From: a virus | Reading direction: 5' to 3' (one strand) | IMG/VR virus record: IMGVR_UViG_3300043449_002675 | Location: 1-64,000 of that record | DNA: 64,000 bases | In this document: positions 1 to 64,000 of the stretch, one piece after another | Numbering within the stretch: the stretch's first letter is position 1 | Layout: each line of letters begins with the position of its first letter | Position numbers and translations under genes: made by a program | The notes under the pieces: generated by a model | What the model saw: only the letters and a program-made list of their open reading frames with translations | Database searches by the model: none | What the model was told of the DNA's origin: nothing

Positions 1-101
1 TAATGCTAGTGGGAAGGTATGTCGGGCTGTACCGCCAGCCTTTCCATATTCCGGTTTGCATATCCGCACCGGCATATCGGTATCTAGCAGGAGTTAGAGT
101 T

Positions 102-1031
102 ATGAGCCGTTCTATCCGTACCCGTCAGGTTCGTCAGGTTCGTTCCATGGCCAACGGCCTAGCACGCTGGGATGGTGCCGACGCAATCACCGCCCTGAAT
201 GAGATCGGGGGGAATTGGATTCCCCAGATCGAAACCATCCACCGGCCCGATGGCAGCGTGATTGAAGGCAAGCAGGGGATCATCAATCCCCTTGCCAACA
301 CTCACTTGGGCGTGACCAGCGATTCCTACGCTGGGATTGATAACGGGCTGATTGCGGAAGGCATTACCCGCTTTGCGGATGCGGTAAAAAAGACCTACCG
401 CATCTCCAATGCATATTGCAATGACGGGGGGCGGGTTGTGGGTCTTGAAGCAATCCTAGGGGATGGTTTCCAAGTAGTTCCAAAGGATACTGTTTTCCAG
501 ACTGTTCAGGTTTTCCAAGGCCATGGCGGTAACCTGCCTTTCACCTTCCTGACAGAGATGAAAAGGCTGGTTTGCTCCAATGGTTTGATGATGAAGGTGC
601 CCGGTTTGTCTACTTGCTTCCGCTGCAAGCACACAACAAACGGGCAAGCACGGGTCGAATGGAATTTTGATCTGGTTTCCAAGGCTTTTGCTGAGTCTGC
701 CGACGATATGCGAAACGCCTTCACTACCCTTGCAGCCAAAAGGCTTTCCAAGGAAGGGGCGAGGGAATTCTTCCGCCAGTATGCCCAGACTGTCCTGAAG
801 CAGGACGGGGCAAAACTGGAACAAACTGTATCCGATCTATCCCTTGTTTACGCAATGCCCCGCAATGCGGAAGCAGGCGAAAACCTTTGGGCTGCATTCA
901 ATGCCCTGACAGAGTGGAACCAACACTACGGGTTCCGGTCAGACGAGGCAATGCAGCTGGGCAACCTGACCGGCGCTGCCCTGACGGGCAAGACGAATGC
1001 TTTTGAGTTTGCCTTGGCTCAGGCTGCATAA
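102..1031 (+). CDS. DUF932-family (phage/plasmid TIGR03299-like) protein
   Basis: LGVTSDSYAGIDN, HGGNLPF..RLVCSNGL, KHT and NLWAAFNALTEW motifs typical of DUF932. AGGAG at 89-93 favours ATG 102 over the ORF-track start at 3. GC content is higher than the rest of the window. Confidence 0.8.
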   Translation: MSRSIRTRQVRQVRSMANGLARWDGADAITALNEIGGNWIPQIETIHRPDGSVIEGKQGIINPLANTHLGVTSDSYAGIDNGLIAEGITRFADAVKKTYRISNAYCNDGGRVVGLEAILGDGFQVVPKDTVFQTVQVFQGHGGNLPFTFLTEMKRLVCSNGLMMKVPGLSTCFRCKHTTNGQARVEWNFDLVSKAFAESADDMRNAFTTLAAKRLSKEGAREFFRQYAQTVLKQDGAKLEQTVSDLSLVYAMPRNAEAGENLWAAFNALTEWNQHYGFRSDEAMQLGNLTGAALTGKTNAFEFALAQAA

Positions 1032-1058
1032 CCATAACTAAAAACCTAGAAGGTTTTG

Positions 1059-1084
1059 CCCCCGCCTTCCGGCGGGGGTTTTTT
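1059..1084 (+). terminator. Rho-independent terminator
   Basis: CCCCCGCC-TTCC-GGCGGGGG followed by a T run, just after the DUF932 stop. Confidence 0.9.
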
Positions 1085-1089
1085 ATTAC

Positions 1090-1155
1090 ATATCCATATC
1101 TAATACCTTACATATCCACTATTCCATATCCCACTATTCCATATCTACCTATCTG
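1090..1155. repeat. Degenerate C-rich tandem repeat (CCACTATTCCATATC-like)
   Basis: catatccactattccatatcccactattccatatctacctatc; almost no G on the + strand. Confidence 0.6.
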
Positions 1156-1287
1156 CCTTGTCCACTATATGCGCCACACCAATACTATTCCTACCCGCTT
1201 TGTAGCTTATTAAATCCTTTCCCATTATAAAAAGATATCTCGGTATAACAAAATATATCCCCTACGGCTTTTGAGATTCTTCTAGTC

Positions 1288-1360
1288 TTTAAATTCATTT
1301 ACCTGTGGCTTAGTGTCCAAGCTATTACCCTACTATTTAAATTCGTTTACCTGTGGCTTA
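1288..1360. repeat. 25-bp direct repeat pair TTTAAATTCRTTTACCTGTGGCTTA
   Basis: Copies at 1288-1312 and 1336-1360, one mismatch, separated by 23 bp. Confidence 0.85.
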
Positions 1361-1461
1361 AAGGCCGGACGGATAAACTCCTACGGATTGTAAATATTAC
1401 ACTGGATATATTCCTTCCCTCTGCCGATAATAAGTATGTCCCAATAACAGGAGGCTCAGCA

Positions 1462-1662
1462 ATGGCTCGAATTTCGCTTTTAACGGCACTTGTTCTTTGT
1501 GGCGGCTGTCGTACCTACCAATCCTTTTGTGCGCCTAAAAACGCAAAATGGGGGCTGGAATCGGGTGTTGCAACTAGTGTGTACCCAAACGCACCATACG
1601 ATGGTCATGAGTACCTAGTAGAGAAGATAGATGTCTCTATCAAGTTAAGGAGGGAATGGTAA
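1462..1662 (+). CDS. Small putative lipoprotein
   Basis: AGGAGG RBS; signal peptide MARISLLTALVLCGG|C with a lipobox-like Cys. Confidence 0.6.
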   Translation: MARISLLTALVLCGGCRTYQSFCAPKNAKWGLESGVATSVYPNAPYDGHEYLVEKIDVSIKLRREW

Positions 1663-1739
1663 TGATTGGATATATGATTGGTATGGCCGCTGGCTTGTAT
1701 ATCATCAGTGCAATGAATAGGATTCAGATCAGAGGATAA
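1662..1739 (+). CDS. 25-aa hydrophobic peptide (MIGYMIGMAAGLYIISAMNRIQIRG)
   Basis: TAATG stop/start overlap with the upstream gene, GGAGGG RBS, ends just before a terminator; too short for the ORF track. Confidence 0.5.
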   Translation: MIGYMIGMAAGLYIISAMNRIQIRG

Positions 1740-1740
1740 C

Positions 1741-1778
1741 AAAGACCCGAAAGGTAGCAATATCTTTCGGGTTTCTTT
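1741..1778 (+). terminator. Rho-independent terminator
   Basis: AAAGACCCGAAAGGTA-GCAA-TATCTTTCGGGTTTCTTT. Confidence 0.75.
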
Positions 1779-1805
1779 CCATTCATAATATTTTGTATGA
1801 ATGGC

Positions 1806-1834
1806 TTGACATTGTATTAGGTTAAGTTCATAAT
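1806..1834 (+). promoter_or_regulatory. Sigma70-type early promoter
   Basis: TTGACA-N17-CATAAT upstream of the GGAGG RBS and ATG 1884. Confidence 0.75.
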
Positions 1835-1883
1835 GATTATGGCTGGTGAGTGCCAGCTTCTTTGACAACTAGGAGGGTTTGAG

Positions 1884-2198
1884 ATGGTTACGCAAGTGCG
1901 TGTGGGTGGCGAAGTACGACAGATCGAAACGGGTAACGACCCGTGGGATGTTATGGGTTCCAGCTTCACAGTGACGGATCCTGAGTTTCTCCCAGACGGA
2001 ACAATTAAAGGTGTGGTCAATGAAAACAAACTTGACCAATACACGGTGTTAAATGGGAACTATCGGGTGCATCCGATGAACATACTCGGGGCAATCTTCC
2101 CCATGGTTCTGATCAGGTGGAATGGAAGGAACTGGGTGGGAACCGAGGGAGTCAAGAGCGTCATCCTTTCCGCCGGCAAGATCTTTGGTATCAAGTAA
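1884..2198 (+). CDS. Hypothetical early protein
   Basis: Has its own promoter, GGAGG RBS and terminator. Confidence 0.75.
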   Translation: MVTQVRVGGEVRQIETGNDPWDVMGSSFTVTDPEFLPDGTIKGVVNENKLDQYTVLNGNYRVHPMNILGAIFPMVLIRWNGRNWVGTEGVKSVILSAGKIFGIK

Positions 2199-2219
2199 CA
2201 AAATAACTACCAACACTAG

Positions 2220-2258
2220 AGACCCGACAGGTATACAATACTTGTCGGGTCTTTTTTT
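2220..2258 (+). terminator. Rho-independent terminator
   Basis: AGACCCGACAGGTAT-ACA-ATACTTGTCGGGTCT plus T run; stem related to the one at 1741. Confidence 0.85.
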
Positions 2259-2538
2259 ATCCACACAACATTACAGACAAAGAGAGTATAAATATTTTAC
2301 ATAATAAAGAATTAATTTTGTCTTTTGAAAAACTATACACATTGTGGATATAGGTAGGGGGGAATTCCCAAATGGCTCATTGTTTATTTAACTTAACCCA
2401 TTTTTTCTAAATGCTACGCACACTTTACAAAATTGGAGTAAAATAAAGTAAAACAGACCCCCCTTAAATCTATAAAGAATAAAAAAAGCCGGAATTTAAA
2501 AAAAACCGGCGGGGTAATTTTTTATATGGGGTAGGTTT

Positions 2539-3132
2539 TTATTCTTTTGGTATAGCTTGATTTTTATTAAGTACTTTGATTTGTTTGGGGTCGAAAACAG
2601 CGATATTATTTGCGCCAGTTTCTTGAGTGAGTATTGAGTCGAATCCCATTTTCTTGATATAGTCTATGATTGGTTTGGATTCTACGAATCTCCAGCTTTT
2701 ATTTTCGATTCTCCAGAGTATGTGATCGACTGCATCATCTGTGGTTTGAACGGGTTGATTTGTTTTGTGGTTAGTGAGAGTAGGTGAGATATTGAAGTTA
2801 GCTCCGGTTTCTTCGTCTTTGTATTTAGCTTCTACATTTTGTTTGATGATTGGGATGAGCATTTCTCTATGATCTTTGTTTTGTGGGTTGAATGGATTTT
2901 TAGCATCTAGGCAGGCTGTGAAGACATGTCCTTTGGTTTCATCGCCTGAGAATCCTTGTCCTGTTGCGAAATTATGTGCGAATTGTGGGTTATCGGTGAA
3001 GTAAATAGTGCCGTAGTAGTTTGAGTGTCCGGGGTCGAAGTTATCGAAATCTTTTTGGGTTCCGTGGTAGACGGGTCCAAAGAGTCCGTTGCATTGGTTA
3101 TCTTGTTCATTTAACCATTGTTTAAAATTCAT
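2539..3132 (-). CDS. ADP-ribosyltransferase-like protein (ART-PolyVal type) with capsid-targeting-like N-terminus
   Basis: VYHGT..FDNF, IYFTDNPQFA..FA, LDAKNPF, GFDSI and IAVFDPKQIK motifs; starts MNFKQWLNE. Confidence 0.75.
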   Translation of the reverse strand: MNFKQWLNEQDNQCNGLFGPVYHGTQKDFDNFDPGHSNYYGTIYFTDNPQFAHNFATGQGFSGDETKGHVFTACLDAKNPFNPQNKDHREMLIPIIKQNVEAKYKDEETGANFNISPTLTNHKTNQPVQTTDDAVDHILWRIENKSWRFVESKPIIDYIKKMGFDSILTQETGANNIAVFDPKQIKVLNKNQAIPKE

Positions 3133-3151
3133 AATATTTATATATAAAAAT

Positions 3152-3319
3152 ATGTTAACATTTATGGAATGGTTGAATGAATATAATGCACCTAGGGCTG
3201 GGATGAAGTCTAGGTGGTCTGTAAAATATAAGAAGTCTATTAATTGCAGTAATCCTAAAGGATTTAGTCAGAAGAATTATTGTAAGCGGAAGAAGCGTGG
3301 TGGTGGTTATAAGGGTTAG
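3152..3319 (+). CDS. Small basic phage protein with capsid-targeting-like N-terminus
   Basis: MLTFMEWLNE followed by WSVKYKKSINCSNPKGFSQKNYC; TATATA 5 nt upstream. Confidence 0.7.
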   Translation: MLTFMEWLNEYNAPRAGMKSRWSVKYKKSINCSNPKGFSQKNYCKRKKRGGGYKG

Positions 3320-3615
3320 AGTAAATCGGCTTTGAGTACTTTATATATTTTTGAAGGTAATTTATAATCTTTTCTACCGTTTGGGAATTCGTCATCTAGT
3401 TCTAGGTCTTTTATTGGTACAACGACTTTAACTACGGTGCCATCGCCGTAACCTATATTAGATGGGGTATTGGTGAGGAAGACGTTTGGTTCTTTTCCGA
3501 TGAGTGTGAGGGTATCGAGAATATTTTGTGCTGCGTCTTTGGTGGTATGGTGGTAGAGGGTGGCGGTTTTAGGGCCATTGTTATTTTTTGATTCTAGCCA
3601 GATTTTGAAGTTCAT
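3316..3615 (-). CDS. Putative minimal ADP-ribosyltransferase-fold protein, capsid-targeting-like N-terminus
   Basis: MNFKIWLES; LYHHTTKDAAQNIL...VFLT...YGDGTVVKV pattern of H-type ART/KptA-like folds; TATAAATA immediately upstream. Confidence 0.55.
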   Translation of the reverse strand: MNFKIWLESKNNNGPKTATLYHHTTKDAAQNILDTLTLIGKEPNVFLTNTPSNIGYGDGTVVKVVVPIKDLELDDEFPNGRKDYKLPSKIYKVLKADLL

Positions 3616-3619
3616 GATT

Positions 3620-3641
3620 TATTTATACGCAGGTGTAAATA
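3620..3641. promoter_or_regulatory. Divergent T4-late-like promoters (TATAAATA on - strand, TAAATA on + strand)
   Basis: Boxes lie 4 nt before ATG 3615 (-) and 5 nt before ATG 3647 (+), with no room for an SD. The same architecture recurs more than 12 times. Confidence 0.7.
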
Positions 3642-3646
3642 CTTTT

Positions 3647-4423
3647 ATGTTAGGTTTCAAGCAATTTATTGAAGCAAATAGTCCTGAGTTCAACAGGCGG
3701 GCAGAGATTATATCTGGTGCAGGCAACATAATATTCAATATAAATGATGAAAACAAAAAAAAAGTCATGATTGATTTATATGATTTAAACGATTTTCACA
3801 AAGTAAGAGATGATCGTTATGGTAGTGATAATTTTATGAAGGATATTAGAAAAACAGTTGATGAAAAGGCAGCGGTAGAAAAAGCCAAAGTTGGCGGAGG
3901 TATTTTGGAGATGAAAGACAATCCTGCCAATCTGCATATTTGGTTGGACGATAATCTCAGGGGCAAAGGGGTAGGGGGAATGATTTATGAGATAGCCATG
4001 GAGTATGCCACTGCTCACGGCAAAGCCCTTGTGATGTCTGGTGCCAAGGATGACATGTTTACTAGTAAAAACGCATATAAGGTATGGGATCATTTCTATA
4101 AGAATCGCCAGAACGTAATTCCTGTACCAATAAGCAAATACAGTGGAAATAACAAATACGATAAAATAATAGCACAAAAAATTCTAGACGGTCTCATAGA
4201 CACTGGAAATAGGTTTAATGATCGACGATCAGTCACTCCCGAAGTAATAGAGGAGCTTAAAGAAAAGTATCCGACAGCATTTCATGCTTTTAAGCGTAAT
4301 ATGTATACTATTCCGCATTTGCAAAAGGCTAGGAAGCTAATTGAAATAAACAATATTGACGAGTTGTATAAATATTTTTCTACATTGGTGGATGGAAAAT
4401 ATAAAAAATTCAGTATGGCATGA
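3647..4423 (+). CDS. GNAT-family acetyltransferase, capsid-targeting-like N-terminus
   Basis: Acetyl-CoA motif A LRGKGVGGMIYE plus TSKNAYKVW; starts MLGFKQFIEA. Confidence 0.7.
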   Translation: MLGFKQFIEANSPEFNRRAEIISGAGNIIFNINDENKKKVMIDLYDLNDFHKVRDDRYGSDNFMKDIRKTVDEKAAVEKAKVGGGILEMKDNPANLHIWLDDNLRGKGVGGMIYEIAMEYATAHGKALVMSGAKDDMFTSKNAYKVWDHFYKNRQNVIPVPISKYSGNNKYDKIIAQKILDGLIDTGNRFNDRRSVTPEVIEELKEKYPTAFHAFKRNMYTIPHLQKARKLIEINNIDELYKYFSTLVDGKYKKFSMA

Positions 4424-4435
4424 TTTATATTTATT

Positions 4436-4900
4436 ATGAAGACATTTATGCAATATTTGGTTGAGAATGAGGTAGGGGATTATTTAACTCAGTTGAAAAA
4501 TATGGGTTATACGTTAATGGCGCATCAGACGCATAGGGATATAGCTGACAAAATAATAACTCAGGGATTTGGTGGGAATGCTGGTGTATCTGGGACAGCA
4601 TTGATGACTTCACCTGATGCGGTGCGGCAAGCGATGGAGGCTATGAGGGAGAAGCAGAGTGGTCGTGAGGGTCCGGGATCTGGTTTAGTTCATGGCGGAT
4701 CAGATTCTATAGTATTGATGGCTGTGCCGAAGATGATACAAGGAACACGGGTTAAGGGATTGGATGATATTGATTATTATTTAGGAGAATTGAATTTGGG
4801 CATGAAGGTGCCGAATCAGAACATAATAGGTTATGCAACTTCTGATGGGCAGATGGTGAGGAATCCTAATTTTGATCCTAAGAAATCGCCGTTGCAGTAA
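4436..4900 (+). CDS. Putative ART-fold protein with capsid-targeting-like N-terminus
   Basis: MKTFMQYLVE; AHQTHRDIADKIITQGF resembles the HxT..I...GF start of ART domains (weak). Confidence 0.5.
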   Translation: MKTFMQYLVENEVGDYLTQLKNMGYTLMAHQTHRDIADKIITQGFGGNAGVSGTALMTSPDAVRQAMEAMREKQSGREGPGSGLVHGGSDSIVLMAVPKMIQGTRVKGLDDIDYYLGELNLGMKVPNQNIIGYATSDGQMVRNPNFDPKKSPLQ

Positions 4901-5111
4901 TAAGTTGAATTTTAGATTCTTTAATGCATTTGGTGCAAGCTTTAGTTTTCTTATTATTTAATTTGAATGATTGTAGGTTTGGGAGGAATCTTCTTTTGGA
5001 GATACCTGTGATTTTAACGCCATTTCCTTTGAGGTATTTGGGTTTACCTCTTTTGGATATGGAATAGCCGGTGGTGGGTGATTTGCCGCAAATTTGGCAC
5101 AGTTTTGACAT
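4878..5111 (-). CDS. rpmB: 50S ribosomal protein bL28 (Zn-ribbon form, PVC/Planctomycetota-like)
   Basis: CQICGK...SKRRFLPNLQ...CTKCIK; long RGKPKYLKGNGVKITG loop; AGGAG RBS. Confidence 0.92.
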   Translation of the reverse strand: MSKLCQICGKSPTTGYSISKRGKPKYLKGNGVKITGISKRRFLPNLQSFKLNNKKTKACTKCIKESKIQLITATAIS

Positions 5112-5125
5112 GATTGGACTCCTTT

Positions 5126-5158
5126 CTGCTAATTTAGCAGCTGGGAGATGGTTGTCAA
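5126..5158 (-). promoter_or_regulatory. Sigma70-type promoter of rpmB with overlapping palindrome
   Basis: TTGACA-N16-TAAATT with extended TG; inverted repeat CTGCTAA-N-TTAGCAG at 5126-5140 covers the -10 and start region. Confidence 0.65.
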
Positions 5159-5194
5159 GGGGTTAATTTTCTTTGATGCGCAATAAATACAATT

Positions 5195-5986
5195 ATGCAA
5201 TTTAGACAATGGTTAGAGAGTAAGGGCATATTGATACCGGATGATATAGATTCGGTAATAGATGGTTTAGTGCCTAAGATAATGGAGAAATTGCCGGAAT
5301 CGTTAGGGAATATTGGTAAGGATGTATTAGTGGCATCGAATGTACCTTTGGGAAGTCCTTATGGGATAAAAAGTGATGTAAATGTATATTTGAATTCGGA
5401 TCCTGCAAAAAGGGCTTATGGATTTTATAATACAGGTGGCAAGATTACTATAAATGGGTCGGTTGTTCCGAAGCAAAATTCGGAGAGGCACATTCGGAGA
5501 GCATTGTGGCATGAGTTGGGAGTTCATGCTAGGGATCCAAAACTTTTAAGGCGAGATTTGCGTTCAAAACTCACTGCTGCTCAGAATATGCCTGATTACA
5601 AGGAATATGGAAAGTCTTATTTTCATCAACCTGTAGAAGTTGATGCGCATATTGGTGAAATAGTTCACAGTATAGAAAAGTTTGGCAAGCAGTATAAAGA
5701 TAGGCCGGAATGGGCGATGAGTGTTTTGGATGACACTTTGGCTTATTTGCGAAATCCTAGTTTGGCAAAAAGGACGCAAAGGTTTGGATTATTAGCTGAT
5801 CCAAAATGGCAGGACAAGTTTAAGCAATATTTGGACGATCCGAAGTTAAAAAGATTGATGTTTGATCGTTTGTATAATGCTGTAGCTAGGGCGAAGGAGA
5901 GGATTAAGCCATCTGCTGGCAATCCGGCTTCTGACAGGGCGAAAGAATTTATAAATAAATTACGGGCAAGAAAAAGCATTAAGTAA
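5195..5986 (+). CDS. Zincin-like metallopeptidase, capsid-targeting-like N-terminus
   Basis: MQFRQWLES; GFY..ITIN...ALWHELGVH (HExxH with a one-residue insertion) and downstream YFHQPVEVDAH. Confidence 0.6.
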   Translation: MQFRQWLESKGILIPDDIDSVIDGLVPKIMEKLPESLGNIGKDVLVASNVPLGSPYGIKSDVNVYLNSDPAKRAYGFYNTGGKITINGSVVPKQNSERHIRRALWHELGVHARDPKLLRRDLRSKLTAAQNMPDYKEYGKSYFHQPVEVDAHIGEIVHSIEKFGKQYKDRPEWAMSVLDDTLAYLRNPSLAKRTQRFGLLADPKWQDKFKQYLDDPKLKRLMFDRLYNAVARAKERIKPSAGNPASDRAKEFINKLRARKSIK

Positions 5987-6974
5987 CGTTTGTAAGACCT
6001 GCTGAGACACCTTGAGCGGCACTGGCTGCGGCAGTTGCCGCATCGGTGTGTGTTAGATTTTTAACAAATTTGGATGTCATTTTAGCTGGTGTAATGGATT
6101 GGGTCATATCTTGAGTTGGGGATATGATTGGGACATTTAGATTACTGAGAATTTTATTGACATCATCGGCGTTGACCAAGTTTGTGTTTGTGACTGCTTG
6201 TCCTAGTGCTTGTAAATTATCTGGAGTAGCTAGGGCTTTATATGATTTTCCTATACCTGCGCCTACTGCAAGTCCGATTCCTGTTAGGAAAAGTGCTTTT
6301 GCGATAGGAACTTTATTTTTATTTGCCCATTGCAGAACATTTCCGGCAGCTTGTTTCATTTTTGGACCCAAATAATTTGCGAGTTTTGAGGTATTACCTA
6401 CAAGTTTACCTGCCATGTTTCCTATCATATGTCCGGCGGTATCTCTCCAACCTTCGTCATACTTATTTTGCAAGAAGTTGTGAAATGAGTAATCTTCGTG
6501 GTGAGGAGTTTGTACTCCCATCATTGCAGCGCCTTTATCAAAAGCTTTTCCTGCAAATTTATTCAATTGTTTATCGGCAAAGTAGGTGAGTGCTGCCAAT
6601 GGTACAGCACCGCCGCCACCTGTAAGACCTGCTGCTAATAGTGTAATTGCAAATGTTGGAGATATTCCTAATTTTTTTAGAGTATCTCCCATGGTAGAAG
6701 CTATTTGTGATGCGGTTTTAATGGCAGGTTCTGCTGCCTGCCTATATTTCTCTAAATTTTCTTGATCGAGGAATGTTGGCTGGTTTTTTTGTGTAGCTTG
6801 TTGGCCTTGTTGGTAGCCGGCTCTTAAATTATGGAAGAATCCTTTATTTTGTATTGGACCAGTAGTTTGTTGTGGATTTGCTTGTTGTTGTGCTGGTGCT
6901 TGTGGATTTGCTTGTTGTTGTGCCGGCGGCGGCGGCAATTTTTCTTCAGCAAGGTATTGTTTGAAGCTAATCAT
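5979..6974 (-). CDS. Gln-rich protein with Gly/Ala hydrophobic segments, capsid-targeting-like N-terminus (possible ejection protein)
   Basis: MISFKQYLAE; QQQANPQ repeats; FAITLLAAGLTGGGGAVPLAAL and ALFLTGIGLAVGAGIG segments. Confidence 0.7.
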   Translation of the reverse strand: MISFKQYLAEEKLPPPPAQQQANPQAPAQQQANPQQTTGPIQNKGFFHNLRAGYQQGQQATQKNQPTFLDQENLEKYRQAAEPAIKTASQIASTMGDTLKKLGISPTFAITLLAAGLTGGGGAVPLAALTYFADKQLNKFAGKAFDKGAAMMGVQTPHHEDYSFHNFLQNKYDEGWRDTAGHMIGNMAGKLVGNTSKLANYLGPKMKQAAGNVLQWANKNKVPIAKALFLTGIGLAVGAGIGKSYKALATPDNLQALGQAVTNTNLVNADDVNKILSNLNVPIISPTQDMTQSITPAKMTSKFVKNLTHTDAATAAASAAQGVSAGLTNVT

Positions 6975-7396
6975 TATTTTTGTTGTTGTTGGGGTTGTGG
7001 TTGAGCTTGCTGTTGTTGTTGTTGTTGTTGTTGTTGACCTTGTTGGGGTTGCTGCTGTTGCTGTTGAGGTTGAGGTTTTTGTTGCGGCTGTGCTTTTGCT
7101 TTTAGTTGTTGAATTGCTTGAACGTGTTTTGCAACTTCATTAGGTTTTGCTGCTAATTGTGCAAGTTGTGATACGGTGATTTTTGGCATGAGTGTTTTGG
7201 TTAGATATTCGAAAGTAGTTGCATCTGTTTTTTGCAAAGGTTCCAAAGATTTATTTGCAGTATCTGTAATGGTTTTGAAAAGAGTCTGTAGTTGACCAAC
7301 AGCGTTTTTCATAGCCTGTTGGGGATTTTGCTGTTGAGCCTGTTGCTGTTGGGGTTGTTGTTCAGACAGCATAATAAATTCTTTGAAAGTTTTCAT
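6974..7396 (-). CDS. Poly-Gln protein, capsid-targeting-like N-terminus
   Basis: MKTFKEFIMLSE; Q-rich ends; TAAATA 6 nt upstream; TAATG coupling to the next gene. Confidence 0.75.
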   Translation of the reverse strand: MKTFKEFIMLSEQQPQQQQAQQQNPQQAMKNAVGQLQTLFKTITDTANKSLEPLQKTDATTFEYLTKTLMPKITVSQLAQLAAKPNEVAKHVQAIQQLKAKAQPQQKPQPQQQQQQPQQGQQQQQQQQQQAQPQPQQQQK

Positions 7397-7408
7397 GATA
7401 ATTATTTA

Positions 7409-7663
7409 TTATTTCCCTTCAACTTTTTTCAGTTTTGTGTAGTATTTGGGATCTTCTCTTAGATGGGCAATAGCTATTTTGAGAACATCGGAAGGTCTTT
7501 TGACTACATCGGTATCTTTATCTTTGTTGTGTTCTTTTTCAGTGTTTACGCCGAGTACTAATTCGTTTCTGTCATAGTTGCTTATATTTAGACCGGTATC
7601 CTTTGACATCTTTACAACGTCATCGAAGTTATATCTTTTTAGCCATTCGGTGAATAGTATCAT
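7409..7663 (-). CDS. DUF5661-like phage protein
   Basis: ELVLGVNTEKEH...IAIAHLREDPKYYTKL signature; starts MILFTEWLK. Confidence 0.7.
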   Translation of the reverse strand: MILFTEWLKRYNFDDVVKMSKDTGLNISNYDRNELVLGVNTEKEHNKDKDTDVVKRPSDVLKIAIAHLREDPKYYTKLKKVEGK

Positions 7664-7694
7664 AATTTTATGTACACAGATACGTAAATAATGT

Positions 7695-8096
7695 ATGAAT
7701 TTTAAGTTATGGTTATTGGAAAATGCTGCTGCGCCTCAGGAATTGCCTAATGAGATTCAGGAGTTTATTTATAATCTTGCACCATATGGTCATGCGGTGC
7801 AGATGAGTTTTCCTGCTGCTGCGAAGAGGGCACCGGGAGAATTTATAATGGGTGGGCAGCAGTTTTTGCAGTTGTTGCAGCAATTTTTCAATAGGGCATC
7901 ACAAGCTTTGCGTAATCCTGCATCTCCGGTGGAATACAGAAAGCAGTTAGGGGAATATTTGCAGAAGAATCAGCAGATATTAAATCATTATTTTACAGAT
8001 CCTGAATTTGCCAATCAGACATATGTAATACACACGAATAGACCGGGTCAGCGTTATGCTGAAAATAAATTAAATACTGTATTTCCAGTTTTGTGA
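7695..8096 (+). CDS. Hypothetical protein, capsid-targeting-like N-terminus
   Basis: MNFKLWLLE; TAAATA 4 nt upstream. Confidence 0.75.
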   Translation: MNFKLWLLENAAAPQELPNEIQEFIYNLAPYGHAVQMSFPAAAKRAPGEFIMGGQQFLQLLQQFFNRASQALRNPASPVEYRKQLGEYLQKNQQILNHYFTDPEFANQTYVIHTNRPGQRYAENKLNTVFPVL

Positions 8097-8321
8097 TTTA
8101 TTCCGCCAGTTAATAACACCTGAGCGCATTTTTTGTAGAAATGTCATGCAAAAAGTTATTCTTGGAAGTGTTGAAAAGCAAGAAGACCAGCTAACTGGGC
8201 TGGTGTAGGTAATTTCAGTCATTCTTATATTTGGCGGAATACAACCATTAGGTCCTAAGGAATAGCTTTGAAACGACTTAAAAAGTCTGACATCGCTATC
8301 GGAATGTAGGCGTTTGATCAT
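8070..8321 (-). CDS. Hypothetical protein
   Basis: GGAGG RBS and CTATAGT -10-like box upstream. Confidence 0.5.
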   Translation of the reverse strand: MIKRLHSDSDVRLFKSFQSYSLGPNGCIPPNIRMTEITYTSPVSWSSCFSTLPRITFCMTFLQKMRSGVINWRNKSQNWKYSI

Positions 8322-8364
8322 GTTATCCTCCGTTGACTATAGTGTCTTTTTTGCGAAGTTAAAG

Positions 8365-8649
8365 TTATACTTTGCCTGCGTCTTCAATTCTTTTGATTAT
8401 TTTATCAGGTTTAGCAGGTTTAAGTGGAGGAAGGCCGGGCTTAAGTTTCTCTTCTGGTTCGTGGTCTGATATTGCAAGTGGTGTATCGAGATATCCTCTT
8501 TTAGCAAGTTCTGCTGTGCCAAGAAGTCCAGCGCCTGCAGCTGTTGCGCCGATGGTGAGAGGAAATTTCCTTACTATTAATTTGGCTTTCTTTTCCAAAA
8601 TGATTTCATTTTGTTGTTCAACGTAGTCACTAAATTTGTAGCTTTTCAT
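8365..8649 (-). CDS. Hypothetical protein with hydrophobic segment, capsid-targeting-like N-terminus
   Basis: MKSYKFSDYVEQ; TATATA 5 nt upstream of ATG 8649. Confidence 0.65.
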   Translation of the reverse strand: MKSYKFSDYVEQQNEIILEKKAKLIVRKFPLTIGATAAGAGLLGTAELAKRGYLDTPLAISDHEPEEKLKPGLPPLKPAKPDKIIKRIEDAGKV

Positions 8650-8709
8650 AAAATTATATATTGTTTGCAAGTTTATATATTTCGTGCGTAATAGTGTTGG
8701 AGGTGTATT

Positions 8710-9477
8710 ATGGCAAGATTTTTTATAATATTGATTTGTTTAATTGGTGTAACTGGAGCATTTGGTCAATTTAGGCCTTATATGCCTCCTAGACCTCCTT
8801 TGCCTCCAGCAACAGTAATTCCTGTGATGCCTAATGGACAAAATGGGTTTAATGGAATGCAAGGAGGTGGTATAAATGGTGGTATGATGGGAATTAGTGG
8901 TGGCATGACGGGCATGGGAGGGATTCAAGGTGGTAATTTTGGTATGTCTGGTGGCGGTATGGGGGTTGGTGGATTTATGGGCCAGCTTGGCGGAATGGCA
9001 GGCGGAATGTCTGGCATGGGCATGGGTGGCTTTGGGATGGGTGGTATGGGTCTTGGTGGCGGCATGGGCGGTATTTCTGGTGGCATGTCTGGTGGCATGA
9101 TGGGAGGCGGAAACAATAATCCTTATGGGGCATATACACCGGGAACTGTAGTGCGACCTAGTGGGATGAGCGGTCCATACAGCGTAATTCCTATTCAAGG
9201 TGGTTACATGTTGGGAATGGGTGGCGGAAGCATGTCTGGTATGGGTATGGGTGGATTTGGTGGTGGACAGTTTGGTTTTGGTGGTGGAATGATGGGGCTT
9301 GGTGGTGGTCAAATCGGTATAGGAGGGCAGTTCGGTGGTAACAATATTGGTAATGGTGGTTTTGGTGGCAACTTTGGCAATTTTGGCGCTATGGGTGGGG
9401 GACAGCTCGGCGGTATGATGGGTGGCGGGTTTGGAGGCAACAAAGGATTCGGATTCTGCGGTGCAAGTGGAATTTGA
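8710..9477 (+). CDS. Secreted Gly/Met-rich low-complexity protein
   Basis: Signal peptide MARFFIILICLIGVTGAFG; GGM/GGFG/GGQFG repeats; GGAGGT RBS. Confidence 0.75.
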   Translation: MARFFIILICLIGVTGAFGQFRPYMPPRPPLPPATVIPVMPNGQNGFNGMQGGGINGGMMGISGGMTGMGGIQGGNFGMSGGGMGVGGFMGQLGGMAGGMSGMGMGGFGMGGMGLGGGMGGISGGMSGGMMGGGNNNPYGAYTPGTVVRPSGMSGPYSVIPIQGGYMLGMGGGSMSGMGMGGFGGGQFGFGGGMMGLGGGQIGIGGQFGGNNIGNGGFGGNFGNFGAMGGGQLGGMMGGGFGGNKGFGFCGASGI

Positions 9478-9552
9478 AAAAATTTACTTGTCTTTCAAAC
9501 ATAAGTGACTAATGTTTACGAAAGGTTGATATCACAAGTGACAGGTGTAATA

Positions 9553-9813
9553 ATGAACATTATCCTTTGGTCTGGTGCTATTGTATTTGCTATTTTAGCA
9601 GGTGGGGCAGCACTATTCTTTATTTTGGCAGTTATTGGGTTTTTGTATAATGTCTTTTTTGAATATCCCGCTGATGCCAAAAGAAAGGCTTTCTTAGCAT
9701 CAAGAGAACCCGTAGACATTGATGCGGCCTTTGAAAGACTGAAGAATAACTTGGAGGATATTGATCGCAGTTCCAAAATCGAAAGCACGGGTTTAAAAGT
9801 ATACAAGGAGTAA
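9553..9813 (+). CDS. Small membrane protein
   Basis: N-terminal hydrophobic helix; AGGTG RBS. Confidence 0.65.
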   Translation: MNIILWSGAIVFAILAGGAALFFILAVIGFLYNVFFEYPADAKRKAFLASREPVDIDAAFERLKNNLEDIDRSSKIESTGLKVYKE

Positions 9814-9816
9814 GTC

Positions 9817-10122
9817 ATGCGTCGTTACACGGTTACGGAAAGGGATATTGCGGGCGGTAGTAATTGGCAGAGGAGGCAGGTTGAAGTCACCAGAGAGCCA
9901 AATGGTGTTGAATCTGTAATTGGATTTTTTCTGTTGATACCTTTGATGCTGCCTTTGTTCTTTATTTTTTACCCTATTGTTGGTTGTCTTGGCCCCAACA
10001 TGGATAGGAGAATGCAGAGCAGTCAAGAAAGGCATGACAGAGAAGTTCAGGATCGTTCTAACAGACAGCGTGAACTGGATAGGTCTTGGATGTCGGATTC
10101 CCAATTTAATTCCAAATACTAG
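9817..10122 (+). CDS. Small membrane protein
   Basis: Central TM helix; AGGAGTAAGTCATG junction. Confidence 0.7.
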   Translation: MRRYTVTERDIAGGSNWQRRQVEVTREPNGVESVIGFFLLIPLMLPLFFIFYPIVGCLGPNMDRRMQSSQERHDREVQDRSNRQRELDRSWMSDSQFNSKY

Positions 10123-10131
10123 GAGTAAGTC

Positions 10132-10299
10132 ATGGAAGCCTTGGTATATTTTGGAATGGTGTGTGTTAGCATTGTATTTGTTGGCACTGTGTTAATTATT
10201 TCTGGGTGTATTATTGCTGCTAAAATAGCAGATATAAAGAAAAAGCCTGCGTCCGAAAACGCAGGCCATGTAGGATTAAAGATTTTTTCGCCGAATTAG
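10132..10299 (+). CDS. 55-aa membrane protein (MEALVYFGMVCVSIVFVGTVLIISG...)
   Basis: Identical AGGAGTAAGTCATG junction; single TM helix; not in the ORF track. Confidence 0.6.
   Translation: MEALVYFGMVCVSIVFVGTVLIISGCIIAAKIADIKKKPASENAGHVGLKIFSPN
10237..10266 (-). terminator. Rho-independent terminator (minus strand)
   Basis: GCCTGCGT-TTTCGG-ACGCAGGC followed by a T run on the - strand, downstream of 10296..10988. Confidence 0.7.
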
Positions 10300-10988
10300 G
10301 CGTGTCTGTTGAGCTTGCCGGCGAATGTAATTGGGTTGATAGGACTTCTTGCTCCACCTCTTCCGCCTGTGATTGGATCGTAGGTAGGGGCTTTCCAAGT
10401 TTCTTTGCCAAACTTCTTTTGTCCCTGCAAGTTGTCGATGACGGATTGTAAAATCGCATCAACGCCTGTATCCCAATTGGCGTTTTCTTCGACAATGGAA
10501 CGAATTTTTCCGGTAAGTTCACGAAGGTCTTTAATTTTCTTATCAAATGCTCTTTTGATAATTGCATCGCCTTCTTTCATTTTCTGCATGTCTTTGGGAT
10601 CCATAAGATCGCCTTCGAGACCTTTTAGCTCAATCTGTTGTAGATCAGCCAAAACTTTTTCTCTTTGGTTGGTTAGATCTCTTCTGGCTTGTTCCAAGCT
10701 GTAGATAGCTTCTCTGGAAATGTCATACATTTTTTCATTTGCTTTTGACACCGTGGTCTGAAGATGTGTGAGTACATCAACTAGGTCTGACTGTGCTGTA
10801 CTTATATTACTATCTCTTGCAAAGTCAGTCGCTGTCTGTCTTATTTTGTTAGCAGTTCCGAAAACGGTGTCTCTAGCAAAGTTTCCTAAGGTGTTAAAAA
10901 ACCCTTTTATACGTGACTTGACTCCCTCGTCTAGAGTTTCGTCTCCATCTCTTGCTCTTCTATAATCGTTAAAAGATATTTTTCTCAT
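10296..10988 (-). CDS. Coiled-coil protein (possible internal virion protein)
   Basis: MRKISFNDY...LDEG; helical heptads; GAGG RBS. Confidence 0.7.
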   Translation of the reverse strand: MRKISFNDYRRARDGDETLDEGVKSRIKGFFNTLGNFARDTVFGTANKIRQTATDFARDSNISTAQSDLVDVLTHLQTTVSKANEKMYDISREAIYSLEQARRDLTNQREKVLADLQQIELKGLEGDLMDPKDMQKMKEGDAIIKRAFDKKIKDLRELTGKIRSIVEENANWDTGVDAILQSVIDNLQGQKKFGKETWKAPTYDPITGGRGGARSPINPITFAGKLNRHA

Positions 10989-11086
10989 GTTTTCCTCTAA
11001 GAGTAAATCTTTAAATATATAGAATAATGTGTAAAATTTTTGAGTTCTAAAACATATAATATGTTTTTACGTAATTGGAGAAAGAA

Positions 11087-11494
11087 ATGGCACAGTATCA
11101 CAAACACTTGATTTTGAATGCAATAGTCAGGAATCCTATTCAGACAGAAGAGGACTGTAATTGTTGGTTAGCGGAGCTTGTTCGCATAATTGACATGGAC
11201 ATATTGATTCCTCCGCATTCTAAGTATTGTGATATTGAAGGGAATGAAGGAGTAACCGGTACTTGTGTAATTACAACAAGTCATGTTAGCATTCATGTGT
11301 GGTCAAAGGTTGAGAAGCCTTATATCAGAATGGATGTTTACAGTTGCAAGGATTTCGACGTATCTAAGGTATTGGATTATGTAAATGGAACTATGGATAC
11401 GGAAGAAGAGGGTCATTTGGTAATTGACAGGAACTCTATTGGCCCTAAAGTTTCTTGCTGTTCTGATCATAAATGTCAGGCAGCATCGGTTTAA
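11087..11494 (+). CDS. speD: S-adenosylmethionine decarboxylase proenzyme
   Basis: HKHLI..., GVTGTCVITTSHVSIHVW (self-cleavage Ser), DVYSCKDFD. Confidence 0.88.
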   Translation: MAQYHKHLILNAIVRNPIQTEEDCNCWLAELVRIIDMDILIPPHSKYCDIEGNEGVTGTCVITTSHVSIHVWSKVEKPYIRMDVYSCKDFDVSKVLDYVNGTMDTEEEGHLVIDRNSIGPKVSCCSDHKCQAASV

Positions 11495-11960
11495 TTCGAT
11501 TTAAAATTTCTTTTACTTTTTCATTTTCTATATCACTATTTGCCAGTGATGTTAGGTAGAAATAAGCTGTGGACAGGGCTTTTAGGGCACCTAGTACTAT
11601 AGCTTGTTTTGATGGGTCTAATGCTGCCAAGAAAGGCGATATTGTTGGGAAAAGTACCAAGGGGTTAGCGAGAGCAAGTTTGCTTGATTGTCCAACGGAT
11701 TTTGCCAAACTTTTCCAGTATTTAATTTTCTTTGGGCTACGCATGACTTTTCTGAGATCGTATGCGACATCAATATTAGATTTTAATGTTGGTTTGAGCA
11801 TGAGAATCATTTTGCTGGTTCCAAGAATAAAATCTGCTAATTTAATAATTTTTTTATAGTCTGCGACATCATTTACGGCTTCGAGTGGGGACGGTCCATC
11901 GTGTCCCATGTGGGAAGCGACATCTGAGTATGATTCTAAAAATTCTTTGAAGCCGTGCAT
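11445..11960 (-). CDS. Hypothetical protein, capsid-targeting-like N-terminus, hydrophobic C-half
   Basis: MHGFKEFLES; TATATA 4 nt upstream. Confidence 0.7.
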   Translation of the reverse strand: MHGFKEFLESYSDVASHMGHDGPSPLEAVNDVADYKKIIKLADFILGTSKMILMLKPTLKSNIDVAYDLRKVMRSPKKIKYWKSLAKSVGQSSKLALANPLVLFPTISPFLAALDPSKQAIVLGALKALSTAYFYLTSLANSDIENEKVKEILNRIKPMLPDIYDQNSKKL

Positions 11961-11970
11961 TCAATATATA

Positions 11971-12252
11971 TTATTCCCAGTATTCTTCTTCATTTATCCA
12001 GTAGTGTAAGACTAAATTTCCCGATGCTGAAGGGTATTGTCTATCTATTTTAATCTTGCCGTTATGAATATCTTGGTGGCATTTTCTGCAGCAGACTACT
12101 GTGTTTTGATCTGTATATTTGCCGCCATTTTCTCCTTCAACAATTCTATGAACATCTAGAAACTCGTAGACATCGCATGGGCAAAACTTGCATTTGCCAG
12201 CTATATGTTTCTTGGCTTTTTTATTTATTAGTTTTTTGATTCTTCGTGCCAT
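11971..12252 (-). CDS. HNH endonuclease
   Basis: CKFC...DVHRI..GGKY..NTVVCCRKCHQDIH. Confidence 0.85.
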   Translation of the reverse strand: MARRIKKLINKKAKKHIAGKCKFCPCDVYEFLDVHRIVEGENGGKYTDQNTVVCCRKCHQDIHNGKIKIDRQYPSASGNLVLHYWINEEEYWE

Positions 12253-12923
12253 TTATCCAGATAGTCCAAATAATCAGGTAAACAATTATACATGAATGTA
12301 AAATCTTTAGTTGGGTGAAATTTGAAATATAGTTCTGATAGAGTTTGTTCTGGTGTTGCAATGATGCAGGTTTTCAATCTGTTTTTAAATTTGAAGCCAA
12401 GATGTGAAAGTAGGCTATAGTCATATCCAATATACCCGAATGCGTTTTGTAGAATTCCGATTTTTTGTATAAGGCTATATTTTGATTTATCAATAATTGT
12501 GTTTTTGATTTGTTTGGTAAAAGAATTGAAGCTAAAAAGTTGAATATTGTGTTTAACGGCAATTTTTTCTAGTAATCCTATGTTTTGGTCGCCGATATAA
12601 TCTTCGACCAAGATATATTTTTTATCAACTAGTTTTGGAAGTGTTGGCATTTCTTGCAGGGAAATTTTACATTTCCAGTAATAGATTTTTTTGATAAGGA
12701 CATAGCTTAAAAGGTCTCTTCCGTTTACGGTATTTTGCAGGATATTTTCCTTTGGGATGACAGTAAGTGATTTTAGTGTACGAACTGTTTGGCAGACTGA
12801 TTTGATATCGTTTTCTATTTCTGGCAGGCAATATATTTTAGTTTTCTCCAATTCTTCATCGGAGAGGTAGGCTTGCATGAGCATAAAAAAGTTTAGATTT
12901 TTGCAACATATATCTAATATCAT
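12228..12923 (-). CDS. Glycosyltransferase family 9-like protein (divergent)
   Basis: ILQNAFGYIGYDYSLLSHL resembles the GT9 IGxDSGxxHL motif. Confidence 0.4.
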   Translation of the reverse strand: MILDICCKNLNFFMLMQAYLSDEELEKTKIYCLPEIENDIKSVCQTVRTLKSLTVIPKENILQNTVNGRDLLSYVLIKKIYYWKCKISLQEMPTLPKLVDKKYILVEDYIGDQNIGLLEKIAVKHNIQLFSFNSFTKQIKNTIIDKSKYSLIQKIGILQNAFGYIGYDYSLLSHLGFKFKNRLKTCIIATPEQTLSELYFKFHPTKDFTFMYNCLPDYLDYLDKWHEESKN

Positions 12924-12958
12924 AAAAGCCTTTTTTGCGGTTAATAATATATACTTGT

Positions 12959-13651
12959 ATGTATATGGAGCAGCTTAAATTCAGTAAATGGTTAGCGGAA
13001 GTTAACTTGGGCACCTTAGAAACCGAGCTTGTAGACAGCAAGCCAATAGAGTCTTTGTATGCGAAGGCCAAGAATGCGGTTGATTTGGTACGCAAGTATG
13101 ATCAGGCTGAAGCAGAGCATAATTGGTTGAAGAAGAGAGTAGGCTGGCAGGGTCCGAAGAATGATTTCGGATATTTATTGAATATAAGTACTATCGCACC
13201 TTTGGCTGGGACCATATATGGTTTGTTTAACAGCAGGGAAAATCAAAGAATATTAGACAAAGATGTGCGCAAGTATCCGGTAACATTTAAATCAAACAGG
13301 CCATTGACGAAGGATGAAAAGGGAGAGGAAGATCTCCTAAAAAACCTTGCTTTTAATATTATGAAGAAGCAGTATCCTGATATTGATCCAAATAAGATAC
13401 ATGACAGTGCTGTAATACACGTAAATGTGCCTCATATTGTCAATACTATGAAGATGAGGGGTTTGACTGGTGAGGAGCTTGAAAAGGCTATAATAAGAGA
13501 AATTGCTAGTACCATAGTGCATGAATCTACGCATCAGTTGGAGAGGACATGGATGGGAGCAACGGATGAAAATGGTCCTAAAGAGGCGGAAAAAAGGTTT
13601 GTTAATTGGCTTGAAAGAAATCCTAACTTGCTAGCTATGGCGGCAAAATGA
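12959..13651 (+). CDS. HExxH metallopeptidase-like protein, capsid-targeting-like N-terminus
   Basis: LKFSKWLAE; STIVHESTHQLE...DENGPKEAE; TATATA 5 nt upstream. Confidence 0.7.
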   Translation: MYMEQLKFSKWLAEVNLGTLETELVDSKPIESLYAKAKNAVDLVRKYDQAEAEHNWLKKRVGWQGPKNDFGYLLNISTIAPLAGTIYGLFNSRENQRILDKDVRKYPVTFKSNRPLTKDEKGEEDLLKNLAFNIMKKQYPDIDPNKIHDSAVIHVNVPHIVNTMKMRGLTGEELEKAIIREIASTIVHESTHQLERTWMGATDENGPKEAEKRFVNWLERNPNLLAMAAK

Positions 13652-13929
13652 AATTAGGAGACCTTTGTGAAGTTAAAATAAACTTTCCAGATGCAGACTT
13701 TTGGATACAGCGCAGAGGTACACCGGAAAATGTTGGCAGGGTAAAAACAGAATTCAACAAGGAAGACATAGGAATAAAAGTGAAGGATACAACTGTTTTG
13801 CTGCCAAGATTTTTGCAATATGCGATGATGAATATTTATAATAAAGGATATTATAGAGATAAGATGCAAGGTATGACGGCTTTGCAACACATCAGGAGCA
13901 GTGACATAAAAGAAATCCCAGTTGGGTAG
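13648..13929 (+). CDS. Stand-alone type I R-M specificity subunit (HsdS TRD)-like protein
   Basis: KLGDLCEV..., LLPRFLQY, GMTALQHIRSSDIKEIPV resemble conserved HsdS TRD margins. Confidence 0.5.
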   Translation: MKLGDLCEVKINFPDADFWIQRRGTPENVGRVKTEFNKEDIGIKVKDTTVLLPRFLQYAMMNIYNKGYYRDKMQGMTALQHIRSSDIKEIPVG

Positions 13930-13938
13930 GAGAATAAA

Positions 13939-14499
13939 ATGGAAGAAGAATTGCTAGGATATTACGAGAGTCAAGAGGGTTCAAGACCCATGAATCTAAT
14001 TACTGAGAATGTAGTGATTTCCGAACATCTGCAGTATCACATGGAAAATCAGATGAGTTTGTCTAATTCTATATTTAGACTTGGTTCCGATTCTTGGTGT
14101 GAGTTAGTGAATGAGATGAGGAATTTGTGGGAGCAGGGCATGTTGCAGGTTAATGAGAATGATGAATTTATTCTTATGACTGAAGCAGGTCGTACTGGAG
14201 TGTATCAGGGCAAGACTGTAAAATTAGACAGTCCCAAGAGGCAAACTGGCGGCAGGAAGAAGTATATGGTATTTGTAAATAGTGGCCGCAAGAATGCTGA
14301 TGGCAGAGTAGTTGCCAAAAAGATTCAGTGGGGAGATCCCAAATTGAGTGTTAAAAATAAGGATCCCAAGAGAGCTAAGAGCTTTAGGGCACGTCACAAA
14401 TGTGCGCAGGCACATGACAGAATGACACCAAAATGGTGGGCTTGCAATGTTGGCCGTTATGCCAAACAGCTTGGTTTAAGTTCTAGTGCATCTTGGTAA
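13939..14499 (+). CDS. Conserved T4-like/large-phage hypothetical protein
   Basis: KKYMVFV..KKIQWGDP...KSFRARHKC..WWAC basic C-terminal module; AGGAG RBS. Confidence 0.7.
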   Translation: MEEELLGYYESQEGSRPMNLITENVVISEHLQYHMENQMSLSNSIFRLGSDSWCELVNEMRNLWEQGMLQVNENDEFILMTEAGRTGVYQGKTVKLDSPKRQTGGRKKYMVFVNSGRKNADGRVVAKKIQWGDPKLSVKNKDPKRAKSFRARHKCAQAHDRMTPKWWACNVGRYAKQLGLSSSASW

Positions 14500-14509
14500 A
14501 GGAGCTAAA

Positions 14510-14647
14510 ATGTTTGATAATTTAGTATTTTTCTTGGCAGGTTTGGTTGTTGGCTGGAACGTATTGCCTCAACCGCAGTGGGTAAAAGCCATGTATGATT
14601 TTGTGGTATACAAGATCAAGAGCTGGGCTGCACCTAAAAATGGATAA
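14510..14647 (+). CDS. 45-aa membrane peptide (MFDNLVFFLAGLVVGWNVLPQP...)
   Basis: AAGGAG RBS, N-terminal TM helix; not in the ORF track. Confidence 0.6.
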   Translation: MFDNLVFFLAGLVVGWNVLPQPQWVKAMYDFVVYKIKSWAAPKNG

Positions 14648-14903
14648 ACCATACGTCGAAACAGGAAGGGGAAGCAAAGTAGTCAGGGAATTTAGTCCAG
14701 ATGTTCCATTTGAAGATTTGAAATGGCACAGAGACTACGAAGATAGAATTGTTCGTGTATTAGAAGATAATGATTGGAAATATCAAGAAGACAATAAGCT
14801 CCCCGTTCCATTGATCGGGGAGCTTTTTATTCCTAAAGGTTTATGGCATAGAGTAATCAAGGGCACAACAAAACTAAAAGTTGAAATAACTAAGCTTTCT
14901 TAA
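14640..14903 (+). CDS. Small cupin-fold protein
   Basis: LKWHRDYEDR and FIPKGLWHRV cupin motifs. Confidence 0.7.
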   Translation: MDKPYVETGRGSKVVREFSPDVPFEDLKWHRDYEDRIVRVLEDNDWKYQEDNKLPVPLIGELFIPKGLWHRVIKGTTKLKVEITKLS

Positions 14904-15789
14904 AAACAAGCAGAGACTTCTGGAACCAGTCACATCCATCTGTAACTATACTTCTTGCTTCATCAGTTTTTTGTTGGTCAAATACAAAGCCATAATCTTC
15001 AACAAATTCAATAGATTCATCATTATTTTTGCAATTAACGTGTCCTATTCCCATTTGTCCTCTAACCGCCCAAGACATAACTAACCAATCGTTACAAGCT
15101 GCTTCTATATTTGCAAAAAGTTTGCCTGCTAATTTAGCAGGAACATGTTCTGCAACTTCCAAGCATATAACAGATCCTTTAGTTTTTATATTAATAGGCT
15201 TGGTAATATCTTGTTCTAGTATCTTTTTACAAGCTGGTTGCTGTGGGGGAGAGCCTTCAAATCCTGTGCATTTTTTAAAACCATTTTTTTCTAGTTCGCC
15301 TAGATAGAATCCTGTTCCACATCCGAAGTCATAAACAATTTCATCGGGGTTCAATAAGTTTGCTATGTATTTAGCCAAATTTTGACTATGTAGATGATGG
15401 CTATGATCTGTCCAATATCCGCTTTTAGAAATATGTTTTATTTCCCTGTGTCTTCTTTCGATAAATTCTATAGTGTCCTTAATGTTCATTGAGCTATCGC
15501 ACTTATAAAGGTATTCAAGACCTTTTTCTGTTTGCATGGAATCTGCGTGGCATAATCCCAAGTGTAAGTAAATGTTCTGTTTCAAGTCATAAGGCGGCAA
15601 GAGATTTAGACATTTGGTGAAATAATTTATTGCTTTATTATATTCACCAAGTTCCTTGTACGCAAGTCCTATTGTGTAGTAATGTATCATTTCGCTAGCG
15701 CAATCCGCTAGTTCGTCTGCTATTTTAATAGCAAATTTGGTTTTTTTATTATCAACAAAGAATTTGCAAACTTGTAAGATATTAGACAT
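14890..15789 (-). CDS. TPR-containing class I SAM methyltransferase
   Basis: N-terminal TPR (GLAYKELGEYNKAINYF); DFGCGTG, CLEVAEHVP and GIGHVNC. Confidence 0.85.
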   Translation of the reverse strand: MSNILQVCKFFVDNKKTKFAIKIADELADCASEMIHYYTIGLAYKELGEYNKAINYFTKCLNLLPPYDLKQNIYLHLGLCHADSMQTEKGLEYLYKCDSSMNIKDTIEFIERRHREIKHISKSGYWTDHSHHLHSQNLAKYIANLLNPDEIVYDFGCGTGFYLGELEKNGFKKCTGFEGSPPQQPACKKILEQDITKPINIKTKGSVICLEVAEHVPAKLAGKLFANIEAACNDWLVMSWAVRGQMGIGHVNCKNNDESIEFVEDYGFVFDQQKTDEARSIVTDGCDWFQKSLLVFKKA

Positions 15790-15824
15790 TATAAATCCCC
15801 TCAGTATTATAGGGGGATTTATAA
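15789..15824 (-). promoter_or_regulatory. Hairpin covering RBS and start codon, with a TATAAT box in its loop
   Basis: Minus strand TTATAAATCCCC-CTATAATACTGA-GGGGATTTATAA-TG. Confidence 0.6.
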
Positions 15825-15825
15825 A

Positions 15826-16428
15826 TTATTTCTTAATTTTGATATTGTATTCTTCGCATCGGAGCATTTCGATTTCTGCTCCGTAATGTGGGTGGTATTC
15901 GTAGATTTTACCAGTTTTGGTTTTAACCTTGATGTTATTGCCACTTCTCTTGATAGATTCTACGATAATTTTTCTGGTAGTGCCGTTTGCAATTAGTTGT
16001 CTTCTTTCATTGATACTGCCAGAGCCGAGGAAATAATTGCTTTCTGCAGCCTGCATACCGCCCATAAGTTTGCTAAGATCAAATCCAGCAGAGTGTTTCT
16101 GCATGGGGGCTACTACTTCAATATCTACATTTTCTTCAGGAGAGTGTGCTTCCTCTCCGCCGCCGCAACCACAGCCAGCGTGATCTTGGTCATACATAAG
16201 AGCGTCTCTTACGCTGGCCAAGGCATTTTTCGCTGTGCTGATTTTATCTTCGATCCAGCTTTCAATATCGTCATGTTCGTCAATAAGGGGAATGATTTCA
16301 TCTAAGGCATGTTTAATAGCATGTAGGTTTCTGGCAACCATGTAGCTGCCTTCTTTTTCGCCTTCTGTATGACCGCATTCTTTATATTTTTTCATAACTT
16401 TACGGCAAAGCCGCCTCATAAGATACAA
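15826..16428 (-). CDS. Hypothetical large-phage protein
   Basis: SYMVARNL...DIESWIEDKISTA helical module; start uncertain. Confidence 0.6.
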   Translation of the reverse strand: MYLMRRLCRKVMKKYKECGHTEGEKEGSYMVARNLHAIKHALDEIIPLIDEHDDIESWIEDKISTAKNALASVRDALMYDQDHAGCGCGGGEEAHSPEENVDIEVVAPMQKHSAGFDLSKLMGGMQAAESNYFLGSGSINERRQLIANGTTRKIIVESIKRSGNNIKVKTKTGKIYEYHPHYGAEIEMLRCEEYNIKIKK

Positions 16429-16446
16429 AAATATATATTACGAGGC

Positions 16447-17091
16447 TTATTTTTTCTTAACTTCTATTTCTTTTCCATTAAGAGTGAACGACTGGCTAAG
16501 TTTTACGCTGGTGATTAATTGGGGTACGCCAATATGATTGCAGATATTGTGTTTCTTGGCTGTTCTGGCGTTCATAAAAATATCTGCGTGGTTATGTTTG
16601 TGGAGCATTTCTAGGAAATAGTCTTCCTTTTTGCCTATGTTTTTTGCTGCCAGTTTGAAAATCAAATTATTCAATCTGTCTGTTTCATGAGCGTCTGATT
16701 TGATTTCTTCTACCTTGCCGAAGTTGAATGAACTAACTTCGTGTATCATGATGGTTGCATGTTCAGACATAAATCTAAGATTTTCATGGCCGAACATGAA
16801 TAGCATAGCACCGCAACTCATAGCTTTGCCATTACAAATGGTAGCAATTGGTACTGGGCTGCTTTGGAATAGGGAAATTAGTTCGAGCAGTGTGTAAACT
16901 TCGCCGCCATAGGAATCGATAACAACAGGAATTACTTTTGGGTTAGAGCTAAGTGCTTTATTGAATTCTTCATTGAAGTGTTCCAGCATTTCTGTATCAA
17001 ATGCTTTGCTTAATCTTATTAGTGGTACTTCAATTCCCAAATCGGAAAGTTTGCAGCGAATATTTTTATCAATGTCAACATAATTCTTCAT
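16447..17091 (-). CDS. clpP: ClpP-family serine protease
   Basis: IDSYGGEV, GKAMSCG (catalytic Ser), ATIMIHE (catalytic His), DIFM. Confidence 0.88.
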   Translation of the reverse strand: MKNYVDIDKNIRCKLSDLGIEVPLIRLSKAFDTEMLEHFNEEFNKALSSNPKVIPVVIDSYGGEVYTLLELISLFQSSPVPIATICNGKAMSCGAMLFMFGHENLRFMSEHATIMIHEVSSFNFGKVEEIKSDAHETDRLNNLIFKLAAKNIGKKEDYFLEMLHKHNHADIFMNARTAKKHNICNHIGVPQLITSVKLSQSFTLNGKEIEVKKK

Positions 17092-17110
17092 GGATTGTCT
17101 CCTTAAAGAA

Positions 17111-17818
17111 TTATAGCTTCTCCGAACGTTTTTTCCAGTGTTTTGTGAATCCGGTGTTAATGCAATTTAGGTTATCAAATTGCCACCCGAAGTATTGTAT
17201 GTCATCTGCAAATGCCTCTTGTGCAACTTTTACCAAATTGTCAGTGTAGTATCTTTTGTATTCGTTGTGTTTTGTTTTGTTTACATGATATTTTTTTGCA
17301 AATAATGCTGCGTCGTACTTGTGCCCGTAAGTTTTATTCAAAAAAGTACACAAAGTTTTCATGTCCTCGTTCAAATCGTGGAAATTTAAAATATAGTCTG
17401 CTTTAAAAAGATGATTTTCTATATCTATGAGTCTTTTTTGATACATGTGATAATAATCTGCATTATCAAACCTTTTTTTTGCAAGCAAATTAACATATTT
17501 TGTGAATGAGAAATTTTTAGGTAGGCTATTGCGTTTATGGTGGTATGAATAATGACTTACAATTTGATCGAATGTATTTCTGACACAGCCTATAACGAAT
17601 GGGTTTGGTGTAATTGATGGGTAATTGAATTCTATATCTTTGTAACTAGCCTTTTCCCAAGAGATATAAGGTTTTTCGAATTTTATTTGTTTGCCTATTG
17701 GTTGGTGGGCCATTTCATGCGGTTCTGCATTTCCCAAGAAGTATTGAAGTGAAGTGCCGGCGCATTTAGCAACGTGAAATAGGATAATATTATTATTTTT
17801 GAATCCTACCAGTCCCAC
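17111..17818 (-). CDS. Sulfotransferase family 2 protein
   Basis: 5'-PSB motif FHVAKCAGTSL and 3'-PB motif VRNTFDQIVSHY. Confidence 0.8.
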   Translation of the reverse strand: MGLVGFKNNNIILFHVAKCAGTSLQYFLGNAEPHEMAHQPIGKQIKFEKPYISWEKASYKDIEFNYPSITPNPFVIGCVRNTFDQIVSHYSYHHKRNSLPKNFSFTKYVNLLAKKRFDNADYYHMYQKRLIDIENHLFKADYILNFHDLNEDMKTLCTFLNKTYGHKYDAALFAKKYHVNKTKHNEYKRYYTDNLVKVAQEAFADDIQYFGWQFDNLNCINTGFTKHWKKRSEKL

Positions 17819-19110
17819 TAGATTACTTCCTTATTGATTAACCTTTCGTAAGCGTTTGGGCTGCCAAGTAAGTTCAAGAATTGTTTGATTATACTTTTGC
17901 CGATGTTTACTGGCTTGGAGAATAGGTCGGAAAGCACATGTGGATTTTTATTGCCTGATTGTACAATTCTGCCCAGCCTTAAAAGAAATTGCACATTCTC
18001 TGCGTCGAGGTCAGAAAATCCTCTGGTTTTGAGAATCTTTTCAACTTCAAATGGATCGTTGCCCAACATAAGCATAGCGGTGCCAATAATTTTGTTATTA
18101 GGAATCTGCGTGCAATCAATTTTGTCACAGATGTTTGAAAAGTGTAATTTGGGGAATATTTTGTTGAGTAAACCGGCTTTTTTGAGATTGTCCACGTATT
18201 TGGCAACTGGAACCTCTGGATTTTCGATAGTTGCCACAAACATTCTTTTGAGTATTTTGGGATCGTAATCACTGTTCTCAAAATCACGAATTTCATCTGT
18301 GAGGTCTTTGCTAAGATTGCCATTTTTTGCAAATCTTGCGGAAATCCCACAAAGGTTAAATGGAAGATATGGATTTCTTTCGAATGCAAGTTCCGGTCTG
18401 CGTATTAATTGCACTATTCCTGCTTTGAGGTCGTGCATGCCACCTTGCGGATCGATTAGTTCACCATTTTCGCCATCGGGGTCTTTAAGTTTGATATACA
18501 TGGCGTTGATTGTAATATCTCTGGTCGCAGCATCTTGTTCTATGCTGGTAGTAAATTTTGCTTTAAGGGGAACTAGTCCTCTATATTTCTCATGGATGCA
18601 GAATGGTGAAATGTATAGTTTTTGTCCATTTACCACAGCGGTGACTTCTATTTCTGTGCCTGCTTTGTCCCATCTGCTTGCATAAAAATAGTTTTTTGCC
18701 GAGTGGCTGCTGGGCAGATCTTCATATTTGTCTAGCATATGAAGGTCGTGACTTATTGGTTTTACTTCTTTGAATCTTGTCGCTGGTCCTTTTAGTATTT
18801 TTTTAATTTCATCAGGACTTGCATCTGTAACTAGGTCATAGTGGTGGAATGGTTGATTTGCAAGGTGATCTCTAACACTTGCGCCGCAAAGGTATAGAGT
18901 TTTCTTTTTCATAGTTGGTTCAACTACGCCTTTATTTTTCTCTATCGTGGTGTAGCCCAAGGGAATTTCAGCGGAGTTTTCGAATGCTTCTATGACTTTC
19001 TGCAGTGCTGGATGTGATTTGTTTGAAACCAATAATGGTCCGAACTCGCCATCAGCGTCTCTTTCTTTTAGCCTATATTTGGCTATCATAGGGTAATTCT
19101 TGTCTTCCAT
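17818..19110 (-). CDS. Class II tRNA nucleotidyltransferase/poly(A) polymerase homolog with degenerate active site
   Basis: LYLCGASVRD, YDLVTDASPDEI, DAATRDITINAMY and IDPQGGMHDL present; DxD, RRD and EDxxR altered. Confidence 0.8.
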   Translation of the reverse strand: MEDKNYPMIAKYRLKERDADGEFGPLLVSNKSHPALQKVIEAFENSAEIPLGYTTIEKNKGVVEPTMKKKTLYLCGASVRDHLANQPFHHYDLVTDASPDEIKKILKGPATRFKEVKPISHDLHMLDKYEDLPSSHSAKNYFYASRWDKAGTEIEVTAVVNGQKLYISPFCIHEKYRGLVPLKAKFTTSIEQDAATRDITINAMYIKLKDPDGENGELIDPQGGMHDLKAGIVQLIRRPELAFERNPYLPFNLCGISARFAKNGNLSKDLTDEIRDFENSDYDPKILKRMFVATIENPEVPVAKYVDNLKKAGLLNKIFPKLHFSNICDKIDCTQIPNNKIIGTAMLMLGNDPFEVEKILKTRGFSDLDAENVQFLLRLGRIVQSGNKNPHVLSDLFSKPVNIGKSIIKQFLNLLGSPNAYERLINKEVI

Positions 19111-19113
19111 TCT

Positions 19114-19542
19114 TTAACCACCAATAAGAATTTTCGATATGTATGCTACAAGTAATGGAGCTATAATAGACGCCATTACAAAAGCTACAATATTTATATA
19201 GATCTGGATTCTATCTATTTTTGCTTCTAATTTTTCAAATTTTATTTTGATGCCAGACAATGTTTCTGAAACGGCATCTTGTTCTTCAAGGCAATCTTTG
19301 ACATTATTTTCCAAAAGTAGTATCTTTTGTGAAGAAAAATCTATTTTGGTAATGGCACTATTAAAGTCTTTTGCTTCTACGTGAGTAAGTCTTGCTGCCA
19401 ACTCTGCATATGTTTTAGATAAATTCTCAAATCTATCAGATAACTTATCCTGTCCATCGTTAAGATTGTCAGTGTGGGTATCGAGCTTTTCTAGAAGCTG
19501 TCTTAAAAGCTCTTCAGTGTTATTTGGTTGTCTGGGTGCCAT
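19114..19542 (-). CDS. Coiled-coil protein with C-terminal TM helix
   Basis: Heptads followed by IVAFVMASIIAPLLVAYI; TATAAATA upstream. Confidence 0.7.
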   Translation of the reverse strand: MAPRQPNNTEELLRQLLEKLDTHTDNLNDGQDKLSDRFENLSKTYAELAARLTHVEAKDFNSAITKIDFSSQKILLLENNVKDCLEEQDAVSETLSGIKIKFEKLEAKIDRIQIYINIVAFVMASIIAPLLVAYISKILIGG

Positions 19543-19653
19543 TTATTTATTTATAATATTTTTGCAATATTTGCAGTATGTTTGAGTGAATTAATTTAAG
19601 TTTGGTTTTATAGATATAGTAAGGAATCTTGCGAGATTTCTTTTATAGATATT

Positions 19654-20085
19654 ATGAGTAGAGAACCAGCAATACCAGTGCCGCAAATGAATGTGGCATT
19701 GCCGCCTCAGGGGCAGATAACCAACCTGACTGATCAGGACCTTCAGTCAATATACACTGAAATTCTTGATGATTTAAGAAGTGACAGAAGAGAGATAGAT
19801 ATTTTGCTGAATAACTTCGTTGAGATGGTGATGAATGAGGGAGACAGCAGCACTTCATCAAAAGAAGCGGTAGTTAATTTGGTGAAGATAAAGAATGATG
19901 TGGCAGACAAGAAGGCCAAGATTGCAGATTTGATGACATCTCTGGTTATTAAGGAGAAGAGTATCAGTAAATTAACAGCTAATCAGACGAACCACATACA
20001 TATAACAGATAAAAGGGCAATTTTGGAATCTATTAAAAACGCAAAAAAGGTGAAAAATGAGCAGCAATTGGGCAACAATCAATGA
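19654..20085 (+). CDS. Hypothetical helical protein
   Basis: Long ORF, tandem TAGATA boxes upstream. Confidence 0.7.
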   Translation: MSREPAIPVPQMNVALPPQGQITNLTDQDLQSIYTEILDDLRSDRREIDILLNNFVEMVMNEGDSSTSSKEAVVNLVKIKNDVADKKAKIADLMTSLVIKEKSISKLTANQTNHIHITDKRAILESIKNAKKVKNEQQLGNNQ

Positions 20086-21397
20086 TTGGCTAGTCAAGGA
20101 AGACAACGGTGGTGTGGATGTATTGTCTTCTGCACTAGATGGATCAGCTGGTGGTGGCTCTGGTATTCCGCCGCAGGATGCACAGAATCCCGGCAGAGAC
20201 GGTGCTGGCGCTCCTAGTCCTCCTTTGGAAAACAGGGGTGGCGCTAATCCTATGGAAAAACCAGTTCCAGTAGGTGCTCCCGGTCCCCAAATGGCCGAAC
20301 CTATTGCTCCCGATATGCCCGAAAAGGAAGATGCAAAAGACGCAAACTTTGAAATGTGGAAGAGCAAGTTCTTCAAAGATAGCGTTAAGGGTGACGTAAA
20401 TAGTCTGCTCGAAGCTTGCATGGCGATGAGAAACAAAGAATTGGACACTTATCCAAGAAAATTCGTTGAAGACAACATTCAAATTCTATTTTTGCGTCAG
20501 AATGCAAATATTGATAAAGCTTCTCAGGCAATACGCAAGTTCATAAGAGAAAATCTTGATCATAACAATCCTGCAAGTAGCTTGATTCAAGGAACAGTAA
20601 CTACAATCCAGCCTATGCCAGAATTGTGCAACACATTTATTAAAATGCTCGGCTTATACAGCAATAAAGCCGATATGCACAGAAAATATATTGCGGCATT
20701 GCTCGGAGCTATCCAAGTTGGATCTGGTGGATCTAATGAAGACCTTATTTTCAATCAGAGAGAATATAGCATTAGAATTTCTACCAGAATGAATTCAAAA
20801 TTTGGCATGATTGATCTTGGCAAGTGGTTCATGGATGCCAATGATCCTGAAAAGTACCTATCGGAGTCAGAATTAGACATGATGGAGAATGGTTCTCCAG
20901 AAGAGAAGTCTGTTCTGCGCAAAAGAGTTATTTTAGAAAGCATAGCCAACAATTTCAGAATGCGTTCTTTTTATATGAACGTCGTAGAGCTGAATGGTAC
21001 AAATTATTTTGTAGGCGCAGACTTTGCTAATGCTCTCAGAGACGGATACACAGAGGGCAAATTAGTTGTGAAGAATTTAGTTAACGATTTTTCCGAAAGT
21101 TTCTTCGATAGCGAAGGAGAAATGGTTACTCTTCCTGACATCAAGATTATGTACAACACCAATACTGGCAAGATCAACAATGAAGGCGAGCCAGTAATGA
21201 TTGAAAATGAATTTATTACACGCAGAGATGGAATGTTGTTTTTAACTGCCAGTTTGGAAGTGTTGAAAGAGGCAGCTACCACTTTCCAAGGTATAGTCGT
21301 CAAGGAAATACCATTTGTTGGCAATCCCTCCGACATCAATACCCTTATTCACTGTGTTCCATCCGCACCGGAAATACTATTAAGAAATTGCGCCTAA
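20057..21397 (+). CDS. Hypothetical (probably virion) protein
   Basis: 446-aa ORF; TINDWLVKE start, Pro/Gly-rich linker. Confidence 0.75.
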   Translation: MSSNWATINDWLVKEDNGGVDVLSSALDGSAGGGSGIPPQDAQNPGRDGAGAPSPPLENRGGANPMEKPVPVGAPGPQMAEPIAPDMPEKEDAKDANFEMWKSKFFKDSVKGDVNSLLEACMAMRNKELDTYPRKFVEDNIQILFLRQNANIDKASQAIRKFIRENLDHNNPASSLIQGTVTTIQPMPELCNTFIKMLGLYSNKADMHRKYIAALLGAIQVGSGGSNEDLIFNQREYSIRISTRMNSKFGMIDLGKWFMDANDPEKYLSESELDMMENGSPEEKSVLRKRVILESIANNFRMRSFYMNVVELNGTNYFVGADFANALRDGYTEGKLVVKNLVNDFSESFFDSEGEMVTLPDIKIMYNTNTGKINNEGEPVMIENEFITRRDGMLFLTASLEVLKEAATTFQGIVVKEIPFVGNPSDINTLIHCVPSAPEILLRNCA

Positions 21398-21411
21398 TAG
21401 GTAAATAAAGT

Positions 21412-21936
21412 ATGCAGACCTTTCTTGAATACGCTATTCACAGAGTAAAGACCTTTGAGCCAAAAAGATTGCACAATCTTTATTTGGCTTTAAAAAAGGG
21501 CGGTCTTGCAGTTATCAATCGTATTCATCAGCAAAATGATCCGCATCTTTGGGTACAGGCTCATCCTCAACCTGAAGAATATAGAGGCATAAGAGTTTAT
21601 CTTCTTGGAAACATATGTGCTTTCAGAGTTCAAAAGCTTGAAAGCACTGAGCCTTATGGAAAATCCTATCTTTTGGATCTGCAAGAAATGTATGACAACA
21701 TTCTTGAGGATTTAGGCGAGGAAGAGGACAATAAGGATCCCAATAAAGCCATGGACATTTTAATCAAGCAGATGTGCGATAAAATTAGGAAATTCTACAT
21801 TGATTCGATTAAGGACGAAGAGGAATTCCTTTCTGCTCAACTTGATGGGCCAGAAAGACAAGATATTGGTGGCGCTGCAATATTGCCCGTTACTGGCATT
21901 GATTACTCAAGCACCGTTTACAGCACCAAAAACTAA
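21412..21936 (+). CDS. Hypothetical protein, capsid-targeting-like N-terminus
   Basis: MQTFLEY; TAAATA 4 nt upstream. Confidence 0.7.
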   Translation: MQTFLEYAIHRVKTFEPKRLHNLYLALKKGGLAVINRIHQQNDPHLWVQAHPQPEEYRGIRVYLLGNICAFRVQKLESTEPYGKSYLLDLQEMYDNILEDLGEEEDNKDPNKAMDILIKQMCDKIRKFYIDSIKDEEEFLSAQLDGPERQDIGGAAILPVTGIDYSSTVYSTKN

Positions 21937-21961
21937 TTAGATTGGTTGCCATACATATTTT

Positions 21962-22465
21962 ATGGCAAAAAGTAAAACAGATTTGTTCTTGGAAATGGCT
22001 TTTGACTATAACAGAGGCTCAAGGAATCTATCTGGCATACAGATACTCAGCAGATTAAAGACTGGCAGCATAATTCAATTTGGGTATGATTTTGCCAAAC
22101 ATGACAGAACACCTTTGGTAATACTTACAGAGAATAATGCGCAAGAATTCAAAGGCTTAAACCTCCATTATATTTTACCTGATCCAATTTTACAGATAGT
22201 TTCACCTTTTGGCATGAATGCATGTAATAATCCAAGGTTTTCGTGGCAAACTGTGAAGTATAACCCATATATAAAAAAGGCATTCCGTATCTATAAAAAG
22301 AACGGAGTCAAGAATTTAAGACTTCTAGACTGTGATTATTTAAAGAGGATAATAACCGCCTCTAGGAAGCTTAATTTGCAGGATTTGACGGCATTACGCT
22401 CAGCTATAGATGCGCAATTGCGGCAGACAAATCAAAATGCAGGGGATTTTACGAATAGAGCATAA
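21962..22465 (+). CDS. T4 gp2-like DNA end protector
   Basis: FGYDFAKHDRTPLVI..FKGLNLHYI...AFRIYK. Confidence 0.65.
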   Translation: MAKSKTDLFLEMAFDYNRGSRNLSGIQILSRLKTGSIIQFGYDFAKHDRTPLVILTENNAQEFKGLNLHYILPDPILQIVSPFGMNACNNPRFSWQTVKYNPYIKKAFRIYKKNGVKNLRLLDCDYLKRIITASRKLNLQDLTALRSAIDAQLRQTNQNAGDFTNRA

Positions 22466-22467
22466 GT

Positions 22468-25400
22468 ATGGCAGTAGATTTAACAGGTAACAGTTTTGAA
22501 GGAAGTATGGAAGACCTTAAGGCTGCCATGATGGGGCTTACTGCGGCAACTACCGGAGTAAAAAGTACCTTAGATACTAAAATGCCCGACTATAAAGCCA
22601 TGCTGGATGAGCTAAAAAAGCTTCCAAGTTTTTTGAACGGTTTTAATAACACAGTTAGAGACTTGACTGCCGCCGTAGATGCTTTGGGTAAAAAACCATC
22701 AGGTGGAGGAGGCGGCAGTGGCACTATAGATGCCCAGCCCATAGTAGACGCTGTAACAAAACTTCAGGATTGCTTGTGTGGCAATCAAGTAAACAAACAA
22801 GAAAAACATTTTCTAAGTTTGCAATTCAAGATGTTTAAAAATGTCTTAGGGATGTATTTTCAGCCATTGAAGAAGAGTGAAGCTGCCGTAACACCTGCCC
22901 CTTCTACCGCACCAGTTCCTGCTGGTGGTGGCGAAGAAGACAGCGGATCAAGAAGAAGAAGGCGAAGTTATTACGATGATGATTATGATAATCTACCAGT
23001 AAAATTTCTAAAATTCATAGAAAATTTACGTGGAAAAGTGGAGCACGCCTTCTTGGGTTTTGATGAAAAGTCAACCGTAACATCAAAGCTTTTAGGTGAT
23101 ATGGTGGCTGTAGAAAACAGATTTAACATTCAACTAAAAGAAACTGCTTTCGAAGTTGCCGGCATAAGTTCGGAAATGAAATCTGCACAAAAAGCCTACA
23201 CAGATGTAGGTCAATCCGTTGCGGAAACTGGCGTAAACAGAACAAAATACTTAGAACAGTATACAGAAAATTTTAGAGCCGGTATTACAGATGCAAAAGT
23301 TCTAAGCAGAGTTACAAAACAAACTTTGGCTACTGAAAAGCAACTTGGCATGGAAGTCGGATCTCTTAGTGAAACTTTTCGTGATTTAACACTATCCGGA
23401 AAATTAAATACTGTGCAGATCGGCGCTATGGGCAGGGGAATGCAAGAGGTTGCCAGAAATACTGGATTAACCGGAAAACATCTACAGGCGGCATTATCGG
23501 ATAGCAAACCATTTTTAGATAATCTTAAGAAAGCCGCAACATTCTCGGCAGCGTCGGCAAAAAATATATTGGAAATTGCTGCTAACGCAAAGAAATTAGG
23601 AGTTGAAGACAGCACGAAGAATTTATTAAGTGCTGCAACGAGCACAGTAAATCTCATAACTGGAGCAAATGATGAGACAAAAGCGTTCTTATACAATGCA
23701 GCCGGTAGAGTTGGCAAGATAACACAGTTACAACTTGGAGTATTAACCAGAACCAAAAAGGGAATAAAAGACTTGGCTTCCGGCATGGAAGATGTACTTA
23801 AAGGATTCGGAGTACAGTCTATAGAAGAAATTGAAAATTTACCTGATGAAATAAAATTTAGATTGAACCTCCAGCTAAAAGGTGCATTTGGCATGGAGCT
23901 GGGTGAGATTACAAGAACGGTTCAAGCTTTCAAAGAGGCCGGCAAAGGTTTATCAGACCGTTTAGGTGAAATAAACAAAAAAAGAGAGTTAAATTTAACA
24001 TTAGAAGAAAAAGCTAAGCTTGCTGAAGAAGAGAGAAGATTAAGAGCTGGAGCAACATTAGACGTTTTGACAGGACTTAGTGAGGCAAGCAAGGGCGCTA
24101 AGAGCATGGATGAAGCGATGGCTCGCTTCAGCAATAGACTACCGGAATTTTCAGATGATATTAAAGCTTTGGGAGGAGATTTTTCTAGTGCTAAAGGAGC
24201 CGCAAAGTTTTCCATAGAATCGGCAGTTAAAAGTTTAAATGAAGGATTAACTAAAGTTGGTGAAAAGCCTCTTGAAATTGATCAGATGCAAATTGAGAAA
24301 GCACTGAGCAATAAAGATGAATATAACCTGTTAATGGAACGTTTGAATGAAGCAAATAACAAATTAGCTACAGCCCAAAAAGCTGAACTAGATCCTGTTC
24401 TTAAGACATCGCTTACACTAGAAAAATATAATGATTATTTTAGAGATCAATTCAGCAAACCGGCTTTAGACATTTTAAAAGCACAACTTGGCTTTCAAGG
24501 CATGATGGCGTTTGCCTTAAGTTCTATGGCTGCATCAGGATTGCTTAACTTAAGACAATTGTATGTTACTTTTGAAGATTCGCTGGAAACTCTTGGAAAT
24601 AGACTTGGAATCAAGCAGCCGGAATGGCTGAAAAGTATTTTGGGGTGGTTTAAGCCAAAAGCTGTCTCTCCAACGGGACCTAGTCCAGCGCCTGCGCCCG
24701 GACCTGCGCCCGGACCTGCGCCCGGACCTACACCCGGACCCGCACCCGGACCTGCGCCCGGTTGTCCGGACCTAAGCAATTTTCAATTCAATGTGAATAA
24801 GGAACTTTTCGTCAAGGCAGCCAAAGTTTTAGGTGCTATGGTTGTTGGAATTGCCATGTTGTCAGCAGCTATTGCCTTATTAGCTGCTATAGTAAAAATT
24901 TATAGCAATGTAGTAGGAATAGATCCTCTCAAGGTTGCATACGATATTTCGGCAATTATACTTGCCGGCGCAATTATTTTGACAGAAGCCGGTCTGGCTG
25001 CTTGGGCATTACAAAAAGCATATGACACCTATGGCAAAGATTTAATGGTATGGTCTCAAGGTGGTTGGGTATTGCTATTTGCAGTAATCCTAGCTGGCGT
25101 AGCAGCAGCTTTGATTGCGATATCTACCGGCATCTTATATTTGGGAAACAGTCTAGCTCAGAAAGCAGGCTTCACATCTCCGCAACAAGCTGCTGAAACT
25201 GGAGCATTAATTACAGCAATTTTGACAGCAGGTTTAATTATATTGTCCGCAGTAGGGGCGTTTGCTTATGGTTTTGCAAAAGCGCTTCCTTCATTTTTTG
25301 CAGCTTTTGCTGCCCTAGGGCCTTTGTCAGTCTGGGCGGGAGTTGGCATAGCAGCAATGTTTCTAATTGGTCTGCCAGCTTTGGGCGCATTCATGGTGGC

Positions 25401-28400
25401 CGTATCAATAGGGCTACTTAAATTAGCAGACTACATTTTAGGCGCAGTAGACATAGACATGGGGAGACTACAGGAAACGGCAAAGACTATATCCATTTTA
25501 GCCGGATCTGCTCTAATAGTCATGCTAGCCATAGCAGGATCGGCTGCTGCCGTTATGGGAACAGCAGCACTTATGGCAAAGCTTAAAGAATACAATGTTG
25601 GACTAGAAGAAATTAACAAGAGCTTATATCTATTGGGTAAAATTGGTCTTTCACTAGTTGGACTGATAGGAGTTCTGTCTTTGGTAGTTGCTGGCATTAA
25701 TCAAATAGATGTTGGGAGCAAAGAGCAAGAATTTAAGAATGCCGAAAATATATTAAATTTAGTCAACAAAATGCTTTTGGCTATGGCACCTATGCTTGCT
25801 GTAGTTATAGCACTTACTGCCGCACTAACCTACTTAAGTATTCAACAACAAAGTGTAGCAGATGAAACTCAGAGAATAGACATATATGATGTTATTGCAA
25901 ACGCTGGAGCAGTAATGACATTTTTGTTGGGTTTATTTACACTTTTACCGCCAATGGTTGCGGGAATAATAAATCTGACTAGTAAACTTGTAGCTTTAGT
26001 TGCCGATCCCAAACAACTAGAATCACAGGTAACAGCTCTCCAATCTATAATGATGTCTTTTTATAAAGCAATGTTAATTATGCTTCCTATGGTTGCAATT
26101 GCTTTAGGTATTGGCATTTTGATGCAAAAAATTGGCGTTGGTGTTGTTGCAGCAGCGAAATTACTGGGTAAGGGATTGGCGATTTTGACAGTCTTGATTG
26201 CTGTTGGAACTGTCTTGATGTCTATAGGCATTGGCGTTGCGTACTTTTTAAACAACATGCTTTCAGGAGAAATGTTTACAAATGAAGGCGCTGATTTATT
26301 TGCAACAAGAATAAGTAATTTGGCATATGTGATGGGGGCGATGGCCTTATACATAACCTTAGCAGCTGCCGCTGCTGCTTGGGCAACCTTAGCGGTTATA
26401 GCGGCAGGCGTAACATTTCTGTTATTTTCTGGTGCTCTTGCTACATTTGGTTGGACTTTCTATTTGGCTATGGCTGGGCTGGCTACAGTAAATGAAGCAC
26501 TAAATCAAATAAGTTTTAAAGATTTAATGTTAATGCCTTTGAAGCTATCTGCTGTTACCATGTCGCTTTACTTGCTTGTAAGATCGTTTGATTTATTGCG
26601 CACACTGGACGTTTCAGGAGTGGATGAAGCTGCTGGCAAAATGCGATCTCTTGCTACACCAACACTTGAAGTAGCAAAAATATTGAATGATCTAAATATT
26701 GCCTTATATCAAGTTGTAAACATGGCTGGTGCAGAAGCAGGGCCAAAAGCATTGAGTATAGTGGTAGAAACAGCCAAAAACATATCTCAATTTTTCTATG
26801 ATATAACTACTATGGACATGCCAGATGCAGCCAAACTGCAAAAGGCATATTTTAAATTTGTTACAGTAGCTGGTTATGTTGCCGAATTTGTTACAATTGT
26901 AAAACATATTGCCATAATTCCCAAAGTTCTAAAGTTTACGCCTGCACTAGCCAAGAAAGCTTCCCAAACCTACGTTGAAATGTCAACGATGATGACATCG
27001 TTCCTACAAGCCTTAACTGCATATGCTGATTCGGTTGAAAAGTTCAAGAGTATGCAGTGGGATAAATTTGCCATGGGTCTGCTGGGAACCAAGGAAAAAG
27101 ATACCATCAGGGATATGATCAAGTTCTCTCAAACGCTTGTAGAAACTACTGCAAAGCTTGGGGAAGAATTTGATGCGGAACAACATTTGAATGCAGTAGG
27201 AGCTTTGGAAAATGCCGGCAACGTTTTGGCTTTGTTTGCCAAAGCAATGGAAAGCTTCCAAGCCGGTCAAAAGGCGGTAACAGGAGCAGTTGAAGGGTAT
27301 AGTGCCGGTATTAAAGAGAGATCAAGAGCCTTAAGAAAAGCAGGCAAAAATGATGGCGAAACCGATGAGTTTGTCAACGTAAGTAAAGATCTGCTGCAAT
27401 CGATGACAAAAATTATCAAAGTGATATATGACAATTTGGCAAATAACCAATATTTGCACGCCAATAATGTTGCCATGATGGCCGATAAATTAAATAATCT
27501 TTCTTCTGCGATTGATGTGTTCGGTAAATCCATGGAAAATATATCATCAAAATTGAATGCATTATTTAAATACGAAAGTACTTGGTTTGGCTTGGGAAGC
27601 AAAGCAACTGGTGAGGGAGCCAAATTAAGTGAAAGTGCTGCTGGTGTTAGAGTTGGAGTAATAGAAATATTTGATGCCATAGACACTATATTCAAAACTT
27701 TTACAGAAAAACAAAGACATGATTCTTGGGTAAAAAGCCTTACAGAATTAGAAAAGTTCCAAGATATATTTGGCAAGGTTACAAGCGCCATGGGGAAAAT
27801 TGCTGATACATTTAAAGTATTTTATGACGTTGTAACTAAAAAGTTTGCAAACATAGCTCCGGATAAAACATTTTTCAAAAATGCTGATGGCGAGCACAAA
27901 GACTGGAGTAAGTTTAATGCATTTGTGGACAAAATGGGAGATGCCATGTCCTCCTTGGGCTCTATTGTCACAATAGTAGTAGACAAAATAAATACAAATT
28001 TGACAGTTGACAATAGTGCTGTTCAAGCTGTGATTGCAAAAATTGGAAAGATTGATCCATTTTTGAGGAGTCTGGTAAGCGTTGCGACTAGCATTCAGCA
28101 GCTCGATCAGATGGGTGGGGTCAATGTACCAGAAGGACAAACAATAAAAGATTCCGGCAATAGACTAGCGGAAGCAGCTGCTGGAGTTCTGTCGGTGGCC
28201 AACGATATTGCCGTTAAAACTGCAAATATTGATATGGCCGGAACAGCAACGGCCGCATTGAAACTCGCAGCAGTAAGTAAATTTATAGATCCATTAGTAA
28301 ATTTCTTGAAAATGTTTTCCGATAAAAGTGATTTACTTGCCAAGGCGAACAAGGATGCAAGCGTAGTCCCTCCTGTAGATAACATAAAAACAAATGCACC

Positions 28401-30165
28401 AAAAATTTCCGAGGCTGTCACAGCAATAATGGGCTTATATAACACTGTTGTTAAAGGCACAGCAGGTGTATCCATGGAAGGCACAGAGGAAGCAGGGAAT
28501 AGATTGAAGGCTATTTTGCCAGTTATGGAAAGCATTTCTTCTGTTATTGAAAGCATGAACAAGGCATTTGCAGCTCTTAATGAGGAAGATGTAGATGCAA
28601 GTGCTGGTGCAAAATCTACGAGTAAAATTAAAAACCTCGAAAAAACTATTAATGACATGTTGGGCAAAGGTGCTGACAATCCTCTTCTCAATGTGTTTAA
28701 GTTTATTCAATCTGGTCTTATTGCTCCACTCAATGATTTGGATCTTGATCCAGATGAAATAGCAGATGCTGGAAAAACTTTTGAAGGACTTGCCAAAATA
28801 GCAACATCTGTTGCGACATCTATTACTTCCCTAGGGGGCGCTTTCTCTAAAGTTACTATGGGCAAAACATCATATCTTGATGTGGTAACAAAAATTCTTA
28901 AAAACAACAAGGGACAGATTATTGAAATGATCAAGGCACTAGGAGACTTTGTTGTTCCTATTGCCAATCTGGAAATAGATGGCGAAGATGCCGACGATGC
29001 CGCAAAGATCATAGAAGCTTCAAACAAAATTCTCAGAGTGCTTGCAGGAGACAAGGGCGATGCCGAAATGGGTCTTATAGGATATATGGGAAATAGATTA
29101 AGGCAGATCGGCGAACAGGTGGCAAAACAAGGTGGTGGTGTTGAACCAAGTCTGGCACAAAAGGCAAAAACAGGCTTGGAGAATTTTGCAAAGACATGGG
29201 AAACTATGCTTCCTGCAATTAACACACTAATTATGAAAACAGTAGAACATGGCGGTAGTGGAGACGATGCAGAAGAAGCGGCGAAGATAATTGCCGGTAG
29301 TGAAAAGATAGTAAAAGCACTGCCATCTTTGTTGGAGAACATGTCAAAGAGTTTGCCAACCTTGGCACAGCAGGCTGCAAATATAGCACAGCAAGCGGGA
29401 TTGGGGCAGCAGTTACAGGGCAAAGGACCGGCATTAGCTAATTTGCTTATCGGTGTTTTTGATTTCTTACGAGTGGGTGTCATAGAGCCTATTGGCAATC
29501 TTGAAATGAATTATGACATTGAGGATGTTGCTCAAACACTAACAGATGCAAGCACTTTGGCTGAAACTTTGGCGGGGCCAGTATCAACAATAGCAGCCAA
29601 TCTATCTAATCTCGATTTAACTCAAATAGATTTTTCCAAAATGACAAATTTTGGACCTTTATTCCAAGGATTGAATAATTTGGCAAATGAGATCATGAGA
29701 GCAAATCTTCCTGATTTAGCTACAAATCTTACTCAAGCAGCCACAGATCTTGCTCTCGTTGACCAAGCTTTGCAAAGTTTAGTAGCAAGCTTTGCAGGAA
29801 TTTCCGGAAGCTTGAATTCCTTGCAAGGAATGGGAAATCTAAATGTTAGTGCTAATGTAAGTCAAACAGCAACTACAGCAGTAGAGAATCCAGCTAACCA
29901 AGCAGCCAAAACTGTAGACATGAGCTTGGCACCAACTGCTATGGGTGCTGCACAGAGTGCTGATATGTCTAAGCTTACTGCAGCCGCTGAAGCAACAGCC
30001 AACAACACTGCACAAATGCTGTCTTTAATGCGTAGTTACCAGCAGGCACCTGCAGCGTCTGCACCAAGCAAGAGATCTACTGCATCAGGTGGTGATACTG
30101 GATCTTTCAGGGCTAGGCAACAGCTAAAATTTAGTAGTGCCACAGATGCGGCAAACTTTAAATAG
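22468..30165 (+). CDS. Tail tape measure protein
   Basis: 2565 aa, Ala-rich and helical with a long hydrophobic multi-TM middle; lies directly before the baseplate genes. Confidence 0.8.
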   Translation: MAVDLTGNSFEGSMEDLKAAMMGLTAATTGVKSTLDTKMPDYKAMLDELKKLPSFLNGFNNTVRDLTAAVDALGKKPSGGGGGSGTIDAQPIVDAVTKLQDCLCGNQVNKQEKHFLSLQFKMFKNVLGMYFQPLKKSEAAVTPAPSTAPVPAGGGEEDSGSRRRRRSYYDDDYDNLPVKFLKFIENLRGKVEHAFLGFDEKSTVTSKLLGDMVAVENRFNIQLKETAFEVAGISSEMKSAQKAYTDVGQSVAETGVNRTKYLEQYTENFRAGITDAKVLSRVTKQTLATEKQLGMEVGSLSETFRDLTLSGKLNTVQIGAMGRGMQEVARNTGLTGKHLQAALSDSKPFLDNLKKAATFSAASAKNILEIAANAKKLGVEDSTKNLLSAATSTVNLITGANDETKAFLYNAAGRVGKITQLQLGVLTRTKKGIKDLASGMEDVLKGFGVQSIEEIENLPDEIKFRLNLQLKGAFGMELGEITRTVQAFKEAGKGLSDRLGEINKKRELNLTLEEKAKLAEEERRLRAGATLDVLTGLSEASKGAKSMDEAMARFSNRLPEFSDDIKALGGDFSSAKGAAKFSIESAVKSLNEGLTKVGEKPLEIDQMQIEKALSNKDEYNLLMERLNEANNKLATAQKAELDPVLKTSLTLEKYNDYFRDQFSKPALDILKAQLGFQGMMAFALSSMAASGLLNLRQLYVTFEDSLETLGNRLGIKQPEWLKSILGWFKPKAVSPTGPSPAPAPGPAPGPAPGPTPGPAPGPAPGCPDLSNFQFNVNKELFVKAAKVLGAMVVGIAMLSAAIALLAAIVKIYSNVVGIDPLKVAYDISAIILAGAIILTEAGLAAWALQKAYDTYGKDLMVWSQGGWVLLFAVILAGVAAALIAISTGILYLGNSLAQKAGFTSPQQAAETGALITAILTAGLIILSAVGAFAYGFAKALPSFFAAFAALGPLSVWAGVGIAAMFLIGLPALGAFMVAVSIGLLKLADYILGAVDIDMGRLQETAKTISILAGSALIVMLAIAGSAAAVMGTAALMAKLKEYNVGLEEINKSLYLLGKIGLSLVGLIGVLSLVVAGINQIDVGSKEQEFKNAENILNLVNKMLLAMAPMLAVVIALTAALTYLSIQQQSVADETQRIDIYDVIANAGAVMTFLLGLFTLLPPMVAGIINLTSKLVALVADPKQLESQVTALQSIMMSFYKAMLIMLPMVAIALGIGILMQKIGVGVVAAAKLLGKGLAILTVLIAVGTVLMSIGIGVAYFLNNMLSGEMFTNEGADLFATRISNLAYVMGAMALYITLAAAAAAWATLAVIAAGVTFLLFSGALATFGWTFYLAMAGLATVNEALNQISFKDLMLMPLKLSAVTMSLYLLVRSFDLLRTLDVSGVDEAAGKMRSLATPTLEVAKILNDLNIALYQVVNMAGAEAGPKALSIVVETAKNISQFFYDITTMDMPDAAKLQKAYFKFVTVAGYVAEFVTIVKHIAIIPKVLKFTPALAKKASQTYVEMSTMMTSFLQALTAYADSVEKFKSMQWDKFAMGLLGTKEKDTIRDMIKFSQTLVETTAKLGEEFDAEQHLNAVGALENAGNVLALFAKAMESFQAGQKAVTGAVEGYSAGIKERSRALRKAGKNDGETDEFVNVSKDLLQSMTKIIKVIYDNLANNQYLHANNVAMMADKLNNLSSAIDVFGKSMENISSKLNALFKYESTWFGLGSKATGEGAKLSESAAGVRVGVIEIFDAIDTIFKTFTEKQRHDSWVKSLTELEKFQDIFGKVTSAMGKIADTFKVFYDVVTKKFANIAPDKTFFKNADGEHKDWSKFNAFVDKMGDAMSSLGSIVTIVVDKINTNLTVDNSAVQAVIAKIGKIDPFLRSLVSVATSIQQLDQMGGVNVPEGQTIKDSGNRLAEAAAGVLSVANDIAVKTANIDMAGTATAALKLAAVSKFIDPLVNFLKMFSDKSDLLAKANKDASVVPPVDNIKTNAPKISEAVTAIMGLYNTVVKGTAGVSMEGTEEAGNRLKAILPVMESISSVIESMNKAFAALNEEDVDASAGAKSTSKIKNLEKTINDMLGKGADNPLLNVFKFIQSGLIAPLNDLDLDPDEIADAGKTFEGLAKIATSVATSITSLGGAFSKVTMGKTSYLDVVTKILKNNKGQIIEMIKALGDFVVPIANLEIDGEDADDAAKIIEASNKILRVLAGDKGDAEMGLIGYMGNRLRQIGEQVAKQGGGVEPSLAQKAKTGLENFAKTWETMLPAINTLIMKTVEHGGSGDDAEEAAKIIAGSEKIVKALPSLLENMSKSLPTLAQQAANIAQQAGLGQQLQGKGPALANLLIGVFDFLRVGVIEPIGNLEMNYDIEDVAQTLTDASTLAETLAGPVSTIAANLSNLDLTQIDFSKMTNFGPLFQGLNNLANEIMRANLPDLATNLTQAATDLALVDQALQSLVASFAGISGSLNSLQGMGNLNVSANVSQTATTAVENPANQAAKTVDMSLAPTAMGAAQSADMSKLTAAAEATANNTAQMLSLMRSYQQAPAASAPSKRSTASGGDTGSFRARQQLKFSSATDAANFK
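24691..24762 (+). repeat. 12-bp tandem repeat x6 (CCTGCGCCCGGA; encodes PAPG)
   Basis: In-frame GC-rich repeat inside the tape measure gene. Confidence 0.9.
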
Positions 30166-30174
30166 GGGTAATTG

Positions 30175-30717
30175 ATGCTAGGGACAACAGATACAGGAAT
30201 TTTTAGATTTGTAGATGACTGTTACATACAAGTGGGTTCCCTTGCGCCTATAAGAATGTATATTATGCCTGATATTTCGGACAGTCATAGTGCAAACTGG
30301 CCAACGCAAAACGGCATAGGTCGCAGTTTGCCTGCCTACACTTTCGGAAATGGCGAAGCCAGAACAATAAGTTGGACAATACACTTATATGCCGATTACC
30401 CAGATAGATTAATATATAATTTGCAAACTCTTAGGATTATCGAGAGCTGTACTTATCCAAGAAACGGAACAGGAGCATTGCCTTTTGTTCCTCCAAGTAT
30501 TTGCAAATTGAAATGTGGAGCAACTTTGGGAAGTTATCCTATAGCTGCTGTTTTGAAAAGTTACAGCGTATCTTTTCCAGTTGACGTTCCTTGGAGCGAA
30601 AATATAAGCGGTTATGGTCCTATTCCATACAAGTTTGATATACAATGTAGTTTCGAAGTTGTCTACGATGCAAGCCAGTTGCCCGGAGCTGAAAGAATAA
30701 TTACTGAAGGTAATTAA
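30175..30717 (+). CDS. Tail tube initiator / baseplate protein (gp48/gp54- or CIS-tube-like)
   Basis: ISDSHSANW...IGRSLPAYTF...RTISW...YP...PPSICKL...VLKSYSVSF..PW. Confidence 0.65.
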   Translation: MLGTTDTGIFRFVDDCYIQVGSLAPIRMYIMPDISDSHSANWPTQNGIGRSLPAYTFGNGEARTISWTIHLYADYPDRLIYNLQTLRIIESCTYPRNGTGALPFVPPSICKLKCGATLGSYPIAAVLKSYSVSFPVDVPWSENISGYGPIPYKFDIQCSFEVVYDASQLPGAERIITEGN

Positions 30718-30739
30718 TATTATATAACTGAGGGAACTT

Positions 30740-31072
30740 ATGGCTAATTTATTTACTTTTGCTGATTCATTGATTCCAACTGATTACGTTGTTACAACCA
30801 GCAGGTATGTAAACAGCGATGTTGGATTTTATGGTCCGCAAAATAAAATAACATTCAACATTTATCAGAGAAAACAATTTGCCGTGAGTGCCGATGATAG
30901 GTACATTCTTATTACGCCCGGTTACGAGTATAGACCCGATTTAGTTAGCCAGAAGGCTTATGGGCTGCCGGACTATTGGTGGATATTACTTCAAGCAAAC
31001 AATATAAATGATGTTTACCAATTTACAACTGGCAAAACCATAAGAATTCCGGCTGATATAACAAGTATTTAG
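30740..31072 (+). CDS. Baseplate wedge protein, gp53/LysM-like
   Basis: YRPDLVSQKAYGLPDYWWILLQANNI...GKTIRIP. Confidence 0.8.
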   Translation: MANLFTFADSLIPTDYVVTTSRYVNSDVGFYGPQNKITFNIYQRKQFAVSADDRYILITPGYEYRPDLVSQKAYGLPDYWWILLQANNINDVYQFTTGKTIRIPADITSI

Positions 31073-31079
31073 GTGAATT

Positions 31080-32699
31080 ATGGCTAGAGCAGGTAGAACA
31101 TGTTTATTACCGGGTGCAGCAAAACAATTTGCTTGTGGAATTATAGCAAAGCCCCTGATAAACAACTTTAATCAGGCTGTAAAAACTGGTTTTGTAAACA
31201 TTATCATGGTTAGCAAGCAAAATGGTGGTAAAAAAATTACAGTAGGAAATAAATCTTCTCCATTTTATCAAAATAGAACTTTTGTAAAAAACTTTCAGTT
31301 TGGCGGCAATAACAACGCTAGTGCATCGTTTACTCTATATGATGCATCTGGTAATGATATAGGAGTATTCTTAGACTCCCTTTACTTGGACAGTTGTACC
31401 GCTTCTAATAATACTGTTTTAGTGGAGTTTGGTTGGATTTTGCAGAATACCGATGGTTCTGTAACTAAGTACAGTACTGCTGATAAAACATATGCTCCTT
31501 ATGCACGTATAGATCCAAAAGCAAAACCAAATCCCGGCGGCTTATTGGGTTTTGTTGTAGGGAAAATACAAGTACAGCCTGACGCTGGTGGTGGATGGCT
31601 ATACACTGTAGAGTTGCAAACTTTGCTAGACAAAAGAAACAGAAGAAATAAACTTGCAACTCCTGCAGGAACAAACAATCATCCAGAGAATTTGAAATCT
31701 GCGTCTAAAAAAGCTCTCAGAAAGATTTGCCCAAAGAGCAAAAAGAATGCTGGCGCAGTAATATTTGCCAGAGAAGATAGTAGAGGACTTTTGTCTGAAT
31801 TTGGATTCCCAAATAATGAGGGTGGTTTTCAAGGACCAAGAAGCGTATGGGATCCTAATCGTTTAAGCTGTGTTGGTGCTGTCAGAAACTGGTTTAATGG
31901 ACAAAGAACTGACCGTGGGCTGGGCATGACGATTTATACTGATCCCAGTGTTGATACGCCAAATATTGTTGTTCTTGAATCTGATCCTAGTTGGTGCTTG
32001 AATCCCAGAGTAAAATATTGCCCACAAAAAAGTGGTCCAAAATATATTTATATCGTAAATGGTGGAGACTGCAGTCCTGTTTTGCAAGACGGATTTAGAC
32101 CTACGGTAACATATTTTGCAAATGCTAGACCGCAGGGCGGCGGTACTACGGGCATGTCTAGCAAAGCGGTGCAAGCCGAAGGCAGAAAGGTTAACCCGTG
32201 TCCGCAAAACGTCAATAATCAATTTGAAAATATAGAAGATAACGCCGAAGGCATACAAACCCTAGTAACAGTACCAAGTGCTGCTATGAATTATAGATTT
32301 CCAACAGATGCAGTAGAAAAACAAGCAGTGGCAATTAATGCAAATCTGATCGCTAACGCTGGTCGTATTATGACATCAAATATAGAGGCTGATTTAAAAA
32401 TACAGGGTAATCCAGAATATGTGAATATAGCAAGATGTCAAGGATTGCAGGTCGGCATAATATACATGAATATACCTCAAGTGTATGCTGGACAGCAGCC
32501 CGGAATTCAAGGGCCAGCCCAGCCAAACCAAACTGATTGGTTGGCGCAACCTTATGTAAATAATACTTTTAGTCGCTTAGACTATCTTATTCAAGGCGTA
32601 AGTCACAACATCGATGATGGTGGTGATTATACGACAACTTTAAGAGTTCAGGCAATTCCTGAGCAAGCAAAAAAGAACAAGAAAAAGAAAAACAATTAG
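31080..32699 (+). CDS. Baseplate hub protein (gp27-like)
   Basis: Position; VLVEFGW, ADLKIQGNP and YLIQGVSHNI...YTTTL. Confidence 0.65.
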   Translation: MARAGRTCLLPGAAKQFACGIIAKPLINNFNQAVKTGFVNIIMVSKQNGGKKITVGNKSSPFYQNRTFVKNFQFGGNNNASASFTLYDASGNDIGVFLDSLYLDSCTASNNTVLVEFGWILQNTDGSVTKYSTADKTYAPYARIDPKAKPNPGGLLGFVVGKIQVQPDAGGGWLYTVELQTLLDKRNRRNKLATPAGTNNHPENLKSASKKALRKICPKSKKNAGAVIFAREDSRGLLSEFGFPNNEGGFQGPRSVWDPNRLSCVGAVRNWFNGQRTDRGLGMTIYTDPSVDTPNIVVLESDPSWCLNPRVKYCPQKSGPKYIYIVNGGDCSPVLQDGFRPTVTYFANARPQGGGTTGMSSKAVQAEGRKVNPCPQNVNNQFENIEDNAEGIQTLVTVPSAAMNYRFPTDAVEKQAVAINANLIANAGRIMTSNIEADLKIQGNPEYVNIARCQGLQVGIIYMNIPQVYAGQQPGIQGPAQPNQTDWLAQPYVNNTFSRLDYLIQGVSHNIDDGGDYTTTLRVQAIPEQAKKNKKKKNN

Positions 32700-32706
32700 G
32701 TGAAAT

Positions 32707-34947
32707 ATGGCCGGAAATCCTTTTATGCCCCGTCAAGGTTATGCTATTGCAGATCAAGGCGATGATGATAGATTATTGAAACTTGAAGAGAAAATGTTTC
32801 GAGTCGAGGAATTCATAAATCTGGCAGAACAAACAAAAGATACACAAACTGATATTAATCAAGGCTCATATGGTGTGTTTCTTGGCTACTGTGTAGACAC
32901 ACTCGATATTTACAAACAAAATAGAATACGATTCTTTTGCCCTTTGTTTCATCGTCCTGACACACCTATAGGCAGCTTGCCATTTGCGCTGCCAATTACC
33001 AATTTTGGCGGCATTGATGATTGTGGTGGCAACTGGGTGCCTCCAGCAGGCTCTACTGTAGCTTTGGTTTTTGAAGGCGGAGACAGATTGAGCCCGTTTT
33101 ATCTAGGCACAACTTGGACAAGACTTAATGGAGGGTTGTTTCAAGGCGAATATTACAATATTCCCATGACAGAATATGATTTGTTGTACAAGGGGCAGAG
33201 AGGAGGCTATTTGTGTGGTCCTAATAATGGAACGCAAGTTCTGCCACCTTGGAATACTGAGAGCTATAACGGCTTTGACATCACCTCTGTATCTGATATA
33301 AACAATGCTCCCAATTTATTGCAGAAAATGACGTTCCCTAACATTTATGGATTCAAAACACCTCAAAAACACATGTTTAAGATGGTGGATGGAGATGCCA
33401 AGTGTAATCAAAAGTGGAAAAGAATAGAAATATTATCCGGATGTGGAAACTGGATGATCATGAAAGATGATCACTTACACTATTGTGGACAGTGGGCACA
33501 TCCAGTATGCGGTGCCGTTCCGGGAGATACTAGTTGTCAGGTTGGTATAGTAAATCCCCCTCCACAAACAGCCATAGATGCTAATGGCGTACTGGTTCCA
33601 GCCGAACCTGCCGGCGGATCAAATGTTTTTAGTTCGGAAGTTAGCGAAATAGAAGATGCATATGCGACTATAAATTTCTTCGGGGAAAAGAAAGAAAACC
33701 CGTCCGGATCTTCATTATGTGGCGGTAGAACGATTGGCGGGAATCCAGACTATCCGGGCAAAAATACACAGAGAGGTGCAAATCCTTTTTTCAAACAACA
33801 AAGTGAGTGCCGCCCATATCGTGGACCGCAAACACCACAAAATAACAAATGTGACTTACCACAGTCTGGCATTCAGTTATTAAGCATCTCTGGTCACACC
33901 TTTGTTATGGATGATTCTGTCGAAGCTCCTCAAGGTGGCATGGAGTGGCAAAGAAGTACGCAGCCTTTTGATTTCGGTTGCACAAACAAATATCTTGGAA
34001 GAACCTATTGGAAAAGCAGCACGGGACATCAAATAGTTTTAGATGACAGCGAATTAATGGGTTCTGCCAAAGAAACAAGAAGTATTAACAACGGCATTCA
34101 GTTGCTCACAGCTTTAGGAAATCAAATTTATCTTTCCGATTCATCTGCCGGCCCTACATGTCCAAGTTTGGCAACTGAGCAGCAGGGTATAAGCGTAAGA
34201 AGCACCAGCGGTCATAGATTGATCATGAGTGACAACAATAATGATCGCCAAATCCCTTGCAGGAAAGGATATGGCTATCCAAATCCGCAGAATAATGCCA
34301 AAAATGCTTACATCGAAATGCGTAGCGGTTATGGGCTAGCTTTGGAGATGTTCGATGGAGCAAGTCAAAAAGAGGCTAGTGACGATACTTACATGCGATT
34401 GCTGGCACCACAAACTGGCAATGATAGAGGTCCTCATTTTCTTCAATTCCAAGAAAGAAAGAGTCAAAATGGCTATGTTCTTTTGAGGGCAGGAGGAGAT
34501 TATAGGTTAGAAACCTTTGGCGGCGTGTCTGAAATTATCGGATTCAGCGACAGTCAAAATAGTGTTGGTAACAGAGTTACACAGATCAAAAACAACAGTT
34601 TTGAACTGGTAAATCAGACTCGCTATCAAAAAAATGCATTAAATCTAAACATAAGTGATACTAAATCTTTAATTTTGGCTGGAAAAGACTACGATCAAAA
34701 GCCTTCTAAAGAACAATTACAAGCTGAAGAGGATGCCAGAGCAGCCGGTTTGCCCGTTCCGCCAAGGGAAAAAGTCCCGAATGTATGCCCAGTTGTGGTT
34801 TTTGACGGTGCGAGAGGCTTATTGGTATGCAGCGATAGGGTTTTTGCTAGTGCGAGCCCTAATGCACCGCCTGCAAGCATATTCAATTTAACACCTTTGA
34901 CGCCTTATAAGAATATTGATGAGTTCAAAAAAGCTCTTAAGTCATAA
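32707..34947 (+). CDS. Baseplate spike gp5/VgrG-like protein
   Basis: OB-fold DTLD..RIRF...WVPPAGSTVALVFEGGD..PFYLG; repeated SGH-x-L/F-x-M/L-DD beta-helix units. Confidence 0.85.
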   Translation: MAGNPFMPRQGYAIADQGDDDRLLKLEEKMFRVEEFINLAEQTKDTQTDINQGSYGVFLGYCVDTLDIYKQNRIRFFCPLFHRPDTPIGSLPFALPITNFGGIDDCGGNWVPPAGSTVALVFEGGDRLSPFYLGTTWTRLNGGLFQGEYYNIPMTEYDLLYKGQRGGYLCGPNNGTQVLPPWNTESYNGFDITSVSDINNAPNLLQKMTFPNIYGFKTPQKHMFKMVDGDAKCNQKWKRIEILSGCGNWMIMKDDHLHYCGQWAHPVCGAVPGDTSCQVGIVNPPPQTAIDANGVLVPAEPAGGSNVFSSEVSEIEDAYATINFFGEKKENPSGSSLCGGRTIGGNPDYPGKNTQRGANPFFKQQSECRPYRGPQTPQNNKCDLPQSGIQLLSISGHTFVMDDSVEAPQGGMEWQRSTQPFDFGCTNKYLGRTYWKSSTGHQIVLDDSELMGSAKETRSINNGIQLLTALGNQIYLSDSSAGPTCPSLATEQQGISVRSTSGHRLIMSDNNNDRQIPCRKGYGYPNPQNNAKNAYIEMRSGYGLALEMFDGASQKEASDDTYMRLLAPQTGNDRGPHFLQFQERKSQNGYVLLRAGGDYRLETFGGVSEIIGFSDSQNSVGNRVTQIKNNSFELVNQTRYQKNALNLNISDTKSLILAGKDYDQKPSKEQLQAEEDARAAGLPVPPREKVPNVCPVVVFDGARGLLVCSDRVFASASPNAPPASIFNLTPLTPYKNIDEFKKALKS

Positions 34948-35020
34948 TGTTTCTGTGTAGACTATATAATTTATTAGTTGAAAAAACTATTAATAATATG
35001 TAGATTTCGCATGGAGAATC

Positions 35021-35434
35021 ATGGAACTTTTAGGGTGCCCCTATCCAATTGTCAAAACTCCGCTAGGACTTTTGCCTACCGTTTATGACATTCAGGCTGT
35101 TAAGGCAGACCTAATGCAGCTTATTCTTACCAATCCCGGTGAGAGAGTTATGATGCCGGATTTCGGCACGCCATTAAGAAATCTGCTTTTTGAACAAAAT
35201 GATCCTACTATTTACGATAAAATTCGCAGTGTAATAATTGCTTCTGTAGCCCAATGGGAACCAAGAATTGTGGTTACGGAAGTAGAGGTGACTGACGAAA
35301 GCAACCAATCTGGCGCTATAGCCGAATTGAGCAATGCAAATACAAACAGTGTTTATGTGAAAATTAATTTTTACTTGCCAAACAAGATACAGGCATCAGA
35401 AAGATTGGTATTAAAACTACCAACAGGAGAATAA
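35021..35434 (+). CDS. Baseplate wedge subunit gp25
   Basis: LILTNPGERVMMPDFGTPLRNLLFE...WEPRI. Confidence 0.92.
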   Translation: MELLGCPYPIVKTPLGLLPTVYDIQAVKADLMQLILTNPGERVMMPDFGTPLRNLLFEQNDPTIYDKIRSVIIASVAQWEPRIVVTEVEVTDESNQSGAIAELSNANTNSVYVKINFYLPNKIQASERLVLKLPTGE

Positions 35435-35435
35435 A

Positions 35436-37025
35436 ATGGCGGAACTTTGTCCTTTTGAAGTAGCACCGACAAAAATCACATCAAGCCCGAATCGTCCAAC
35501 ACCCGTTAGTTTAAACTATACGAACCAAGATTTTTGGTCGTTGAAAAATCGACTTGTCCAGTATTGCAGAGAAAATTTCGATCAGCAATTTAATGATTTT
35601 ATAGAATCTAGCTTGGCTATCATGCTTATAGAAAACTGGGCATTTATCGGAGATACTCTCAGCTTTAAAACAGACCAAGTGGCAAATGAAGTTTTTATTG
35701 ATACAGTGACAGAACTTGACAGTGCTTTCAGGTTGGCAAAACTAGTCGGATATCAACCAACGCCGCCAATAGCCGGTAAGAGCTTGTGGTCAGCAAAAAT
35801 AAATACTCCACAAGATATAAATCTCATTATACCAACACCTTTAGAAATCGACTTGGTTAACAACAATATTCCTCTAACGATAGAATTATTCCCAGCTGAT
35901 CAGTATGAAAGACCTTTGTTGGATCAGCCAATTATTATTCAGGCTGGTAATTTACAGAACACAAATATTGTAGGACTAGAGGGGCAGACCTATACGCAGT
36001 CATTCATAGGCACTGGGGAAATAAATCAAGTAGTAGTGCTTGAATTTGCGCCAGTGCTTTTGGGAAGCATTAGAGTTTACGTTGATGGACTTCAATGGAA
36101 ACAAGTTCAATTCTTTACGGAAAGTGCGCCATTACAAGAATATAGAATTGAATACAATAGCCAGTATCAGGTGTTCGTATATTTTGGGAATAATAGAGCT
36201 GGCTTAGTACCACCAGCTGGTGCCAATATAACTGTGGTTTATAGAGTTGGCGGAGGAACTATAGGAAATATAGTAAGCAACTTCGTAAATACTGACATTT
36301 TGATTCCTTTGGAAGGCAGGGCTTACTCTGTACCAGTAAACTTCAGCAATTACACAAGGGGCAAGTATGGATATGACGGCGACACAATTGAAGACATAAG
36401 AAGAAACCTTCCTGCTTGGACAAACGTGCAGAACAGAGCTGTAACTGGTTCGGATTACAAGAACTTAGTAGATATTTTCACAACTGCCTATAACGGTAAA
36501 ACAGGAAAAGGGTTGGCCGCTTTAAGGCATAGTGGTTGCAGTGCGAATCTTATAATATTATATGTTTTGGTATCTGAGGGATTGGATGGTCTTGCGCCTC
36601 CTAGTTCACAATTCAAGGCTGAATTACAAGAATATATCGATGCGAAAAAAATGTTAACTGACAGCATTGCTATACAAGACGGCGGGGTTCTTTACACTCA
36701 AATCAACATCGATGTATTTATGACACCTCAATATCAGCCATTTGAGGAAGAAGTTACCGCTGCCATTTTGCGAAACTTGGCAGTATTCTTTAATGTTAAA
36801 AACTGGGATTATGGACAAGCTTTGAGAACGATTGATGTGTTGAAGGCCTTGGCAAATATTAGTCAGCCTTACAAATATGACATACAATTTGTCGTTGAAC
36901 CAGAAAATTTGACTAGCCCACTGCTTCCAAACAACCCGAACCTAACTAATCCTGTAGAGGTAGTGCCTAGGTTTTTTGAAATTATCAGACCAAGTAATAT
37001 TGTTTTGAATTACATTTACGAATAA
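35436..37025 (+). CDS. Baseplate wedge subunit gp6 / baseplate J-like
   Basis: NYTNQDFWSLK, LAKLVGYQP, VYFGNNRAGLVPP, YRVGGGTIGN and QNRAVTGSDY. Confidence 0.9.
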   Translation: MAELCPFEVAPTKITSSPNRPTPVSLNYTNQDFWSLKNRLVQYCRENFDQQFNDFIESSLAIMLIENWAFIGDTLSFKTDQVANEVFIDTVTELDSAFRLAKLVGYQPTPPIAGKSLWSAKINTPQDINLIIPTPLEIDLVNNNIPLTIELFPADQYERPLLDQPIIIQAGNLQNTNIVGLEGQTYTQSFIGTGEINQVVVLEFAPVLLGSIRVYVDGLQWKQVQFFTESAPLQEYRIEYNSQYQVFVYFGNNRAGLVPPAGANITVVYRVGGGTIGNIVSNFVNTDILIPLEGRAYSVPVNFSNYTRGKYGYDGDTIEDIRRNLPAWTNVQNRAVTGSDYKNLVDIFTTAYNGKTGKGLAALRHSGCSANLIILYVLVSEGLDGLAPPSSQFKAELQEYIDAKKMLTDSIAIQDGGVLYTQINIDVFMTPQYQPFEEEVTAAILRNLAVFFNVKNWDYGQALRTIDVLKALANISQPYKYDIQFVVEPENLTSPLLPNNPNLTNPVEVVPRFFEIIRPSNIVLNYIYE

Positions 37026-37034
37026 TGGTGAGAA

Positions 37035-40000
37035 ATGCCGCTGAAACCGTACAATCAGAATCCTAAAACATCAGATAATATTCTGTTTGATCTTTATACT
37101 CCCATGTCAAATGGCTGCTTTACTCAACAGCCATCAACTTTTGATTCAATAAAGATTTTCTTTATTGCTAGAAGTCCGGTTTTGAATAATGAATTTGAAA
37201 ATCAACAAATTACTTACAAAGAAGATTTGCAAAGAGCTGTGTATGAAGTTACTGAGCAATATTGCACAGAAACTGATGAGTTGAGAAAACAAAGACTGGC
37301 TCTTTTACAACAAAGTCTGGAGACAGATTTGGCCACAAATGCTTTGACTCCCACAACCGGAACTAATGTCGAACCGGGAGCAAACACAAATACAACATAT
37401 TACTACGAAGCCCAAATGGTATTTTGTGCCGGTGTTGCTTGCGATAATGGAGCAGGTCCATTGTGGATACAGGGAGAAGATAATAGTACATCTATAGTGC
37501 AGAGGGTGGCTACTGATAAAGAATTAGGTAATGGACATTTTGCATTTATATGGGAGCCCGGTCCAATTAAGGAAGGTGATTATTACATTTGTTACGGCTA
37601 CACCATGCAGACATCTGCGTATTTATACAAATCCGAGGCTAAGTTTTTGCACTTTTACATCGGAGCGGCAATTCAAAATGAAGTAGCCATACCGACCCAC
37701 GCCGTTCCTCCTGAAAAATATTTCACTCTTCTTAATGCATATCTTCCCCGAATGTATTTTGAAAAATATGCAGTGAACGACGATAGCATGCTTACCTTGG
37801 AAGCTTTAAATAAATCAGTAGGAAAGGCATTTACAGACCTAGACAACCAAGTTTCCAGAATTATTGATATATTAGACGCAAATGTAACACCAGAACCATA
37901 CTTGCCGCTTTTGGCACAAATGTTTGCCTTAAAGCTTAGAAGTTTGGATATTACAAGATGGAGAGGGCAAATTATAACAGCTGTCCCTCAATTTAAGAAA
38001 AAAGGAACGCTAGAATCTCTGACACAGGCGTTAGATCAAGCAGGCATGCAATTGCTTCAGTACAAACAATATTGGCAAATAGCGTGGCCCCAAGTTTACA
38101 CTCAAACCTTGAAATTTGAAAACGATTATGAATTTATTCTCGATAAGTACACAGACAATACACTGTTCTATGAATTTGCAAGCCTTTATGAACTACAACT
38201 TGCCCATGTCGGCACTACTGTTTGGACCAGCACAAATATTGCCGCAATATCTTTTTCTCAAAATACTAAAGGCGAAACAGTTTTAACATGGGATCCAACT
38301 ATTACGCAGCTTAAAGGTGGCGATCAGATATTGATTACATACGTTACTGAAACCATGACTGGCACGCAAGTAGATTTATATCAATACTGGAAAGACTTCT
38401 TTGTTCGTCAGGATATCAGAGTGCAGAATCCAGACGGTTACTTCTTAATTACACCCGAAATGCAGCCGGCTAATTGGAACATGAGACTGATGCCAAAGGA
38501 TGATCCTTTGTTCTCTGTGTTTATTCCAATTATGAATCCTTTTTATGATCCAGTGATTTTCGGCATGCTTAGAACGGACTTTCCATATAGCGAAAATGTC
38601 TATAACATGGAAGAATATAATGGCAGCCTTCGTCCAACCACCGATCCTGCTAATATGGCAGCTGATTATCTAGAAGGCTGTAGCGGTACACTAAGTGCCG
38701 ATTATGGTCTTGCCGTAAAGATACAAAACCTCTCAGATTTTAGGATTTCGGAATGCCTTGGAATAATTAGAGAGTATACTCCTTACCATGCCATATTAAG
38801 AACTTTAGAGGTTGTTGGGCAAATACAAGATTTCATGTTGCCACCAGTGGAAACAATAGAGTGGTTAATACAAATTACTTTTAATGACTTCTTGATTGCA
38901 GGGGATGCTCAATATGCTTTCAATAGAAAATCAATCTTATATAATTACACTCCGGAAGTGTATACTTACACTGATGGGCATGGCAAACTAGCATTTTACA
39001 GAACAGATTTTGCCACCGAAAACACTACACCAGCTGCTCAAGGCACACTTACGGTTTATAACAAGTCCATGGTGTTACAAGCTCAAAGTAATATAAGAAA
39101 TTTAAACAGCTATAACGTCACAAAAAATAGTTGTTATCTTGAAATCTTGGATGGAAATTATGCTGGGGCATATACAAACATAATAGAATCTATAAATGAC
39201 TTTTCACTTACAATTGAAGGCCCTGCGGCTGCAGCTTTTGCCGGAATGGCTCCCATAACACAAAATTACACATTTGGATGGCGATTTTCAAACATTTTAG
39301 ATAACGGACCATACACCATATCAAACGCATATCAGTTCACCATTTCTGATAGCTCAATTAACTACAGCGATTACAATATAAAAACTGTTGCACTAGATGG
39401 AACTGGTTGTTACCAAGTTAAAATTGGCGCAGCTTATTACAACATATTGTTGATCAATAACAATTCTTTGTATTTAGAAAATCAGAGTGGCAGCCCATTG
39501 CCAGCAACTGATTCTACCGGATTAAATTATGAGGTATACAATCCAAGTGGCATGCAGCTTATTTTTGAGTCTACTACTGGCGACTTTAAAGTATGCAAGC
39601 TGGCAAAGGTTACTAGCACAGCTGGTACACCATTCAGCATGACCAATATGTGTATAGTTGTTCCAAATCCTGAAATTTATTTTTCACCGGATGCCGGAAC
39701 TAATTTTTATAAGTTCTATTCTATTGACGTAAATGATCCTAATTCGTTTTACATTTTGGACTACACGATTGGTTTAACACCTTCATCTGTGACTGGCACT
39801 GTGTACAACAGATTATTTGAAACCATGGGTTCATTTAATTTCGTTGGAATGGTCGCTTCATACGGTTCATGGCCTCTATTTGCAGATCCAGATGTTGCCG
39901 TATTGCAAAACAGCAATTTCCCATCTCAGTATATTCTAACTTTAGATCCTGCTGGTGCTAATCCATATAGCTACAGAATTGGTGTGGACTTTACAACAAA

Positions 40001-40352
40001 CCCGCCGTTATTGATTGATATATTTGGATATTTTATATTTGCTGGTACTCCTGATACCAATGTTGCTGGAGAAACTTTTACATTTGAACTAAATAAATTT
40101 AATCTTATAGAGGAGCCGGGCATAGTGCCTATTATGAATGGTCAAACACTCTATTATGTAAACAGAGCTGGGCAATCTGTGTGGGATTCACAAACTACTG
40201 GGGCTGGTGGATTTATGATGGCTATGAACAAAATGTCGAGTGAAAATCAATCAGCCGGTCATCCTAGCGATGTAATAATGGCGCAGGAAGGCATTTCATT
40301 TGTTGTGCAGACAAAAGATGGCGAAGTCAAACAAAGCGGAGAAATAAAATGA
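37035..40352 (+). CDS. Baseplate wedge gp7-like / tail protein I-domain protein
   Basis: DANVTPEPYLPLLAQMF...FKKKGTLESL motif; follows gp6. Confidence 0.7.
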   Translation: MPLKPYNQNPKTSDNILFDLYTPMSNGCFTQQPSTFDSIKIFFIARSPVLNNEFENQQITYKEDLQRAVYEVTEQYCTETDELRKQRLALLQQSLETDLATNALTPTTGTNVEPGANTNTTYYYEAQMVFCAGVACDNGAGPLWIQGEDNSTSIVQRVATDKELGNGHFAFIWEPGPIKEGDYYICYGYTMQTSAYLYKSEAKFLHFYIGAAIQNEVAIPTHAVPPEKYFTLLNAYLPRMYFEKYAVNDDSMLTLEALNKSVGKAFTDLDNQVSRIIDILDANVTPEPYLPLLAQMFALKLRSLDITRWRGQIITAVPQFKKKGTLESLTQALDQAGMQLLQYKQYWQIAWPQVYTQTLKFENDYEFILDKYTDNTLFYEFASLYELQLAHVGTTVWTSTNIAAISFSQNTKGETVLTWDPTITQLKGGDQILITYVTETMTGTQVDLYQYWKDFFVRQDIRVQNPDGYFLITPEMQPANWNMRLMPKDDPLFSVFIPIMNPFYDPVIFGMLRTDFPYSENVYNMEEYNGSLRPTTDPANMAADYLEGCSGTLSADYGLAVKIQNLSDFRISECLGIIREYTPYHAILRTLEVVGQIQDFMLPPVETIEWLIQITFNDFLIAGDAQYAFNRKSILYNYTPEVYTYTDGHGKLAFYRTDFATENTTPAAQGTLTVYNKSMVLQAQSNIRNLNSYNVTKNSCYLEILDGNYAGAYTNIIESINDFSLTIEGPAAAAFAGMAPITQNYTFGWRFSNILDNGPYTISNAYQFTISDSSINYSDYNIKTVALDGTGCYQVKIGAAYYNILLINNNSLYLENQSGSPLPATDSTGLNYEVYNPSGMQLIFESTTGDFKVCKLAKVTSTAGTPFSMTNMCIVVPNPEIYFSPDAGTNFYKFYSIDVNDPNSFYILDYTIGLTPSSVTGTVYNRLFETMGSFNFVGMVASYGSWPLFADPDVAVLQNSNFPSQYILTLDPAGANPYSYRIGVDFTTNPPLLIDIFGYFIFAGTPDTNVAGETFTFELNKFNLIEEPGIVPIMNGQTLYYVNRAGQSVWDSQTTGAGGFMMAMNKMSSENQSAGHPSDVIMAQEGISFVVQTKDGEVKQSGEIK

Positions 40353-40867
40353 TTTCAGAAAGTCAAGTAAAAACTGTTGGGCATGTTTTTTGTGATATTG
40401 AGTACAAAAACGGCAAAAAGATTGAGATGAATTTTGCTAATACCGTTTTGATTGGCGGCAGAGAAGCATTGGCACAGGTATTAACTAATACTTTAGGCAC
40501 CTGTCCAAGTGTCAACACTAGTACTTCTACAGATCTTGTGCCAAGTTTATACATAAGCAATATGCTTTTCGGCAATAATGGAGTTGAAACAATAAGCAAT
40601 ACTCCCAAGGTAGTGAGTCCGGCTAGAACTTCTTTATTTGGCACGCCTGTAATTATCAAGCCAGTAAATAGCTACACCAATCAGACAATAACTACTCAGG
40701 CTATTTTCACTACAACCCTGCTATTTGGCGATGCAGTTGGCATTTATTTGAGTGAAATGGCTTTGCAACTAAGCAATGGTGTGTTGTATAGCATGGTAAC
40801 TTTCCCGCCTATTTATAAATCTGCCGAAACACAGATTACGTTTAATTGGACGTTGAATTTTGTTTAA
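40349..40867 (+). CDS. Baseplate/tail-fibre attachment protein (gp8-like position)
   Basis: NTVLIGGREALA...LSEMAL...YSMVTFPPIYK...FNWTL. Confidence 0.6.
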   Translation: MISESQVKTVGHVFCDIEYKNGKKIEMNFANTVLIGGREALAQVLTNTLGTCPSVNTSTSTDLVPSLYISNMLFGNNGVETISNTPKVVSPARTSLFGTPVIIKPVNSYTNQTITTQAIFTTTLLFGDAVGIYLSEMALQLSNGVLYSMVTFPPIYKSAETQITFNWTLNFV

Positions 40868-40893
40868 AAATATTTGAGGAACATAAATAAGGT

Positions 40894-41718
40894 ATGCCAG
40901 ATTTACCATCCAATGTGCCTGTATACACAGCAGATCAGCCATATTACTACAAGTTTGATAACTTGCCCATAGACTCTTTGATTCAAAGAGACAATATCAT
41001 AAACGCACAGGTAGATGCTAATACTGCAATTTTAGAAGAAGCAGCAGGTACGGCAGGTACATTGCCAGTAAGACTAAGTCAGTGCATGGATCCTTTGGGC
41101 AACCTTACTGCTTTGGGTGTAAATAATGCAGAACACAACATTGGTTACCACGTAGATGGCGCTGGCCCAGATTCAGTTGAATATGTAAGGATGACTTTAG
41201 ACGAGCGCACCAAATTGGAAACAGTTGCGGCAGATGCAACCAGCTTTTATATAAAAGTAACTCCTGAAAATACTGGTGGTTCTCCATCTAATAACCCAGT
41301 TCCTTTCGAGCAAGGATTTGTTACATTTGAGCCAAGCGACACAGTTACTTGGAGCATAAATAATGGTCAGAAGATCACGGCAAACGTAGTGGCTTTACCT
41401 GATAGTGAAGTTAGATTTAGCAATGTTGTTCCTGAAAATGCGTACTTAACTCCTGATTACAAAAATTACCTTACTGGTATTGGTGCGCCATTTTTATCCG
41501 GAAGTCTTTCAGTTTACATCAATGGCATTCGTATTTTTGAAACAAAAACAGTTTATGCAACATCGATGTCTGGAGTTGGCGTAGTGGCAAATCCAAATCT
41601 CAAGTGGGTTCCCAGAAGCTTCGTGCCAACAATCAATAAATTGGGTTTTTCCTTAAATTCCGGACTGTGCAGCGATGATGTAGTAATGATTGATTTTGCA
41701 GTCAGCACAAACGCTTGA
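40894..41718 (+). CDS. Virion structural protein
   Basis: TAAATA box; SLSVYINGIR beta-rich motif; tail context. Confidence 0.6.
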   Translation: MPDLPSNVPVYTADQPYYYKFDNLPIDSLIQRDNIINAQVDANTAILEEAAGTAGTLPVRLSQCMDPLGNLTALGVNNAEHNIGYHVDGAGPDSVEYVRMTLDERTKLETVAADATSFYIKVTPENTGGSPSNNPVPFEQGFVTFEPSDTVTWSINNGQKITANVVALPDSEVRFSNVVPENAYLTPDYKNYLTGIGAPFLSGSLSVYINGIRIFETKTVYATSMSGVGVVANPNLKWVPRSFVPTINKLGFSLNSGLCSDDVVMIDFAVSTNA

Positions 41719-41766
41719 AATTCTTTTTAAAATATGTTCTAATTGTTAGTCTCAAGGAGGCTTTCA

Positions 41767-42291
41767 ATGATTTATTTTGAAAAAGATTTAAATTTGACCA
41801 TCGGAATTCTAGCAGCAAACAAAACATTTGAGCAAATACGAGCAACTTATGAATCTCTTGGTGTACTTAAGTACCCAGTTCAGAGACTTGTAAATGTGCC
41901 AGAAGATTATGATATAACCGAACTTAAAAACAGAAAATATAATTTTATTCAAAAGGGCAAAACGCTAACAAGCCTAATAGATGGTTTGTGCAAAGAGGCC
42001 AAGACAGAATGGATTTATTTTGCATTCGCAGGAAGAAAAGTGCAAAAAAACATTGATAGCAAATATTCAATTTATGCAAGCGATTATAAGAATGTGATAT
42101 TTCCTGTAGTAAGGAGGGTGTGGAATTTTGTTGACGGGTCTATGGACGGTCTTTTGATAAACAAAAAGTTCCATGAAGAGGTTGGCGAATTTGGTGATGG
42201 GGATGATTTGGAAATTACTAAGTTAATGTGGGCCGGAAAAGCCGTCGAAAAGGGCGCAAAATTTAAAGCTATAATAGGAGCAGCATACTGA
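41767..42291 (+). CDS. Divergent GT-A glycosyltransferase-like protein
   Basis: LTIGIL..., AKTEWIYF and GLLINKKFHEEVGEF resemble a GT2 fold; AAGGAGG RBS. Confidence 0.45.
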   Translation: MIYFEKDLNLTIGILAANKTFEQIRATYESLGVLKYPVQRLVNVPEDYDITELKNRKYNFIQKGKTLTSLIDGLCKEAKTEWIYFAFAGRKVQKNIDSKYSIYASDYKNVIFPVVRRVWNFVDGSMDGLLINKKFHEEVGEFGDGDDLEITKLMWAGKAVEKGAKFKAIIGAAY

Positions 42292-42935
42292 TGGAAATAC
42301 TCGAAAAAGCAGCAAAAATACTCGAAGAATGCTATCTTCCATCTTGCCACTCTAATTTCCAAATTAAAAACTTTATTATTGGCAAAGAGAGCAGCAGGAT
42401 AGGTAAAATTTGGCAGGCTGTTAGGGAAATACAGACGAGAAGGGAATCACTTGCTAATTTAGCAAATGATCTAGAAGAAATAAAAGATAACATAGAACTT
42501 GCCAAACTAGATGTTCAAGAAGAAAGTTTTGTAGAAGCCAGCGACCAAGATCCTGCAAAAGAGAGTATTTTACAGGCAAGGAAAGAAATAAATATACGCA
42601 AAAAAGAACGAGCGCTTAAGAAACTATACGTTGCTCAGAATGGATTATTGACCCAGCAGAATAATATGCTGAATGAATTATCGGTGTTTTTGGAAGTTTT
42701 TGACAAACTTGGCGGTATAGAAGCCTTCAAAAACTACAATGAAGAAGATGCTCAGGTTGAATATTGGAAGGGAAAATTCGAAAGGGAATTTATACTTTCT
42801 AGCATTCTACAGCAACCAATGAGTCCAGAATTCATAAAAAGTTGTCTTGCTTTAGCTGAAAACGCCAAAATGAGCGAAAATATTGGAGCTACGCTCGATA
42901 TTATTAATAAAAAACTGTTAAATCAAAATAACTAA
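42291..42935 (+). CDS. Coiled-coil protein (possible fibre chaperone)
   Basis: HSNFQIKNFIIG..., long heptads, EYWKGKF. Confidence 0.6.
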   Translation: MEILEKAAKILEECYLPSCHSNFQIKNFIIGKESSRIGKIWQAVREIQTRRESLANLANDLEEIKDNIELAKLDVQEESFVEASDQDPAKESILQARKEINIRKKERALKKLYVAQNGLLTQQNNMLNELSVFLEVFDKLGGIEAFKNYNEEDAQVEYWKGKFEREFILSSILQQPMSPEFIKSCLALAENAKMSENIGATLDIINKKLLNQNN

Positions 42936-42940
42936 TATAT

Positions 42941-44002
42941 ATGCCAGTAGATAAGTTAGCATCAAATGATTCAGGATATGAAGTAGGCGATCTGTCACTT
43001 TATCCCACAGCTATTGATTCATACTTTAATTTGTATGAAGCACAAAACAATAGCACAACAATACTTAAGTCTAGTTTGTCAGTTACTGGTGATGTATTGG
43101 TGGTAGAAAGTACCGATTCTTTTCCCAGTCAAGGCATTCTTAGGCTTTCTCTGCCAAATAAAAAAGGCTTGTCTGTAGAATACATTTATTATGCGCATAA
43201 AACAAATAACACTTTCTATAATCTAAAAAGGGGATTTTTGGGAAATGAACGCAATCTTATTAGCAAAGTAAATAACTGGCCCACAAACACGGTGGTAGAG
43301 TCTGGAGTTTTTGCAGAGCATCATAATGCTGTAAGAGATGCTGTTTTAAATACGGAAAACTTTGTTGGACTAAGAAACCCTTACAGTACAGAAACAAACA
43401 GTTTTGTAACTACAACAGTAAATGGTTTGTTGACAGATTTAGAGTACAGGTATTTAGCACCTAACGCAGTTTTCAGAGCTTTTCCTTTATATGGACCGCC
43501 GCCTTTAACAGTAAATTTTCATTGTTTTACAAACAGAATAGTTAATAGATTTTTCTGGGATTTTGGTGATGGCGGTGTTTCTATCCAAAAAAATCCTTCG
43601 CACACATACCTTAAGACGGGTATTTTCCCTGTGCAGCTTAGGGTTATATCTGACGTGGGCGGACAAGGTGTCACTACTAAAATGGGATATATTAATGTCA
43701 GCAACCAGTATGTAGTGCCGTTCGGATATGTTATGCCCAATGTTGGCATAAGTATTCAAACAGCCACTGAAACGTCTACAACTCCAACAACATTTACATT
43801 TTATGATCAGACAGACGGACCAATCATCAACAGACTATGGCAATTTGGAGACGGACAAAATAGCTTTCAAGAAAATCCTAATATTCACGTTGTAACACAT
43901 CAATATCAAAGACCGGGAATCTATAAACCTTCTGTTTTGATTACAATCGAGGATAATATTACAACAAGAGCAATTTTTGAAGAAACAGTAGAGGTATCAT
44001 AA
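42941..44002 (+). CDS. PKD-domain virion protein
   Basis: PLTVNF..FFWDFGDG..NPSHTY and WQFGDG..HQYQRPG. Confidence 0.85.
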   Translation: MPVDKLASNDSGYEVGDLSLYPTAIDSYFNLYEAQNNSTTILKSSLSVTGDVLVVESTDSFPSQGILRLSLPNKKGLSVEYIYYAHKTNNTFYNLKRGFLGNERNLISKVNNWPTNTVVESGVFAEHHNAVRDAVLNTENFVGLRNPYSTETNSFVTTTVNGLLTDLEYRYLAPNAVFRAFPLYGPPPLTVNFHCFTNRIVNRFFWDFGDGGVSIQKNPSHTYLKTGIFPVQLRVISDVGGQGVTTKMGYINVSNQYVVPFGYVMPNVGISIQTATETSTTPTTFTFYDQTDGPIINRLWQFGDGQNSFQENPNIHVVTHQYQRPGIYKPSVLITIEDNITTRAIFEETVEVS

Positions 44003-46218
44003 TGTCGATACCATCAGTAGTGTATCCAGATCAATACGACACAACTACAACATTGTATAATGCTGTTGATGCATTGGTTATAACTTTGGCCAAGGATTAT
44101 AATCCAAATGATACCACAATATTTGTGACTGTAAATCCTTATATCATGTCTAGATTTCCGGAAACTGGCATAATAACATTGACCGAAAACTGCAGCGATC
44201 CTGCTTTACGTGCAGTATCATTTTATTATGGCACTAAAAACAATGAAGGGTTTTTCTTCACTGATTTGACAATTTTGCCAGAAACCCCTGATTCTTATAA
44301 GCCAAAAGTTTCCACCACAGTATCCCTGAGCGTAACAGCACAACATCACAACAATATAAAAGATGCTATAATATCAACCGAAGAATTTATTGGACTTGAA
44401 AGTGATATTTCTTATATTCCATTTGAAGGTTCTATTGCGGCTAGAACTAAGTTTTTGTTTGAATCAGTTTTTACTCCGAGAGCGTGGTTTGTAGCAGACA
44501 AAAGAATAGGAAGAGCACCATTGTTTGCGGTTGTATTTACTAGTTCCAGCTTGTATTTGGGAGAGCAAATAAACGGCAATACCGTAACTTACGAATGGGA
44601 TTTTGGCGATGGGGGCACATTTACTAGTACCAATAAAACCGTAGAACACACTTATATGTTGCCGGGTATTTATACGGTTTCTTTAACTGTTACAAACATG
44701 TTTGGCGCAGATACAGTAACATTTGCTAATTATATTGACGCACTTTGGTTGGCTCCGGAGACAGCCGAAATTGAATTTTTAGTAGAGGCTGGGCAAAAAG
44801 ATTTTGATTCTGGCGGAAATGATTTTATAAAAACGCCTACTGGTGTTTATGTTTACATGGGCACTAGTAATGAAATTGATCCATTAGATCCGACAAGAAC
44901 TTATAGTGGGGCACATGTAGAAAGCGGCGATGTAATAGATCCCATAAATAATTTCCAGTGGGATTTGGGTGATACACTTTCTCATGGTAATGATCCTAAT
45001 ACTAAGGCACTTTACACTATCGGTGGAATTTATGAAGTAATACTTCGATGCACCACGGAATCGGGAGCATATAGGATTACCACTGATTCTAAAACTATAA
45101 ACGTAATTGAAAGGCAGAATGCTTGGTTGTTTGTAACCCCCACTACAGATCCGCCTTTAGCAACAGGTACCGTATATGCTGGAGAACTTGGCTTTTTAAA
45201 TGAAACATTTAAACCACTCCAAAACACCGCATACGTTTATATAAGGAATGCAAGCTTCATAACCGATTCGTCACATCTAGACAAACCCAGAATGTTGCTT
45301 GAGTTTGAGAGGAATACCAATATAAATGCGAGAAGCACAGTGCCCTCTGGTTTACAGGGGCAAGCAATATTGTCTTGGGCAAGCGGCAGAAATCTAACAG
45401 ACTTGCCAAGTACTGAAAAAATAAGCTTTGTGGCCTTTAGTGGTTTTGACGAGGCTTATTCCGCTGTAAGCTGGGAAATTACCAGATGCTGGAACTGGAT
45501 TGCATTCAATGGTACTGGCGTTACTTATTACCTATTAGGCAACGCTCAAAGTCAACCACCAAATACAAGTCCTGTTGATTTAACACTCGTATCAAACAAT
45601 CTTTTGGCAGGAACTTATCAAACAGATTTAACTTTTTCAGCTGGAAGTTTTGCTGGTGCCTCAAATACCCTTTCATACAACGCAGCTCAGTATGACGGTA
45701 CAGGATATAACGTTTATGGAGCATACAGCGCATACAGATATGCATTCAGAGGAAGAACTGGCTATATTTTAAAAAACCTAACAGTAGGCAGCAATTTTAA
45801 GATCAACTCATTTTACAGCACTACTGAAAGTGGAAATGGAATAATTACCGGCTTCAAGAAATTGCCAGATATGGGTGGGCCAGTAAAAACACAAGGTGTC
45901 TTGTTAAACCTAACTACAGGACTGTTTTTCTTCAATAATAGCGGAAGCGTTCTGCAATTTGATGTGACGGCAAATGTGTGGAAAACTGGCGGTCCCGGTT
46001 ACAATTCAGTTGCTTATACTAACTTACAAGACACATCTGTTCCAAATTATGATGATGAAAATAATAGTCTAGTTGGAACAACTGATTTTGGCGACAATGC
46101 ATTTTTATCTTTTGATTACAGCAATAACGCATTTATGAAGTTTAACGATATTGATTTAACATTTACAAAGCTAAATAGCAGACCGGAAGGTGAACAATGG
46201 ATTTTTGGAAGCTACTAG
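44002..46218 (+). CDS. PKD-domain virion protein
   Basis: YEWDFGDGGT...HTYMLPGIYTVSLTV; second WDLGD. Confidence 0.85.
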   Translation: MSIPSVVYPDQYDTTTTLYNAVDALVITLAKDYNPNDTTIFVTVNPYIMSRFPETGIITLTENCSDPALRAVSFYYGTKNNEGFFFTDLTILPETPDSYKPKVSTTVSLSVTAQHHNNIKDAIISTEEFIGLESDISYIPFEGSIAARTKFLFESVFTPRAWFVADKRIGRAPLFAVVFTSSSLYLGEQINGNTVTYEWDFGDGGTFTSTNKTVEHTYMLPGIYTVSLTVTNMFGADTVTFANYIDALWLAPETAEIEFLVEAGQKDFDSGGNDFIKTPTGVYVYMGTSNEIDPLDPTRTYSGAHVESGDVIDPINNFQWDLGDTLSHGNDPNTKALYTIGGIYEVILRCTTESGAYRITTDSKTINVIERQNAWLFVTPTTDPPLATGTVYAGELGFLNETFKPLQNTAYVYIRNASFITDSSHLDKPRMLLEFERNTNINARSTVPSGLQGQAILSWASGRNLTDLPSTEKISFVAFSGFDEAYSAVSWEITRCWNWIAFNGTGVTYYLLGNAQSQPPNTSPVDLTLVSNNLLAGTYQTDLTFSAGSFAGASNTLSYNAAQYDGTGYNVYGAYSAYRYAFRGRTGYILKNLTVGSNFKINSFYSTTESGNGIITGFKKLPDMGGPVKTQGVLLNLTTGLFFFNNSGSVLQFDVTANVWKTGGPGYNSVAYTNLQDTSVPNYDDENNSLVGTTDFGDNAFLSFDYSNNAFMKFNDIDLTFTKLNSRPEGEQWIFGSY

Positions 46219-46234
46219 GTAGACAGGGGTAAAT

Positions 46235-49200
46235 TTGGGAACTATACTGCCAAATTCGAATTATCCTAAGACTTATGATACGGATACAAGTCTGTTTCAG
46301 GTGTATAACACCTCGCAAACCGTACTGTCTGCAACTCTAAATTCTTGGCAAACCTCCATAAACATAGTGCCAGTAGCTGTTGGAGAACCTGAGTTATGGG
46401 CTAACTCTGGATACGTGACTATTGAAGGAGAGCTAATATATTACGCCTCTGTTCACTTGGATGTGAATGGCAAAGTTGACAAGCTTTTAGAATGCATAAG
46501 AAGAACTAATGGTACTGTGCCAAGAAATTACCCCGCTGGCACTCCTGTTCGTGGGTTTGTAATAGCACAACACCATAACAATCTTGCACAGAGTATTGTT
46601 AATGTTGAAAACTTTGTTGGAACTTTGACTACAACAGATCAAGATACTATTTACTGGAAATTGCAGCAAATTGCGAACCTGCGTCCATTAACTGACGATT
46701 CAGGATGTCCGCAAATTGAATTCTATTACAGGGTCATTAGCACGAGTCCTATTGAAGGAACGGAAATTTCCTATAGTTTGAATATTATTGGAAATATAAA
46801 CAATTTTTTGATAGATTTTGGTGATGGCACTACTGAATCAACCACCCAAAACGGTACGCACTTTTATGCGCCAAATAAACGCATAGATCCAAGTGTTACA
46901 GTAACAACTGACGAATGTGATTGCTTGCAAACTAGCGCAGAAAGACTTAGAATAGACGATTTGGCTCAAAATACAATTGCTGGTCAAACGACTTTTCCAG
47001 TTATTGTGCCGCCAATTCCGGACTTCCCGAATTTGGATTTGGCAGTTGTAAATGAAGTGCCAAACAACATACAGTTCCCACCTATAGTTTTCCCTTGTTT
47101 GGATATTGGTCCATTCGGGCCAATAGTTGTTCCTAGCACAATTAGTATTGTTAATCCGTATCCAATTCCAAGTGTGATCACGTTTGAAGACGTGCCTGTA
47201 TTCCCAAGTCAGATAGTAATTACAAGTTCTGTGGTTATACCCACAAGAATAAGCATAATTGGCAATTTGCCTAGTACACTTAGTGTTATTGGCAACATAC
47301 CAAGCACAATCAGCGTTGTTGGAATTCCTTCAACTATAAATGTAGTTGCGCCAAGTAATTTAAATATAGGCATAAGTGTAATTAATACCGTCCCATGTAC
47401 AATTTCAGTAATTGGCAATATACCAAGTGTTATAGCCATAGATGATTTATCTGCTTCGCTTGACGTATTTCTAAATGGCGACTATTGCACAAATTGTACT
47501 GGTAGTACCGGTTGTTCGAATAATGGACAAACTATACAGGCTATTACAGATATAGGTTGCGACCCTTGTGCTGGCGCAAATCCAAAAATTACAAGGGTCA
47601 CGGTAGTATTACATGACTTTATAGTTACTACCTTGGATCCTGCCAATCCAGAATCTACAAGATACGATTTAGTAAAAGTCTTGATTGTTGCACCTGATGG
47701 CACAAATTGTTTGGTTATGGGAGGTGCTCAAACTGGAGCAACAACCTTCCCAGACTACACAATGAATGAACCAGTGACCCTTACATTCGCTGACGGTTCT
47801 AACAATAACATTTACGATTTTACCAAGCCCTTAGAAACAAAAACTTATGCTCCAAATGCAAATGGGAATAATGCTTCTTACACCGCTGGTCAAGTAAATT
47901 TAGGTCTTCCAGCTCCTCCGCCTACTGGGGCTACTGGGTATGGGACAAATTTGGCAGTATTTACTGATTCCAAGTTGCAGAAGGGTCCTTGGTATGCCTA
48001 CATTTCCGCAGGTCCGAGAGGCGGGGCATATACAAATATAGTAAACGTTGGGAAAGTTTGTGCTAGAGTAACTTCGGCTCAGGAATCTCCTTGTGATTTC
48101 CCATCCCCAACGCCGACATCTACTGCAAGAGTCACACAAACTCCAGTTGCAACTCCGAGGAAAACACCATTACCGACACCTCTTCCTTCTCAAAGTCCGG
48201 CTCCTACTGCTACGCCAAGACCAAGTCCTTCAGCAACTCCATTTCTACCATTTGATTTGCCAACGCCGGGACCCAACGTTACACCAATAATTCCCCCCAG
48301 ACCTCAACCACAACCCACACCACCTCCCAGACCCTCAGGCACTCCCGGACCAACTCCCGCTCCTTCTGCAACCTTTACATGTGGCACATGTACTTATGTT
48401 CCACAATTAGAGGATTGTGGTTCTGGTGTTTGCACTTATTATTGGGATGGAAGCAGCTGGGGCAGATGCGGAGAATGCACTTCTTGCGGTAGTGCGGGAG
48501 AGAACTGCGGATGTCAAGAAGCAAGAATAATGCGTGCATTTAACATTCTGCCGCCTGACGGAGAAGATAACCCTGACGTAAACACGAATTGTTACAAGGT
48601 AGTTTGGACTGATCAGTCATTGACTGATTGCAATGGTGGTTTTTGTACTTATAGTTTCAATATGACCACCAAACAATGGGATTATTTCCCAGAAGATTCT
48701 TTTTGTAGTGGTACCGGTGACAATGCCTGCAAGTGCCAAGATGCCAACAAGATTTTGGTGCCAGCCGGAATACTTCCACCAAATCCCGGCACAAATGAAA
48801 CAAAACACACAAATTGTTACAAAGTTGTTAATTCGTTAAATAACTGCACAGCGGGTAGTTGTGAGTGTCCGCCTGCTCCTACTTCTCAGTTCATAACAGG
48901 CTCCACACAACAGTTGAAATTAAATTGTGTACCAGAATGCGGACGTTGTTATAATTACTGGTCTGTAAACAAAGGCGCTCCATGTGATCCTGATCCTGCA
49001 GATTATGGTTGCAGCTACGAGTATATTGATGACGGATGGGAACGCATAAACAATTTTTGTCCTTGCGAGAATTTTGAATGTTTGGATGCCGATATAGCTG
49101 TATCTGAAGGGCTATTGACACCAGTAGGGGAGCAGGGAGAAATCGTAAGATTATCTTGTTATCAAGCAAGCTGGTATCACATAGACGATTGTGACCCAGA

Positions 49201-50896
49201 AATTGGTGATTGTCGTTGTCCTCCGACACCAACCCCTCCAGCAAGTGGTGCAAATGCAGGCAAAATATATTTAGAGGAAGCTTGCGTCCATCCAACTTCG
49301 ACACCAACCCCAACCCAAGGATGCGGATACTGCGAATATCAGTGGCAACCAAACGCATGTCCTACCGGCGGATTTTGTATTTACACATATTACGCTGCTG
49401 TTAATGGCTGGGAAAGGGTTAGTGATTGCCAAGGAGGATGCGGATGTCCAAGCATAGAAATTTTAGTTGATGGCGGAGTTTTACCTATACCATATACCGA
49501 TGGAGCCAAAGTTTCTATGAATTGCCTGCCCCCACCGGGACCTTACGCTGGCAATTGGGGTCTTTGGTACAACGGATGTACAACTAATGATTGCAAATGT
49601 CCAAACGAAACTCCTCCAGTTCAAGGGCAGTATTTCAACCAAAGATGGAATTTGAATTGCGAAATTAAAACGACGCCAACACCAACACCATCAGCTTCTT
49701 CTGGATGCGATTGCAACATAGTTGGTTCGGCATGTGGATGGCAGTGTCAAAATAGCGGTGGAACTTATAAGTGGGTGAAATTACAAGATGGCTGCAACTT
49801 ATTCTGTGCGGCTGGCTCTTGTCAGTGTATACCGCCATCAGGACCATGCTCCGCTTCTACTGAGGGTGAGGTTTCGCAAACAAAATGCACAAATATCGGC
49901 ACTGCCACACCTACACCCATGCCAACCACACCTCCTCCTACACCGAGTCCTTCATTGGGTGCATGCTTGGGATGTTTCCTTACATGGAATTACAGTACTA
50001 AGACATATGATATAAGCGGAAATAATTGTTTGGCAGCGGGATGTAATGGGTGTTATATTCCTACAGCATACCAAGGCCAAAACATAACAATGCCCTGCGC
50101 CAACAATCCCCCTGAAAGTAAATGTAGTTCAAAGCCAAGTGAAAGTTGGCCGCAGTATTGTACGTGGGAGTGTGATGGAGGCGGCAACTGGATTCTTACG
50201 TCGCAGTGCGCTGCTGGCTGTGATTGCCCGTATCCTTGGCTTAATTTGTGTAATGCATTTTCAGATGTTGTTTACGAGCTATGTAGACCAGCAGCTCCTC
50301 CAGTGAACTTTGACGGAAATACCTACGTAGATGAGGGACTTCCTTTATCAAACATGTCTGTAAATTTAGATGAGCCTACCATATCTCCTCCTCCACGCAT
50401 CATAGCTGAAGGAGTTAAGGTGGAATTGGTTCCAGTCAGCAGGGAACGAGTCAAGCTTTGCAAGTACGCTGGCAGACAGCCATTAGAGATGGTTAAACAA
50501 GGATGCGGCGCATGTGCTGTACGTACTTGTGAAAAATTCGGATTGTGTTCTCACAGTGGTGTCATAGAGGGCAGAGACGATGTTTATTGCTGTCAAATGT
50601 GCGATGAATATGATTCTGGACAACAAGTAAAAATAGAATCATCTCAATCAGCAGAAGCACCCAAGTCTGCGGCCATAACTACAACTAATAATTCGATAGA
50701 AACAAAGAGCGTAGAAAAGATAAATGCACCAGTGGCATCATCAAAAACTTTACCAAAAATTATCGATCCATTTACTGCAGCAGATGAGTATATGAAGAAA
50801 AGTAATATGGTAAAAATTGCGCCAGTCAACTTATCTATTAAAGTAGATGTAGATAACCTTATTGAAGGCAAAAATGATACGGAGCAAGGCGGATAA
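46235..50896 (+). CDS. Large modular tail fibre/adhesin (PKD, IPSTISV repeats, P-domain-like, Pro/Thr linkers, Cys-rich repeats)
   Basis: IDFGDG; IPSTISVIGN repeats; VTVVLHDF..VLIVAPDG..LTFADG..GPW; PTPTP runs; many CxY/W..W..C..CxCP units; TTG start. Confidence 0.75.
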   Translation: MGTILPNSNYPKTYDTDTSLFQVYNTSQTVLSATLNSWQTSINIVPVAVGEPELWANSGYVTIEGELIYYASVHLDVNGKVDKLLECIRRTNGTVPRNYPAGTPVRGFVIAQHHNNLAQSIVNVENFVGTLTTTDQDTIYWKLQQIANLRPLTDDSGCPQIEFYYRVISTSPIEGTEISYSLNIIGNINNFLIDFGDGTTESTTQNGTHFYAPNKRIDPSVTVTTDECDCLQTSAERLRIDDLAQNTIAGQTTFPVIVPPIPDFPNLDLAVVNEVPNNIQFPPIVFPCLDIGPFGPIVVPSTISIVNPYPIPSVITFEDVPVFPSQIVITSSVVIPTRISIIGNLPSTLSVIGNIPSTISVVGIPSTINVVAPSNLNIGISVINTVPCTISVIGNIPSVIAIDDLSASLDVFLNGDYCTNCTGSTGCSNNGQTIQAITDIGCDPCAGANPKITRVTVVLHDFIVTTLDPANPESTRYDLVKVLIVAPDGTNCLVMGGAQTGATTFPDYTMNEPVTLTFADGSNNNIYDFTKPLETKTYAPNANGNNASYTAGQVNLGLPAPPPTGATGYGTNLAVFTDSKLQKGPWYAYISAGPRGGAYTNIVNVGKVCARVTSAQESPCDFPSPTPTSTARVTQTPVATPRKTPLPTPLPSQSPAPTATPRPSPSATPFLPFDLPTPGPNVTPIIPPRPQPQPTPPPRPSGTPGPTPAPSATFTCGTCTYVPQLEDCGSGVCTYYWDGSSWGRCGECTSCGSAGENCGCQEARIMRAFNILPPDGEDNPDVNTNCYKVVWTDQSLTDCNGGFCTYSFNMTTKQWDYFPEDSFCSGTGDNACKCQDANKILVPAGILPPNPGTNETKHTNCYKVVNSLNNCTAGSCECPPAPTSQFITGSTQQLKLNCVPECGRCYNYWSVNKGAPCDPDPADYGCSYEYIDDGWERINNFCPCENFECLDADIAVSEGLLTPVGEQGEIVRLSCYQASWYHIDDCDPEIGDCRCPPTPTPPASGANAGKIYLEEACVHPTSTPTPTQGCGYCEYQWQPNACPTGGFCIYTYYAAVNGWERVSDCQGGCGCPSIEILVDGGVLPIPYTDGAKVSMNCLPPPGPYAGNWGLWYNGCTTNDCKCPNETPPVQGQYFNQRWNLNCEIKTTPTPTPSASSGCDCNIVGSACGWQCQNSGGTYKWVKLQDGCNLFCAAGSCQCIPPSGPCSASTEGEVSQTKCTNIGTATPTPMPTTPPPTPSPSLGACLGCFLTWNYSTKTYDISGNNCLAAGCNGCYIPTAYQGQNITMPCANNPPESKCSSKPSESWPQYCTWECDGGGNWILTSQCAAGCDCPYPWLNLCNAFSDVVYELCRPAAPPVNFDGNTYVDEGLPLSNMSVNLDEPTISPPPRIIAEGVKVELVPVSRERVKLCKYAGRQPLEMVKQGCGACAVRTCEKFGLCSHSGVIEGRDDVYCCQMCDEYDSGQQVKIESSQSAEAPKSAAITTTNNSIETKSVEKINAPVASSKTLPKIIDPFTAADEYMKKSNMVKIAPVNLSIKVDVDNLIEGKNDTEQGG

Positions 50897-51776
50897 ACAA
50901 GCTATTAAAAGATTGAAGGCCATGGATTCCCAAGGAAATCCTTTGCTTTTGACCTTTAAGAAACATGAAAATCAAAACGAATATCTTCATTATGGCAATC
51001 ATTGGATAAGAAATTTCTCTGGGGTGAACATAAATCCAGCGGATATAAATAACTTTTTCAAAAATGAAGATGTCCGTATTTTGGCAGACAATGAAATAAG
51101 AAACAGCAATCACAGATATCCAGTTTTGGAGCCTGACCTATTTAAAAGGTTTCAGGATATACTCATAGTAGGGGACGGCATAGGTTTTGAAGATCATAAA
51201 TTAATTAATTACATCAGGCCAAATGTATGTTGTTTCGTTGTAAATCAAGCCGCAAGATTGTGGGAATCACAGGTGCAGCCAGAATTTATGCTGGTAAATA
51301 ATCCTTATGAAACTGTAATGAACAGCATGCCTGTCAGAAACTTCCCGAAGTTAATTGCAAACAGAAAAACACATTATCAATTCATAAGATCCTACAGAAA
51401 CATAATCTACCTTTATGATTCCGTGCCTGATTCAAATTACGAAAGCTCTATCTCCAAGAATACAGACTTGCATTTTGACGATTATCGCAACCCAATTTGT
51501 GCGATAATTAGTTTGGCAAATAAGTATCTTAAAGGTAATGTTTACTTGGCATTTTGTTCTAGTGGTTTCAAACAGAATCGGGATGCAACTGTTAAAATTG
51601 AAGATGGAGTTTATCAATATCCTGTGCAAATTACCGCTGATCAAATAATAGATGGTAATTTATTTTGGTATAATTTTTCGAACCGAGCATCTAAAATATA
51701 TCATACTGGTGTTAAAAATAGTTATAAGTTTTCTAAATACTTAACGTTAGATGATTTTATTGGTAACTTAACATGA
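50874..51776 (+). CDS. MptE/Maf (DUF115)-like or sugar-transferase-like protein
   Basis: ILIVGDGIGF...CFVVNQA..PEFML pattern; start uncertain. Confidence 0.45.
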   Translation: MIRSKADKQAIKRLKAMDSQGNPLLLTFKKHENQNEYLHYGNHWIRNFSGVNINPADINNFFKNEDVRILADNEIRNSNHRYPVLEPDLFKRFQDILIVGDGIGFEDHKLINYIRPNVCCFVVNQAARLWESQVQPEFMLVNNPYETVMNSMPVRNFPKLIANRKTHYQFIRSYRNIIYLYDSVPDSNYESSISKNTDLHFDDYRNPICAIISLANKYLKGNVYLAFCSSGFKQNRDATVKIEDGVYQYPVQITADQIIDGNLFWYNFSNRASKIYHTGVKNSYKFSKYLTLDDFIGNLT

Positions 51777-52072
51777 ACAATAAAAAGTTTTTTTCGCCAA
51801 ACTTTATGGCAGAATTTAAGAAGTGGATGTCTGAAAACCAAGACAGCAAGAATTCATTTGTTAAAGGACAACATGTATACAGCGGAGCCAAACTTAAACA
51901 CATAGTTGAAACTATAGACTGTTTGGATGTTGGAGAAAATGCCGTGCTTGATGTAAGCAAATATTTCATCAAGCACGGCGGTGTTGTAAAAGAGGTAAAC
52001 GGGGATCAAGTTACAATCAAGAATAAAAAAGGAACATTTATCCTTTCCAATCAGGATTTGGTTTCACAGTAA
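51773..52072 (+). CDS. Hypothetical protein
   Basis: Contains EFKKWMSE (tag-like); 99 aa. Confidence 0.6.
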   Translation: MNNKKFFSPNFMAEFKKWMSENQDSKNSFVKGQHVYSGAKLKHIVETIDCLDVGENAVLDVSKYFIKHGGVVKEVNGDQVTIKNKKGTFILSNQDLVSQ

Positions 52073-52618
52073 TTACGGTTTTTTGATTTTTAAATTTTCT
52101 TTAGCATTTGGGGGTATCACAATTTTACCTGTTTCTGGACAGGTGAAATCGTCAATAGCTGCGTGGTATCCATTTTCATATTGTTTGTCTATATCTTCTC
52201 TTGCATTTTGTTCGCCGGTTGTCATACCTTTATGGTATGCAGCACGGCATAACAGGCTCAAAAATTGGCCATCCTCACTTTGAGGTGACTTTTCAGCAAC
52301 CTCAATTATTTTATCGATTTGGTCTTGCGATATATTGGCAAGTGGAGTGCTATTCATGACCAGAAGGGCTTCGACTTTGCCGTCAATTTTACCCTGTGAT
52401 CTGAAATAGTTCATATCCTCTAGCCCGAATATATCCCAGTCATTTTTCGGCCCTTTTGTTTTAAGGGACAAAAGCAAACTGGTTATTTCTGACTTCTGGA
52501 TATAGTCGTTTTGCCTTTCTTCACGAAGGCGCACGTTTTCCAGCCACAGCATGCCGCAAAATACGGCGCTACAAGACCATGCAATAGCAATGGATCCAGT
52601 CAAAGCCCATAACTTCAT
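52073..52618 (-). CDS. Membrane-anchored protein with FliH/Yae1-like YxxG repeats
   Basis: N-terminal TM helix; QGKIDGKVEAL, AYHKGMTTG and YENGYHAA. Confidence 0.6.
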   Translation of the reverse strand: MKLWALTGSIAIAWSCSAVFCGMLWLENVRLREERQNDYIQKSEITSLLLSLKTKGPKNDWDIFGLEDMNYFRSQGKIDGKVEALLVMNSTPLANISQDQIDKIIEVAEKSPQSEDGQFLSLLCRAAYHKGMTTGEQNAREDIDKQYENGYHAAIDDFTCPETGKIVIPPNAKENLKIKKP

Positions 52619-52628
52619 GGCAGCACCT

Positions 52629-53144
52629 TTACTTGGAGGGTTTGATTTCTTCTTTTTTCTCTGGGTTTGCAATAGCTTTGGCTTGATTATTTACAAAATT
52701 CTCAATAGCGGATTTGACATTATCGCCGCTTTTGAGAATTGTTTGAATTGCTTTCATGTTTTCATTGGTGCCCATTTGAAAGCCAGCAGCATATCCCTTT
52801 TCGTAATTCATTTCGCCAACGAAATCAGTTTGTTCCAATCCACGCTGATATCCAGCGTGCCAAATCGAGCTAATTTCATTGCTTTGAGGGCTTGCGTTGT
52901 GAACCAAGGAGATAATTCCTTCTACCTTGCCTTGCATTTTGGCGTATTCAAGGGCAGAGGTGTCATCAGCAAAGCCATTACGCTTGCTCAAGATAAACTC
53001 GTTGATTTGATCTTCGTTGATTTGACTTCTTTTGACTTCAACGTCGAGAAGAAATTGAGTTCTTGTCTGTCGGTACAGCTGAAATCCATTCCCAGACAAG
53101 GAAACCGCAAGAATTCCGCCAAGAATCATCGCCGTGCTACGCAT
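52629..53144 (-). CDS. Membrane-anchored paralog with YxxG repeats
   Basis: N-terminal TM helix; QGKVEGII, HAGYQRG and YEKGYAAGF; GGAGG RBS. Confidence 0.65.
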   Translation of the reverse strand: MRSTAMILGGILAVSLSGNGFQLYRQTRTQFLLDVEVKRSQINEDQINEFILSKRNGFADDTSALEYAKMQGKVEGIISLVHNASPQSNEISSIWHAGYQRGLEQTDFVGEMNYEKGYAAGFQMGTNENMKAIQTILKSGDNVKSAIENFVNNQAKAIANPEKKEEIKPSK

Positions 53145-53146
53145 GG

Positions 53147-53566
53147 TTAGTCCTCCGTGAAAAGATGATGCAAAGACCTTATAGCCGAAAATAAAAACAA
53201 AATCAAGAGATCAATTTCTTTTTTTTGGACCATCACTCTAGGTTGTTTTGATTTGAGACTTTTGAATTCACTCATTGTGCCGTAAAGAAGAGGCGTTAGT
53301 GTGCTTGGCAATCCTTTATAACCACGTCTGCCTAATCGGTTTATAAAATCTTGGTGATCTTTGAAATTTTCTAAGTAAAGCTGCCATTCCATAACCCTTT
53401 GATTTTGCAAATTTTCAATTTTTTGCAAAATGTTTGCTGGTATATCTCCGTTAATTACAGAAATTTTGTCAATTGTTTCAGGGTAAGAAAAATTTTCTCT
53501 ATTCGCTCCTGTGGCCAAAACTTCGACGCACTTTTTATCACGTCTAGCAAAATATAACACCTGCAT
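53147..53566 (-). CDS. Hypothetical protein
   Basis: ATG 53566 coupled by TAATG to the small upstream ORF. Confidence 0.6.
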   Translation of the reverse strand: MQVLYFARRDKKCVEVLATGANRENFSYPETIDKISVINGDIPANILQKIENLQNQRVMEWQLYLENFKDHQDFINRLGRRGYKGLPSTLTPLLYGTMSEFKSLKSKQPRVMVQKKEIDLLILFLFSAIRSLHHLFTED

Positions 53567-53700
53567 TATTTGCCACACAGCATTTTAAAAAGTTGTTCCA
53601 GAACTATGATACTTGTAGGGTCTTGAAGGTCAAATTGAGCAAAAAACTCTTTCAAACCTTCCTCAACGCCATTCAAATCTTCTTCTTTTGGTTCAGACAT
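53566..53700 (-). CDS. 44-aa acidic peptide (MSEPKEEDLNGVEEGLKEFF...)
   Basis: AGGAAG RBS, TAATG coupling; not in the ORF track. Confidence 0.45.
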   Translation of the reverse strand: MSEPKEEDLNGVEEGLKEFFAQFDLQDPTSIIVLEQLFKMLCGK

Positions 53701-54277
53701 GTATTTGCTTCCTGACTTAGATAAAGTTTCAGAATACCTGCCAATTATCTATAATGGGCACAATAAATTAGTAGCCGCTAAATTAATACTTTTAACAGCA
53801 AAGTACAGAAAATTAGATAATTTACAGTATTGTTTAGTGTTAAAAAATGATCATGCTAAAGATTTTCCTTACAACTTCGTGATTTCGCAAGGCGATTACG
53901 AAAAACAGAAGAAAAGCTTTGCAAAATTTTGTATATGCAAGGAAATTGAAGGAGGAGATCCCATTGAAAAGTTTGCACAGGAAAACAAATTGGATATTAA
54001 AATAGCAAATGCAAAAAAGGAAAAAGGACCAATATATTTTCTTGGGACCCACGAAAACTATAAATTGGCTATAAAAACAAGTGCTTCATATTACTTAAAA
54101 AATGCAGTAATAACCGATTCGGCTTTAGAGTGTGTAGAAAAAGGCTCCACGGTGATAGGCGTCGAAAGTGTTGGACTACTTGCCTGTGCCTATAAAGGCA
54201 AAAATATTATTTTGTCCAACAAAGAAAACACAAATTCATTCCGAATGATGTTTCCAGACACAAATTTACTGAAATAA
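53699..54277 (+). CDS. Divergent GT9-like protein
   Basis: TVIGVESVGLLACAYKGKNII resembles the GT9 C-terminal motif (weak). Confidence 0.4.
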   Translation: MYLLPDLDKVSEYLPIIYNGHNKLVAAKLILLTAKYRKLDNLQYCLVLKNDHAKDFPYNFVISQGDYEKQKKSFAKFCICKEIEGGDPIEKFAQENKLDIKIANAKKEKGPIYFLGTHENYKLAIKTSASYYLKNAVITDSALECVEKGSTVIGVESVGLLACAYKGKNIILSNKENTNSFRMMFPDTNLLK

Positions 54278-54332
54278 GTTGATATATAAAATACGCTGGT
54301 GTTGCATAAATATTCTAGACAAAGGAGATGCC

Positions 54333-54926
54333 ATGAGTGTTTTTCAGGTAAATTTAAATAATCAATACCAAGGCTACTTAGATATAGATCCTCAGACGGG
54401 CATTGAGTTCGAAGTAGACTATAACAATCCCTCTATACAGAGGAAAATGTATGTAGCCGGACCTAATGGCGAGAGTCTTGAGTTTAGCGATGGTCAGATT
54501 TTTACTGACTGTAATTATTGGAAAAGGTTTGCTTACCCACAGGTTCCACTAACACAAGCTTTCATCACAGTTTTGAATGACGATGGAAGTATTTGGAGCA
54601 ATAACCCAGCCGAAAACAACTACCCTGTTGTTTATGCCGAAACACTGGCTGCTGCTGGAAGCTATAGTATTGACTTTACAAATAACGGTGGATTTGCAAG
54701 CTTCTGCCAAATAAGCAACACTGGTGCTGGAGATCTGTCCGTGGAATTAAATGGTTTGCCAAGCGCTACAATAAGCATTGCAACAGGCGCAACACAAATC
54801 TTTAATTATGGGGATTTATCTTTGACTGCTCTCAACTTGACTAGCGTTGCAGGCACAACATTCCAAGTTGTTGCTGGTGTTCAGGTTACTTGCAGCCCGA
54901 TAGTAACATCTTTCGTCAACAACTAA
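54333..54926 (+). CDS. Beta-rich virion protein
   Basis: TAAATA box and AAGGAG RBS before ATG 54333. Confidence 0.65.
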   Translation: MSVFQVNLNNQYQGYLDIDPQTGIEFEVDYNNPSIQRKMYVAGPNGESLEFSDGQIFTDCNYWKRFAYPQVPLTQAFITVLNDDGSIWSNNPAENNYPVVYAETLAAAGSYSIDFTNNGGFASFCQISNTGAGDLSVELNGLPSATISIATGATQIFNYGDLSLTALNLTSVAGTTFQVVAGVQVTCSPIVTSFVNN

Positions 54927-54946
54927 GCCAAGACCGAAATACTATA

Positions 54947-54976
54947 ATAGGGGCAGAGGAATATCTCTGCCCCTAT
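54947..54976 (+). promoter_or_regulatory. Hairpin sequestering the RBS and start of the GT9 gene
   Basis: ATAGGGGCAGAG-GAATAT-CTCTGCCCCTAT(G), with CTATAAT overlapping its 5' edge. Confidence 0.6.
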
Positions 54977-55916
54977 GTTTTTTAACAATAAAGCTTTTGA
55001 AATTACTGTCAGTGGATTTAAAAAAGTTCACAACAGAATTTGCGTGTATCGGGCTGTTGGAGGCCTTGGCGACATCATAGCTATGCGCATGATATTCGAG
55101 GATTTTAAGAAAAAATATCCAAAATTTCACCTTACTTGGGCAGTGCCATACAAATATTTTCCTGTGGCAGACAAACATCCATTTGTGGATGAATTGATTC
55201 ATTTAGAAGACTTTAAAAAACACAATTATATCGAAGTGTACGACATCACAACCGCATGCGGCAAATATGAAACTATGAATGCCAAGGGCAATTTGAAAAA
55301 CAGGTCCGATATATGGGCAGAACACTTTGGCTTGAAATTAGACAGTCATAATTTGCACATGCCAAGCTATCTGGACAGAAAAGAAAAAGTAATTAAAAGA
55401 CTAACAGAGCTTGGATGGGATAAAAAAAAGAAATTAGTTGCATTTGCTCCAAGGAGTGCAATTGGTATTAAAAATATGACTTTTGAGCAAATTAAAACCG
55501 TCAAAGATATGACAAATAAATTTTTTATTTTCTGCCTTCATCACGTGCCAATTTTAGAAGTAGAACAAGTAGGAATCCCAGCGGTTTACAATTTCAGCCT
55601 TCAAGAGTGTTTATGTGCTATAGAAATTTCGGATTTCATGATTTCAACAGACACAGGCTTGATGCATGCTGCTGCCGGCTATGGAAAGCCAACTTTGGCT
55701 ACTTTTAGCTTTGTAGACGGAGAAACATACTGCAAATATTACCCAAAGGTACAAATTATACAGCTGCATTACAAGAACATAGACAATTGGTGCGGACCAT
55801 GCTATGATTATTCTAAATGTCCTTATACATCTCAAATTACCACAAAACCGTGCCAATCAGAAATATCTGCAAAAATGTTGCAAGAAAATTGGGACAAACT
55901 ATTAAATAGATTGTAG
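54975..55916 (+). CDS. Glycosyltransferase family 9 (heptosyltransferase-like)
   Basis: GGLGDII, HPFVDELI and STDTGLMHAAAGYGKPTLATF; C-terminal CxPC..C..C. Confidence 0.88.
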   Translation: MFFNNKAFEITVSGFKKVHNRICVYRAVGGLGDIIAMRMIFEDFKKKYPKFHLTWAVPYKYFPVADKHPFVDELIHLEDFKKHNYIEVYDITTACGKYETMNAKGNLKNRSDIWAEHFGLKLDSHNLHMPSYLDRKEKVIKRLTELGWDKKKKLVAFAPRSAIGIKNMTFEQIKTVKDMTNKFFIFCLHHVPILEVEQVGIPAVYNFSLQECLCAIEISDFMISTDTGLMHAAAGYGKPTLATFSFVDGETYCKYYPKVQIIQLHYKNIDNWCGPCYDYSKCPYTSQITTKPCQSEISAKMLQENWDKLLNRL

Positions 55917-55936
55917 CTATTTTACTGTATTATTAT

Positions 55937-56185
55937 ATGGCAGTACTTATTGAACCAAGTAATTTGAAAGTGATCAGCCAAAATGGACAGGTCACATTAG
56001 CCCTGCAGATTGAGTTAAATATCAATCTCAACAGCAACGTCACGACTACCGATGCTGGAAATAGTGGAGGTAGCCACAATTTCAAAACCAGCACAACACC
56101 ACTCAAAAACGCTCAAGATGAAGAAAAAACAGAATGGTTGGTCCCTGATTTTACAGCTAAAGAAAAGGTTAAGTTTGGCAAATGA
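55937..56185 (+). CDS. Small protein upstream of the actin homolog
   Basis: Beta-rich N-terminus, disordered middle, WLVPDF..VKFGK tail. Confidence 0.65.
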   Translation: MAVLIEPSNLKVISQNGQVTLALQIELNINLNSNVTTTDAGNSGGSHNFKTSTTPLKNAQDEEKTEWLVPDFTAKEKVKFGK

Positions 56186-56232
56186 GGGGAGCATATGGCA
56201 ACAATAGTCCTAGAAAAGAGAAAGGCAAAAAT

Positions 56233-57246
56233 ATGGCAGTTTCAGTTGACGTAGGCACTTATACATTGGTATCTTGTAAAAGAGATGCCGATAATAATTT
56301 TGTCTTCAAGAAAGAAATTAATGCATTTCTTGAATTGCCTTTGGAAAATCGTTTCGTATTTAACATGATGAAACAGGCTGGAGTACCGCTAATTGAGCGT
56401 GAAAATGTTGCTTATGCACTTGGCGAAGCTGCGGTAAATATGGCATATACTCTACCAAGTCTAGAGCTAAAGCGACCCATGAAAGATGGCTGCGTAAATC
56501 CAAGGGAAAAAGACGCATTCCAAATTATGTCTATTATGTTACACTCATTAATTGAACCGGTTTCAAAAGATGGCGAAACACTTTATTATTGCGTTCCCGC
56601 AAATGCCATCAATCAGGACACAGATGCTGATTATCATCAGAAAGTTATAGAATCAATTTTCCGCAGCTATGAAAGTGAACAAGGATTCAAAGTAACACCA
56701 AAGCCAATTAATGAAGCTTTGGCTTTGGTTTACTCGGAATTAGCAAATAAAATGTTTACTGGCGTTGGAATCAGCTGCGGCGGCGGCATGGTTAATGTTT
56801 GTTACGCCATGTATGGCAATCCTATATTCCAGTTTGCCATAGTAAATTCTGGCGACTGGATTGACCGTCAGGCCGCTAAGGCCACAGGCGAATCACCCAC
56901 TTTCATCAACAAAGAAAAAATGAAGGTAGATCTCACAAAGGAACCAAAAAACTTGGTGGAAAGAGCAATAATTACTCAGTACAGACTGATGATTGAAAAA
57001 ACAATTACTGGAATTAGAGATGGCTTGGCATCTGCAAAGCAATCAGTAAAATCAGAACATCCTGTTGATTTTGTTGTTGCTGGTGGAACCAGCATGGCAG
57101 TTGGTTTTGTTGAAATATTTACCGAAACTTTGAAGCAGGCTAATCTTAGCATTCAAGTTGGTGATGTAATCAGGCCAGCAGAGCCTCTTTACAGCGTTGC
57201 CAAGGGATGTTTGATTGCCGCCGAAGCAGCAGACGCAGGAACCTAA
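56233..57246 (+). CDS. Actin-fold ATPase, volactin-like
   Basis: Phosphate-1 VDVGT, RPMKDG, YYCVPA..YHQK, INEALALVYSEL, phosphate-2 GISCGGGMVNVC, GDWIDRQAA, adenosine AGGTS and VAKG. Confidence 0.85.
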   Translation: MAVSVDVGTYTLVSCKRDADNNFVFKKEINAFLELPLENRFVFNMMKQAGVPLIERENVAYALGEAAVNMAYTLPSLELKRPMKDGCVNPREKDAFQIMSIMLHSLIEPVSKDGETLYYCVPANAINQDTDADYHQKVIESIFRSYESEQGFKVTPKPINEALALVYSELANKMFTGVGISCGGGMVNVCYAMYGNPIFQFAIVNSGDWIDRQAAKATGESPTFINKEKMKVDLTKEPKNLVERAIITQYRLMIEKTITGIRDGLASAKQSVKSEHPVDFVVAGGTSMAVGFVEIFTETLKQANLSIQVGDVIRPAEPLYSVAKGCLIAAEAADAGT

Positions 57247-57261
57247 GAAAGCGAGAATTGA

Positions 57262-57717
57262 ATGACGGCTTCTAATGTACAAAAGCCGGTACACGATTTG
57301 GGTGTAGCGGCTTTTATTCTAATGCAGTCTTTTCAATTGGCAGGAAGAAAAGAAAAAAGTTTTATTTTCTCCGTGCCAAAAGAAAAACTAAAAGAATTCG
57401 AAGACAATAAAACAGCATATCTTTTTAGTGAATTTCACTACTTTGATCACTGCCTAATGGGTCTGAAAAAACTTGAAGAATACCCTTTCAGTATAAATTC
57501 TAATAAATTTGTTACAGATTTGGGTGCTGCTGCATTTTTATTAATGCATAAGTTCAAGTTGGTGGGCAAAAAAGGACGTGCATTTTACTTCGAATGCAAC
57601 AGCAAGGAAGATGAATCGCAGTTTGATGATTTAAACTTGCAGTATGCATCTTCAGTATTTCATGACTTCGATAGCAAGCTTATGAGTCTTAAAAAAATAG
57701 GCGAATTCAGCAGATAA
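57262..57717 (+). CDS. Tandem DUF5659-like domain protein
   Basis: Two copies of DLG.AAF.LM..F.L.G.K...F.F......F......Y..S.FH.FD..LM.LKK. Confidence 0.65.
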   Translation: MTASNVQKPVHDLGVAAFILMQSFQLAGRKEKSFIFSVPKEKLKEFEDNKTAYLFSEFHYFDHCLMGLKKLEEYPFSINSNKFVTDLGAAAFLLMHKFKLVGKKGRAFYFECNSKEDESQFDDLNLQYASSVFHDFDSKLMSLKKIGEFSR

Positions 57718-57741
57718 AATATATATAACTATTGAGGTTAT

Positions 57742-59001
57742 ATGACTAATTTAGCAAAACTTACAGAAGCTGCCAAAATATGCTTGACACAAAAGCAATA
57801 TTTTGGACTTGTTGATAAGATCACGAAACATATAGATGATAGTGTTGCTAAACTGGGTCTAGAACTTAAGTTGAGTGGTAAAACCATGCCAAAAAGGGGC
57901 ATGTTTGATCGCCTAAAAAACTGGTGGTCAAACATGTGGCATGGCCACTCAAATGAAAAAAATCCATATTACCAGCAAAATAAACTTGGATACTGGGGCA
58001 GACCTAGTATGCGAAATGAGATGACTCTCCATGAGTATAAGTTGCTGAAAGATCAATCTGAATCACTAGAAACAGTTCTGAACGAACGGCTTGCTCTTGA
58101 TGATTTACTGGATGATTGGCTGCGTAATTTGAAACGAGACGTATTCGATTACATGAGTCAATTCTATTACAAGAATGCTAGTACTGACTCTGGGCAAGCA
58201 TCTGGCGGAGGCAGTCCTCCTGATGACGGATTACCACCATCATCACCAGTTTCATCAACTGCGGCTCCAGAAGAAACACAATCTCATACGACAAATTTTG
58301 AGCCTGAACCAGAAGAAGAAACTGATTCCGATACAGATACTGATACAGGTGATGATATAGGTGATGAAGTTTCGCCTGCCGAGACAGGAGAAGAAGGCAG
58401 CAGTGGCGATTCTGGCGAGGAAACGACTGATAGTTCTAAGTTTTCTCCATTTGATATAACAGGTGCTGCTGGCGATGAAGACAATCGTGCGTTAAGTTTT
58501 CTTAAAATTAGAAAACAAGGTGGCGGAGATCAAAGCGGAGAGCAAAAAAGCGCAACAGATGACTTTTTAAAATCTTCAGGAACAACTGCTCCACCCGTTT
58601 CTGAGGATGATCCATTTTTAAAGTCATTTGAGCGGATGAAAACAGGTCGCCCTAAACGAAGAATTGGAACAGATGTAATACGTGCCCCTTTGTCCACCCG
58701 ACCTACAGGCAGCGGCAAGAAACAAGGTCAAGCTGGCGATAAAGGTGCAGAAACTCCAGCTGTTTCAAAACCTGCTGCGCCTTTAAGTACTGATAGTTTA
58801 TTAGCCAAAATAAAAGGGTCACGTTGGACGAAGCGGGAAGAATCATCTGCCTCCGCACATAAAAAAGTTTTAAATGAAAAGTTTAGAATATCTAAAAAGG
58901 ATATGGAAAATACCACCCTATATGAGAGAACTCTGGTGTGCTTAGATAAAATGAGAGAACTCAAGTCTGAAACATTTGCAGAAGATCTTCTACGTTCTTA
59001 G
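57742..59001 (+). CDS. Hypothetical protein with acidic/disordered middle
   Basis: 419-aa ORF, TATATA box and GAGG RBS. Confidence 0.7.
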   Translation: MTNLAKLTEAAKICLTQKQYFGLVDKITKHIDDSVAKLGLELKLSGKTMPKRGMFDRLKNWWSNMWHGHSNEKNPYYQQNKLGYWGRPSMRNEMTLHEYKLLKDQSESLETVLNERLALDDLLDDWLRNLKRDVFDYMSQFYYKNASTDSGQASGGGSPPDDGLPPSSPVSSTAAPEETQSHTTNFEPEPEEETDSDTDTDTGDDIGDEVSPAETGEEGSSGDSGEETTDSSKFSPFDITGAAGDEDNRALSFLKIRKQGGGDQSGEQKSATDDFLKSSGTTAPPVSEDDPFLKSFERMKTGRPKRRIGTDVIRAPLSTRPTGSGKKQGQAGDKGAETPAVSKPAAPLSTDSLLAKIKGSRWTKREESSASAHKKVLNEKFRISKKDMENTTLYERTLVCLDKMRELKSETFAEDLLRS

Positions 59002-59299
59002 GCGGTTCTGTAGTATCAGATACCGCCACCGTCTTGCTTTTTTCTTCTGGTTCTTCTATTTCGACTACTTTTTCTTCGGCTATAGAAATAATTTTATCAA
59101 AAAATAAAAAATTCAAACATTTGGTTTTTATATGTTCATACCAAATTCCTGACTCATCAATTTTAGTAACTTTGCCTACAAAATAATCAATCATGCTTTG
59201 TTCGTCGAATGATCTGTTTATGGATGGAACAATAAATGTAACAACTTTGTCTATGAAATACCCAAGTTCTCTTCTTTGCGCACCTGAAAGGTTCATCAT
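58961..59299 (-). CDS. Hypothetical protein (possible Sm/SH3-like barrel)
   Basis: FVGKVTKIDESGIW; coupled to the primase gene. Confidence 0.6.
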   Translation of the reverse strand: MMNLSGAQRRELGYFIDKVVTFIVPSINRSFDEQSMIDYFVGKVTKIDESGIWYEHIKTKCLNFLFFDKIISIAEEKVVEIEEPEEKSKTVAVSDTTEPPKNVEDLLQMFQT

Positions 59300-60279
59300 A
59301 TCTCCATTTTCTTGATATTTTGATTAATGTATGCCAAAACAATTTTATCATCAAATTTTTTATACAATTCATTCCAATCTTTTGTAATTTCTGGAGGTCT
59401 AACAGTCATTACATCATTATAATTGTTGTATTGGATTATTTTGTTGTACATGTTTATTTTTTCTTGGTCGCCAGCCTCATCTGCATCTAAAGCAATGACT
59501 ATGTTATAGTAGGATAGAATAATTGATTGTTTTTCACTTAGGAATTTACCGCCGCAGGCTGCGCTTTTCAATCCACATAGATGTAAGGAATAAGCATCAA
59601 ATTCTCCTTCACATAAAAACAAAGTATCGCCAATTTCTGGGAACTTGGGGAAATAAATTACATCTTCTTTGCCAACCCCAATAGCCTTTTCTGGGCCTTT
59701 ATACCTTAGCGGATTGTTTCCAAGATCTCGGCTGTTAAAATAAACAAGTTTTTTTGCAGAATTGTAATATGGGATTATTACTCTGTTTTCATATTTTCCA
59801 GAAGTGCATACCATGAAATCTTCAACGGGGATTTTCCTTGATGCGAGATACTCAGAGGCTCTCTTGTGATAGACTGTCGGAGCTTTGTTTATTTCATAAA
59901 CATTTGGGGGCAAACTAATTACTTTTTGTTCTTTTTCGTAATCGAGATCAACTCTTTCATCCAAAAAATTTATGTCGAAGTCAATTTCATCTGTATAGTG
60001 CCTGAATGTACTTTGTATTCCAAGCAATTCCATGGCTTTTTGTCTGGTACACTTTTCTACTTCCATAACCAAACTAATTAATGTGCCTTTTTTATTTGTT
60101 TTCCAGCAGTGATAAACGCCGTATCGTATTTGGTTTTTACCGCCAGAGGGATTGCACCATAATTTTTTCTTCCTATCTTCTGTAAAGATAGAATCTACGC
60201 AAATTTCATCTCCTTTAATATCAACGGAGCCGAATTTTGTTTGTGCCCAATCTAAAAATTTATCGTACAAGGTGTCCAT
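59296..60279 (-). CDS. dnaG: DNA primase (DnaG/gp61-type TOPRIM)
   Basis: YLASRKI, RVIIPYY..YFNSR, LCEGEFDA, ALDADEAG and KDWNE. Confidence 0.9.
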   Translation of the reverse strand: MDTLYDKFLDWAQTKFGSVDIKGDEICVDSIFTEDRKKKLWCNPSGGKNQIRYGVYHCWKTNKKGTLISLVMEVEKCTRQKAMELLGIQSTFRHYTDEIDFDINFLDERVDLDYEKEQKVISLPPNVYEINKAPTVYHKRASEYLASRKIPVEDFMVCTSGKYENRVIIPYYNSAKKLVYFNSRDLGNNPLRYKGPEKAIGVGKEDVIYFPKFPEIGDTLFLCEGEFDAYSLHLCGLKSAACGGKFLSEKQSIILSYYNIVIALDADEAGDQEKINMYNKIIQYNNYNDVMTVRPPEITKDWNELYKKFDDKIVLAYINQNIKKMEI

Positions 60280-60302
60280 AGATATCACCTATAATTATTC
60301 AT

Positions 60303-61070
60303 ATGAACATAGAACATCTAAGCGTTAGCCGAAGCGGATGCTTTGACCAATGCAAACAACAGTACAAATTTAGGTATCACCTCAAGGTGATACCTGCAAG
60401 GCCAGAACAGCTCTATTTTACTTATGGTAAACTTGTTCATACCGCTGCTGAGCTTTACGTATTAGGCAAAGGAAGTCGCCCCATAACTGACATTGTAAGC
60501 GATTTGCTGCAAGGAAGAATTGATTTTGAAGGCAGCGACAACATTTGCAATTTAGATGATTCGTATTATAAAAAGCTATACAAGCATGTTGCTTTTATAC
60601 AAAGATTTACAGAAAAGGTGGGTTTCGACGGAGAGATAGAATATGAAATCAAGTATGATCTTGATCCGCCAAACAACAAAAACTTTTTGGGATATATTGA
60701 TCGTTTGATTTTGAAAAATGATGAAGCAATAATTATTGATTACAAAACTTCAAAAAACAATGCATGGCGCAAAAACAAAGTTACAATTAAAAAGGATTTA
60801 CAATTAAATGCATATGCATTGCATGTTCATGAAAAATTTGGAATTGCACCAGAAAAAATACAGGCAGCTTTGGTTTATCTGGAAGACCCGCAAGTGGTCA
60901 GCACTTCTTTTACCAAAAAAGGCTTGGAAGAAACAAAAAACATTTTGAAAAACGCTTATTATTCAATTGAATCTTTCCCCGAGGATAAGGTAAAAGGTAA
61001 CGTAGGACATCACTGCACACGATGTGATTATCAAGACGTTTGCCCGTTTTTTGACAGGGCTTCCTTTTAG
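60303..61070 (+). CDS. PD-(D/E)XK nuclease, Cas4/RecB-like
   Basis: LSVSR..C, GYIDRL, IIDYKTS, QLNAYA and C-terminal CTRCDYQDVC (Fe-S ligands). Confidence 0.9.
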   Translation: MNIEHLSVSRSGCFDQCKQQYKFRYHLKVIPARPEQLYFTYGKLVHTAAELYVLGKGSRPITDIVSDLLQGRIDFEGSDNICNLDDSYYKKLYKHVAFIQRFTEKVGFDGEIEYEIKYDLDPPNNKNFLGYIDRLILKNDEAIIIDYKTSKNNAWRKNKVTIKKDLQLNAYALHVHEKFGIAPEKIQAALVYLEDPQVVSTSFTKKGLEETKNILKNAYYSIESFPEDKVKGNVGHHCTRCDYQDVCPFFDRASF

Positions 61071-61077
61071 GTGGATC

Positions 61078-61554
61078 ATGGCCAAAGCATATACTTTCTA
61101 CATTTATAACCATCTTCTGTTTTTGAATGAGAATCAAAGATACGACTTATTCGCCTGCGTGCCTGTAAAAACAACTGGCATCATGATGAAGTCCAAATTG
61201 AGCACAAAAGACCTAGACCCACAGTCAATAAATGAAATTTTTTGCAATTACATAATAGATTGCAACATATCAGAGAACGCAATTGAAATGATGGATAACA
61301 AAATAGTAATCCATTTGCCCGCACAAGGAAGTTACGATGAATTTCCTCCTTTCCAGCCCCACAATCTTGAGAAATATGATCTCTATGATTTGTTGAATAG
61401 AAGTGAGGGCGGAAGAGAAGAGTTATTTTATGAAACTGTGAGTGAGGACTTGGCCAGAAAGGTCAAGTCATATCACAAAATTGAAATCAAGGACGAAAAG
61501 CAGTTTGATGATACAGTTGAATTTGTCTCATTTAACATGAGCCAAGTGTCATAG
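61078..61554 (+). CDS. Hypothetical protein
   Basis: AGGTGG RBS before ATG 61078. Confidence 0.6.
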   Translation: MAKAYTFYIYNHLLFLNENQRYDLFACVPVKTTGIMMKSKLSTKDLDPQSINEIFCNYIIDCNISENAIEMMDNKIVIHLPAQGSYDEFPPFQPHNLEKYDLYDLLNRSEGGREELFYETVSEDLARKVKSYHKIEIKDEKQFDDTVEFVSFNMSQVS

Positions 61555-62038
61555 CAAACTTCATGCTGACTACGTTTCCTGCGGTGATATACAGAGTGGT
61601 TCCGAATGAAATAGTGCTTATAAGCAGACCTGAGTATCCTGTATTCACGTTGCAAAGAAACATGTCAGTAGCGGAGTAACCAGCTCCAGAGCCGGTAAAT
61701 GAAATTGTTGTGCTTCTTACTTTTGGAGGTGTAACTGCGGGAACAAATTCAAAATTTGTCCCATTTACCAAAGGTTGTCTTTGGTATCCGTTACCAGATG
61801 GTTCCCCCGATATATCTGCCATAGTTTGACTTGCCGTGATAGTCGAACGATTGTCTAGTCCTACATAGTATTCCACTGGAACTGTCGTTCCCATAAACAT
61901 GCAGCTCAATATTAAAGATTGACCGCCGTAATTCAAAACATTTCGGATGTTTTCTTTTTTATAGATTATGTTATTTGTATCCTTTTCGGTTACAAGCAGC
62001 TCTTCTAGTACAACTAAACCATTCCACGGCTTTTCCAT
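61532..62038 (-). CDS. Virion structural (tail-associated) protein
   Basis: NVLNYGG..YYVGL...EPSGNGYQRQ motif; TATAAATA upstream. Confidence 0.65.
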   Translation of the reverse strand: MEKPWNGLVVLEELLVTEKDTNNIIYKKENIRNVLNYGGQSLILSCMFMGTTVPVEYYVGLDNRSTITASQTMADISGEPSGNGYQRQPLVNGTNFEFVPAVTPPKVRSTTISFTGSGAGYSATDMFLCNVNTGYSGLLISTISFGTTLYITAGNVVSMKFAMTLGSC

Positions 62039-62082
62039 AATACACCTTTTAATGTTATTTATATCAACTTCATATATATTTT

Positions 62083-62529
62083 ATGCATTTTAAAGAATGG
62101 TTGCTACAAAATGAAACGGCAGGAGATAGTTGGATTGATCCAACTGCGCAGCCTATACAATGGCTATTACGAGCCCAAATAAACGGCGCTCCATTACAGG
62201 GCGTTATGAATTTGAGTGATTATCCGCCCGGAAGTATAAGAGATCCGTATAAAGCGGACTTGCTTGCTAAATTAACAAATTACTTCAAAAGACATAAAAA
62301 AGACAAAAAAGATGATATAAAGTTTCATCATGCAAATGAATCATTGAAAAGTAGTGATACCGTTCATGAAAAGCTTGTAAAGTGGTACATGAAAATGAAG
62401 CCTAAAATGCCGAGACCACAGGAATTTAAAGACGCTCCTGACCAGTATACGACTGCTGGCTGGGATGCCGTAGGTGAGCCGGATACTGGTCAGAGAGCAA
62501 ATTTCAAAGTTTTACCGAGTTACACTTAG
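62083..62529 (+). CDS. Hypothetical protein, capsid-targeting-like N-terminus
   Basis: MHFKEWLLQNE; TATATA 4 nt upstream. Confidence 0.7.
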   Translation: MHFKEWLLQNETAGDSWIDPTAQPIQWLLRAQINGAPLQGVMNLSDYPPGSIRDPYKADLLAKLTNYFKRHKKDKKDDIKFHHANESLKSSDTVHEKLVKWYMKMKPKMPRPQEFKDAPDQYTTAGWDAVGEPDTGQRANFKVLPSYT

Positions 62530-62825
62530 TCGCCGAGACTTTCATCGTCATCGTCTTCGTCGTCCCAGTCTTCGTCGGCGTCGTCGTCGTCATCTTCCCA
62601 TTCGTCATCATCTTCGTAGTCGTCCTCATCCTCATCATCGTCGTCTTCATCCTCATCGGGATCTTCCCATAAATCATCCTCTTCTTCTTCTTCTTCGTCC
62701 TCATCTCCATCCATCCATTCTTCTTCCCAACCATCCTCATCGTCCTCATCTTCATCCTCTGGGTAGGATATTGCGCCGATGACAGGGTCGAGATACCTCT
62801 CTTCAATTAAATCCAAAATAGTCAT
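62526..62825 (-). CDS. Extremely acidic small protein
   Basis: About two-thirds Asp/Glu with spaced Trp; AAAGGAG SD upstream of a hairpin. Confidence 0.7.
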   Translation of the reverse strand: MTILDLIEERYLDPVIGAISYPEDEDEDDEDGWEEEWMDGDEDEEEEEEDDLWEDPDEDEDDDDEDEDDYEDDDEWEDDDDDADEDWDDEDDDDESLGD

Positions 62826-62906
62826 AATTTTGGGGAGAAGTATCTCCCCCTCCTTTCTGTTAATAAAAATATTATATGTAACAACAAGTAATTTATAAAA
62901 ATATTT

Positions 62907-64000
62907 TTATGTATTTTGAGAATTACATAGATTGCTGTTATATCTTGCTGTACCGCAGCTGCCATTGTATCTGGTACCTGTGCAACTGTTATATCTGCAT
63001 GCGCAGCTAGAAATTATCTTAGGCTGTGGTTTTTGAGCGCATCCACAGCTTCCATATGTACAGCAACCTGTGTTATTTTTACATTTCCAGCATTTGCCAA
63101 ATTCTGGATTGCCGGGAACTAGACAGTTATTAGTAAATCCATTATCACCACAGCAGCTAATGAATTTACGTACTAAACTGTTACTATCATCCTTATACCA
63201 TTGCTTGTCTTCTTCGGGACCATACATATTATTTTCAATGATGTCTATTAAACAACATTTTGCACTTTCGCATGCTTCATTTTCTGTTGCACACATTTGC
63301 ATCCATTCTCCATCATCGTTGTAAAGTGCTTCGTCGCATGGCAAACTCACTTTAAGCTGCATAATTTCGTCCAAGTATTCATTTGTGCTTGAAGCAAAAA
63401 CAACATCTCCAAGCAAGTCAGAAGCCATGGCCTCGCCTTTGTTAATTACTACCAATTGATCCTCCGTTTTACTTTCATTCAATAAGGTTTTGTTTACATC
63501 AAATTTTTTCTCATAGTAGAGAGCAGATTGTGCTCCTAACATTTTCGACATTAGATTTCTGGAAATGAATATGTTAGTCATTTGCTCAGCAATCGAAGGG
63601 CTTTTCATTTTCATTACTTCGACCCAAGTTTTACAAAATACAGGCATGAAATTAGCTGATGCAGGCGCTTTTTTGCATGCGAGGATGAAGGTTTCTGCCA
63701 ACAAATCTCTTGCTTGATTTACAGCAGCCTCATTTTTGCCAAACATTTCATATGCTTTAACAAAACACTGGTAAAATGCACCAGTCATGACACGGCTGAA
63801 GCTATGAGGCTCGGATGCCAATTGGTCATTAGGCGCATTTTTAGGTAGGTTTTTGGGGTCTGTGTAAAGGAAATTATTCAATCCCTTTCTTAAAGCCCCG
63901 CCCAAGCCTAACCCGATGCCAAATTGCTCTGCCAAACCTTCAACAATGTTTGGTTTACGTAAATCACCGCCAGTTTTGGCCAACATGTCTTTGACAACAA
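62907..64000 (-). CDS. C-terminal part of a gluzincin (M36/M4-like) metallopeptidase with Cys-rich tail; 5' end outside window
   Basis: EPHSFSRVMTGAFY motif; frame is open to the window edge. Confidence 0.55.
   Translation of the reverse strand, partial: VVKDMLAKTGGDLRKPNIVEGLAEQFGIGLGLGGALRKGLNNFLYTDPKNLPKNAPNDQLASEPHSFSRVMTGAFYQCFVKAYEMFGKNEAAVNQARDLLAETFILACKKAPASANFMPVFCKTWVEVMKMKSPSIAEQMTNIFISRNLMSKMLGAQSALYYEKKFDVNKTLLNESKTEDQLVVINKGEAMASDLLGDVVFASSTNEYLDEIMQLKVSLPCDEALYNDDGEWMQMCATENEACESAKCCLIDIIENNMYGPEEDKQWYKDDSNSLVRKFISCCGDNGFTNNCLVPGNPEFGKCWKCKNNTGCCTYGSCGCAQKPQPKIISSCACRYNSCTGTRYNGSCGTARYNSNLCNSQNT

Follow-up and report, generated by a model that had tools for sequence, protein, structure and literature searches.

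The internal proteins of T-even phages have only one feature in common, a short N-terminal tag. In T4, this capsid targeting sequence (CTS) reads MKTYQEFIAE, in which mutagenesis assigned residues 4 and 7 to targeting and residues 8 and 10 to processing (PMC9026906), and the idea of tagged internal proteins was already familiar from T-even phages (PMC3012670). The CTS of IPII and IPIII is processed by the gp21 prohead protease (Mullaney & Black 1996, as reported in PMC9026906 and PMC3012670). Alt, an ADP-ribosyltransferase (ART), is also packaged in the T4 head, processed by gp21 and injected (PMC9026906). Among the injected T4 proteins are inhibitors of host defence; IPI acts against GmrSD, and IPIII is needed on strain ECOR17 (PMC9391042). 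In giant phages of the phiKZ-like/SPN3US type, ejection and inner-body proteins are processed by a gp21-related protease (PMC5694885, PMC7411985). Finally, phages as well as conjugative elements are known to encode polyvalent proteins (Iyer et al. 2017, as cited in PMC7824862).

Here we analysed a window of 64,000 nucleotides (positions 1 to 64,000 of IMG/VR record IMGVR_UViG_3300043449_002675) and the contig to which it belongs, which comes from a giant T4-like phage that has not been cultured. With the genome estimated at roughly 500-600 kb, the contig covers ~18% of it. An earlier note on this DNA had proposed that at least 13 genes start with the same peptide, a tag used to load a swappable set of enzymes into the head for injection with the DNA.

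Seventeen genes of the contig share an N-terminal peptide

A peptide close to the T4 head-loading tag forms the N-terminus of 17 of the ~114 contig genes (~15%). All 13 N-termini quoted in the earlier note are present at their genes, and four other tagged genes lie elsewhere in the contig. One of these, at 62083, had been listed as an outlier and is a good tag. The other outlier, at 21412, has neither the aliphatic residue nor the Glu and was therefore left out of the count. The genes are as follows (window coordinates unless marked).

2539..3132, minus strand: putative ART cargo, MNFKQWLNE, 197 aa; ART-PolyVal 1.7e-18, residues 16-192
3152..3319, plus strand: MLTFMEWLNE, 55 aa, very basic (pI 10.5); forms a divergent pair with the ART gene, the two ATGs being separated by 19 bp
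3316..3615, minus strand: MNFKIWLES, 99 aa, possible minimal ART-like domain (weak Tox-ART-HYD1, E = 0.084)
3647..4423, plus strand: MLGFKQFIEA, 258 aa, GNAT-like motif (sub-threshold GNAT, E = 0.014-0.05)
4436..4900, plus strand: MKTFMQYLVE, 154 aa, ART-clan lead only, from atlas neighbours
5195..5986, plus strand: MQFRQWLES, 263 aa, HELGVH (HExxxH), possible metallopeptidase
5979..6974, minus strand: MISFKQYLAE, 331 aa, Q/P-rich start, Gly/Ala-rich hydrophobic segments
6974..7396, minus strand: MKTFKEFIMLSE, 140 aa, poly-Q rich, basic
7409..7663, minus strand: MILFTEWLK, 84 aa, DUF5661 (Pfam, 3.3e-11)
7695..8096, plus strand: MNFKLWLLE, 133 aa
8365..8649, minus strand: weak tag MKSYKFSDYVE (off the 4/7 aromatic spacing), 94 aa, hydrophobic segment
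11445..11960, minus strand: MHGFKEFLES, 171 aa
12965..13651, plus strand: MEQLKFSKWLAE, 228 aa, invariant HExxH..E in a six-member alignment, candidate metallopeptidase
51806..52072, plus strand: outside the array, MAEFKKWMSE, 88 aa
62083..62529, plus strand: outside the array, MHFKEWLLQNE, 148 aa
genome 72910, minus strand: tagged gene beyond the window
genome 86184, plus strand: tagged gene beyond the window
21412..21936, plus strand: doubtful and uncounted, MQTFLEYAIHR; has the upstream box described below and adjoins a gp2-like DNA end protector

With a narrower form of the pattern, ~0.2 tagged genes are expected by chance. Shuffled N-termini gave 0.16 matches per genome and internal positions a rate of 0.00036 with this narrower form, which rules out chance. 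The motif core is not enriched inside proteins (7 seen, 10.2 expected), and the tag is strictly N-terminal. The enrichment extends to the relatives: in 1.1 Mb of fetched loci, 121 tag matches were found against 11.7 +/- 3.4 expected, and a complete 595-kb relative carries 28-43 tagged genes (28 tags against 2.9 expected). Arrays of the lineage hold 13-15 tagged genes in 11-16 kb.

The reading of the earlier note would fail if the motif were equally common on replication and metabolic genes; this is not the case in the contig, where the tag is on no recognisable housekeeping gene. In the relatives, a few tagged proteins resemble housekeeping enzymes (Toprim, CCA-adding enzyme, FMN reductase); some of these may be false positives of the pattern, which are expected at roughly 10%.

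The tag agrees with the T4 capsid targeting sequence

Across 134 tags of the lineage, the consensus is M-K-T/S-F-K-E/D-[WFY]-L-x-E. The anchor residue is F in 90% of them, with W/F/Y three residues on, and the first aromatic is most often residue 4 (84 of 134), otherwise shifting among residues 3, 4 and 5. Aromatics at positions 4 and 7 are found both in this consensus and in the genes of the contig itself. The starting premise of the earlier note, that T4 internal proteins carry a 10-aa MKTYQEFIAE tag, agrees with the literature (PMC9026906) and with the T4 genome, where this peptide is encoded twice, in the adjacent genes ipII and ipIII. As a positive control, our pattern recovers both IPII and IPIII. 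The lineage consensus agrees with MKTYQEFIAE at all four functional residues (4, 7, 8 and 10). Like the T4 tag, it is a ~10-residue N-terminal peptide with aromatics at 4 and 7 and with MKT as the modal start; its aliphatic residue at 8 and Glu at about 10 also match T4, although the placing of Glu varies among individual tags.

There are also differences. Position 7 is mostly Trp in this lineage, unlike the T4 tag. In the contig, where every tag has the aliphatic residue because the pattern requires it, Glu follows that residue at +2 in 9 of the 17 tags and at +1 in 6 (W-L-E-S type), and one tag (7409-7663) has no nearby Glu. Many tags of the lineage have Glu at +1 or +4, unlike T4. The six +1 tags and the one without Glu suggest that processing may differ or fail for some proteins. 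The number of tags differs as well: T4 has three pattern matches at annotated gene starts, as against 28-43 per genome here. The pattern matches 1-4 times in each genome when T4 and four cultured T4-like phages are scanned, and XacN1 has three tagged ORFs, on which the XacN1 paper makes no call.

A T4-type head module lies on the same contig

The contig encodes a prohead protease (Peptidase_S77, PF03420, 2.4e-29; genome 74936-75607) that matches the T4 gp21 structure 5JBL with E = 9.2e-18; at positions occupied by Ala in the crystallised chain, it has His and Ser (ELDHP, GVSSRG). The capsid protein (Gp23, 1.8e-86) shares only 30-35% identity with its counterparts in cultured T4-like phages. 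Its Gp23 domain starts at residue 56, shortly after a ~48-residue N-terminal extension ending in L-I-N-E48. The gp20 portal is also present (Portal_T4, 2.6e-73). Between the protease and capsid genes, in the scaffold position, lies a gene for a 301-aa, Glu-rich protein with 20 [LIV]-x-E sites and no family match. Gp23 with its extension, gp20 and a scaffold-position gene, the components of a T4-type prohead, are all found.

This bears on the idea that the tag addresses proteins to another destination or partner, be it a phage-encoded chaperone or protease adaptor, a route to the membrane or out of the cell, or a compartment within it. In favour of this idea, a ClpP gene lies 3 kb from the array and several cargo proteins have hydrophobic segments. 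However, the tag is neither hydrophobic nor signal-peptide-like, it matches the T4 capsid tag at all four mapped positions with a nearly identical consensus, and it co-occurs with the S77 protease and the gp23 head. In addition, a small tagged gene keeps its place beside the portal gene in at least six relatives. We therefore consider another destination unlikely. Rather, the shared N-terminus is probably a T4-type capsid targeting sequence that would load cargo into the head.

Tagged genes share an upstream box

The tagged genes have in common a TATAAATA-like box, resembling a T4 late promoter, that adjoins the ATG. In the 595-kb relative, it lies 3-8 nt before the ATG of 27 of 43 tagged genes and of 75 of 998 untagged ones (p = 1.5e-18); in this contig, the counts are 11 of 17 and 12 of 98. 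The box also precedes several genes of the virion module. Shine-Dalgarno sites are depleted in the tagged genes, whereas the T4 ip genes have them. A single-sequence search for a gp55-like late sigma factor gave no match, which is uninformative.

The tag and the box are strongly associated, Shine-Dalgarno sites are depleted and the codons of the tag are A/T-rich. This would fit a conserved start imposed by translation, for instance if the mRNAs were leaderless and needed a particular 5' coding sequence. Yet every synonymous codon is used in the tag, and its codon usage equals that of the gene bodies; this free variation argues for selection at the peptide level. The movement of the first aromatic among residues 3, 4 and 5 also speaks against a nucleotide-level requirement. 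Moreover, about one third of the tagged genes of the relative lack the box, the 75 untagged genes counted above have it, and a Shine-Dalgarno site precedes many tagged genes of relatives as well as those of T4. A translation requirement thus appears very unlikely, and targeting by the peptide remains our preferred reading.

The tag is carried by unrelated and rapidly exchanged proteins

The tagged proteins are 55-331 aa long, have at most one recognisable domain each and are basic in most cases (pI 8.0 or higher in 14 of 17). They belong to different Pfam families or to none, are nearly orphan, and their bodies are mutually unrelated (best pair E = 0.036 in all-against-all BLASTP). Three have hydrophobic or transmembrane-like segments. 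The cargo identity is solid only for the ART and DUF5661 proteins, the GNAT and zincin calls being based on motifs.

Up to three ARTs had been proposed. One is solid, with an ART-PolyVal domain that begins just past the tag (2539..3132; homologue 73% identical in relative L083), and the other two are leads only. The 3316..3615 protein shares with it only the tag and a YH-T motif. For the 4436..4900 protein, which has no Pfam or PHROG match, three ART families are the nearest named clusters in a language-model atlas (score 0.89). As for the proposed GNAT (3647..4423), the R-x-x-G-x-G motif is present and the Pfam match is below threshold; the AlphaFold model is unusable (pLDDT 48), and three homologues retain the tag class (e.g. 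MNFKLWLYEA). Of the two zincins proposed, the 5195..5986 protein does not have the HExxH motif; its HExxxH residues H106, E107 and H111 are invariant across three homologues, with no family match in Pfam or PHROG and a model pLDDT of 55. In the 12965..13651 protein, by contrast, H186, E187, H190 and E193 are invariant in six homologues, with no Pfam or PDB match; in two relatives, a 23-aa linker separates tag and body. No Pfam domain was found in a 2565-aa ORF of the window.

From one relative to another, the cargo set is replaced much faster than the head genes, while the tag is retained: orthologues keep its residue classes and change its letters. The 3152..3319 protein is 96% identical in L083, and the DUF5661 protein has tagged homologues in relatives and in LR756511. 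Tagged cargo of the relatives includes NUDIX, phosphatase, ankyrin-repeat and RNA-repair proteins. Distant ART homologues, on the other hand, are untagged or embedded in 900-2100-aa proteins (930-2147-aa ORFs). A tag on unrelated bodies, kept amid turnover and absent from distant ARTs, supports its description in the earlier note as plug-and-play.

The same observations weigh on the view that the tag is a functionless relic, the genes being fast-diverging paralogues whose N-terminus evolves slowest. Their clustering, often in divergent pairs, does suggest local duplication. However, the bodies have different folds or families (ART, DUF5661, an HExxH family, poly-Q) with no residual similarity, the ART family is widespread without the tag, the tag conserves residue classes rather than letters, and T4, whose capsid protein is only ~30% identical, has the same tag. 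A relic is slightly less likely still than a translation requirement, again leaving a capsid targeting sequence as the favoured reading.

Discussion

Since ~15% of the genes of the contig have a T4-like loading tag, this phage probably injects, along with its DNA, a large set of proteins that changes fast. The packaging and injection put forward in the earlier note are well supported by inference. From the comparison with T4, we infer docking, cleavage, packaging, injection and the cargo roles as follows. The tagged proteins would be made late. Their ~10-residue amphipathic tag, with aromatics at 4 and 7, would dock them on the scaffolding core during prohead assembly, and the gp21-type serine protease of the same contig would cut behind the Glu located just downstream of the aliphatic residue. 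Once released, the proteins, most of them basic, would stay inside the head and accompany the DNA into the host. As the tag alone would be needed, any small protein could be recruited, and the 500-600 kb lineage may in this way have built arrays with dozens of rapidly exchanged cargo genes. Some cargo would be enzymes that modify host molecules, such as the ART and, in relatives, the NUDIX, phosphatase, ankyrin-repeat and RNA-repair proteins. By analogy with T4 IPI, IPIII and Alt, most cargo is most likely devoted to counter-defence or host take-over.

This mechanism is already known from T4; what is new is its scale and its cargo. The likeness to T4 extends to the S77 protease, gp23 and gp20 in the same genome, and to diverse, mostly basic cargo with the tag as only common feature. 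The T4 internal proteins are soluble, in contrast to the three hydrophobic ones here, and the T4 tag was mapped experimentally, whereas this uncultured lineage is known from sequence alone. As with Alt, an ADP-ribosyltransferase is a predicted head protein of a T4-type phage with the same protease family. However, the ART here is a 197-aa single ART-PolyVal domain with an IP-type tag, whereas Alt (~70 kDa) has a 7-residue N-terminal propeptide, C-terminal processing and, by description, a different ART family. With polyvalent proteins, this lineage shares the ART-PolyVal domain, possibly GNAT or zincin-like domains, and a presumed purpose, the delivery with the DNA of enzymes that are first to act in the host. 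The 900-2100-aa ORFs that contain distant homologues of the ART are of the polyvalent kind. Polyvalent proteins are giant and multidomain and, to our knowledge, do not use the T4 tag, whereas the tagged proteins of this phage are small, have a single domain and come with a tag and a promoter-like box for each. The phiKZ-like/SPN3US phages are likewise giant and have many head-internal proteins and N-terminal propeptides that a related protease removes, as would be the case here. They cut at (S/A/G)-x-E, and we know of no common short N-terminal targeting consensus defined for them, whereas here the T4-type tag itself is conserved.

A broader reading, which we hold to be evenly balanced between true and false, applies to the clade of 500-600 kb T4-like phages as a whole: the tag would define 30-45 injected proteins per genome, predictable from sequence, whose genes would make up a separate class of late expression, probably leaderless and marked by the box abutting the ATG, with a content that close relatives would exchange much more rapidly than their core genome. 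In that case, a ready-made counter-defence arsenal of enzymes (ADP-ribosyltransferase, NUDIX, phosphatase, RNA-repair, peptidase) would be delivered before phage gene expression, and genomes could be mined for new anti-defence proteins by means of the tag.

That the tag is nearly identical to that of T4 at ~30% capsid identity suggests that the tag-scaffold contact is ancient, so that it may be possible to move the tag into engineered phages besides T4. Should the tag work as it does in T4, a simple rule at the sequence level would identify the proteins that a giant phage, although uncultured, brings into its host, where they would act first, ahead of transcription. Most of the ~130 tagged proteins belong to no known family and would thus provide a focused list of candidates for counter-defence and host take-over.

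A common N-terminal peptide on otherwise dissimilar genes

The region 2539-13651 (hereafter the array) contains about 22 genes on both strands, and 13 of them begin with a common peptide of about ten residues (hereafter the tag), all at the starts given in the earlier note. Beyond the array, the tag is present at the genes at 51806 and 62083 in the window, and at 72910 (-) and 86184 (+) on the 91,968-base contig that contains the window. Two outliers had been proposed in the window: 62083 carries the tag, whereas 21412 lacks both the aliphatic residue and the Glu and was not counted. With the pattern M-x(1-3)-[FY]-x-x-[WFY]-[LIVM]-x(0-3)-E, for which a few slight departures were accepted, 17 of the approximately 114 genes of the contig are tagged. 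For a narrower form of the pattern, 0.16 matches per genome are found on shuffled N-termini and the rate at internal positions is 0.00036. Since proteins of the contig show no internal excess of the motif core (7 observed versus 10.2 expected), the tag is an N-terminus-specific feature. By the same internal count, no cargo polyprotein with internal tags is seen in the contig.

Conservation of a DNA or RNA element is ruled out. Synonymous codons vary within the tag (TTT and TTC for Phe, all six for Leu, GAA and GAG for Glu), their usage matching that of the gene bodies, and the first aromatic shifts between residues 3, 4 and 5. An equal frequency of the motif on replication and metabolic genes, which the earlier note had set against its own proposal, is not observed: no contig gene of recognisable housekeeping or structural function is tagged. 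The untagged genes include those for bL28, SpeD, ClpP, a CCA-adding enzyme, a methyltransferase, HNH, terminase, portal, capsid and baseplate proteins, and an actin homologue.

Correspondence with the T4 capsid targeting sequence

The premise taken from T4 holds: T4 encodes MKTYQEFIAE in two neighbouring genes, ipII and ipIII, and the peptide is known in the literature as the capsid targeting sequence. In IPIII, the first 10 residues alone suffice for head incorporation; residues 4 and 7 are the main targeting determinants, and residues 8 and 10 the processing determinants (review of Black laboratory work, PMC9026906). The consensus of 134 non-redundant tags of the lineage, M-K-T/S-F-K-E/D-[W/F/Y]-L-x-E, agrees with the T4 sequence at all four of these positions. 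In addition, the T4 start, MKT, is the commonest one among lineage tags, and the first aromatic is at residue 4 in 84 of the 134. As a control, the pattern applied to T4 recovers IPII, IPIII and one more annotated start, gene 61.1; its other matches fall off gene starts.

A scan of the genome and its relatives, as the earlier note had proposed, gives 121 tag-initiated ORFs versus 11.7 expected in relatives' loci, beside the 17 tagged genes here.

Tag-initiated ORFs, observed versus shuffled expectation
Relatives' loci, 1.1 Mb: 121 versus 11.7
LR756511, a complete 595-kb relative: 28 versus 2.9 (43 observed with a slightly relaxed pattern)
T4: 4 versus 1.1
XacN1: 4 versus 1.2 (three unique, all at annotated starts)
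Mel-JY01: 2 versus 1.0
P-RSM4: 2 versus 0.8
A Flavobacterium phage: 1 versus 0.5

By these counts, the tag is old and of low copy number in several T4-like lineages, and its expansion to dozens of copies is specific to this giant-phage lineage. Unstudied genes of cultured phages carry the same tag: T4 gp61.1 (MKTFKEFIKE; NC_000866 18966-19130, -) and XacN1 (AP018399) ORF117, ORF314 and ORF352, with tags MKTSFRQFLAE, MRFVQYLIE and MRFTSYLIE.

Identity of the cargo

Two cargo proteins, that is, tagged proteins minus the tag, have solid Pfam assignments, ART-PolyVal (1.7e-18) and DUF5661 (3.3e-11). The earlier note had counted up to three ADP-ribosyltransferases (ARTs); one is confirmed by the ART-PolyVal match, while the second is a weak call (E = 0.084) and the third a lead from atlas neighbours only. 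The proposed GNAT has the R-x-x-G-x-G motif but a weak family score (E = 0.014-0.05). As for the two suggested zincins, one belongs to a family with an invariant HExxH..E that has no database match, and for which a profile search against PDB sequences gave nothing below E = 0.29; the other has HELGVH, which is HExxxH rather than the HExxH presumed in the earlier note. For the GNAT-like and the HExxxH cargo, AlphaFold models built from three-sequence alignments have mean pLDDT of 48 and 55, respectively, too poor for use. PHROGs returned only unnamed families, for two cargo proteins.

Across the lineage, about 85% of the 134 tagged proteins have no Pfam match. Those that do include FMN reductase (4), ART-PolyVal (2), NIF phosphatase (2) and DUF5661 (2), as well as single ankyrin, NUDIX, C39 peptidase, RNA-repair multidomain, CCA-adding enzyme and Toprim proteins. 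The pattern has a false-positive share of roughly 10%, to which some of these proteins may belong.

Modularity and turnover

Once the tag is removed, the 17 bodies show no significant mutual similarity (best E = 0.036), and 14 of them have a pI of 8.0 or higher. The ART domain starts directly behind the tag; its distant homologues are small untagged proteins or portions of ORFs of 930-2147 aa. Cargo turns over between relatives. A 181-kb relative whose capsid protein is 87% identical has a syntenic array of about 15 tagged genes in 16 kb, encoding up to 558 aa, and homologues of only 3 of the window's 13 array cargo proteins in that 20-kb stretch, and the complete 595-kb genome has a homologue of only one (DUF5661). 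Searches with two cargo proteins found only 2-3 relatives among 5.8 billion sequences.

Where orthologues exist, the tag keeps its residue classes and changes its letters, for example MLGFKQFIEA versus MNFKLWLYEA. In two relatives, a 23-residue linker is inserted between the tag and the body of the HExxH cargo. In the 181-kb relative (L083:9302-10603), a 240-aa domain precedes the ART homologue in one continuous reading frame; the tag there is degenerate and internal (FSFKTFLTLQEE), and may be where a cargo protein of two parts is cut.

A T4-type head module in a giant phage

A complete T4-type head module is found at 66-78 kb of the contig.

Head module, 66-78 kb of the contig
Large terminase
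gp20 portal, genome 69978-72524 (L001:5978-8524 in the locus covering the module), 2.6e-73, interrupted by an intein
620-aa protein, no assigned function
Peptidase_S77, gp21 prohead protease, genome 74936-75607, 2.4e-29
301-aa Glu-rich protein, genome 75607-76512, at the scaffold position
Gp23 major capsid protein, 1.8e-86

Against the solved structure of T4 gp21 (5JBL), the protease gives a match at 9e-18. In the capsid protein, an N-terminal extension of 48 residues ends in L-I-N-E just ahead of the Gp23 domain, and [LIV]-x-E sites occur 20 times in the scaffold-position protein; judged by sequence, this is the pattern expected of T4-type protease substrates. The portal intein (Intein_splicing, 2.1e-14) covers about residues 155-335 of the gene product. 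Adjoining the portal, a small tagged gene (MKKFSDFIEQ; genome 72521-72910, L001:8521-8910, -) keeps its position and tag in at least 6 relatives; unlike the array genes, which vary, it may encode an internal protein of the core.

Tail genes of the contig specify a contractile tail and a baseplate with a gp6-like wedge, a spike OB domain and a P2-I-like protein, and a T4 gp2-like DNA end protector is also encoded. Capsid proteins on 390 environmental viral contigs, some of 181-532 kb, are 79-99% identical to the one here; identity is 74% to that of LR756511 (an 'uncultured phage' record), and only 30-35% to those of cultured T4-like phages. Blastn of the structural region against GenBank phages gave no match. 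The contig is a linear IMG/VR record with an estimated completeness of about 18%, versus about 100% for a 532-kb relative. A 92-kb dwarf T4-like phage is thus ruled out, relatives reaching 532-595 kb, and the capsid relatives and completeness estimates identify the window as a piece of a giant T4-like phage.

Other features of the window were recorded.

1-2000: GC 48%, elsewhere in the contig about 38%; a possible mobile insert or assembly chimera
3-1031: DUF932 ORF (9.2e-19) at the contig end, within this GC-rich stretch
2000-10000: GC skew of +0.2 to +0.3 despite genes on both strands
4878-5111 (-): bL28 (PF00830, 1.7e-8), within the array, untagged, with a Shine-Dalgarno site
11075-11494, 16447-17091 and 17818-19110: SpeD, ClpP and a CCA-adding/polyA-polymerase-type enzyme, respectively, all near bL28
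8710-9477: mid-array, 255-aa Gly/Met-rich low-complexity protein with a signal-peptide-like start, untagged, with a Shine-Dalgarno site
22468-30165: 2565-aa ORF directly after the gp2-like gene, no Pfam match
56182-57246: actin homologue, Volactin family (PF25216, 1e-66)

An upstream box ahead of tagged genes

A TA-N-A-[AT]-A box ending 3-8 nt before the ATG precedes 11 of 17 tagged versus 12 of 98 untagged genes of the contig (in the window, between 3133 and 62082), whereas Shine-Dalgarno-like sites are found at 1 of 17 and 38 of 98, respectively. In LR756511, the box precedes 27 of 43 tagged versus 75 of 998 untagged genes (p = 1.5e-18), with Shine-Dalgarno-like sites at 8 of 43 and 496 of 998. 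The box resembles the T4 late promoter, TATAAATA, and is also found ahead of some virion genes. Such a layout would suit genes expressed late from transcripts whose leaders are very short or absent, and the box may mark leaderless late transcripts. A search of four lineage genomes with T4 gp55 gave no match, at a distance too large for this query to be informative. Many tagged genes of relatives, and T4's own, have a Shine-Dalgarno site; hence, the tag is independent of the box layout.

Proposed function

The reading of the earlier note, a swappable, head-packaged set of tagged proteins, is the best supported, and we infer all of its functional steps. T4-type tags would load swappable small proteins into the head, the gp21-type protease would trim them, and the trimmed cargo would be delivered along with the DNA; we regard this scheme as quite probable. 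Within the literature collection searched, no paper was found on such tags outside T-even phages, and they go unmentioned in a comparative study of jumbo phages. The tag would allow prediction of which proteins uncultured giant phages inject.

Follow-up and report, generated by a model that had tools for sequence, protein, structure and literature searches.

A gene for ribosomal protein bL28 in very large T4-like phages from freshwater

Introduction

Genes encoding ribosomal proteins are a recognized component of viral genomes. Of these proteins, 14 are named by Mizuno et al. (2019; PMC6375957), whose Supplementary Table 2 includes bS21, bL12, HPF, bL31, bL33, uS9 and bS6, as well as uL11, uS15, bL19, bS20, uL10 and uL2; bL28 is not among these. 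The authors put the emphasis on loosely bound, exchangeable proteins, and bL28 is missing from the readily exchanged ones that they list. For huge phages, Al-Shayeb et al. (2020; PMC7162821) report S4, S1, S21 and L7/L12, while the preprint on PhiMa05 (10.1101/2025.09.23.678156) adds bS1, bL21, bL27, bL33, uL11 and uL1; bL28 is listed in neither. As for L28 itself, a river-virome preprint (bioRxiv 10.1101/2023.04.04.535500) describes it on a pair of viral bins that were linked with a Patescibacteria genome. The L28 genes concerned show 93% nucleotide identity, apparently to the copy of the putative host (the wording is ambiguous), and this value suggests a recent capture or carry-over of host DNA. 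The initial annotation of the DNA described here regarded phage-borne bL28 as rarely reported, which agrees with its absence from these three lists (in the case of Mizuno et al., from the proteins of Supplementary Table 2 given above) and with its occurrence on two viral bins in one preprint. Phage bL28 is rare, but not unheard of.

Here, we describe a bL28 gene in a T4-like phage contig. Like the virus-encoded ribosomal proteins of the Mizuno, Al-Shayeb and PhiMa05 reports, it is a single gene of cellular type in the genome of a tailed phage, is related to yet distinct from its bacterial homologues, and invites the same proposal, i.e., replacement of the host protein. It differs from them in that bL28 is missing from the three lists, as far as the proteins given above represent the first of them. 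With the L28 of the river viral bins it shares the annotation of bL28 on viral metagenome-assembled genomes. The latter was annotated automatically and belongs with another bacterial group, whereas the protein presented here shares no more than about 58% identity with cellular proteins and occurs in two divergent phages. In our view, the best explanation, to which we assign a probability of roughly 60%, is that the gene encodes a genuine bL28, which a lineage of very large, T4-like phages of freshwater has retained for use in the 50S subunits of the host.

The phage contig and the bL28 locus

The stretch of DNA analyzed, referred to below as the window, corresponds to positions 1-64,000 of an IMG/VR record of 91,968 bp, for which CheckV estimates a completeness of 18%; the contig should thus represent about 18% of a phage genome of roughly 500 kb. 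Baseplate components encoded on the record are a wedge protein, a spike OB domain and a P2-I-like protein; it also encodes a T4-type large terminase (TerL), an intein-bearing Gp20 portal protein and a major capsid protein of the Gp23 type. The contig is of genuine phage origin, and bL28 sits with these viral hallmark genes on the same record, not at a prophage or host edge. The Gp23 protein has 74% identity with its counterpart in the uncultured phage LR756511.1 (595 kb), and the next capsid matches reach at most 35%. In LR756511.1, the closest complete relative, we found neither a PF00830 match nor homologues of the two genes neighboring bL28. It seems, therefore, that bL28 is dispensable for the wider clade and is located in an accessory region of a sub-lineage.

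Several other genes of the contig are worth mentioning. The intein of the portal protein (PF14890, residues 155-335) splits gp20, and a second intein-containing gene carries a LAGLIDADG domain. The genes for a CCA-adding enzyme, for ClpP and for SpeD lie close together; the closest Atlas clusters of the CCA-adding enzyme are viral, followed by cyanobacterial ones, and we judged them uninformative with regard to the host. Gly/Met repeats (GGMxGMGG...) make up nearly the whole of a protein of 255 aa whose N-terminus is signal-like. No tRNA, bL33 or bS21 gene was found in the parts of the contig that were searched.

Both genes flanking bL28 lie on the plus strand and start with the sequence M-x-x-F-x-x-W/Y-L-x-E, so that the placement of bL28 antisense among tagged genes, pointed out in the initial annotation, holds. 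In the form M-x(1-4)-F-x-x-[WFY]-[LIV]...E, this N-terminal tag occurs in 12 of the 149 contig ORFs that start with ATG and have at least 70 aa. It was present in none of 1460 ORFs from cellular loci of bacteria of the PVC superphylum (Planctomycetota, Verrucomicrobiota, Chlamydiota and relatives). The coordinates of the features discussed are collected in Table 1.

Table 1. Features of the bL28 locus and of other genes mentioned in the text (window positions unless another contig is named)
Feature	Position	Strand	Basis or remark
bL28 (rpmB-like) CDS, 77 aa, CxxC...CxxC zinc-ribbon form with long RGKxKYL loop	4878..5111	-	PF00830, TIGR00009, fold
Strain-specific C-terminal tail of bL28, last 6-7 codons (...TATAIS)	4878..4899	-	left by 1-kb deletion, junction 4899/4900
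Shine-Dalgarno sequence AAAGGAG, 7 nt ahead of the bL28 ATG	5119..5125	-	identical in L112
Perfect 7+1+7 palindrome CTGCTAA-A/T-TTAGCAG enclosing the -10 hexamer	5126..5140	.	CTGCTAAaTTAGCAG on minus strand, 5140-5126
Sigma70-like promoter, TTGACA (5158-5153), 16-nt spacer, TGc-TAAATT (-10 at 5136-5131)	5131..5158	-	10/12 matches, TG present
AATAAATA box, 5 nt before the ATG of the divergent tagged gene	5182..5189	+	T4-late-promoter-like, no SD
Convergent tagged gene	4436-4900	+	N-terminal tag
Divergent tagged gene	5195-5986	+	N-terminal tag
Tagged ORFs (examples)	3132 (-), 3615 (-), 4436 (+), 5195 (+), 6974 (-), 7396 (-), 7695 (+), 11960 (-), 62083 (+); contig 72910 (-), 86184 (+)		range 2539-13651 and contig-wide
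DUF932 protein	3-1031		
287-aa ORF	3560-4423		missing in L112
255-aa Gly/Met-repeat protein	8710-9477	+	
CCA-adding enzyme	17818-19110	-	encoded near ClpP and SpeD (also 16447-17091 (-), 11075-11494 (+))
Gp20 portal protein	L192 5978-8524 (contig 69978-72524)		split by intein
Gp23 major capsid protein	L192 12531-13970 (contig 76531-77970)		
Second intein-containing gene	L193 6776-8839 (contig 88776-90839)		LAGLIDADG domain
334-aa gene directly after bL28 in L112	L112 2254-3258		missing in window

The bL28 protein

The product of the bL28 ORF scores 34.7 bits with the Pfam model Ribosomal_L28 (PF00830; cut-off 27) and narrowly passes the NCBIfam equivalog TIGR00009, its 49.1 bits exceeding the cut-off of 48.3 by less than 1 bit. 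Its cysteines at positions 5, 8, 59 and 62 align with the Cys columns of the family, and the same two-CxxC pattern was found in 336 of the 428 relatives that we collected. Judged by the placement of these residues, the protein is of the zinc-binding (C+) form, with metal binding predicted. The long loop reads KRGKPKYLKGNGVKITGISKRRFLPNL. Of the 17 columns that are invariant or nearly so in an alignment of 40 family sequences, the protein keeps 16, the sole departure being the change of G28 to K; the core residues checked were the N-terminal CxxCGK, G15, G22, K25, G29, G31, TG and R-R-F-x-P-N.

The AlphaFold2 model calculated from the same alignment reaches a mean pLDDT of 85.9. All 50 PDB matches listed by Foldseek are ribosome entries holding bL28, with a best E of 5.8e-6 (Thermus thermophilus) and TM values of 0.59-0.65. 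The T. thermophilus protein, known from 70S structures (e.g., 6qnq and 4v4i), is the best solved match, giving 45 bits over residues 1-51 and a TM of about 0.6 with the phage model. It possesses the same long loop; however, within the aligned residues 1-51 the second Cys of its N-terminal CxxC is replaced by Ser. With 93-98 residues it is also the longer chain, and its C-terminal part stays unaligned in the sequence search. Both family models, the CxxC...CxxC pattern and the predicted fold thus bear out the earlier description of a complete bL28 with four zinc-ribbon cysteines, and by sequence criteria the ORF is an intact, presumably functional bL28 gene. Its C-terminal tail overlaps the 3' end of the convergent tagged gene.

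A divergent relative and retention in a phage lineage

An exhaustive HMMER search of 1.84 billion cluster representatives returned only 318 matches at E up to 0.001, the best 155 of which all have the long loop. The only close match among the 318, P0001, is 60-65% identical to the window bL28. It is encoded on a 1.9-kb contig (L113) of 40% GC without recognizable cellular genes, and the adjoining ORF starts with MQGFSQFLAE, which fits the N-terminal tag. The two proteins share a trait that we detected in no other sequence of 337: the spacing from PNx to the second CxxC is 12 residues, versus 16-17 in the others, so that the hairpin of the phage pair is 4-5 residues shorter than in relatives. 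The window and L113 proteins differ at about 40% of positions (60% amino acid identity) and dS is saturated, while the L113 ORF is intact and its core conserved. A related bL28 with the same unique hairpin deletion next to a tagged gene implies that bL28 has been kept by a phage lineage, and the sequences indicate that it was retained through about 40% amino acid divergence, with synonymous sites saturated.

Other searches gave no further members. No match to the phage bL28 was obtained by tblastn in 50,697 GenBank phage records. Peptide-pattern scans of IMG/VR with the window protein, P0001, two alignments and the 263-aa neighbor yielded no confirmed match; these scans consisted of a few specific patterns, by which a short-loop bL28 would be missed. 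The exact window protein is absent from a collection of 15 billion proteins.

Origin of the gene

The named close relatives of the phage bL28 belong to Planctomycetota, Kiritimatiellota, Lentisphaerota, Verrucomicrobiota, Omnitrophota and Hydrogenedentes, with identities of up to about 58%. Among 61 genomes sampled evenly from the phylum of a Blastopirellula bin, identity to the phage bL28 was at most 54%. As no cellular sequence comes closer than about 58%, the capture of the gene is probably old.

In a maximum-likelihood tree (76 rows, 77 columns, built without short-loop or Deinococcota sequences), the window bL28 and P0001 are sisters (87/91). The pair is placed inside the starred Planctomycetota clade (96/94), nearest to Pirellulaceae and apart from both the Kiritimatiellota-Lentisphaerota-Verrucomicrobiota clade and Omnitrophota. 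The branch of the window protein is long (1.07, against a median of 0.27), whereas that of P0001 is 0.34; in an earlier tree that lacked P0001, the window protein was left unplaced on a long branch. The AU test rejected neither a position of the pair with the Kiritimatiellota clade (p 0.215) nor one outside the Planctomycetota clade (p 0.204).

Two sequence signatures point in the same direction as the tree. The RGKxKYL motif is present in 15 of 17 named Planctomycetota and in one bin that bears a Chloroflexota label and clusters with Phycisphaerae in the tree, versus none of the 47 rows of Kiritimatiellota, Verrucomicrobiota, Lentisphaerota and Omnitrophota. Similarly, a PF motif located 13-18 residues after the second CxxC is found solely in Planctomycetota and P0001; it was lost from the bL28 of the window and of its near-identical strain L112 (see below). 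Planctomycetota proteins such as those of Pirellulaceae (loci L008 and L035) share with the phage pair the long RGKAKYLGGVGxKxTG loop and the CxxC...CxxC pattern, and with P0001 the PF motif 15-16 residues past the second CxxC. Yet, identity to the phage pair is only 45-54%, the phage hairpin is 4-5 residues shorter, GNG replaces GVG in both phage proteins, and the window protein has K28. The ESM Atlas neighbors of bL28 are Omnitrophota clusters, which we treat as a lead only, since the tree and the signatures favor Planctomycetota.

The loop had initially been associated with Planctomycetota and the PVC group, and the gene was taken to indicate the host. The first idea finds backing in the tree and the two signatures, but it is tempered by the AU values of 0.20-0.22 and by the bL28 of Thermus, whose long loop means that this form is not exclusive to PVC bacteria. 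We consider a planctomycetal origin of the phage gene probable on these sequence grounds. As to the host, the Planctomycetota-like ancestry of the gene agrees with the claim, but ancestry does not prove the present host, and that the phage now infects a planctomycete is somewhat less likely than that the gene came from one.

The long branch of the window protein, its short hairpin, the G28K change and the narrow TIGR00009 pass are also compatible with a protein that no longer belongs to the ribosome. In that case, it might be a derivative of bL28 exapted as a small basic zinc-ribbon RNA- or DNA-binding protein, which could work as an RNA chaperone or another nucleic-acid-binding factor, or could serve as a decoy where a host factor senses or binds free bL28. 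The hairpin deletion of 4-5 residues is unique, G28K falls on a nearly invariant position, and the C-terminal tail varies between strains, the PF tail of Planctomycetota having been lost in the window and L112. These features have to be set against the 16 of 17 conserved family positions that are retained and against a predicted fold whose listed PDB matches are ribosomal bL28 only. Moreover, P0001 is less derived: its short branch and its PF tail indicate that the lineage began with an ordinary bL28. Hence, we regard exaptation as unlikely, although it is the alternative that survives best.

Independent assemblies of the locus

The same locus was recovered from another metagenome as a 10.35-kb contig (L112), which aligns to positions 1-7139 of the window at 84-97% identity, with its genes in unchanged order. 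Two synonymous and no non-synonymous changes separate the two strains in the first 71 codons of bL28, a count too small to gauge selection on the gene; with the tail included, identity is 98.6% over 74 codons. In L112, bL28 is directly followed by a 334-aa gene that ends in ...TATAIS and is missing in the window. The last six residues of the window bL28 are the same TATAIS, which reveals a 1-kb deletion in the window strain that came to a halt at the border of the bL28 domain. A loose end at 4899, matching the deletion junction, is seen in contigs of the aquaculture runs X2 and X3, and a contig from a third study covers positions 4915-5693. The stretch occurs in freshwater, aquaculture and estuary metagenomes. 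The 334-aa product itself shows a weak TAT-signal match and a HELRH motif. The window, in turn, has an extra 287-aa ORF (about 800 bp, some 500 bp from bL28) that L112 lacks.

Such an indel-rich setting, with a 1-kb gene directly beside bL28 and the 800-bp ORF each present or absent, would also suit a host gene that arrived with its own promoter in a variable accessory region, is useless to the phage and has not yet been lost. The 595-kb relative, which lacks the gene and its neighbors, fits such a neutral passenger too, and selection is not measurable between the window and L112 strains. On the other hand, the gene is intact and its core residues are all kept in two lineages about 40% apart with saturated synonymous sites. 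Furthermore, the capture appears to be old, given a nearest cellular sequence at about 58%, and the deletion to which the neighboring gene fell victim did not proceed beyond the border of the bL28 domain. Retention of a useless gene is, in consequence, quite improbable.

The first 2.3 kb of the window (1-2300), which include the gene of a DUF932 protein, differ in composition from the remainder (GC 0.48 vs. about 0.38). This segment is present in L112 at 95% identity, and L112 extends 3 kb further, so that it is not misassembled. A bacterial rpmB joined to phage DNA by contamination or chimeric assembly, to which the GC-rich start and the position of the window at a contig end might point, can be practically dismissed, as L112 from another metagenome has the same order across bL28 and through the GC-rich part, contigs of two further studies cover the locus, and the bL28 region has the usual GC of the contig with tagged phage genes on both sides. 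The chimeric join, named at first as something that read mapping might reveal, is thereby refuted: the gene order of an independent assembly argues that the locus is no artefact.

Putative expression signals upstream of bL28

The promoter-like site TTGACA-N16-TAAATT with its -10 element inside a palindrome, as originally described, is indeed present upstream of bL28, and it is accompanied by a Shine-Dalgarno (SD) sequence; the -10 ends 20 nt ahead of the ATG. In L112, promoter, palindrome and SD are identical, and the few base differences of the upstream region all lie outside these elements. The L113 bL28 has GGAGG at a position similar to that of the window SD. We found 29 sigma70-like matches in the 92-kb contig, compared with a mean of 29.1 in shuffled sequences. 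With no enrichment of such matches, it is position that speaks for the bL28 promoter: it is one of only two matches in the contig that are intergenic and properly spaced from a start codon, and the chance of a match on the right strand in the 83-bp spacer before bL28 is estimated at about 0.01. A sigma70-type promoter of bL28 is, in this light, plausible.

The neighboring genes are organized differently. A T4-late-like box precedes the divergent tagged gene, which has no SD. We found that a TA[ATC]ATA box just before the start (searched with a looser pattern, 12 bases from -14 to -3) occurs in 17 of 109 rough gene calls, the divergent tagged gene among them, with an SD in none of the 17; an SD is present in 36 further genes of the 109. 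This suggests two expression classes in the contig, of which the boxed one would resemble T4 late promoters and give leaderless or near-leaderless mRNAs. A host-type promoter belonging to bL28 itself, proposed at the outset, is in accord with the sigma70-like promoter and SD, which set this gene apart from neighbors with a T4-late-like box and no SD. The N-terminal tag is also seen in L112 and in the ORF beside the L113 bL28. The suggested connection between bL28 and leaderless mRNAs was not borne out, as nothing linking the two was found; bL28 is not known to act in initiation.

As for the palindrome, it is kept in L112, which is a near-identical strain, and absent upstream of the divergent L113 bL28. 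The copy upstream of bL28 is the only intergenic one in 92 kb. An exact second copy of the 15-mer, at 15126-15140, falls inside a TPR-methyltransferase ORF (14890-15789); the two exact copies are exactly 10,000 nt apart. Near-copies with up to two mismatches are over-represented (6, vs. 0.33 expected), and all of them (9587, 10217, 38647 and 42451, and contig 72085 and 81091) lie within listed ORFs. The reading of the palindrome as operator-like is, therefore, unsupported: there is a single intergenic copy, it is missing from L113, and the further copies and near-copies that a search of the genome brought to light are all in coding ORFs. The palindrome may bind a regulator, as its shape and position hint. 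Its CTG-N9-CAG spacing is wrong for a LexA box of the E. coli type, and it bears no likeness to the usual Zur boxes. No Rfam match was obtained in 4300-5700, and so no known ribosomal-protein leader is located there.

Proposed role in infection

The ribosomal proteins usually found in phages are surface proteins that exchange readily; bL28, in contrast, is an assembly protein. It is reportedly needed for assembly of the 50S subunit in E. coli. Taken together with its absence from the list of readily exchanged proteins, this assembly role argues for entry into new 50S subunits rather than exchange onto existing ribosomes, and entry into newly made subunits is what we consider the most likely role of the phage protein.

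For a bL28 retained for host 50S subunits, we infer from the sequence the following course of events, with regard to timing as well as to ribosome entry, gain for the phage and phylum of the host. It would have begun with the uptake of the gene, in an ancestor of the lineage, from a bacterium with the long-loop, zinc-binding form of bL28, most likely a member of Planctomycetota. The sigma70-type promoter and the SD, which differ from the T4-late-like, SD-less signals of the tagged neighbors, suggest that the gene is transcribed early or in mid-infection, presumably by the unmodified RNA polymerase of the host. The phage bL28 would then enter newly assembled host 50S subunits, either replacing the host bL28 or joining it, and the supply of ribosomes may be kept up, or slightly altered, over a long infection. 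Remodelling of ribosomes early in infection, as envisaged in the initial annotation, is likewise plausible.

A bolder version is that the shortened hairpin and the altered loop make phage-specific ribosomes, altered near the E site and the region where bL9 is anchored. We find this a long shot. If true, such ribosomes would differ, e.g., in frameshifting, bypassing or hibernation, and this would be the first virus to re-tool the large subunit by means of a core assembly protein, as opposed to exchangeable proteins of the surface.

Significance

What is new here is the well-supported viral context of bL28, its retention across divergent phages and the lineage-specific variant that they carry. 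The ribosomal proteins listed for phages are dominated by the loosely bound bS21 and bL12, and bL28 extends this set to a protein required in 50S assembly. The Planctomycetota-like bL28 is, in addition, one of the few clues to the host of an uncultured group of freshwater, aquaculture and estuary phages. A phage-encoded bL28 would suggest that some huge phages support or alter the production of ribosomes and not only initiation.

Follow-up and report, generated by a model that had tools for sequence, protein, structure and literature searches.

Do some of the largest phages build an actin cytoskeleton of their own? The question is raised by a locus in the window (the whole 64,000-nucleotide stretch of viral DNA analysed here), at which a gene for an actin-fold ATPase lies between genes for two small proteins. 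The source of the window is a phage, represented by a 92 kb fragment whose estimated completeness of ~18% corresponds to a genome of roughly 500 kb. An earlier note on this DNA, made from the sequence alone, had described the locus as a volactin-like actin in a three-gene unit and had proposed that it might position phage DNA or capsids. The analysis presented here indicates that the triad is most likely a cytoskeletal cassette of the phage.

The actin gene lies within a compact run of co-oriented genes

The three genes are present between positions 55937 and 57717 as had been described, all on the positive strand, and encode a protein of 82 aa, the actin, and a protein of 151 aa (Table 1). 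They form part of a run of five co-oriented genes separated by short gaps (47 bp at most) that begins after a terminator-like hairpin, which, located just upstream of the run, is likely a transcription boundary. The reading frame of the actin overlaps the stop of the small gene, with most homologues beginning at what is M18 in the window protein. The first gene of the run, encoding a GT9-like glycosyltransferase, stops 20 bp before the small gene and is possibly co-transcribed with the triad, its membership of the unit being uncertain. The last encodes a 419-aa acidic protein that matched no family in Pfam or PHROGs; a homologue at the same position was detectable by BLAST in 24 of 58 related loci, the proteins found at this position in loci L001 and L163 are likewise of low complexity, and it is possible that this gene specifies a further component of the cassette. 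Genes for a primase and an exonuclease are found just downstream of the run, in keeping with the proximity of a primase and a nuclease to the actin that had been pointed out before. PHROGs contained no family for the small protein, the actin, or the 151-aa protein. A promoter scan was at background (20 sites versus 17.3 expected), and loose Shine-Dalgarno-like motifs preceded only 9 of the 27 start sites checked, a signal too weak to name a host.

Table 1 Features of the actin locus and their positions in the window.
Feature	Position	Strand	Remarks
Hairpin, 13-pair stem then T run	54947..54976	+	Terminator-like site found on both strands
GT9-like glycosyltransferase	54975..55916	+	First gene of run; Pfam Glyco_transf_9 3.6e-05, 23.6 bits, cut-off 22
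Small partner protein, 82 aa	55937..56185	+	ORF; candidate adaptor
N-terminal conserved segment of small protein	55937..56032	+	Consensus ...G-E...L-D-L-N-I-N-L-N; columns of alignment A1
Tail motif of small protein, W67-K82	56135..56182	+	[W/H/F]-x-[I/V]-P-D-F-x(4-6)-[I/L/V]-x-F-G-K; follows an acidic run
Actin-fold ATPase, 354 aa	56182..57246	+	Volactin PF25216; family match begins at M18, nt 56233
Phosphate-1 motif D6-x-G8-T9 (numbered from M18)	56248..56259	+	G8 invariant; D6, T9 at least 90%
Phosphate-2 loop G177...S181-C182-G183-G-G185...N188	56761..56796	+	G183 invariant; G177, S181, G185, N188 at least 90%
Adenosine-binding motif G284-G285-T...G291-F292	57082..57108	+	G284 invariant; G285, G291, F292 at least 90%
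Tandem two-module protein, 151 aa	57262..57717	+	Modules ~57283-57480 and 57499-57714
Acidic low-complexity protein, 419 aa	57742..59001	+	ORF; last gene of run
Primase	59296-60288	-	Just downstream of run
PD-(D/E)XK exonuclease	60303-61070	+	Just downstream of run

The actin belongs to Pfam family PF25216 and resembles filament formers

The actin matches Pfam family PF25216 (Volactin) along the entire profile (positions 1–321 of 321; E = 1e-66; 226 bits against a cut-off of 35), a match that was reproduced in a six-frame scan of the genome. Every motif that had been quoted in support of an intact actin-fold ATPase is present in the translation, and the preference for volactin over MreB or ParM was upheld: neither an MreB nor a ParM model from Pfam matched at E ≤ 0.1, the relatives of the window actin reach at most 22 bits with MreB_Mbl (PF06723; cut-off 27), and ParM is absent among the 60 PDB profile matches listed. 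The protein aligns end to end with WP_004965739.1 of Haloarcula marismortui pNG700 (34% identity over 335 residues; E = 2e-65). Conservation of the three nucleotide-binding motifs (Table 1) was assessed on an alignment of 106 diverse family members that included the window actin. In MreB, ParM, and actin, a Glu or Gln that follows the G-G-G loop helps hydrolysis; members of the family have a conserved Asn after G-G-G-x-x in its place, so the kinetics of the phage actin may differ.

With an AF2 model of the actin (pLDDT 95.3; pTM 0.92), the top 50 Foldseek matches comprised only MreB/Mbl, MamK (TM 0.71–0.73), BeeR, and F-actin. Searching the PDB with the single sequence yielded nothing at E ≤ 0.01; a profile was needed, and it matched MamK (3e-15), BeeR (1e-10), MreB (6e-10 to 5e-8), and FtsA (~1e-6). 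MamK, MreB, and BeeR are the nearest solved relatives, with structural alignments at TM 0.62–0.73 but identities of just 14–18%. We considered whether the protein might be a non-polymerising ATPase of the ASKHA superfamily, chaperone-like or enzyme-like, with unrelated passengers for neighbours, a reading for which the conserved Asn could be cited. We regard this as highly improbable, as filament formers account for all of the top matches in sequence and in fold, the non-filament proteins EutJ (3e-4) and DnaK (1e-3) trail MamK in the profile search by about ten or more orders of magnitude in E-value, the neighbours are kept with the actin in more than 90% of loci, and the eponymous volactin makes dynamic filaments in vivo (PMC10869688). 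Judging from its sequence and model, the phage actin probably polymerises in an ATP-dependent manner in the infected cell.

In loci L057 and L058 an intein with a LAGLIDADG endonuclease is found within the phosphate-2 loop of the actin, its junction lying between S181 and C182 as mapped through pairwise alignment with L057, and the same split layout is seen in ~14 of 150 cluster representatives. Five near-complete actin-bearing genomes of 430–572 kb each contain one copy of the actin gene, and none of the five gave a match to tubulin (PF00091). The placement of an intein in the ATP-binding loop and the presence of one actin copy per near-complete genome are signs of functional importance.

Volactin is one branch of a broad family in which the phage actins form their own clade

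The earlier note had likened the actin to the haloarchaeal volactin family. Membership of the family is supported by the Pfam match and the identity to the Haloarcula protein, but the family is not specifically haloarchaeal: PF25216 is abundant in Planctomycetota and Omnitrophota, and is present in a CPR bacterium. In a phylogenetic tree, 42 PF25216 members, among them the window actin, made up one clade (support 98), with E. coli MreB, FtsA, and R100 ParM outside it and ParM the most distant outgroup. The window actin falls in a separate clade composed of phage or unnamed metagenomic sequences only, apart from the haloarchaeal, the Planctomycetota/Omnitrophota, and the CPR clades. An acidic clade represented by P0159 had been taken as haloarchaeal, and its members proved to be from Planctomycetota and Omnitrophota; a scan of viral sequences with the metagenomic representative P0127 found no relative. 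On this view, "volactin" is a single branch within a wide family of actins, members of which occur in haloarchaea, Planctomycetota, Omnitrophota, CPR bacteria, and phages.

Both neighbours are kept with the actin in huge phages

The actin is present in 165 viral contigs, from genomes of up to ~600 kb, and has more than 1,000 protein relatives. Complete relatives with terminal repeats include genomes of 572 kb and 511 kb, and the actin of the 485 kb phage L002, at 32% identity, may represent a second acquisition. Across a set of 100 distinct viral actins, the three-gene unit recognised in the window proved to be widely conserved, the small protein being encoded on the same strand in 94 of 99 viral loci (82 of these within 100 bp of the actin) and the 151-aa protein, as one or two modules, accompanying the actin in 90 of 92. 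Order and strand of the triad are kept down to ~43% actin identity, and the layout of the small protein can be recognised by eye at 41%.

The wider context of the triad raises the possibility that the filament is a scaffold for virion assembly or glycosylation, organising a membrane- or fibre-associated site, in which case the cassette would be grouped with the glycosyltransferase gene beside it and the giant fibre genes, and not with replication. The GT9-like gene heads the run in the window and lies upstream in 42 of 58 loci, fibre-like ORFs of very large size lie upstream in the window, and in locus L140, on our reading of the ORFs, the actin pair sits amid sulfotransferase-like and glycosyltransferase-like ORFs; in addition, one member of the family carries a Wzz/BY-kinase polysaccharide co-polymerase module as a fusion. 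However, the primase and the exonuclease are equally near and are kept downstream in 33–35 of the 58 loci, the triad is retained in the roughly one-quarter of loci that have no GT9-like gene, and no membrane segment is predicted, on reading the sequences, in the actin or in either partner. We therefore think a scaffold of this kind quite unlikely. As to the cytoskeletal cassette that we favour, the glycosyltransferase and fibre genes adjoin it just as the primase and nuclease genes do, and its surroundings therefore do not mark DNA out as the cargo.

The small protein ends in a near-invariant peptide

The small protein begins with a putative beta segment, continues through a linker of variable sequence into an acidic patch, and ends in a tail that is nearly invariant, with G17, P70, F72, F80, and G81 invariant in an alignment of 41 sequences (A1). 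Its N-terminal segment, which is probably beta-rich to judge from the residues, is also found in the divergent loci L140, L141, and L142. The WLVPDF..KFGK motif that had been noticed at the C terminus is present, the window protein ending W-L-V-P-D-F-T-A-K-E-K-V-K-F-G-K, and the tail motif to which it belongs (Table 1) occurs in 90 of 94 distinct homologues, with a linker that varies freely. Within these 90 tails the Phe at the first site is found in all and the Phe at the second site in 89; Ile or Val precedes the Pro in 89, Asp follows it in 75, and Lys follows the Gly in 78. The tail drifts with the clade of the phage actin, from I-P-D-F...F-G-K to I-P-E-E-D-F...F-G-Q-K and L-P-V-A-D-F-G-Q. 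No Pfam family matched the small protein. Its placement near Aha1_N in Atlas clusters (0.81–0.84), with few shared features and within the range of chance, was set aside. Prediction of a 1:1 complex of the actin and the small protein with alignments scored 0.47, compared to 0.44 for one unrelated control, values too close to speak for or against a contact.

By analogy with other actins and their partners, the small protein may serve as an adaptor or regulator: its near-invariant C-terminal peptide would bind the actin, and its N-terminal segment would link the actin to cargo or to itself. We give this suggestion an even chance. The docking logic would be that of ParR and ParM, AlpA and AlpC, or the C-terminal peptide of FtsZ and FtsA.

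The last of these parallels can also be read in another way. The C-terminal peptide of FtsZ has the consensus D-I-P-x-F-L-R/K, and the tail of the small protein contains an I-P-x-F core; an I-P-D-F tail would thus mimic the FtsZ peptide and compete for FtsA-like sites, and the cassette would take over the host cytoskeleton, acting on MreB, FtsA, or FtsZ to halt division or to enlarge the cell for large virions. Consistent with such a takeover, MreB and FtsA are among the nearest solved relatives of the actin, some members of its family show weak FtsA-domain matches, and a cell-shape transition is the only role of volactin to have been tested (PMC10869688). Yet the drift of the tail with the phage actin clade fits co-evolution better than mimicry of a conserved host peptide, the strict adjacency of the partner genes to the phage's own actin gene suggests that the partners serve that actin, and neither terminus of the actin, on our reading of the sequence, has a membrane-targeting helix. 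On balance we consider action on the host cytoskeleton unlikely.

A small gene next to an actin gene is, furthermore, the layout of the type II partition system ParMRC of R1 and R100 (in R100, parM is followed by a gene annotated 'partitioning/stability', so that the partner is downstream there and upstream in the phage), and ParR binds ParM via its C-terminal tail. If the phage genes were a system of this type, they would keep the huge genome extrachromosomal in a carrier or pseudolysogenic state, and both the ParB-type HTH fusions seen in some PF25216 relatives and the 'provirus' label that IMG/VR attaches to two of the five large relatives could be taken to point that way. We nevertheless hold partition to be very unlikely. 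Neither Pfam nor the 60 PDB matches listed gave a ParM signal, R100 ParM lies far outside the PF25216 clade, the small protein matches no RHH or HTH family in Pfam, and the region beside the genes (53500–59400) contains no centromere-like repeat array, only pairs at chance level, although the ~500 kb genome may have such a site elsewhere. Moreover, among 72,556 plasmids the family was found only on five haloarchaeal megaplasmid records and on no bacterial plasmid.

The third protein is a tandem duplication

The 151-aa protein had been described as two DUF5659-like repeats. Alignments (A2 and A5) and an AF2 model (pLDDT 94.6) establish that it is a true tandem duplication of a ~70-aa module, each copy with the order strand-helix-strand-strand-helix-helix. 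The DUF5659 label was not confirmed: hmmscan with PF18903 (cut-off 23.6 bits) gave no match at E ≤ 10 to the whole protein or to its halves, and a six-frame scan of the contig for DUF5659 gave none either. In the complete 572 kb relative, the sole DUF5659 match, sub-threshold at 12.9 bits (E = 0.05), falls exactly on the homologous gene, and DUF5659 is a neighbour of the 151-aa protein in the language-model Atlas at 0.83, which is a lead only; the protein is possibly a distant relative of DUF5659. The relatives listed in a search with a profile of the single module were all two-module proteins, none labelled PF18903. Foldseek found nothing in the PDB at E ≤ 0.001, and the best VIA-align wide match (Z 5.1) was to a generic alpha/beta arrangement. 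A few two-module relatives bear the automatic name "regulator of sigma D", which we do not trust. Neither this protein nor the small protein showed a recognisable DNA-binding or cargo-binding fold in Pfam and structure searches.

A model for the cassette and its relation to known systems

The conservation of a volactin-type actin together with two partners in ~100 huge phages that lack tubulin makes it probable that these phages carry an actin-based system of their own that organises infection. That the triad is a self-contained cytoskeletal cassette in huge phages (of about 430–600 kb) is, in our estimation, evenly balanced. In the model we propose, the two-module protein would join the filament and its tail-peptide adaptor as a third partner, whether to bind cargo or to regulate. 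The system would organise infection in space, positioning the replicating phage DNA or the site of replication or assembly, or moving capsids, and would thereby fill the role that the tubulin PhuZ, missing here, has in nucleus-forming jumbo phages; we put this forward tentatively, at somewhat below an even chance. The model in full, a private actin cytoskeleton made up of filament, tail-peptide adaptor, and third factor that positions a ~500 kb genome or its assembly site, is more doubtful.

The closest functional precedent is AlpC/AlpA of the Corynebacterium glutamicum prophage CGP3, in which viral DNA transport and efficient replication depend on a phage-encoded actin-like ATPase and a dedicated adaptor encoded next to it, the adaptor AlpA binding DNA at defined alpS sites (PMC4446434, PMC5539076). 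AlpC, however, is set apart from the phage actin by its published descriptions as a different actin family, and unlike AlpC/AlpA the cassette includes a third conserved gene, has neither a recognised DNA-binding fold nor a repeat array in the region searched, and is found in huge, apparently lytic phages. In the Chimalliviridae, the replicating genome is positioned by PhuZ, a dynamic polymer encoded by the phage (PMC4244570, PMC13282480). A similar mode of action is possible for the cassette, whose polymer is predicted and which is also built on a phage-encoded cytoskeletal protein; PhuZ, though, belongs to the tubulin/FtsZ superfamily and acts on a proteinaceous phage nucleus, whereas the protein of the cassette has the actin fold.

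Volactin (VolA, HVO_2015, of Haloferax volcanii) shares with the phage actin the PF25216 family and the nucleotide-binding motifs, and its haloarchaeal setting is similar in that a gene upstream encodes a protein whose C-terminal peptide is conserved. That partner is a four-TM protein of ~300 aa with an acidic linker, unrelated to the 82-aa soluble protein of the phage, and the phage actins differ from volactin in being virus-encoded and in forming their own clade; we do not expect the cell-shape role of volactin to carry over to them. The gene upstream of Planctomycetota homologues likewise encodes a protein that ends in a conserved peptide, and in some relatives a ParB-type HTH is fused to the actin itself. 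Because the upstream partners of the archaea and the Planctomycetota are not homologous to the small protein of the phage, the parallel is one of architecture only, and the upstream partner with its conserved C-terminal peptide seems to be a different one in every lineage.

The literature searched, including a 2020 survey of huge phages and a 2026 review of jumbo phages, contains no description of the cassette, which is widely spread among the largest known phages. Known phage cytoskeletons amount to two cases, the PhuZ tubulin and AlpC of one prophage, and the cassette would be a third, unrelated solution; if our model is correct, it would be a private phage actin cytoskeleton, an equivalent of the PhuZ spindle built from actin. 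With one actin, two small partners, and a docking candidate of 16 residues, the system is compact and suits in vitro work. If true, the rule that the partner encoded upstream carries the docking peptide would further identify the factors that bind volactin in haloarchaea and those that partner the Planctomycetota homologues.

The phage protein is a member of the Volactin family

The actin-fold ATPase matches the Pfam Volactin family (PF25216) over its full profile (E=1e-66, 226 bits, positions 1-321 of 321), and the Pfam search reported no MreB or ParM model for it. Every motif quoted in the earlier note was found in the window sequence, and conservation of the phosphate-1, phosphate-2 and adenosine motifs extends over the whole family. 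As a single sequence the protein matched no PDB chain; a 106-sequence profile retrieved MamK (3e-15), BeeR (1e-10), MreB (6e-10 to 5e-8) and FtsA (~1e-6), with EutJ, DnaK and PilM at 3e-4 or weaker only. The best 50 Foldseek matches of a confident AlphaFold2 model (pLDDT 95.3, pTM 0.92) are filament-forming actins only, including Mbl/MreB, MamK (TM 0.71-0.73), BeeR (0.69) and eukaryotic F-actin. Because filament-forming actins lead both sets of matches, the protein does not group with non-filament ASKHA enzymes, the outcome that the earlier note had set against its own reading. The phage actin is thus predicted to form filaments, which we consider probable; that it is instead a non-polymerising ATPase seems very improbable.

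The earlier note had placed the protein in a haloarchaeal family. The family stands, but its range is wider, extending to Planctomycetota, Omnitrophota and CPR bacteria. An exhaustive search found 906 related clusters (50% identity, E<=0.001), and a word-index search found 1,078 related proteins, with PF25216 present in 120 of 120 among the matches listed. A named-genome scan with one subclade pattern gave at least 583 relatives; among the matches listed (80 of at least 583), all come from MAGs of Planctomycetota, Omnitrophota or unclassified bacteria. A CPR (Minisyncoccales) MAG is the source of one representative. Across 72,556 plasmids, the family occurs in five haloarchaeal megaplasmid records only, whose homologues are 34-36% identical over 99% of the query (pairwise E 2e-65). 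In a FastTree phylogeny with E. coli MreB, E. coli FtsA and R100 ParM as outgroups, which we used for grouping only and not for rooting because of the method and the long outgroup branches, the 42 PF25216 members all group in a single clade (support 98). Within it, 14 of 15 phage sequences share a subclade with metagenomic sequences (support 98), to which none of the haloarchaeal, PVC or CPR groups belongs, in agreement with a second grouping in the analysis.

Two partner genes accompany the actin gene in very large phages

The source contig (IMG/VR) is 91,968 bp long, the window being its first 64 kb, and its CheckV completeness of ~18% implies a genome near 500 kb. A strong hairpin precedes five genes separated by at most 47 bp, and the primase and nuclease that had been placed close to the actin gene do follow this run. 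The first ATG of the actin ORF overlaps the stop of the small gene and opens a 17-codon extension retained in the closest relatives (loci L004 and L005) only; the start site is ambiguous, since M18 (nt 56233) is where the match to the family, like the majority of homologues, starts. Three very large ORFs farther upstream presumably encode virion or fibre proteins.

Features of the window around the actin gene
Feature	Position	Strand	Remark
Very large ORF	22468-30165	+	2565 aa
Very large ORF	37035-40352	+	1105 aa
Very large ORF	46235-50896	+	1553 aa
Strong hairpin	54947-54976
GT9-like glycosyltransferase	54975-55916	+
Small protein	55937-56185	+	82 aa
Actin-fold protein	56182-57246	+
N-terminal extension of actin	56182-56232	+	17 codons
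Repeat protein	57262-57717	+	151 aa
Acidic low-complexity protein	57742-59001	+	419 aa
Primase	59296-60288	-	after the five-gene run
PD-(D/E)XK exonuclease	60303-61070	+	after the primase

Among 50,697 deposited phage records, tblastn located the actin gene in two uncultured huge phages (595 kb and 485 kb) and in no isolated phage. Scans of IMG/VR gave 56, then 165, related contigs, several of 430-572 kb. Five near-complete genomes each carry exactly one actin gene, and none has a tubulin homologue. Conservation of the neighbours in other phages, a check proposed at the outset, was borne out over 100 distinct viral actins: the small-protein HMM detected a same-strand ORF in 94 of the 99 loci whose upstream flank was long enough, 82 of the 94 lying no more than 100 bp from the actin, and the repeat-module HMM gave a hit in 90 of the 92 whose downstream flank was long enough. 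At 43% actin identity (L141 and L142) the two partners are still present, the genes sometimes being separated by inserted genes; at 41% identity (L140) a 72-aa upstream ORF has the small-protein layout by eye, and no module protein lies near the actin.

The 419-aa protein, which follows the module gene and whose long, acidic centre is of low complexity and rich in Ser/Pro/Thr/Gly, is a possible fourth component of the cassette. Homologues could be detected by sequence in 24 of 58 loci, and L001 and L163 encode low-complexity proteins in a similar position.

Inteins tend to occupy conserved functional sites of important genes. Two loci (L057:5995-8142 and L058:1930-4059) have an actin split by an intein that bears a LAGLIDADG homing endonuclease, between S181 and C182 in G-I-S|C-G-G-G of the phosphate-2 ATP-binding loop, and ~14 of 150 cluster representatives, about 680-770 aa long and matched in two stretches, have the same split layout. 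In L142 the small gene and the actin are separated by an ORF resembling an HNH endonuclease (1987-2343), an ORF of this kind lies upstream in L141 (197-520), and 0.7-0.9 kb is inserted between the small gene and the actin in L025, L032, L039, L044 and L049-L052. The insertions splitting or flanking the cassette look mobile.

The small protein has the layout of a docking protein

Alignment of 41 small-protein homologues revealed a conserved N-terminal segment of ~30 residues (consensus ...G-E...L-D-L-N-I-N-L-N), a freely varying linker, an acidic patch and a C-terminal tail. The tail follows the pattern [W/H/F]-x-[I/V]-P-D-F-x(4-6)-[I/L/V]-x-F-G-K in 90 of 94 distinct homologues, its first F being invariant and the second site F in 89 of the 90. 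The protein has no Pfam or PHROG family. By analogy, such an architecture, in which a disordered linker joins an apparently folded or oligomerising head to a short peptide kept invariant at the end, is that of linear-motif docking proteins. ParR binds ParM through such an arrangement, and FtsA is bound in the same way by the C-terminal peptide of FtsZ. We give about even chances to the putative docking of the small protein on the actin through its tail. In L002 (LR745208.1, a GC-rich 485 kb phage; 5337-6984), whose actin is 32% identical, falls outside the main phage clade and could be a second acquisition, a 207-aa upstream ORF overlapping the actin start replaces the small protein; its D-D-V-M-F-I-P-S-N-L could be a remote form of the tail motif.

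The repeat protein is built of a ~70-residue module duplicated in tandem, whose signature (D-L-G-x-A-A-Y-x-L-M-H ... F-D-S-x-L-M-S-L-K-K-I) is strongly conserved; in a few loci the module stands singly. Its model is confident (pLDDT 94.6), with strand-helix-strand-strand-helix-helix in each module, and has no convincing match among solved structures. Of the earlier description as DUF5659-like repeats, the two-module structure holds, while the label was not confirmed by HMM. Two weak signals agree with it: the sole DUF5659 match in a complete 572 kb relative (E=0.05) falls inside the repeat-protein homologue, and DUF5659 occurs in 37% of members of one Atlas neighbour cluster (score 0.83).

Cellular relatives recall the pairing of the actin with an upstream gene for a tail-bearing protein, with partners not homologous to the phage small protein. 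The haloarchaeal upstream gene (L224:2426-3334, Haloarcula; L225:2300-3199, Halogeometricum) encodes a protein of ~300 aa that is predicted to have four TM helices; its acidic linker is long, and it ends in a conserved peptide, ...R-S-L-F. Volactin filaments contact the membrane by their tips, and volactin-binding factors are yet to be found (PMC10869688); the four-TM protein is a candidate membrane anchor for these filaments. In MAGs of Planctomycetota and Omnitrophota (L060-L139), where PF25216 actins are very common, the upstream protein ends in a conserved L-x-K-L-K/R-x-L-like peptide.

Possible roles of the cassette

Of the readings considered, a filament system encoded by the phage, with two partners dedicated to it, has the best support. 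It might position phage DNA, the replication or assembly site, or capsids, a role we propose tentatively. That the cassette takes over the machinery of the host for shape or division is an unlikely alternative reading of the same genes. A ParB-type HTH is present as a fused domain in some cellular relatives; in five Planctomycetota loci (L099, L101, L103, L109, L111) a 620-930 aa paralogue beginning with this HTH lies directly downstream of the stand-alone gene (~4030-4150 onward), so these bacteria carry tandem paralogues, one fused to a DNA-binding domain. Around the phage cassette (53500-59400) we found no centromere-like repeats, and in neither partner could a DNA-binding fold be recognised; a ParMRC-type partition system is, in our estimate, highly unlikely. 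A metagenomic relative (P0210, 1160 aa) combines a volactin-family domain with Wzz, GNVR and a ParA-like BY-kinase module in one fusion; judged by these domains, the family would in some organism be tied to the machinery for polysaccharide chain length or export. That the phage cassette is a scaffold for virion assembly or glycosylation we regard as improbable.

Phage cytoskeletal polymers are already known in PhuZ (PMC4244570) and AlpC/AlpA (PMC4446434, PMC5539076). The cassette uses a different actin family, AlpC/AlpA being judged by its published description, and has two partners without an above-threshold match to any curated family. We found no published description of it in the literature searched, outside which lie most subscription-journal papers. 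The filament system with two partners that we favour would be encoded by an actin cassette widespread in the largest phages.
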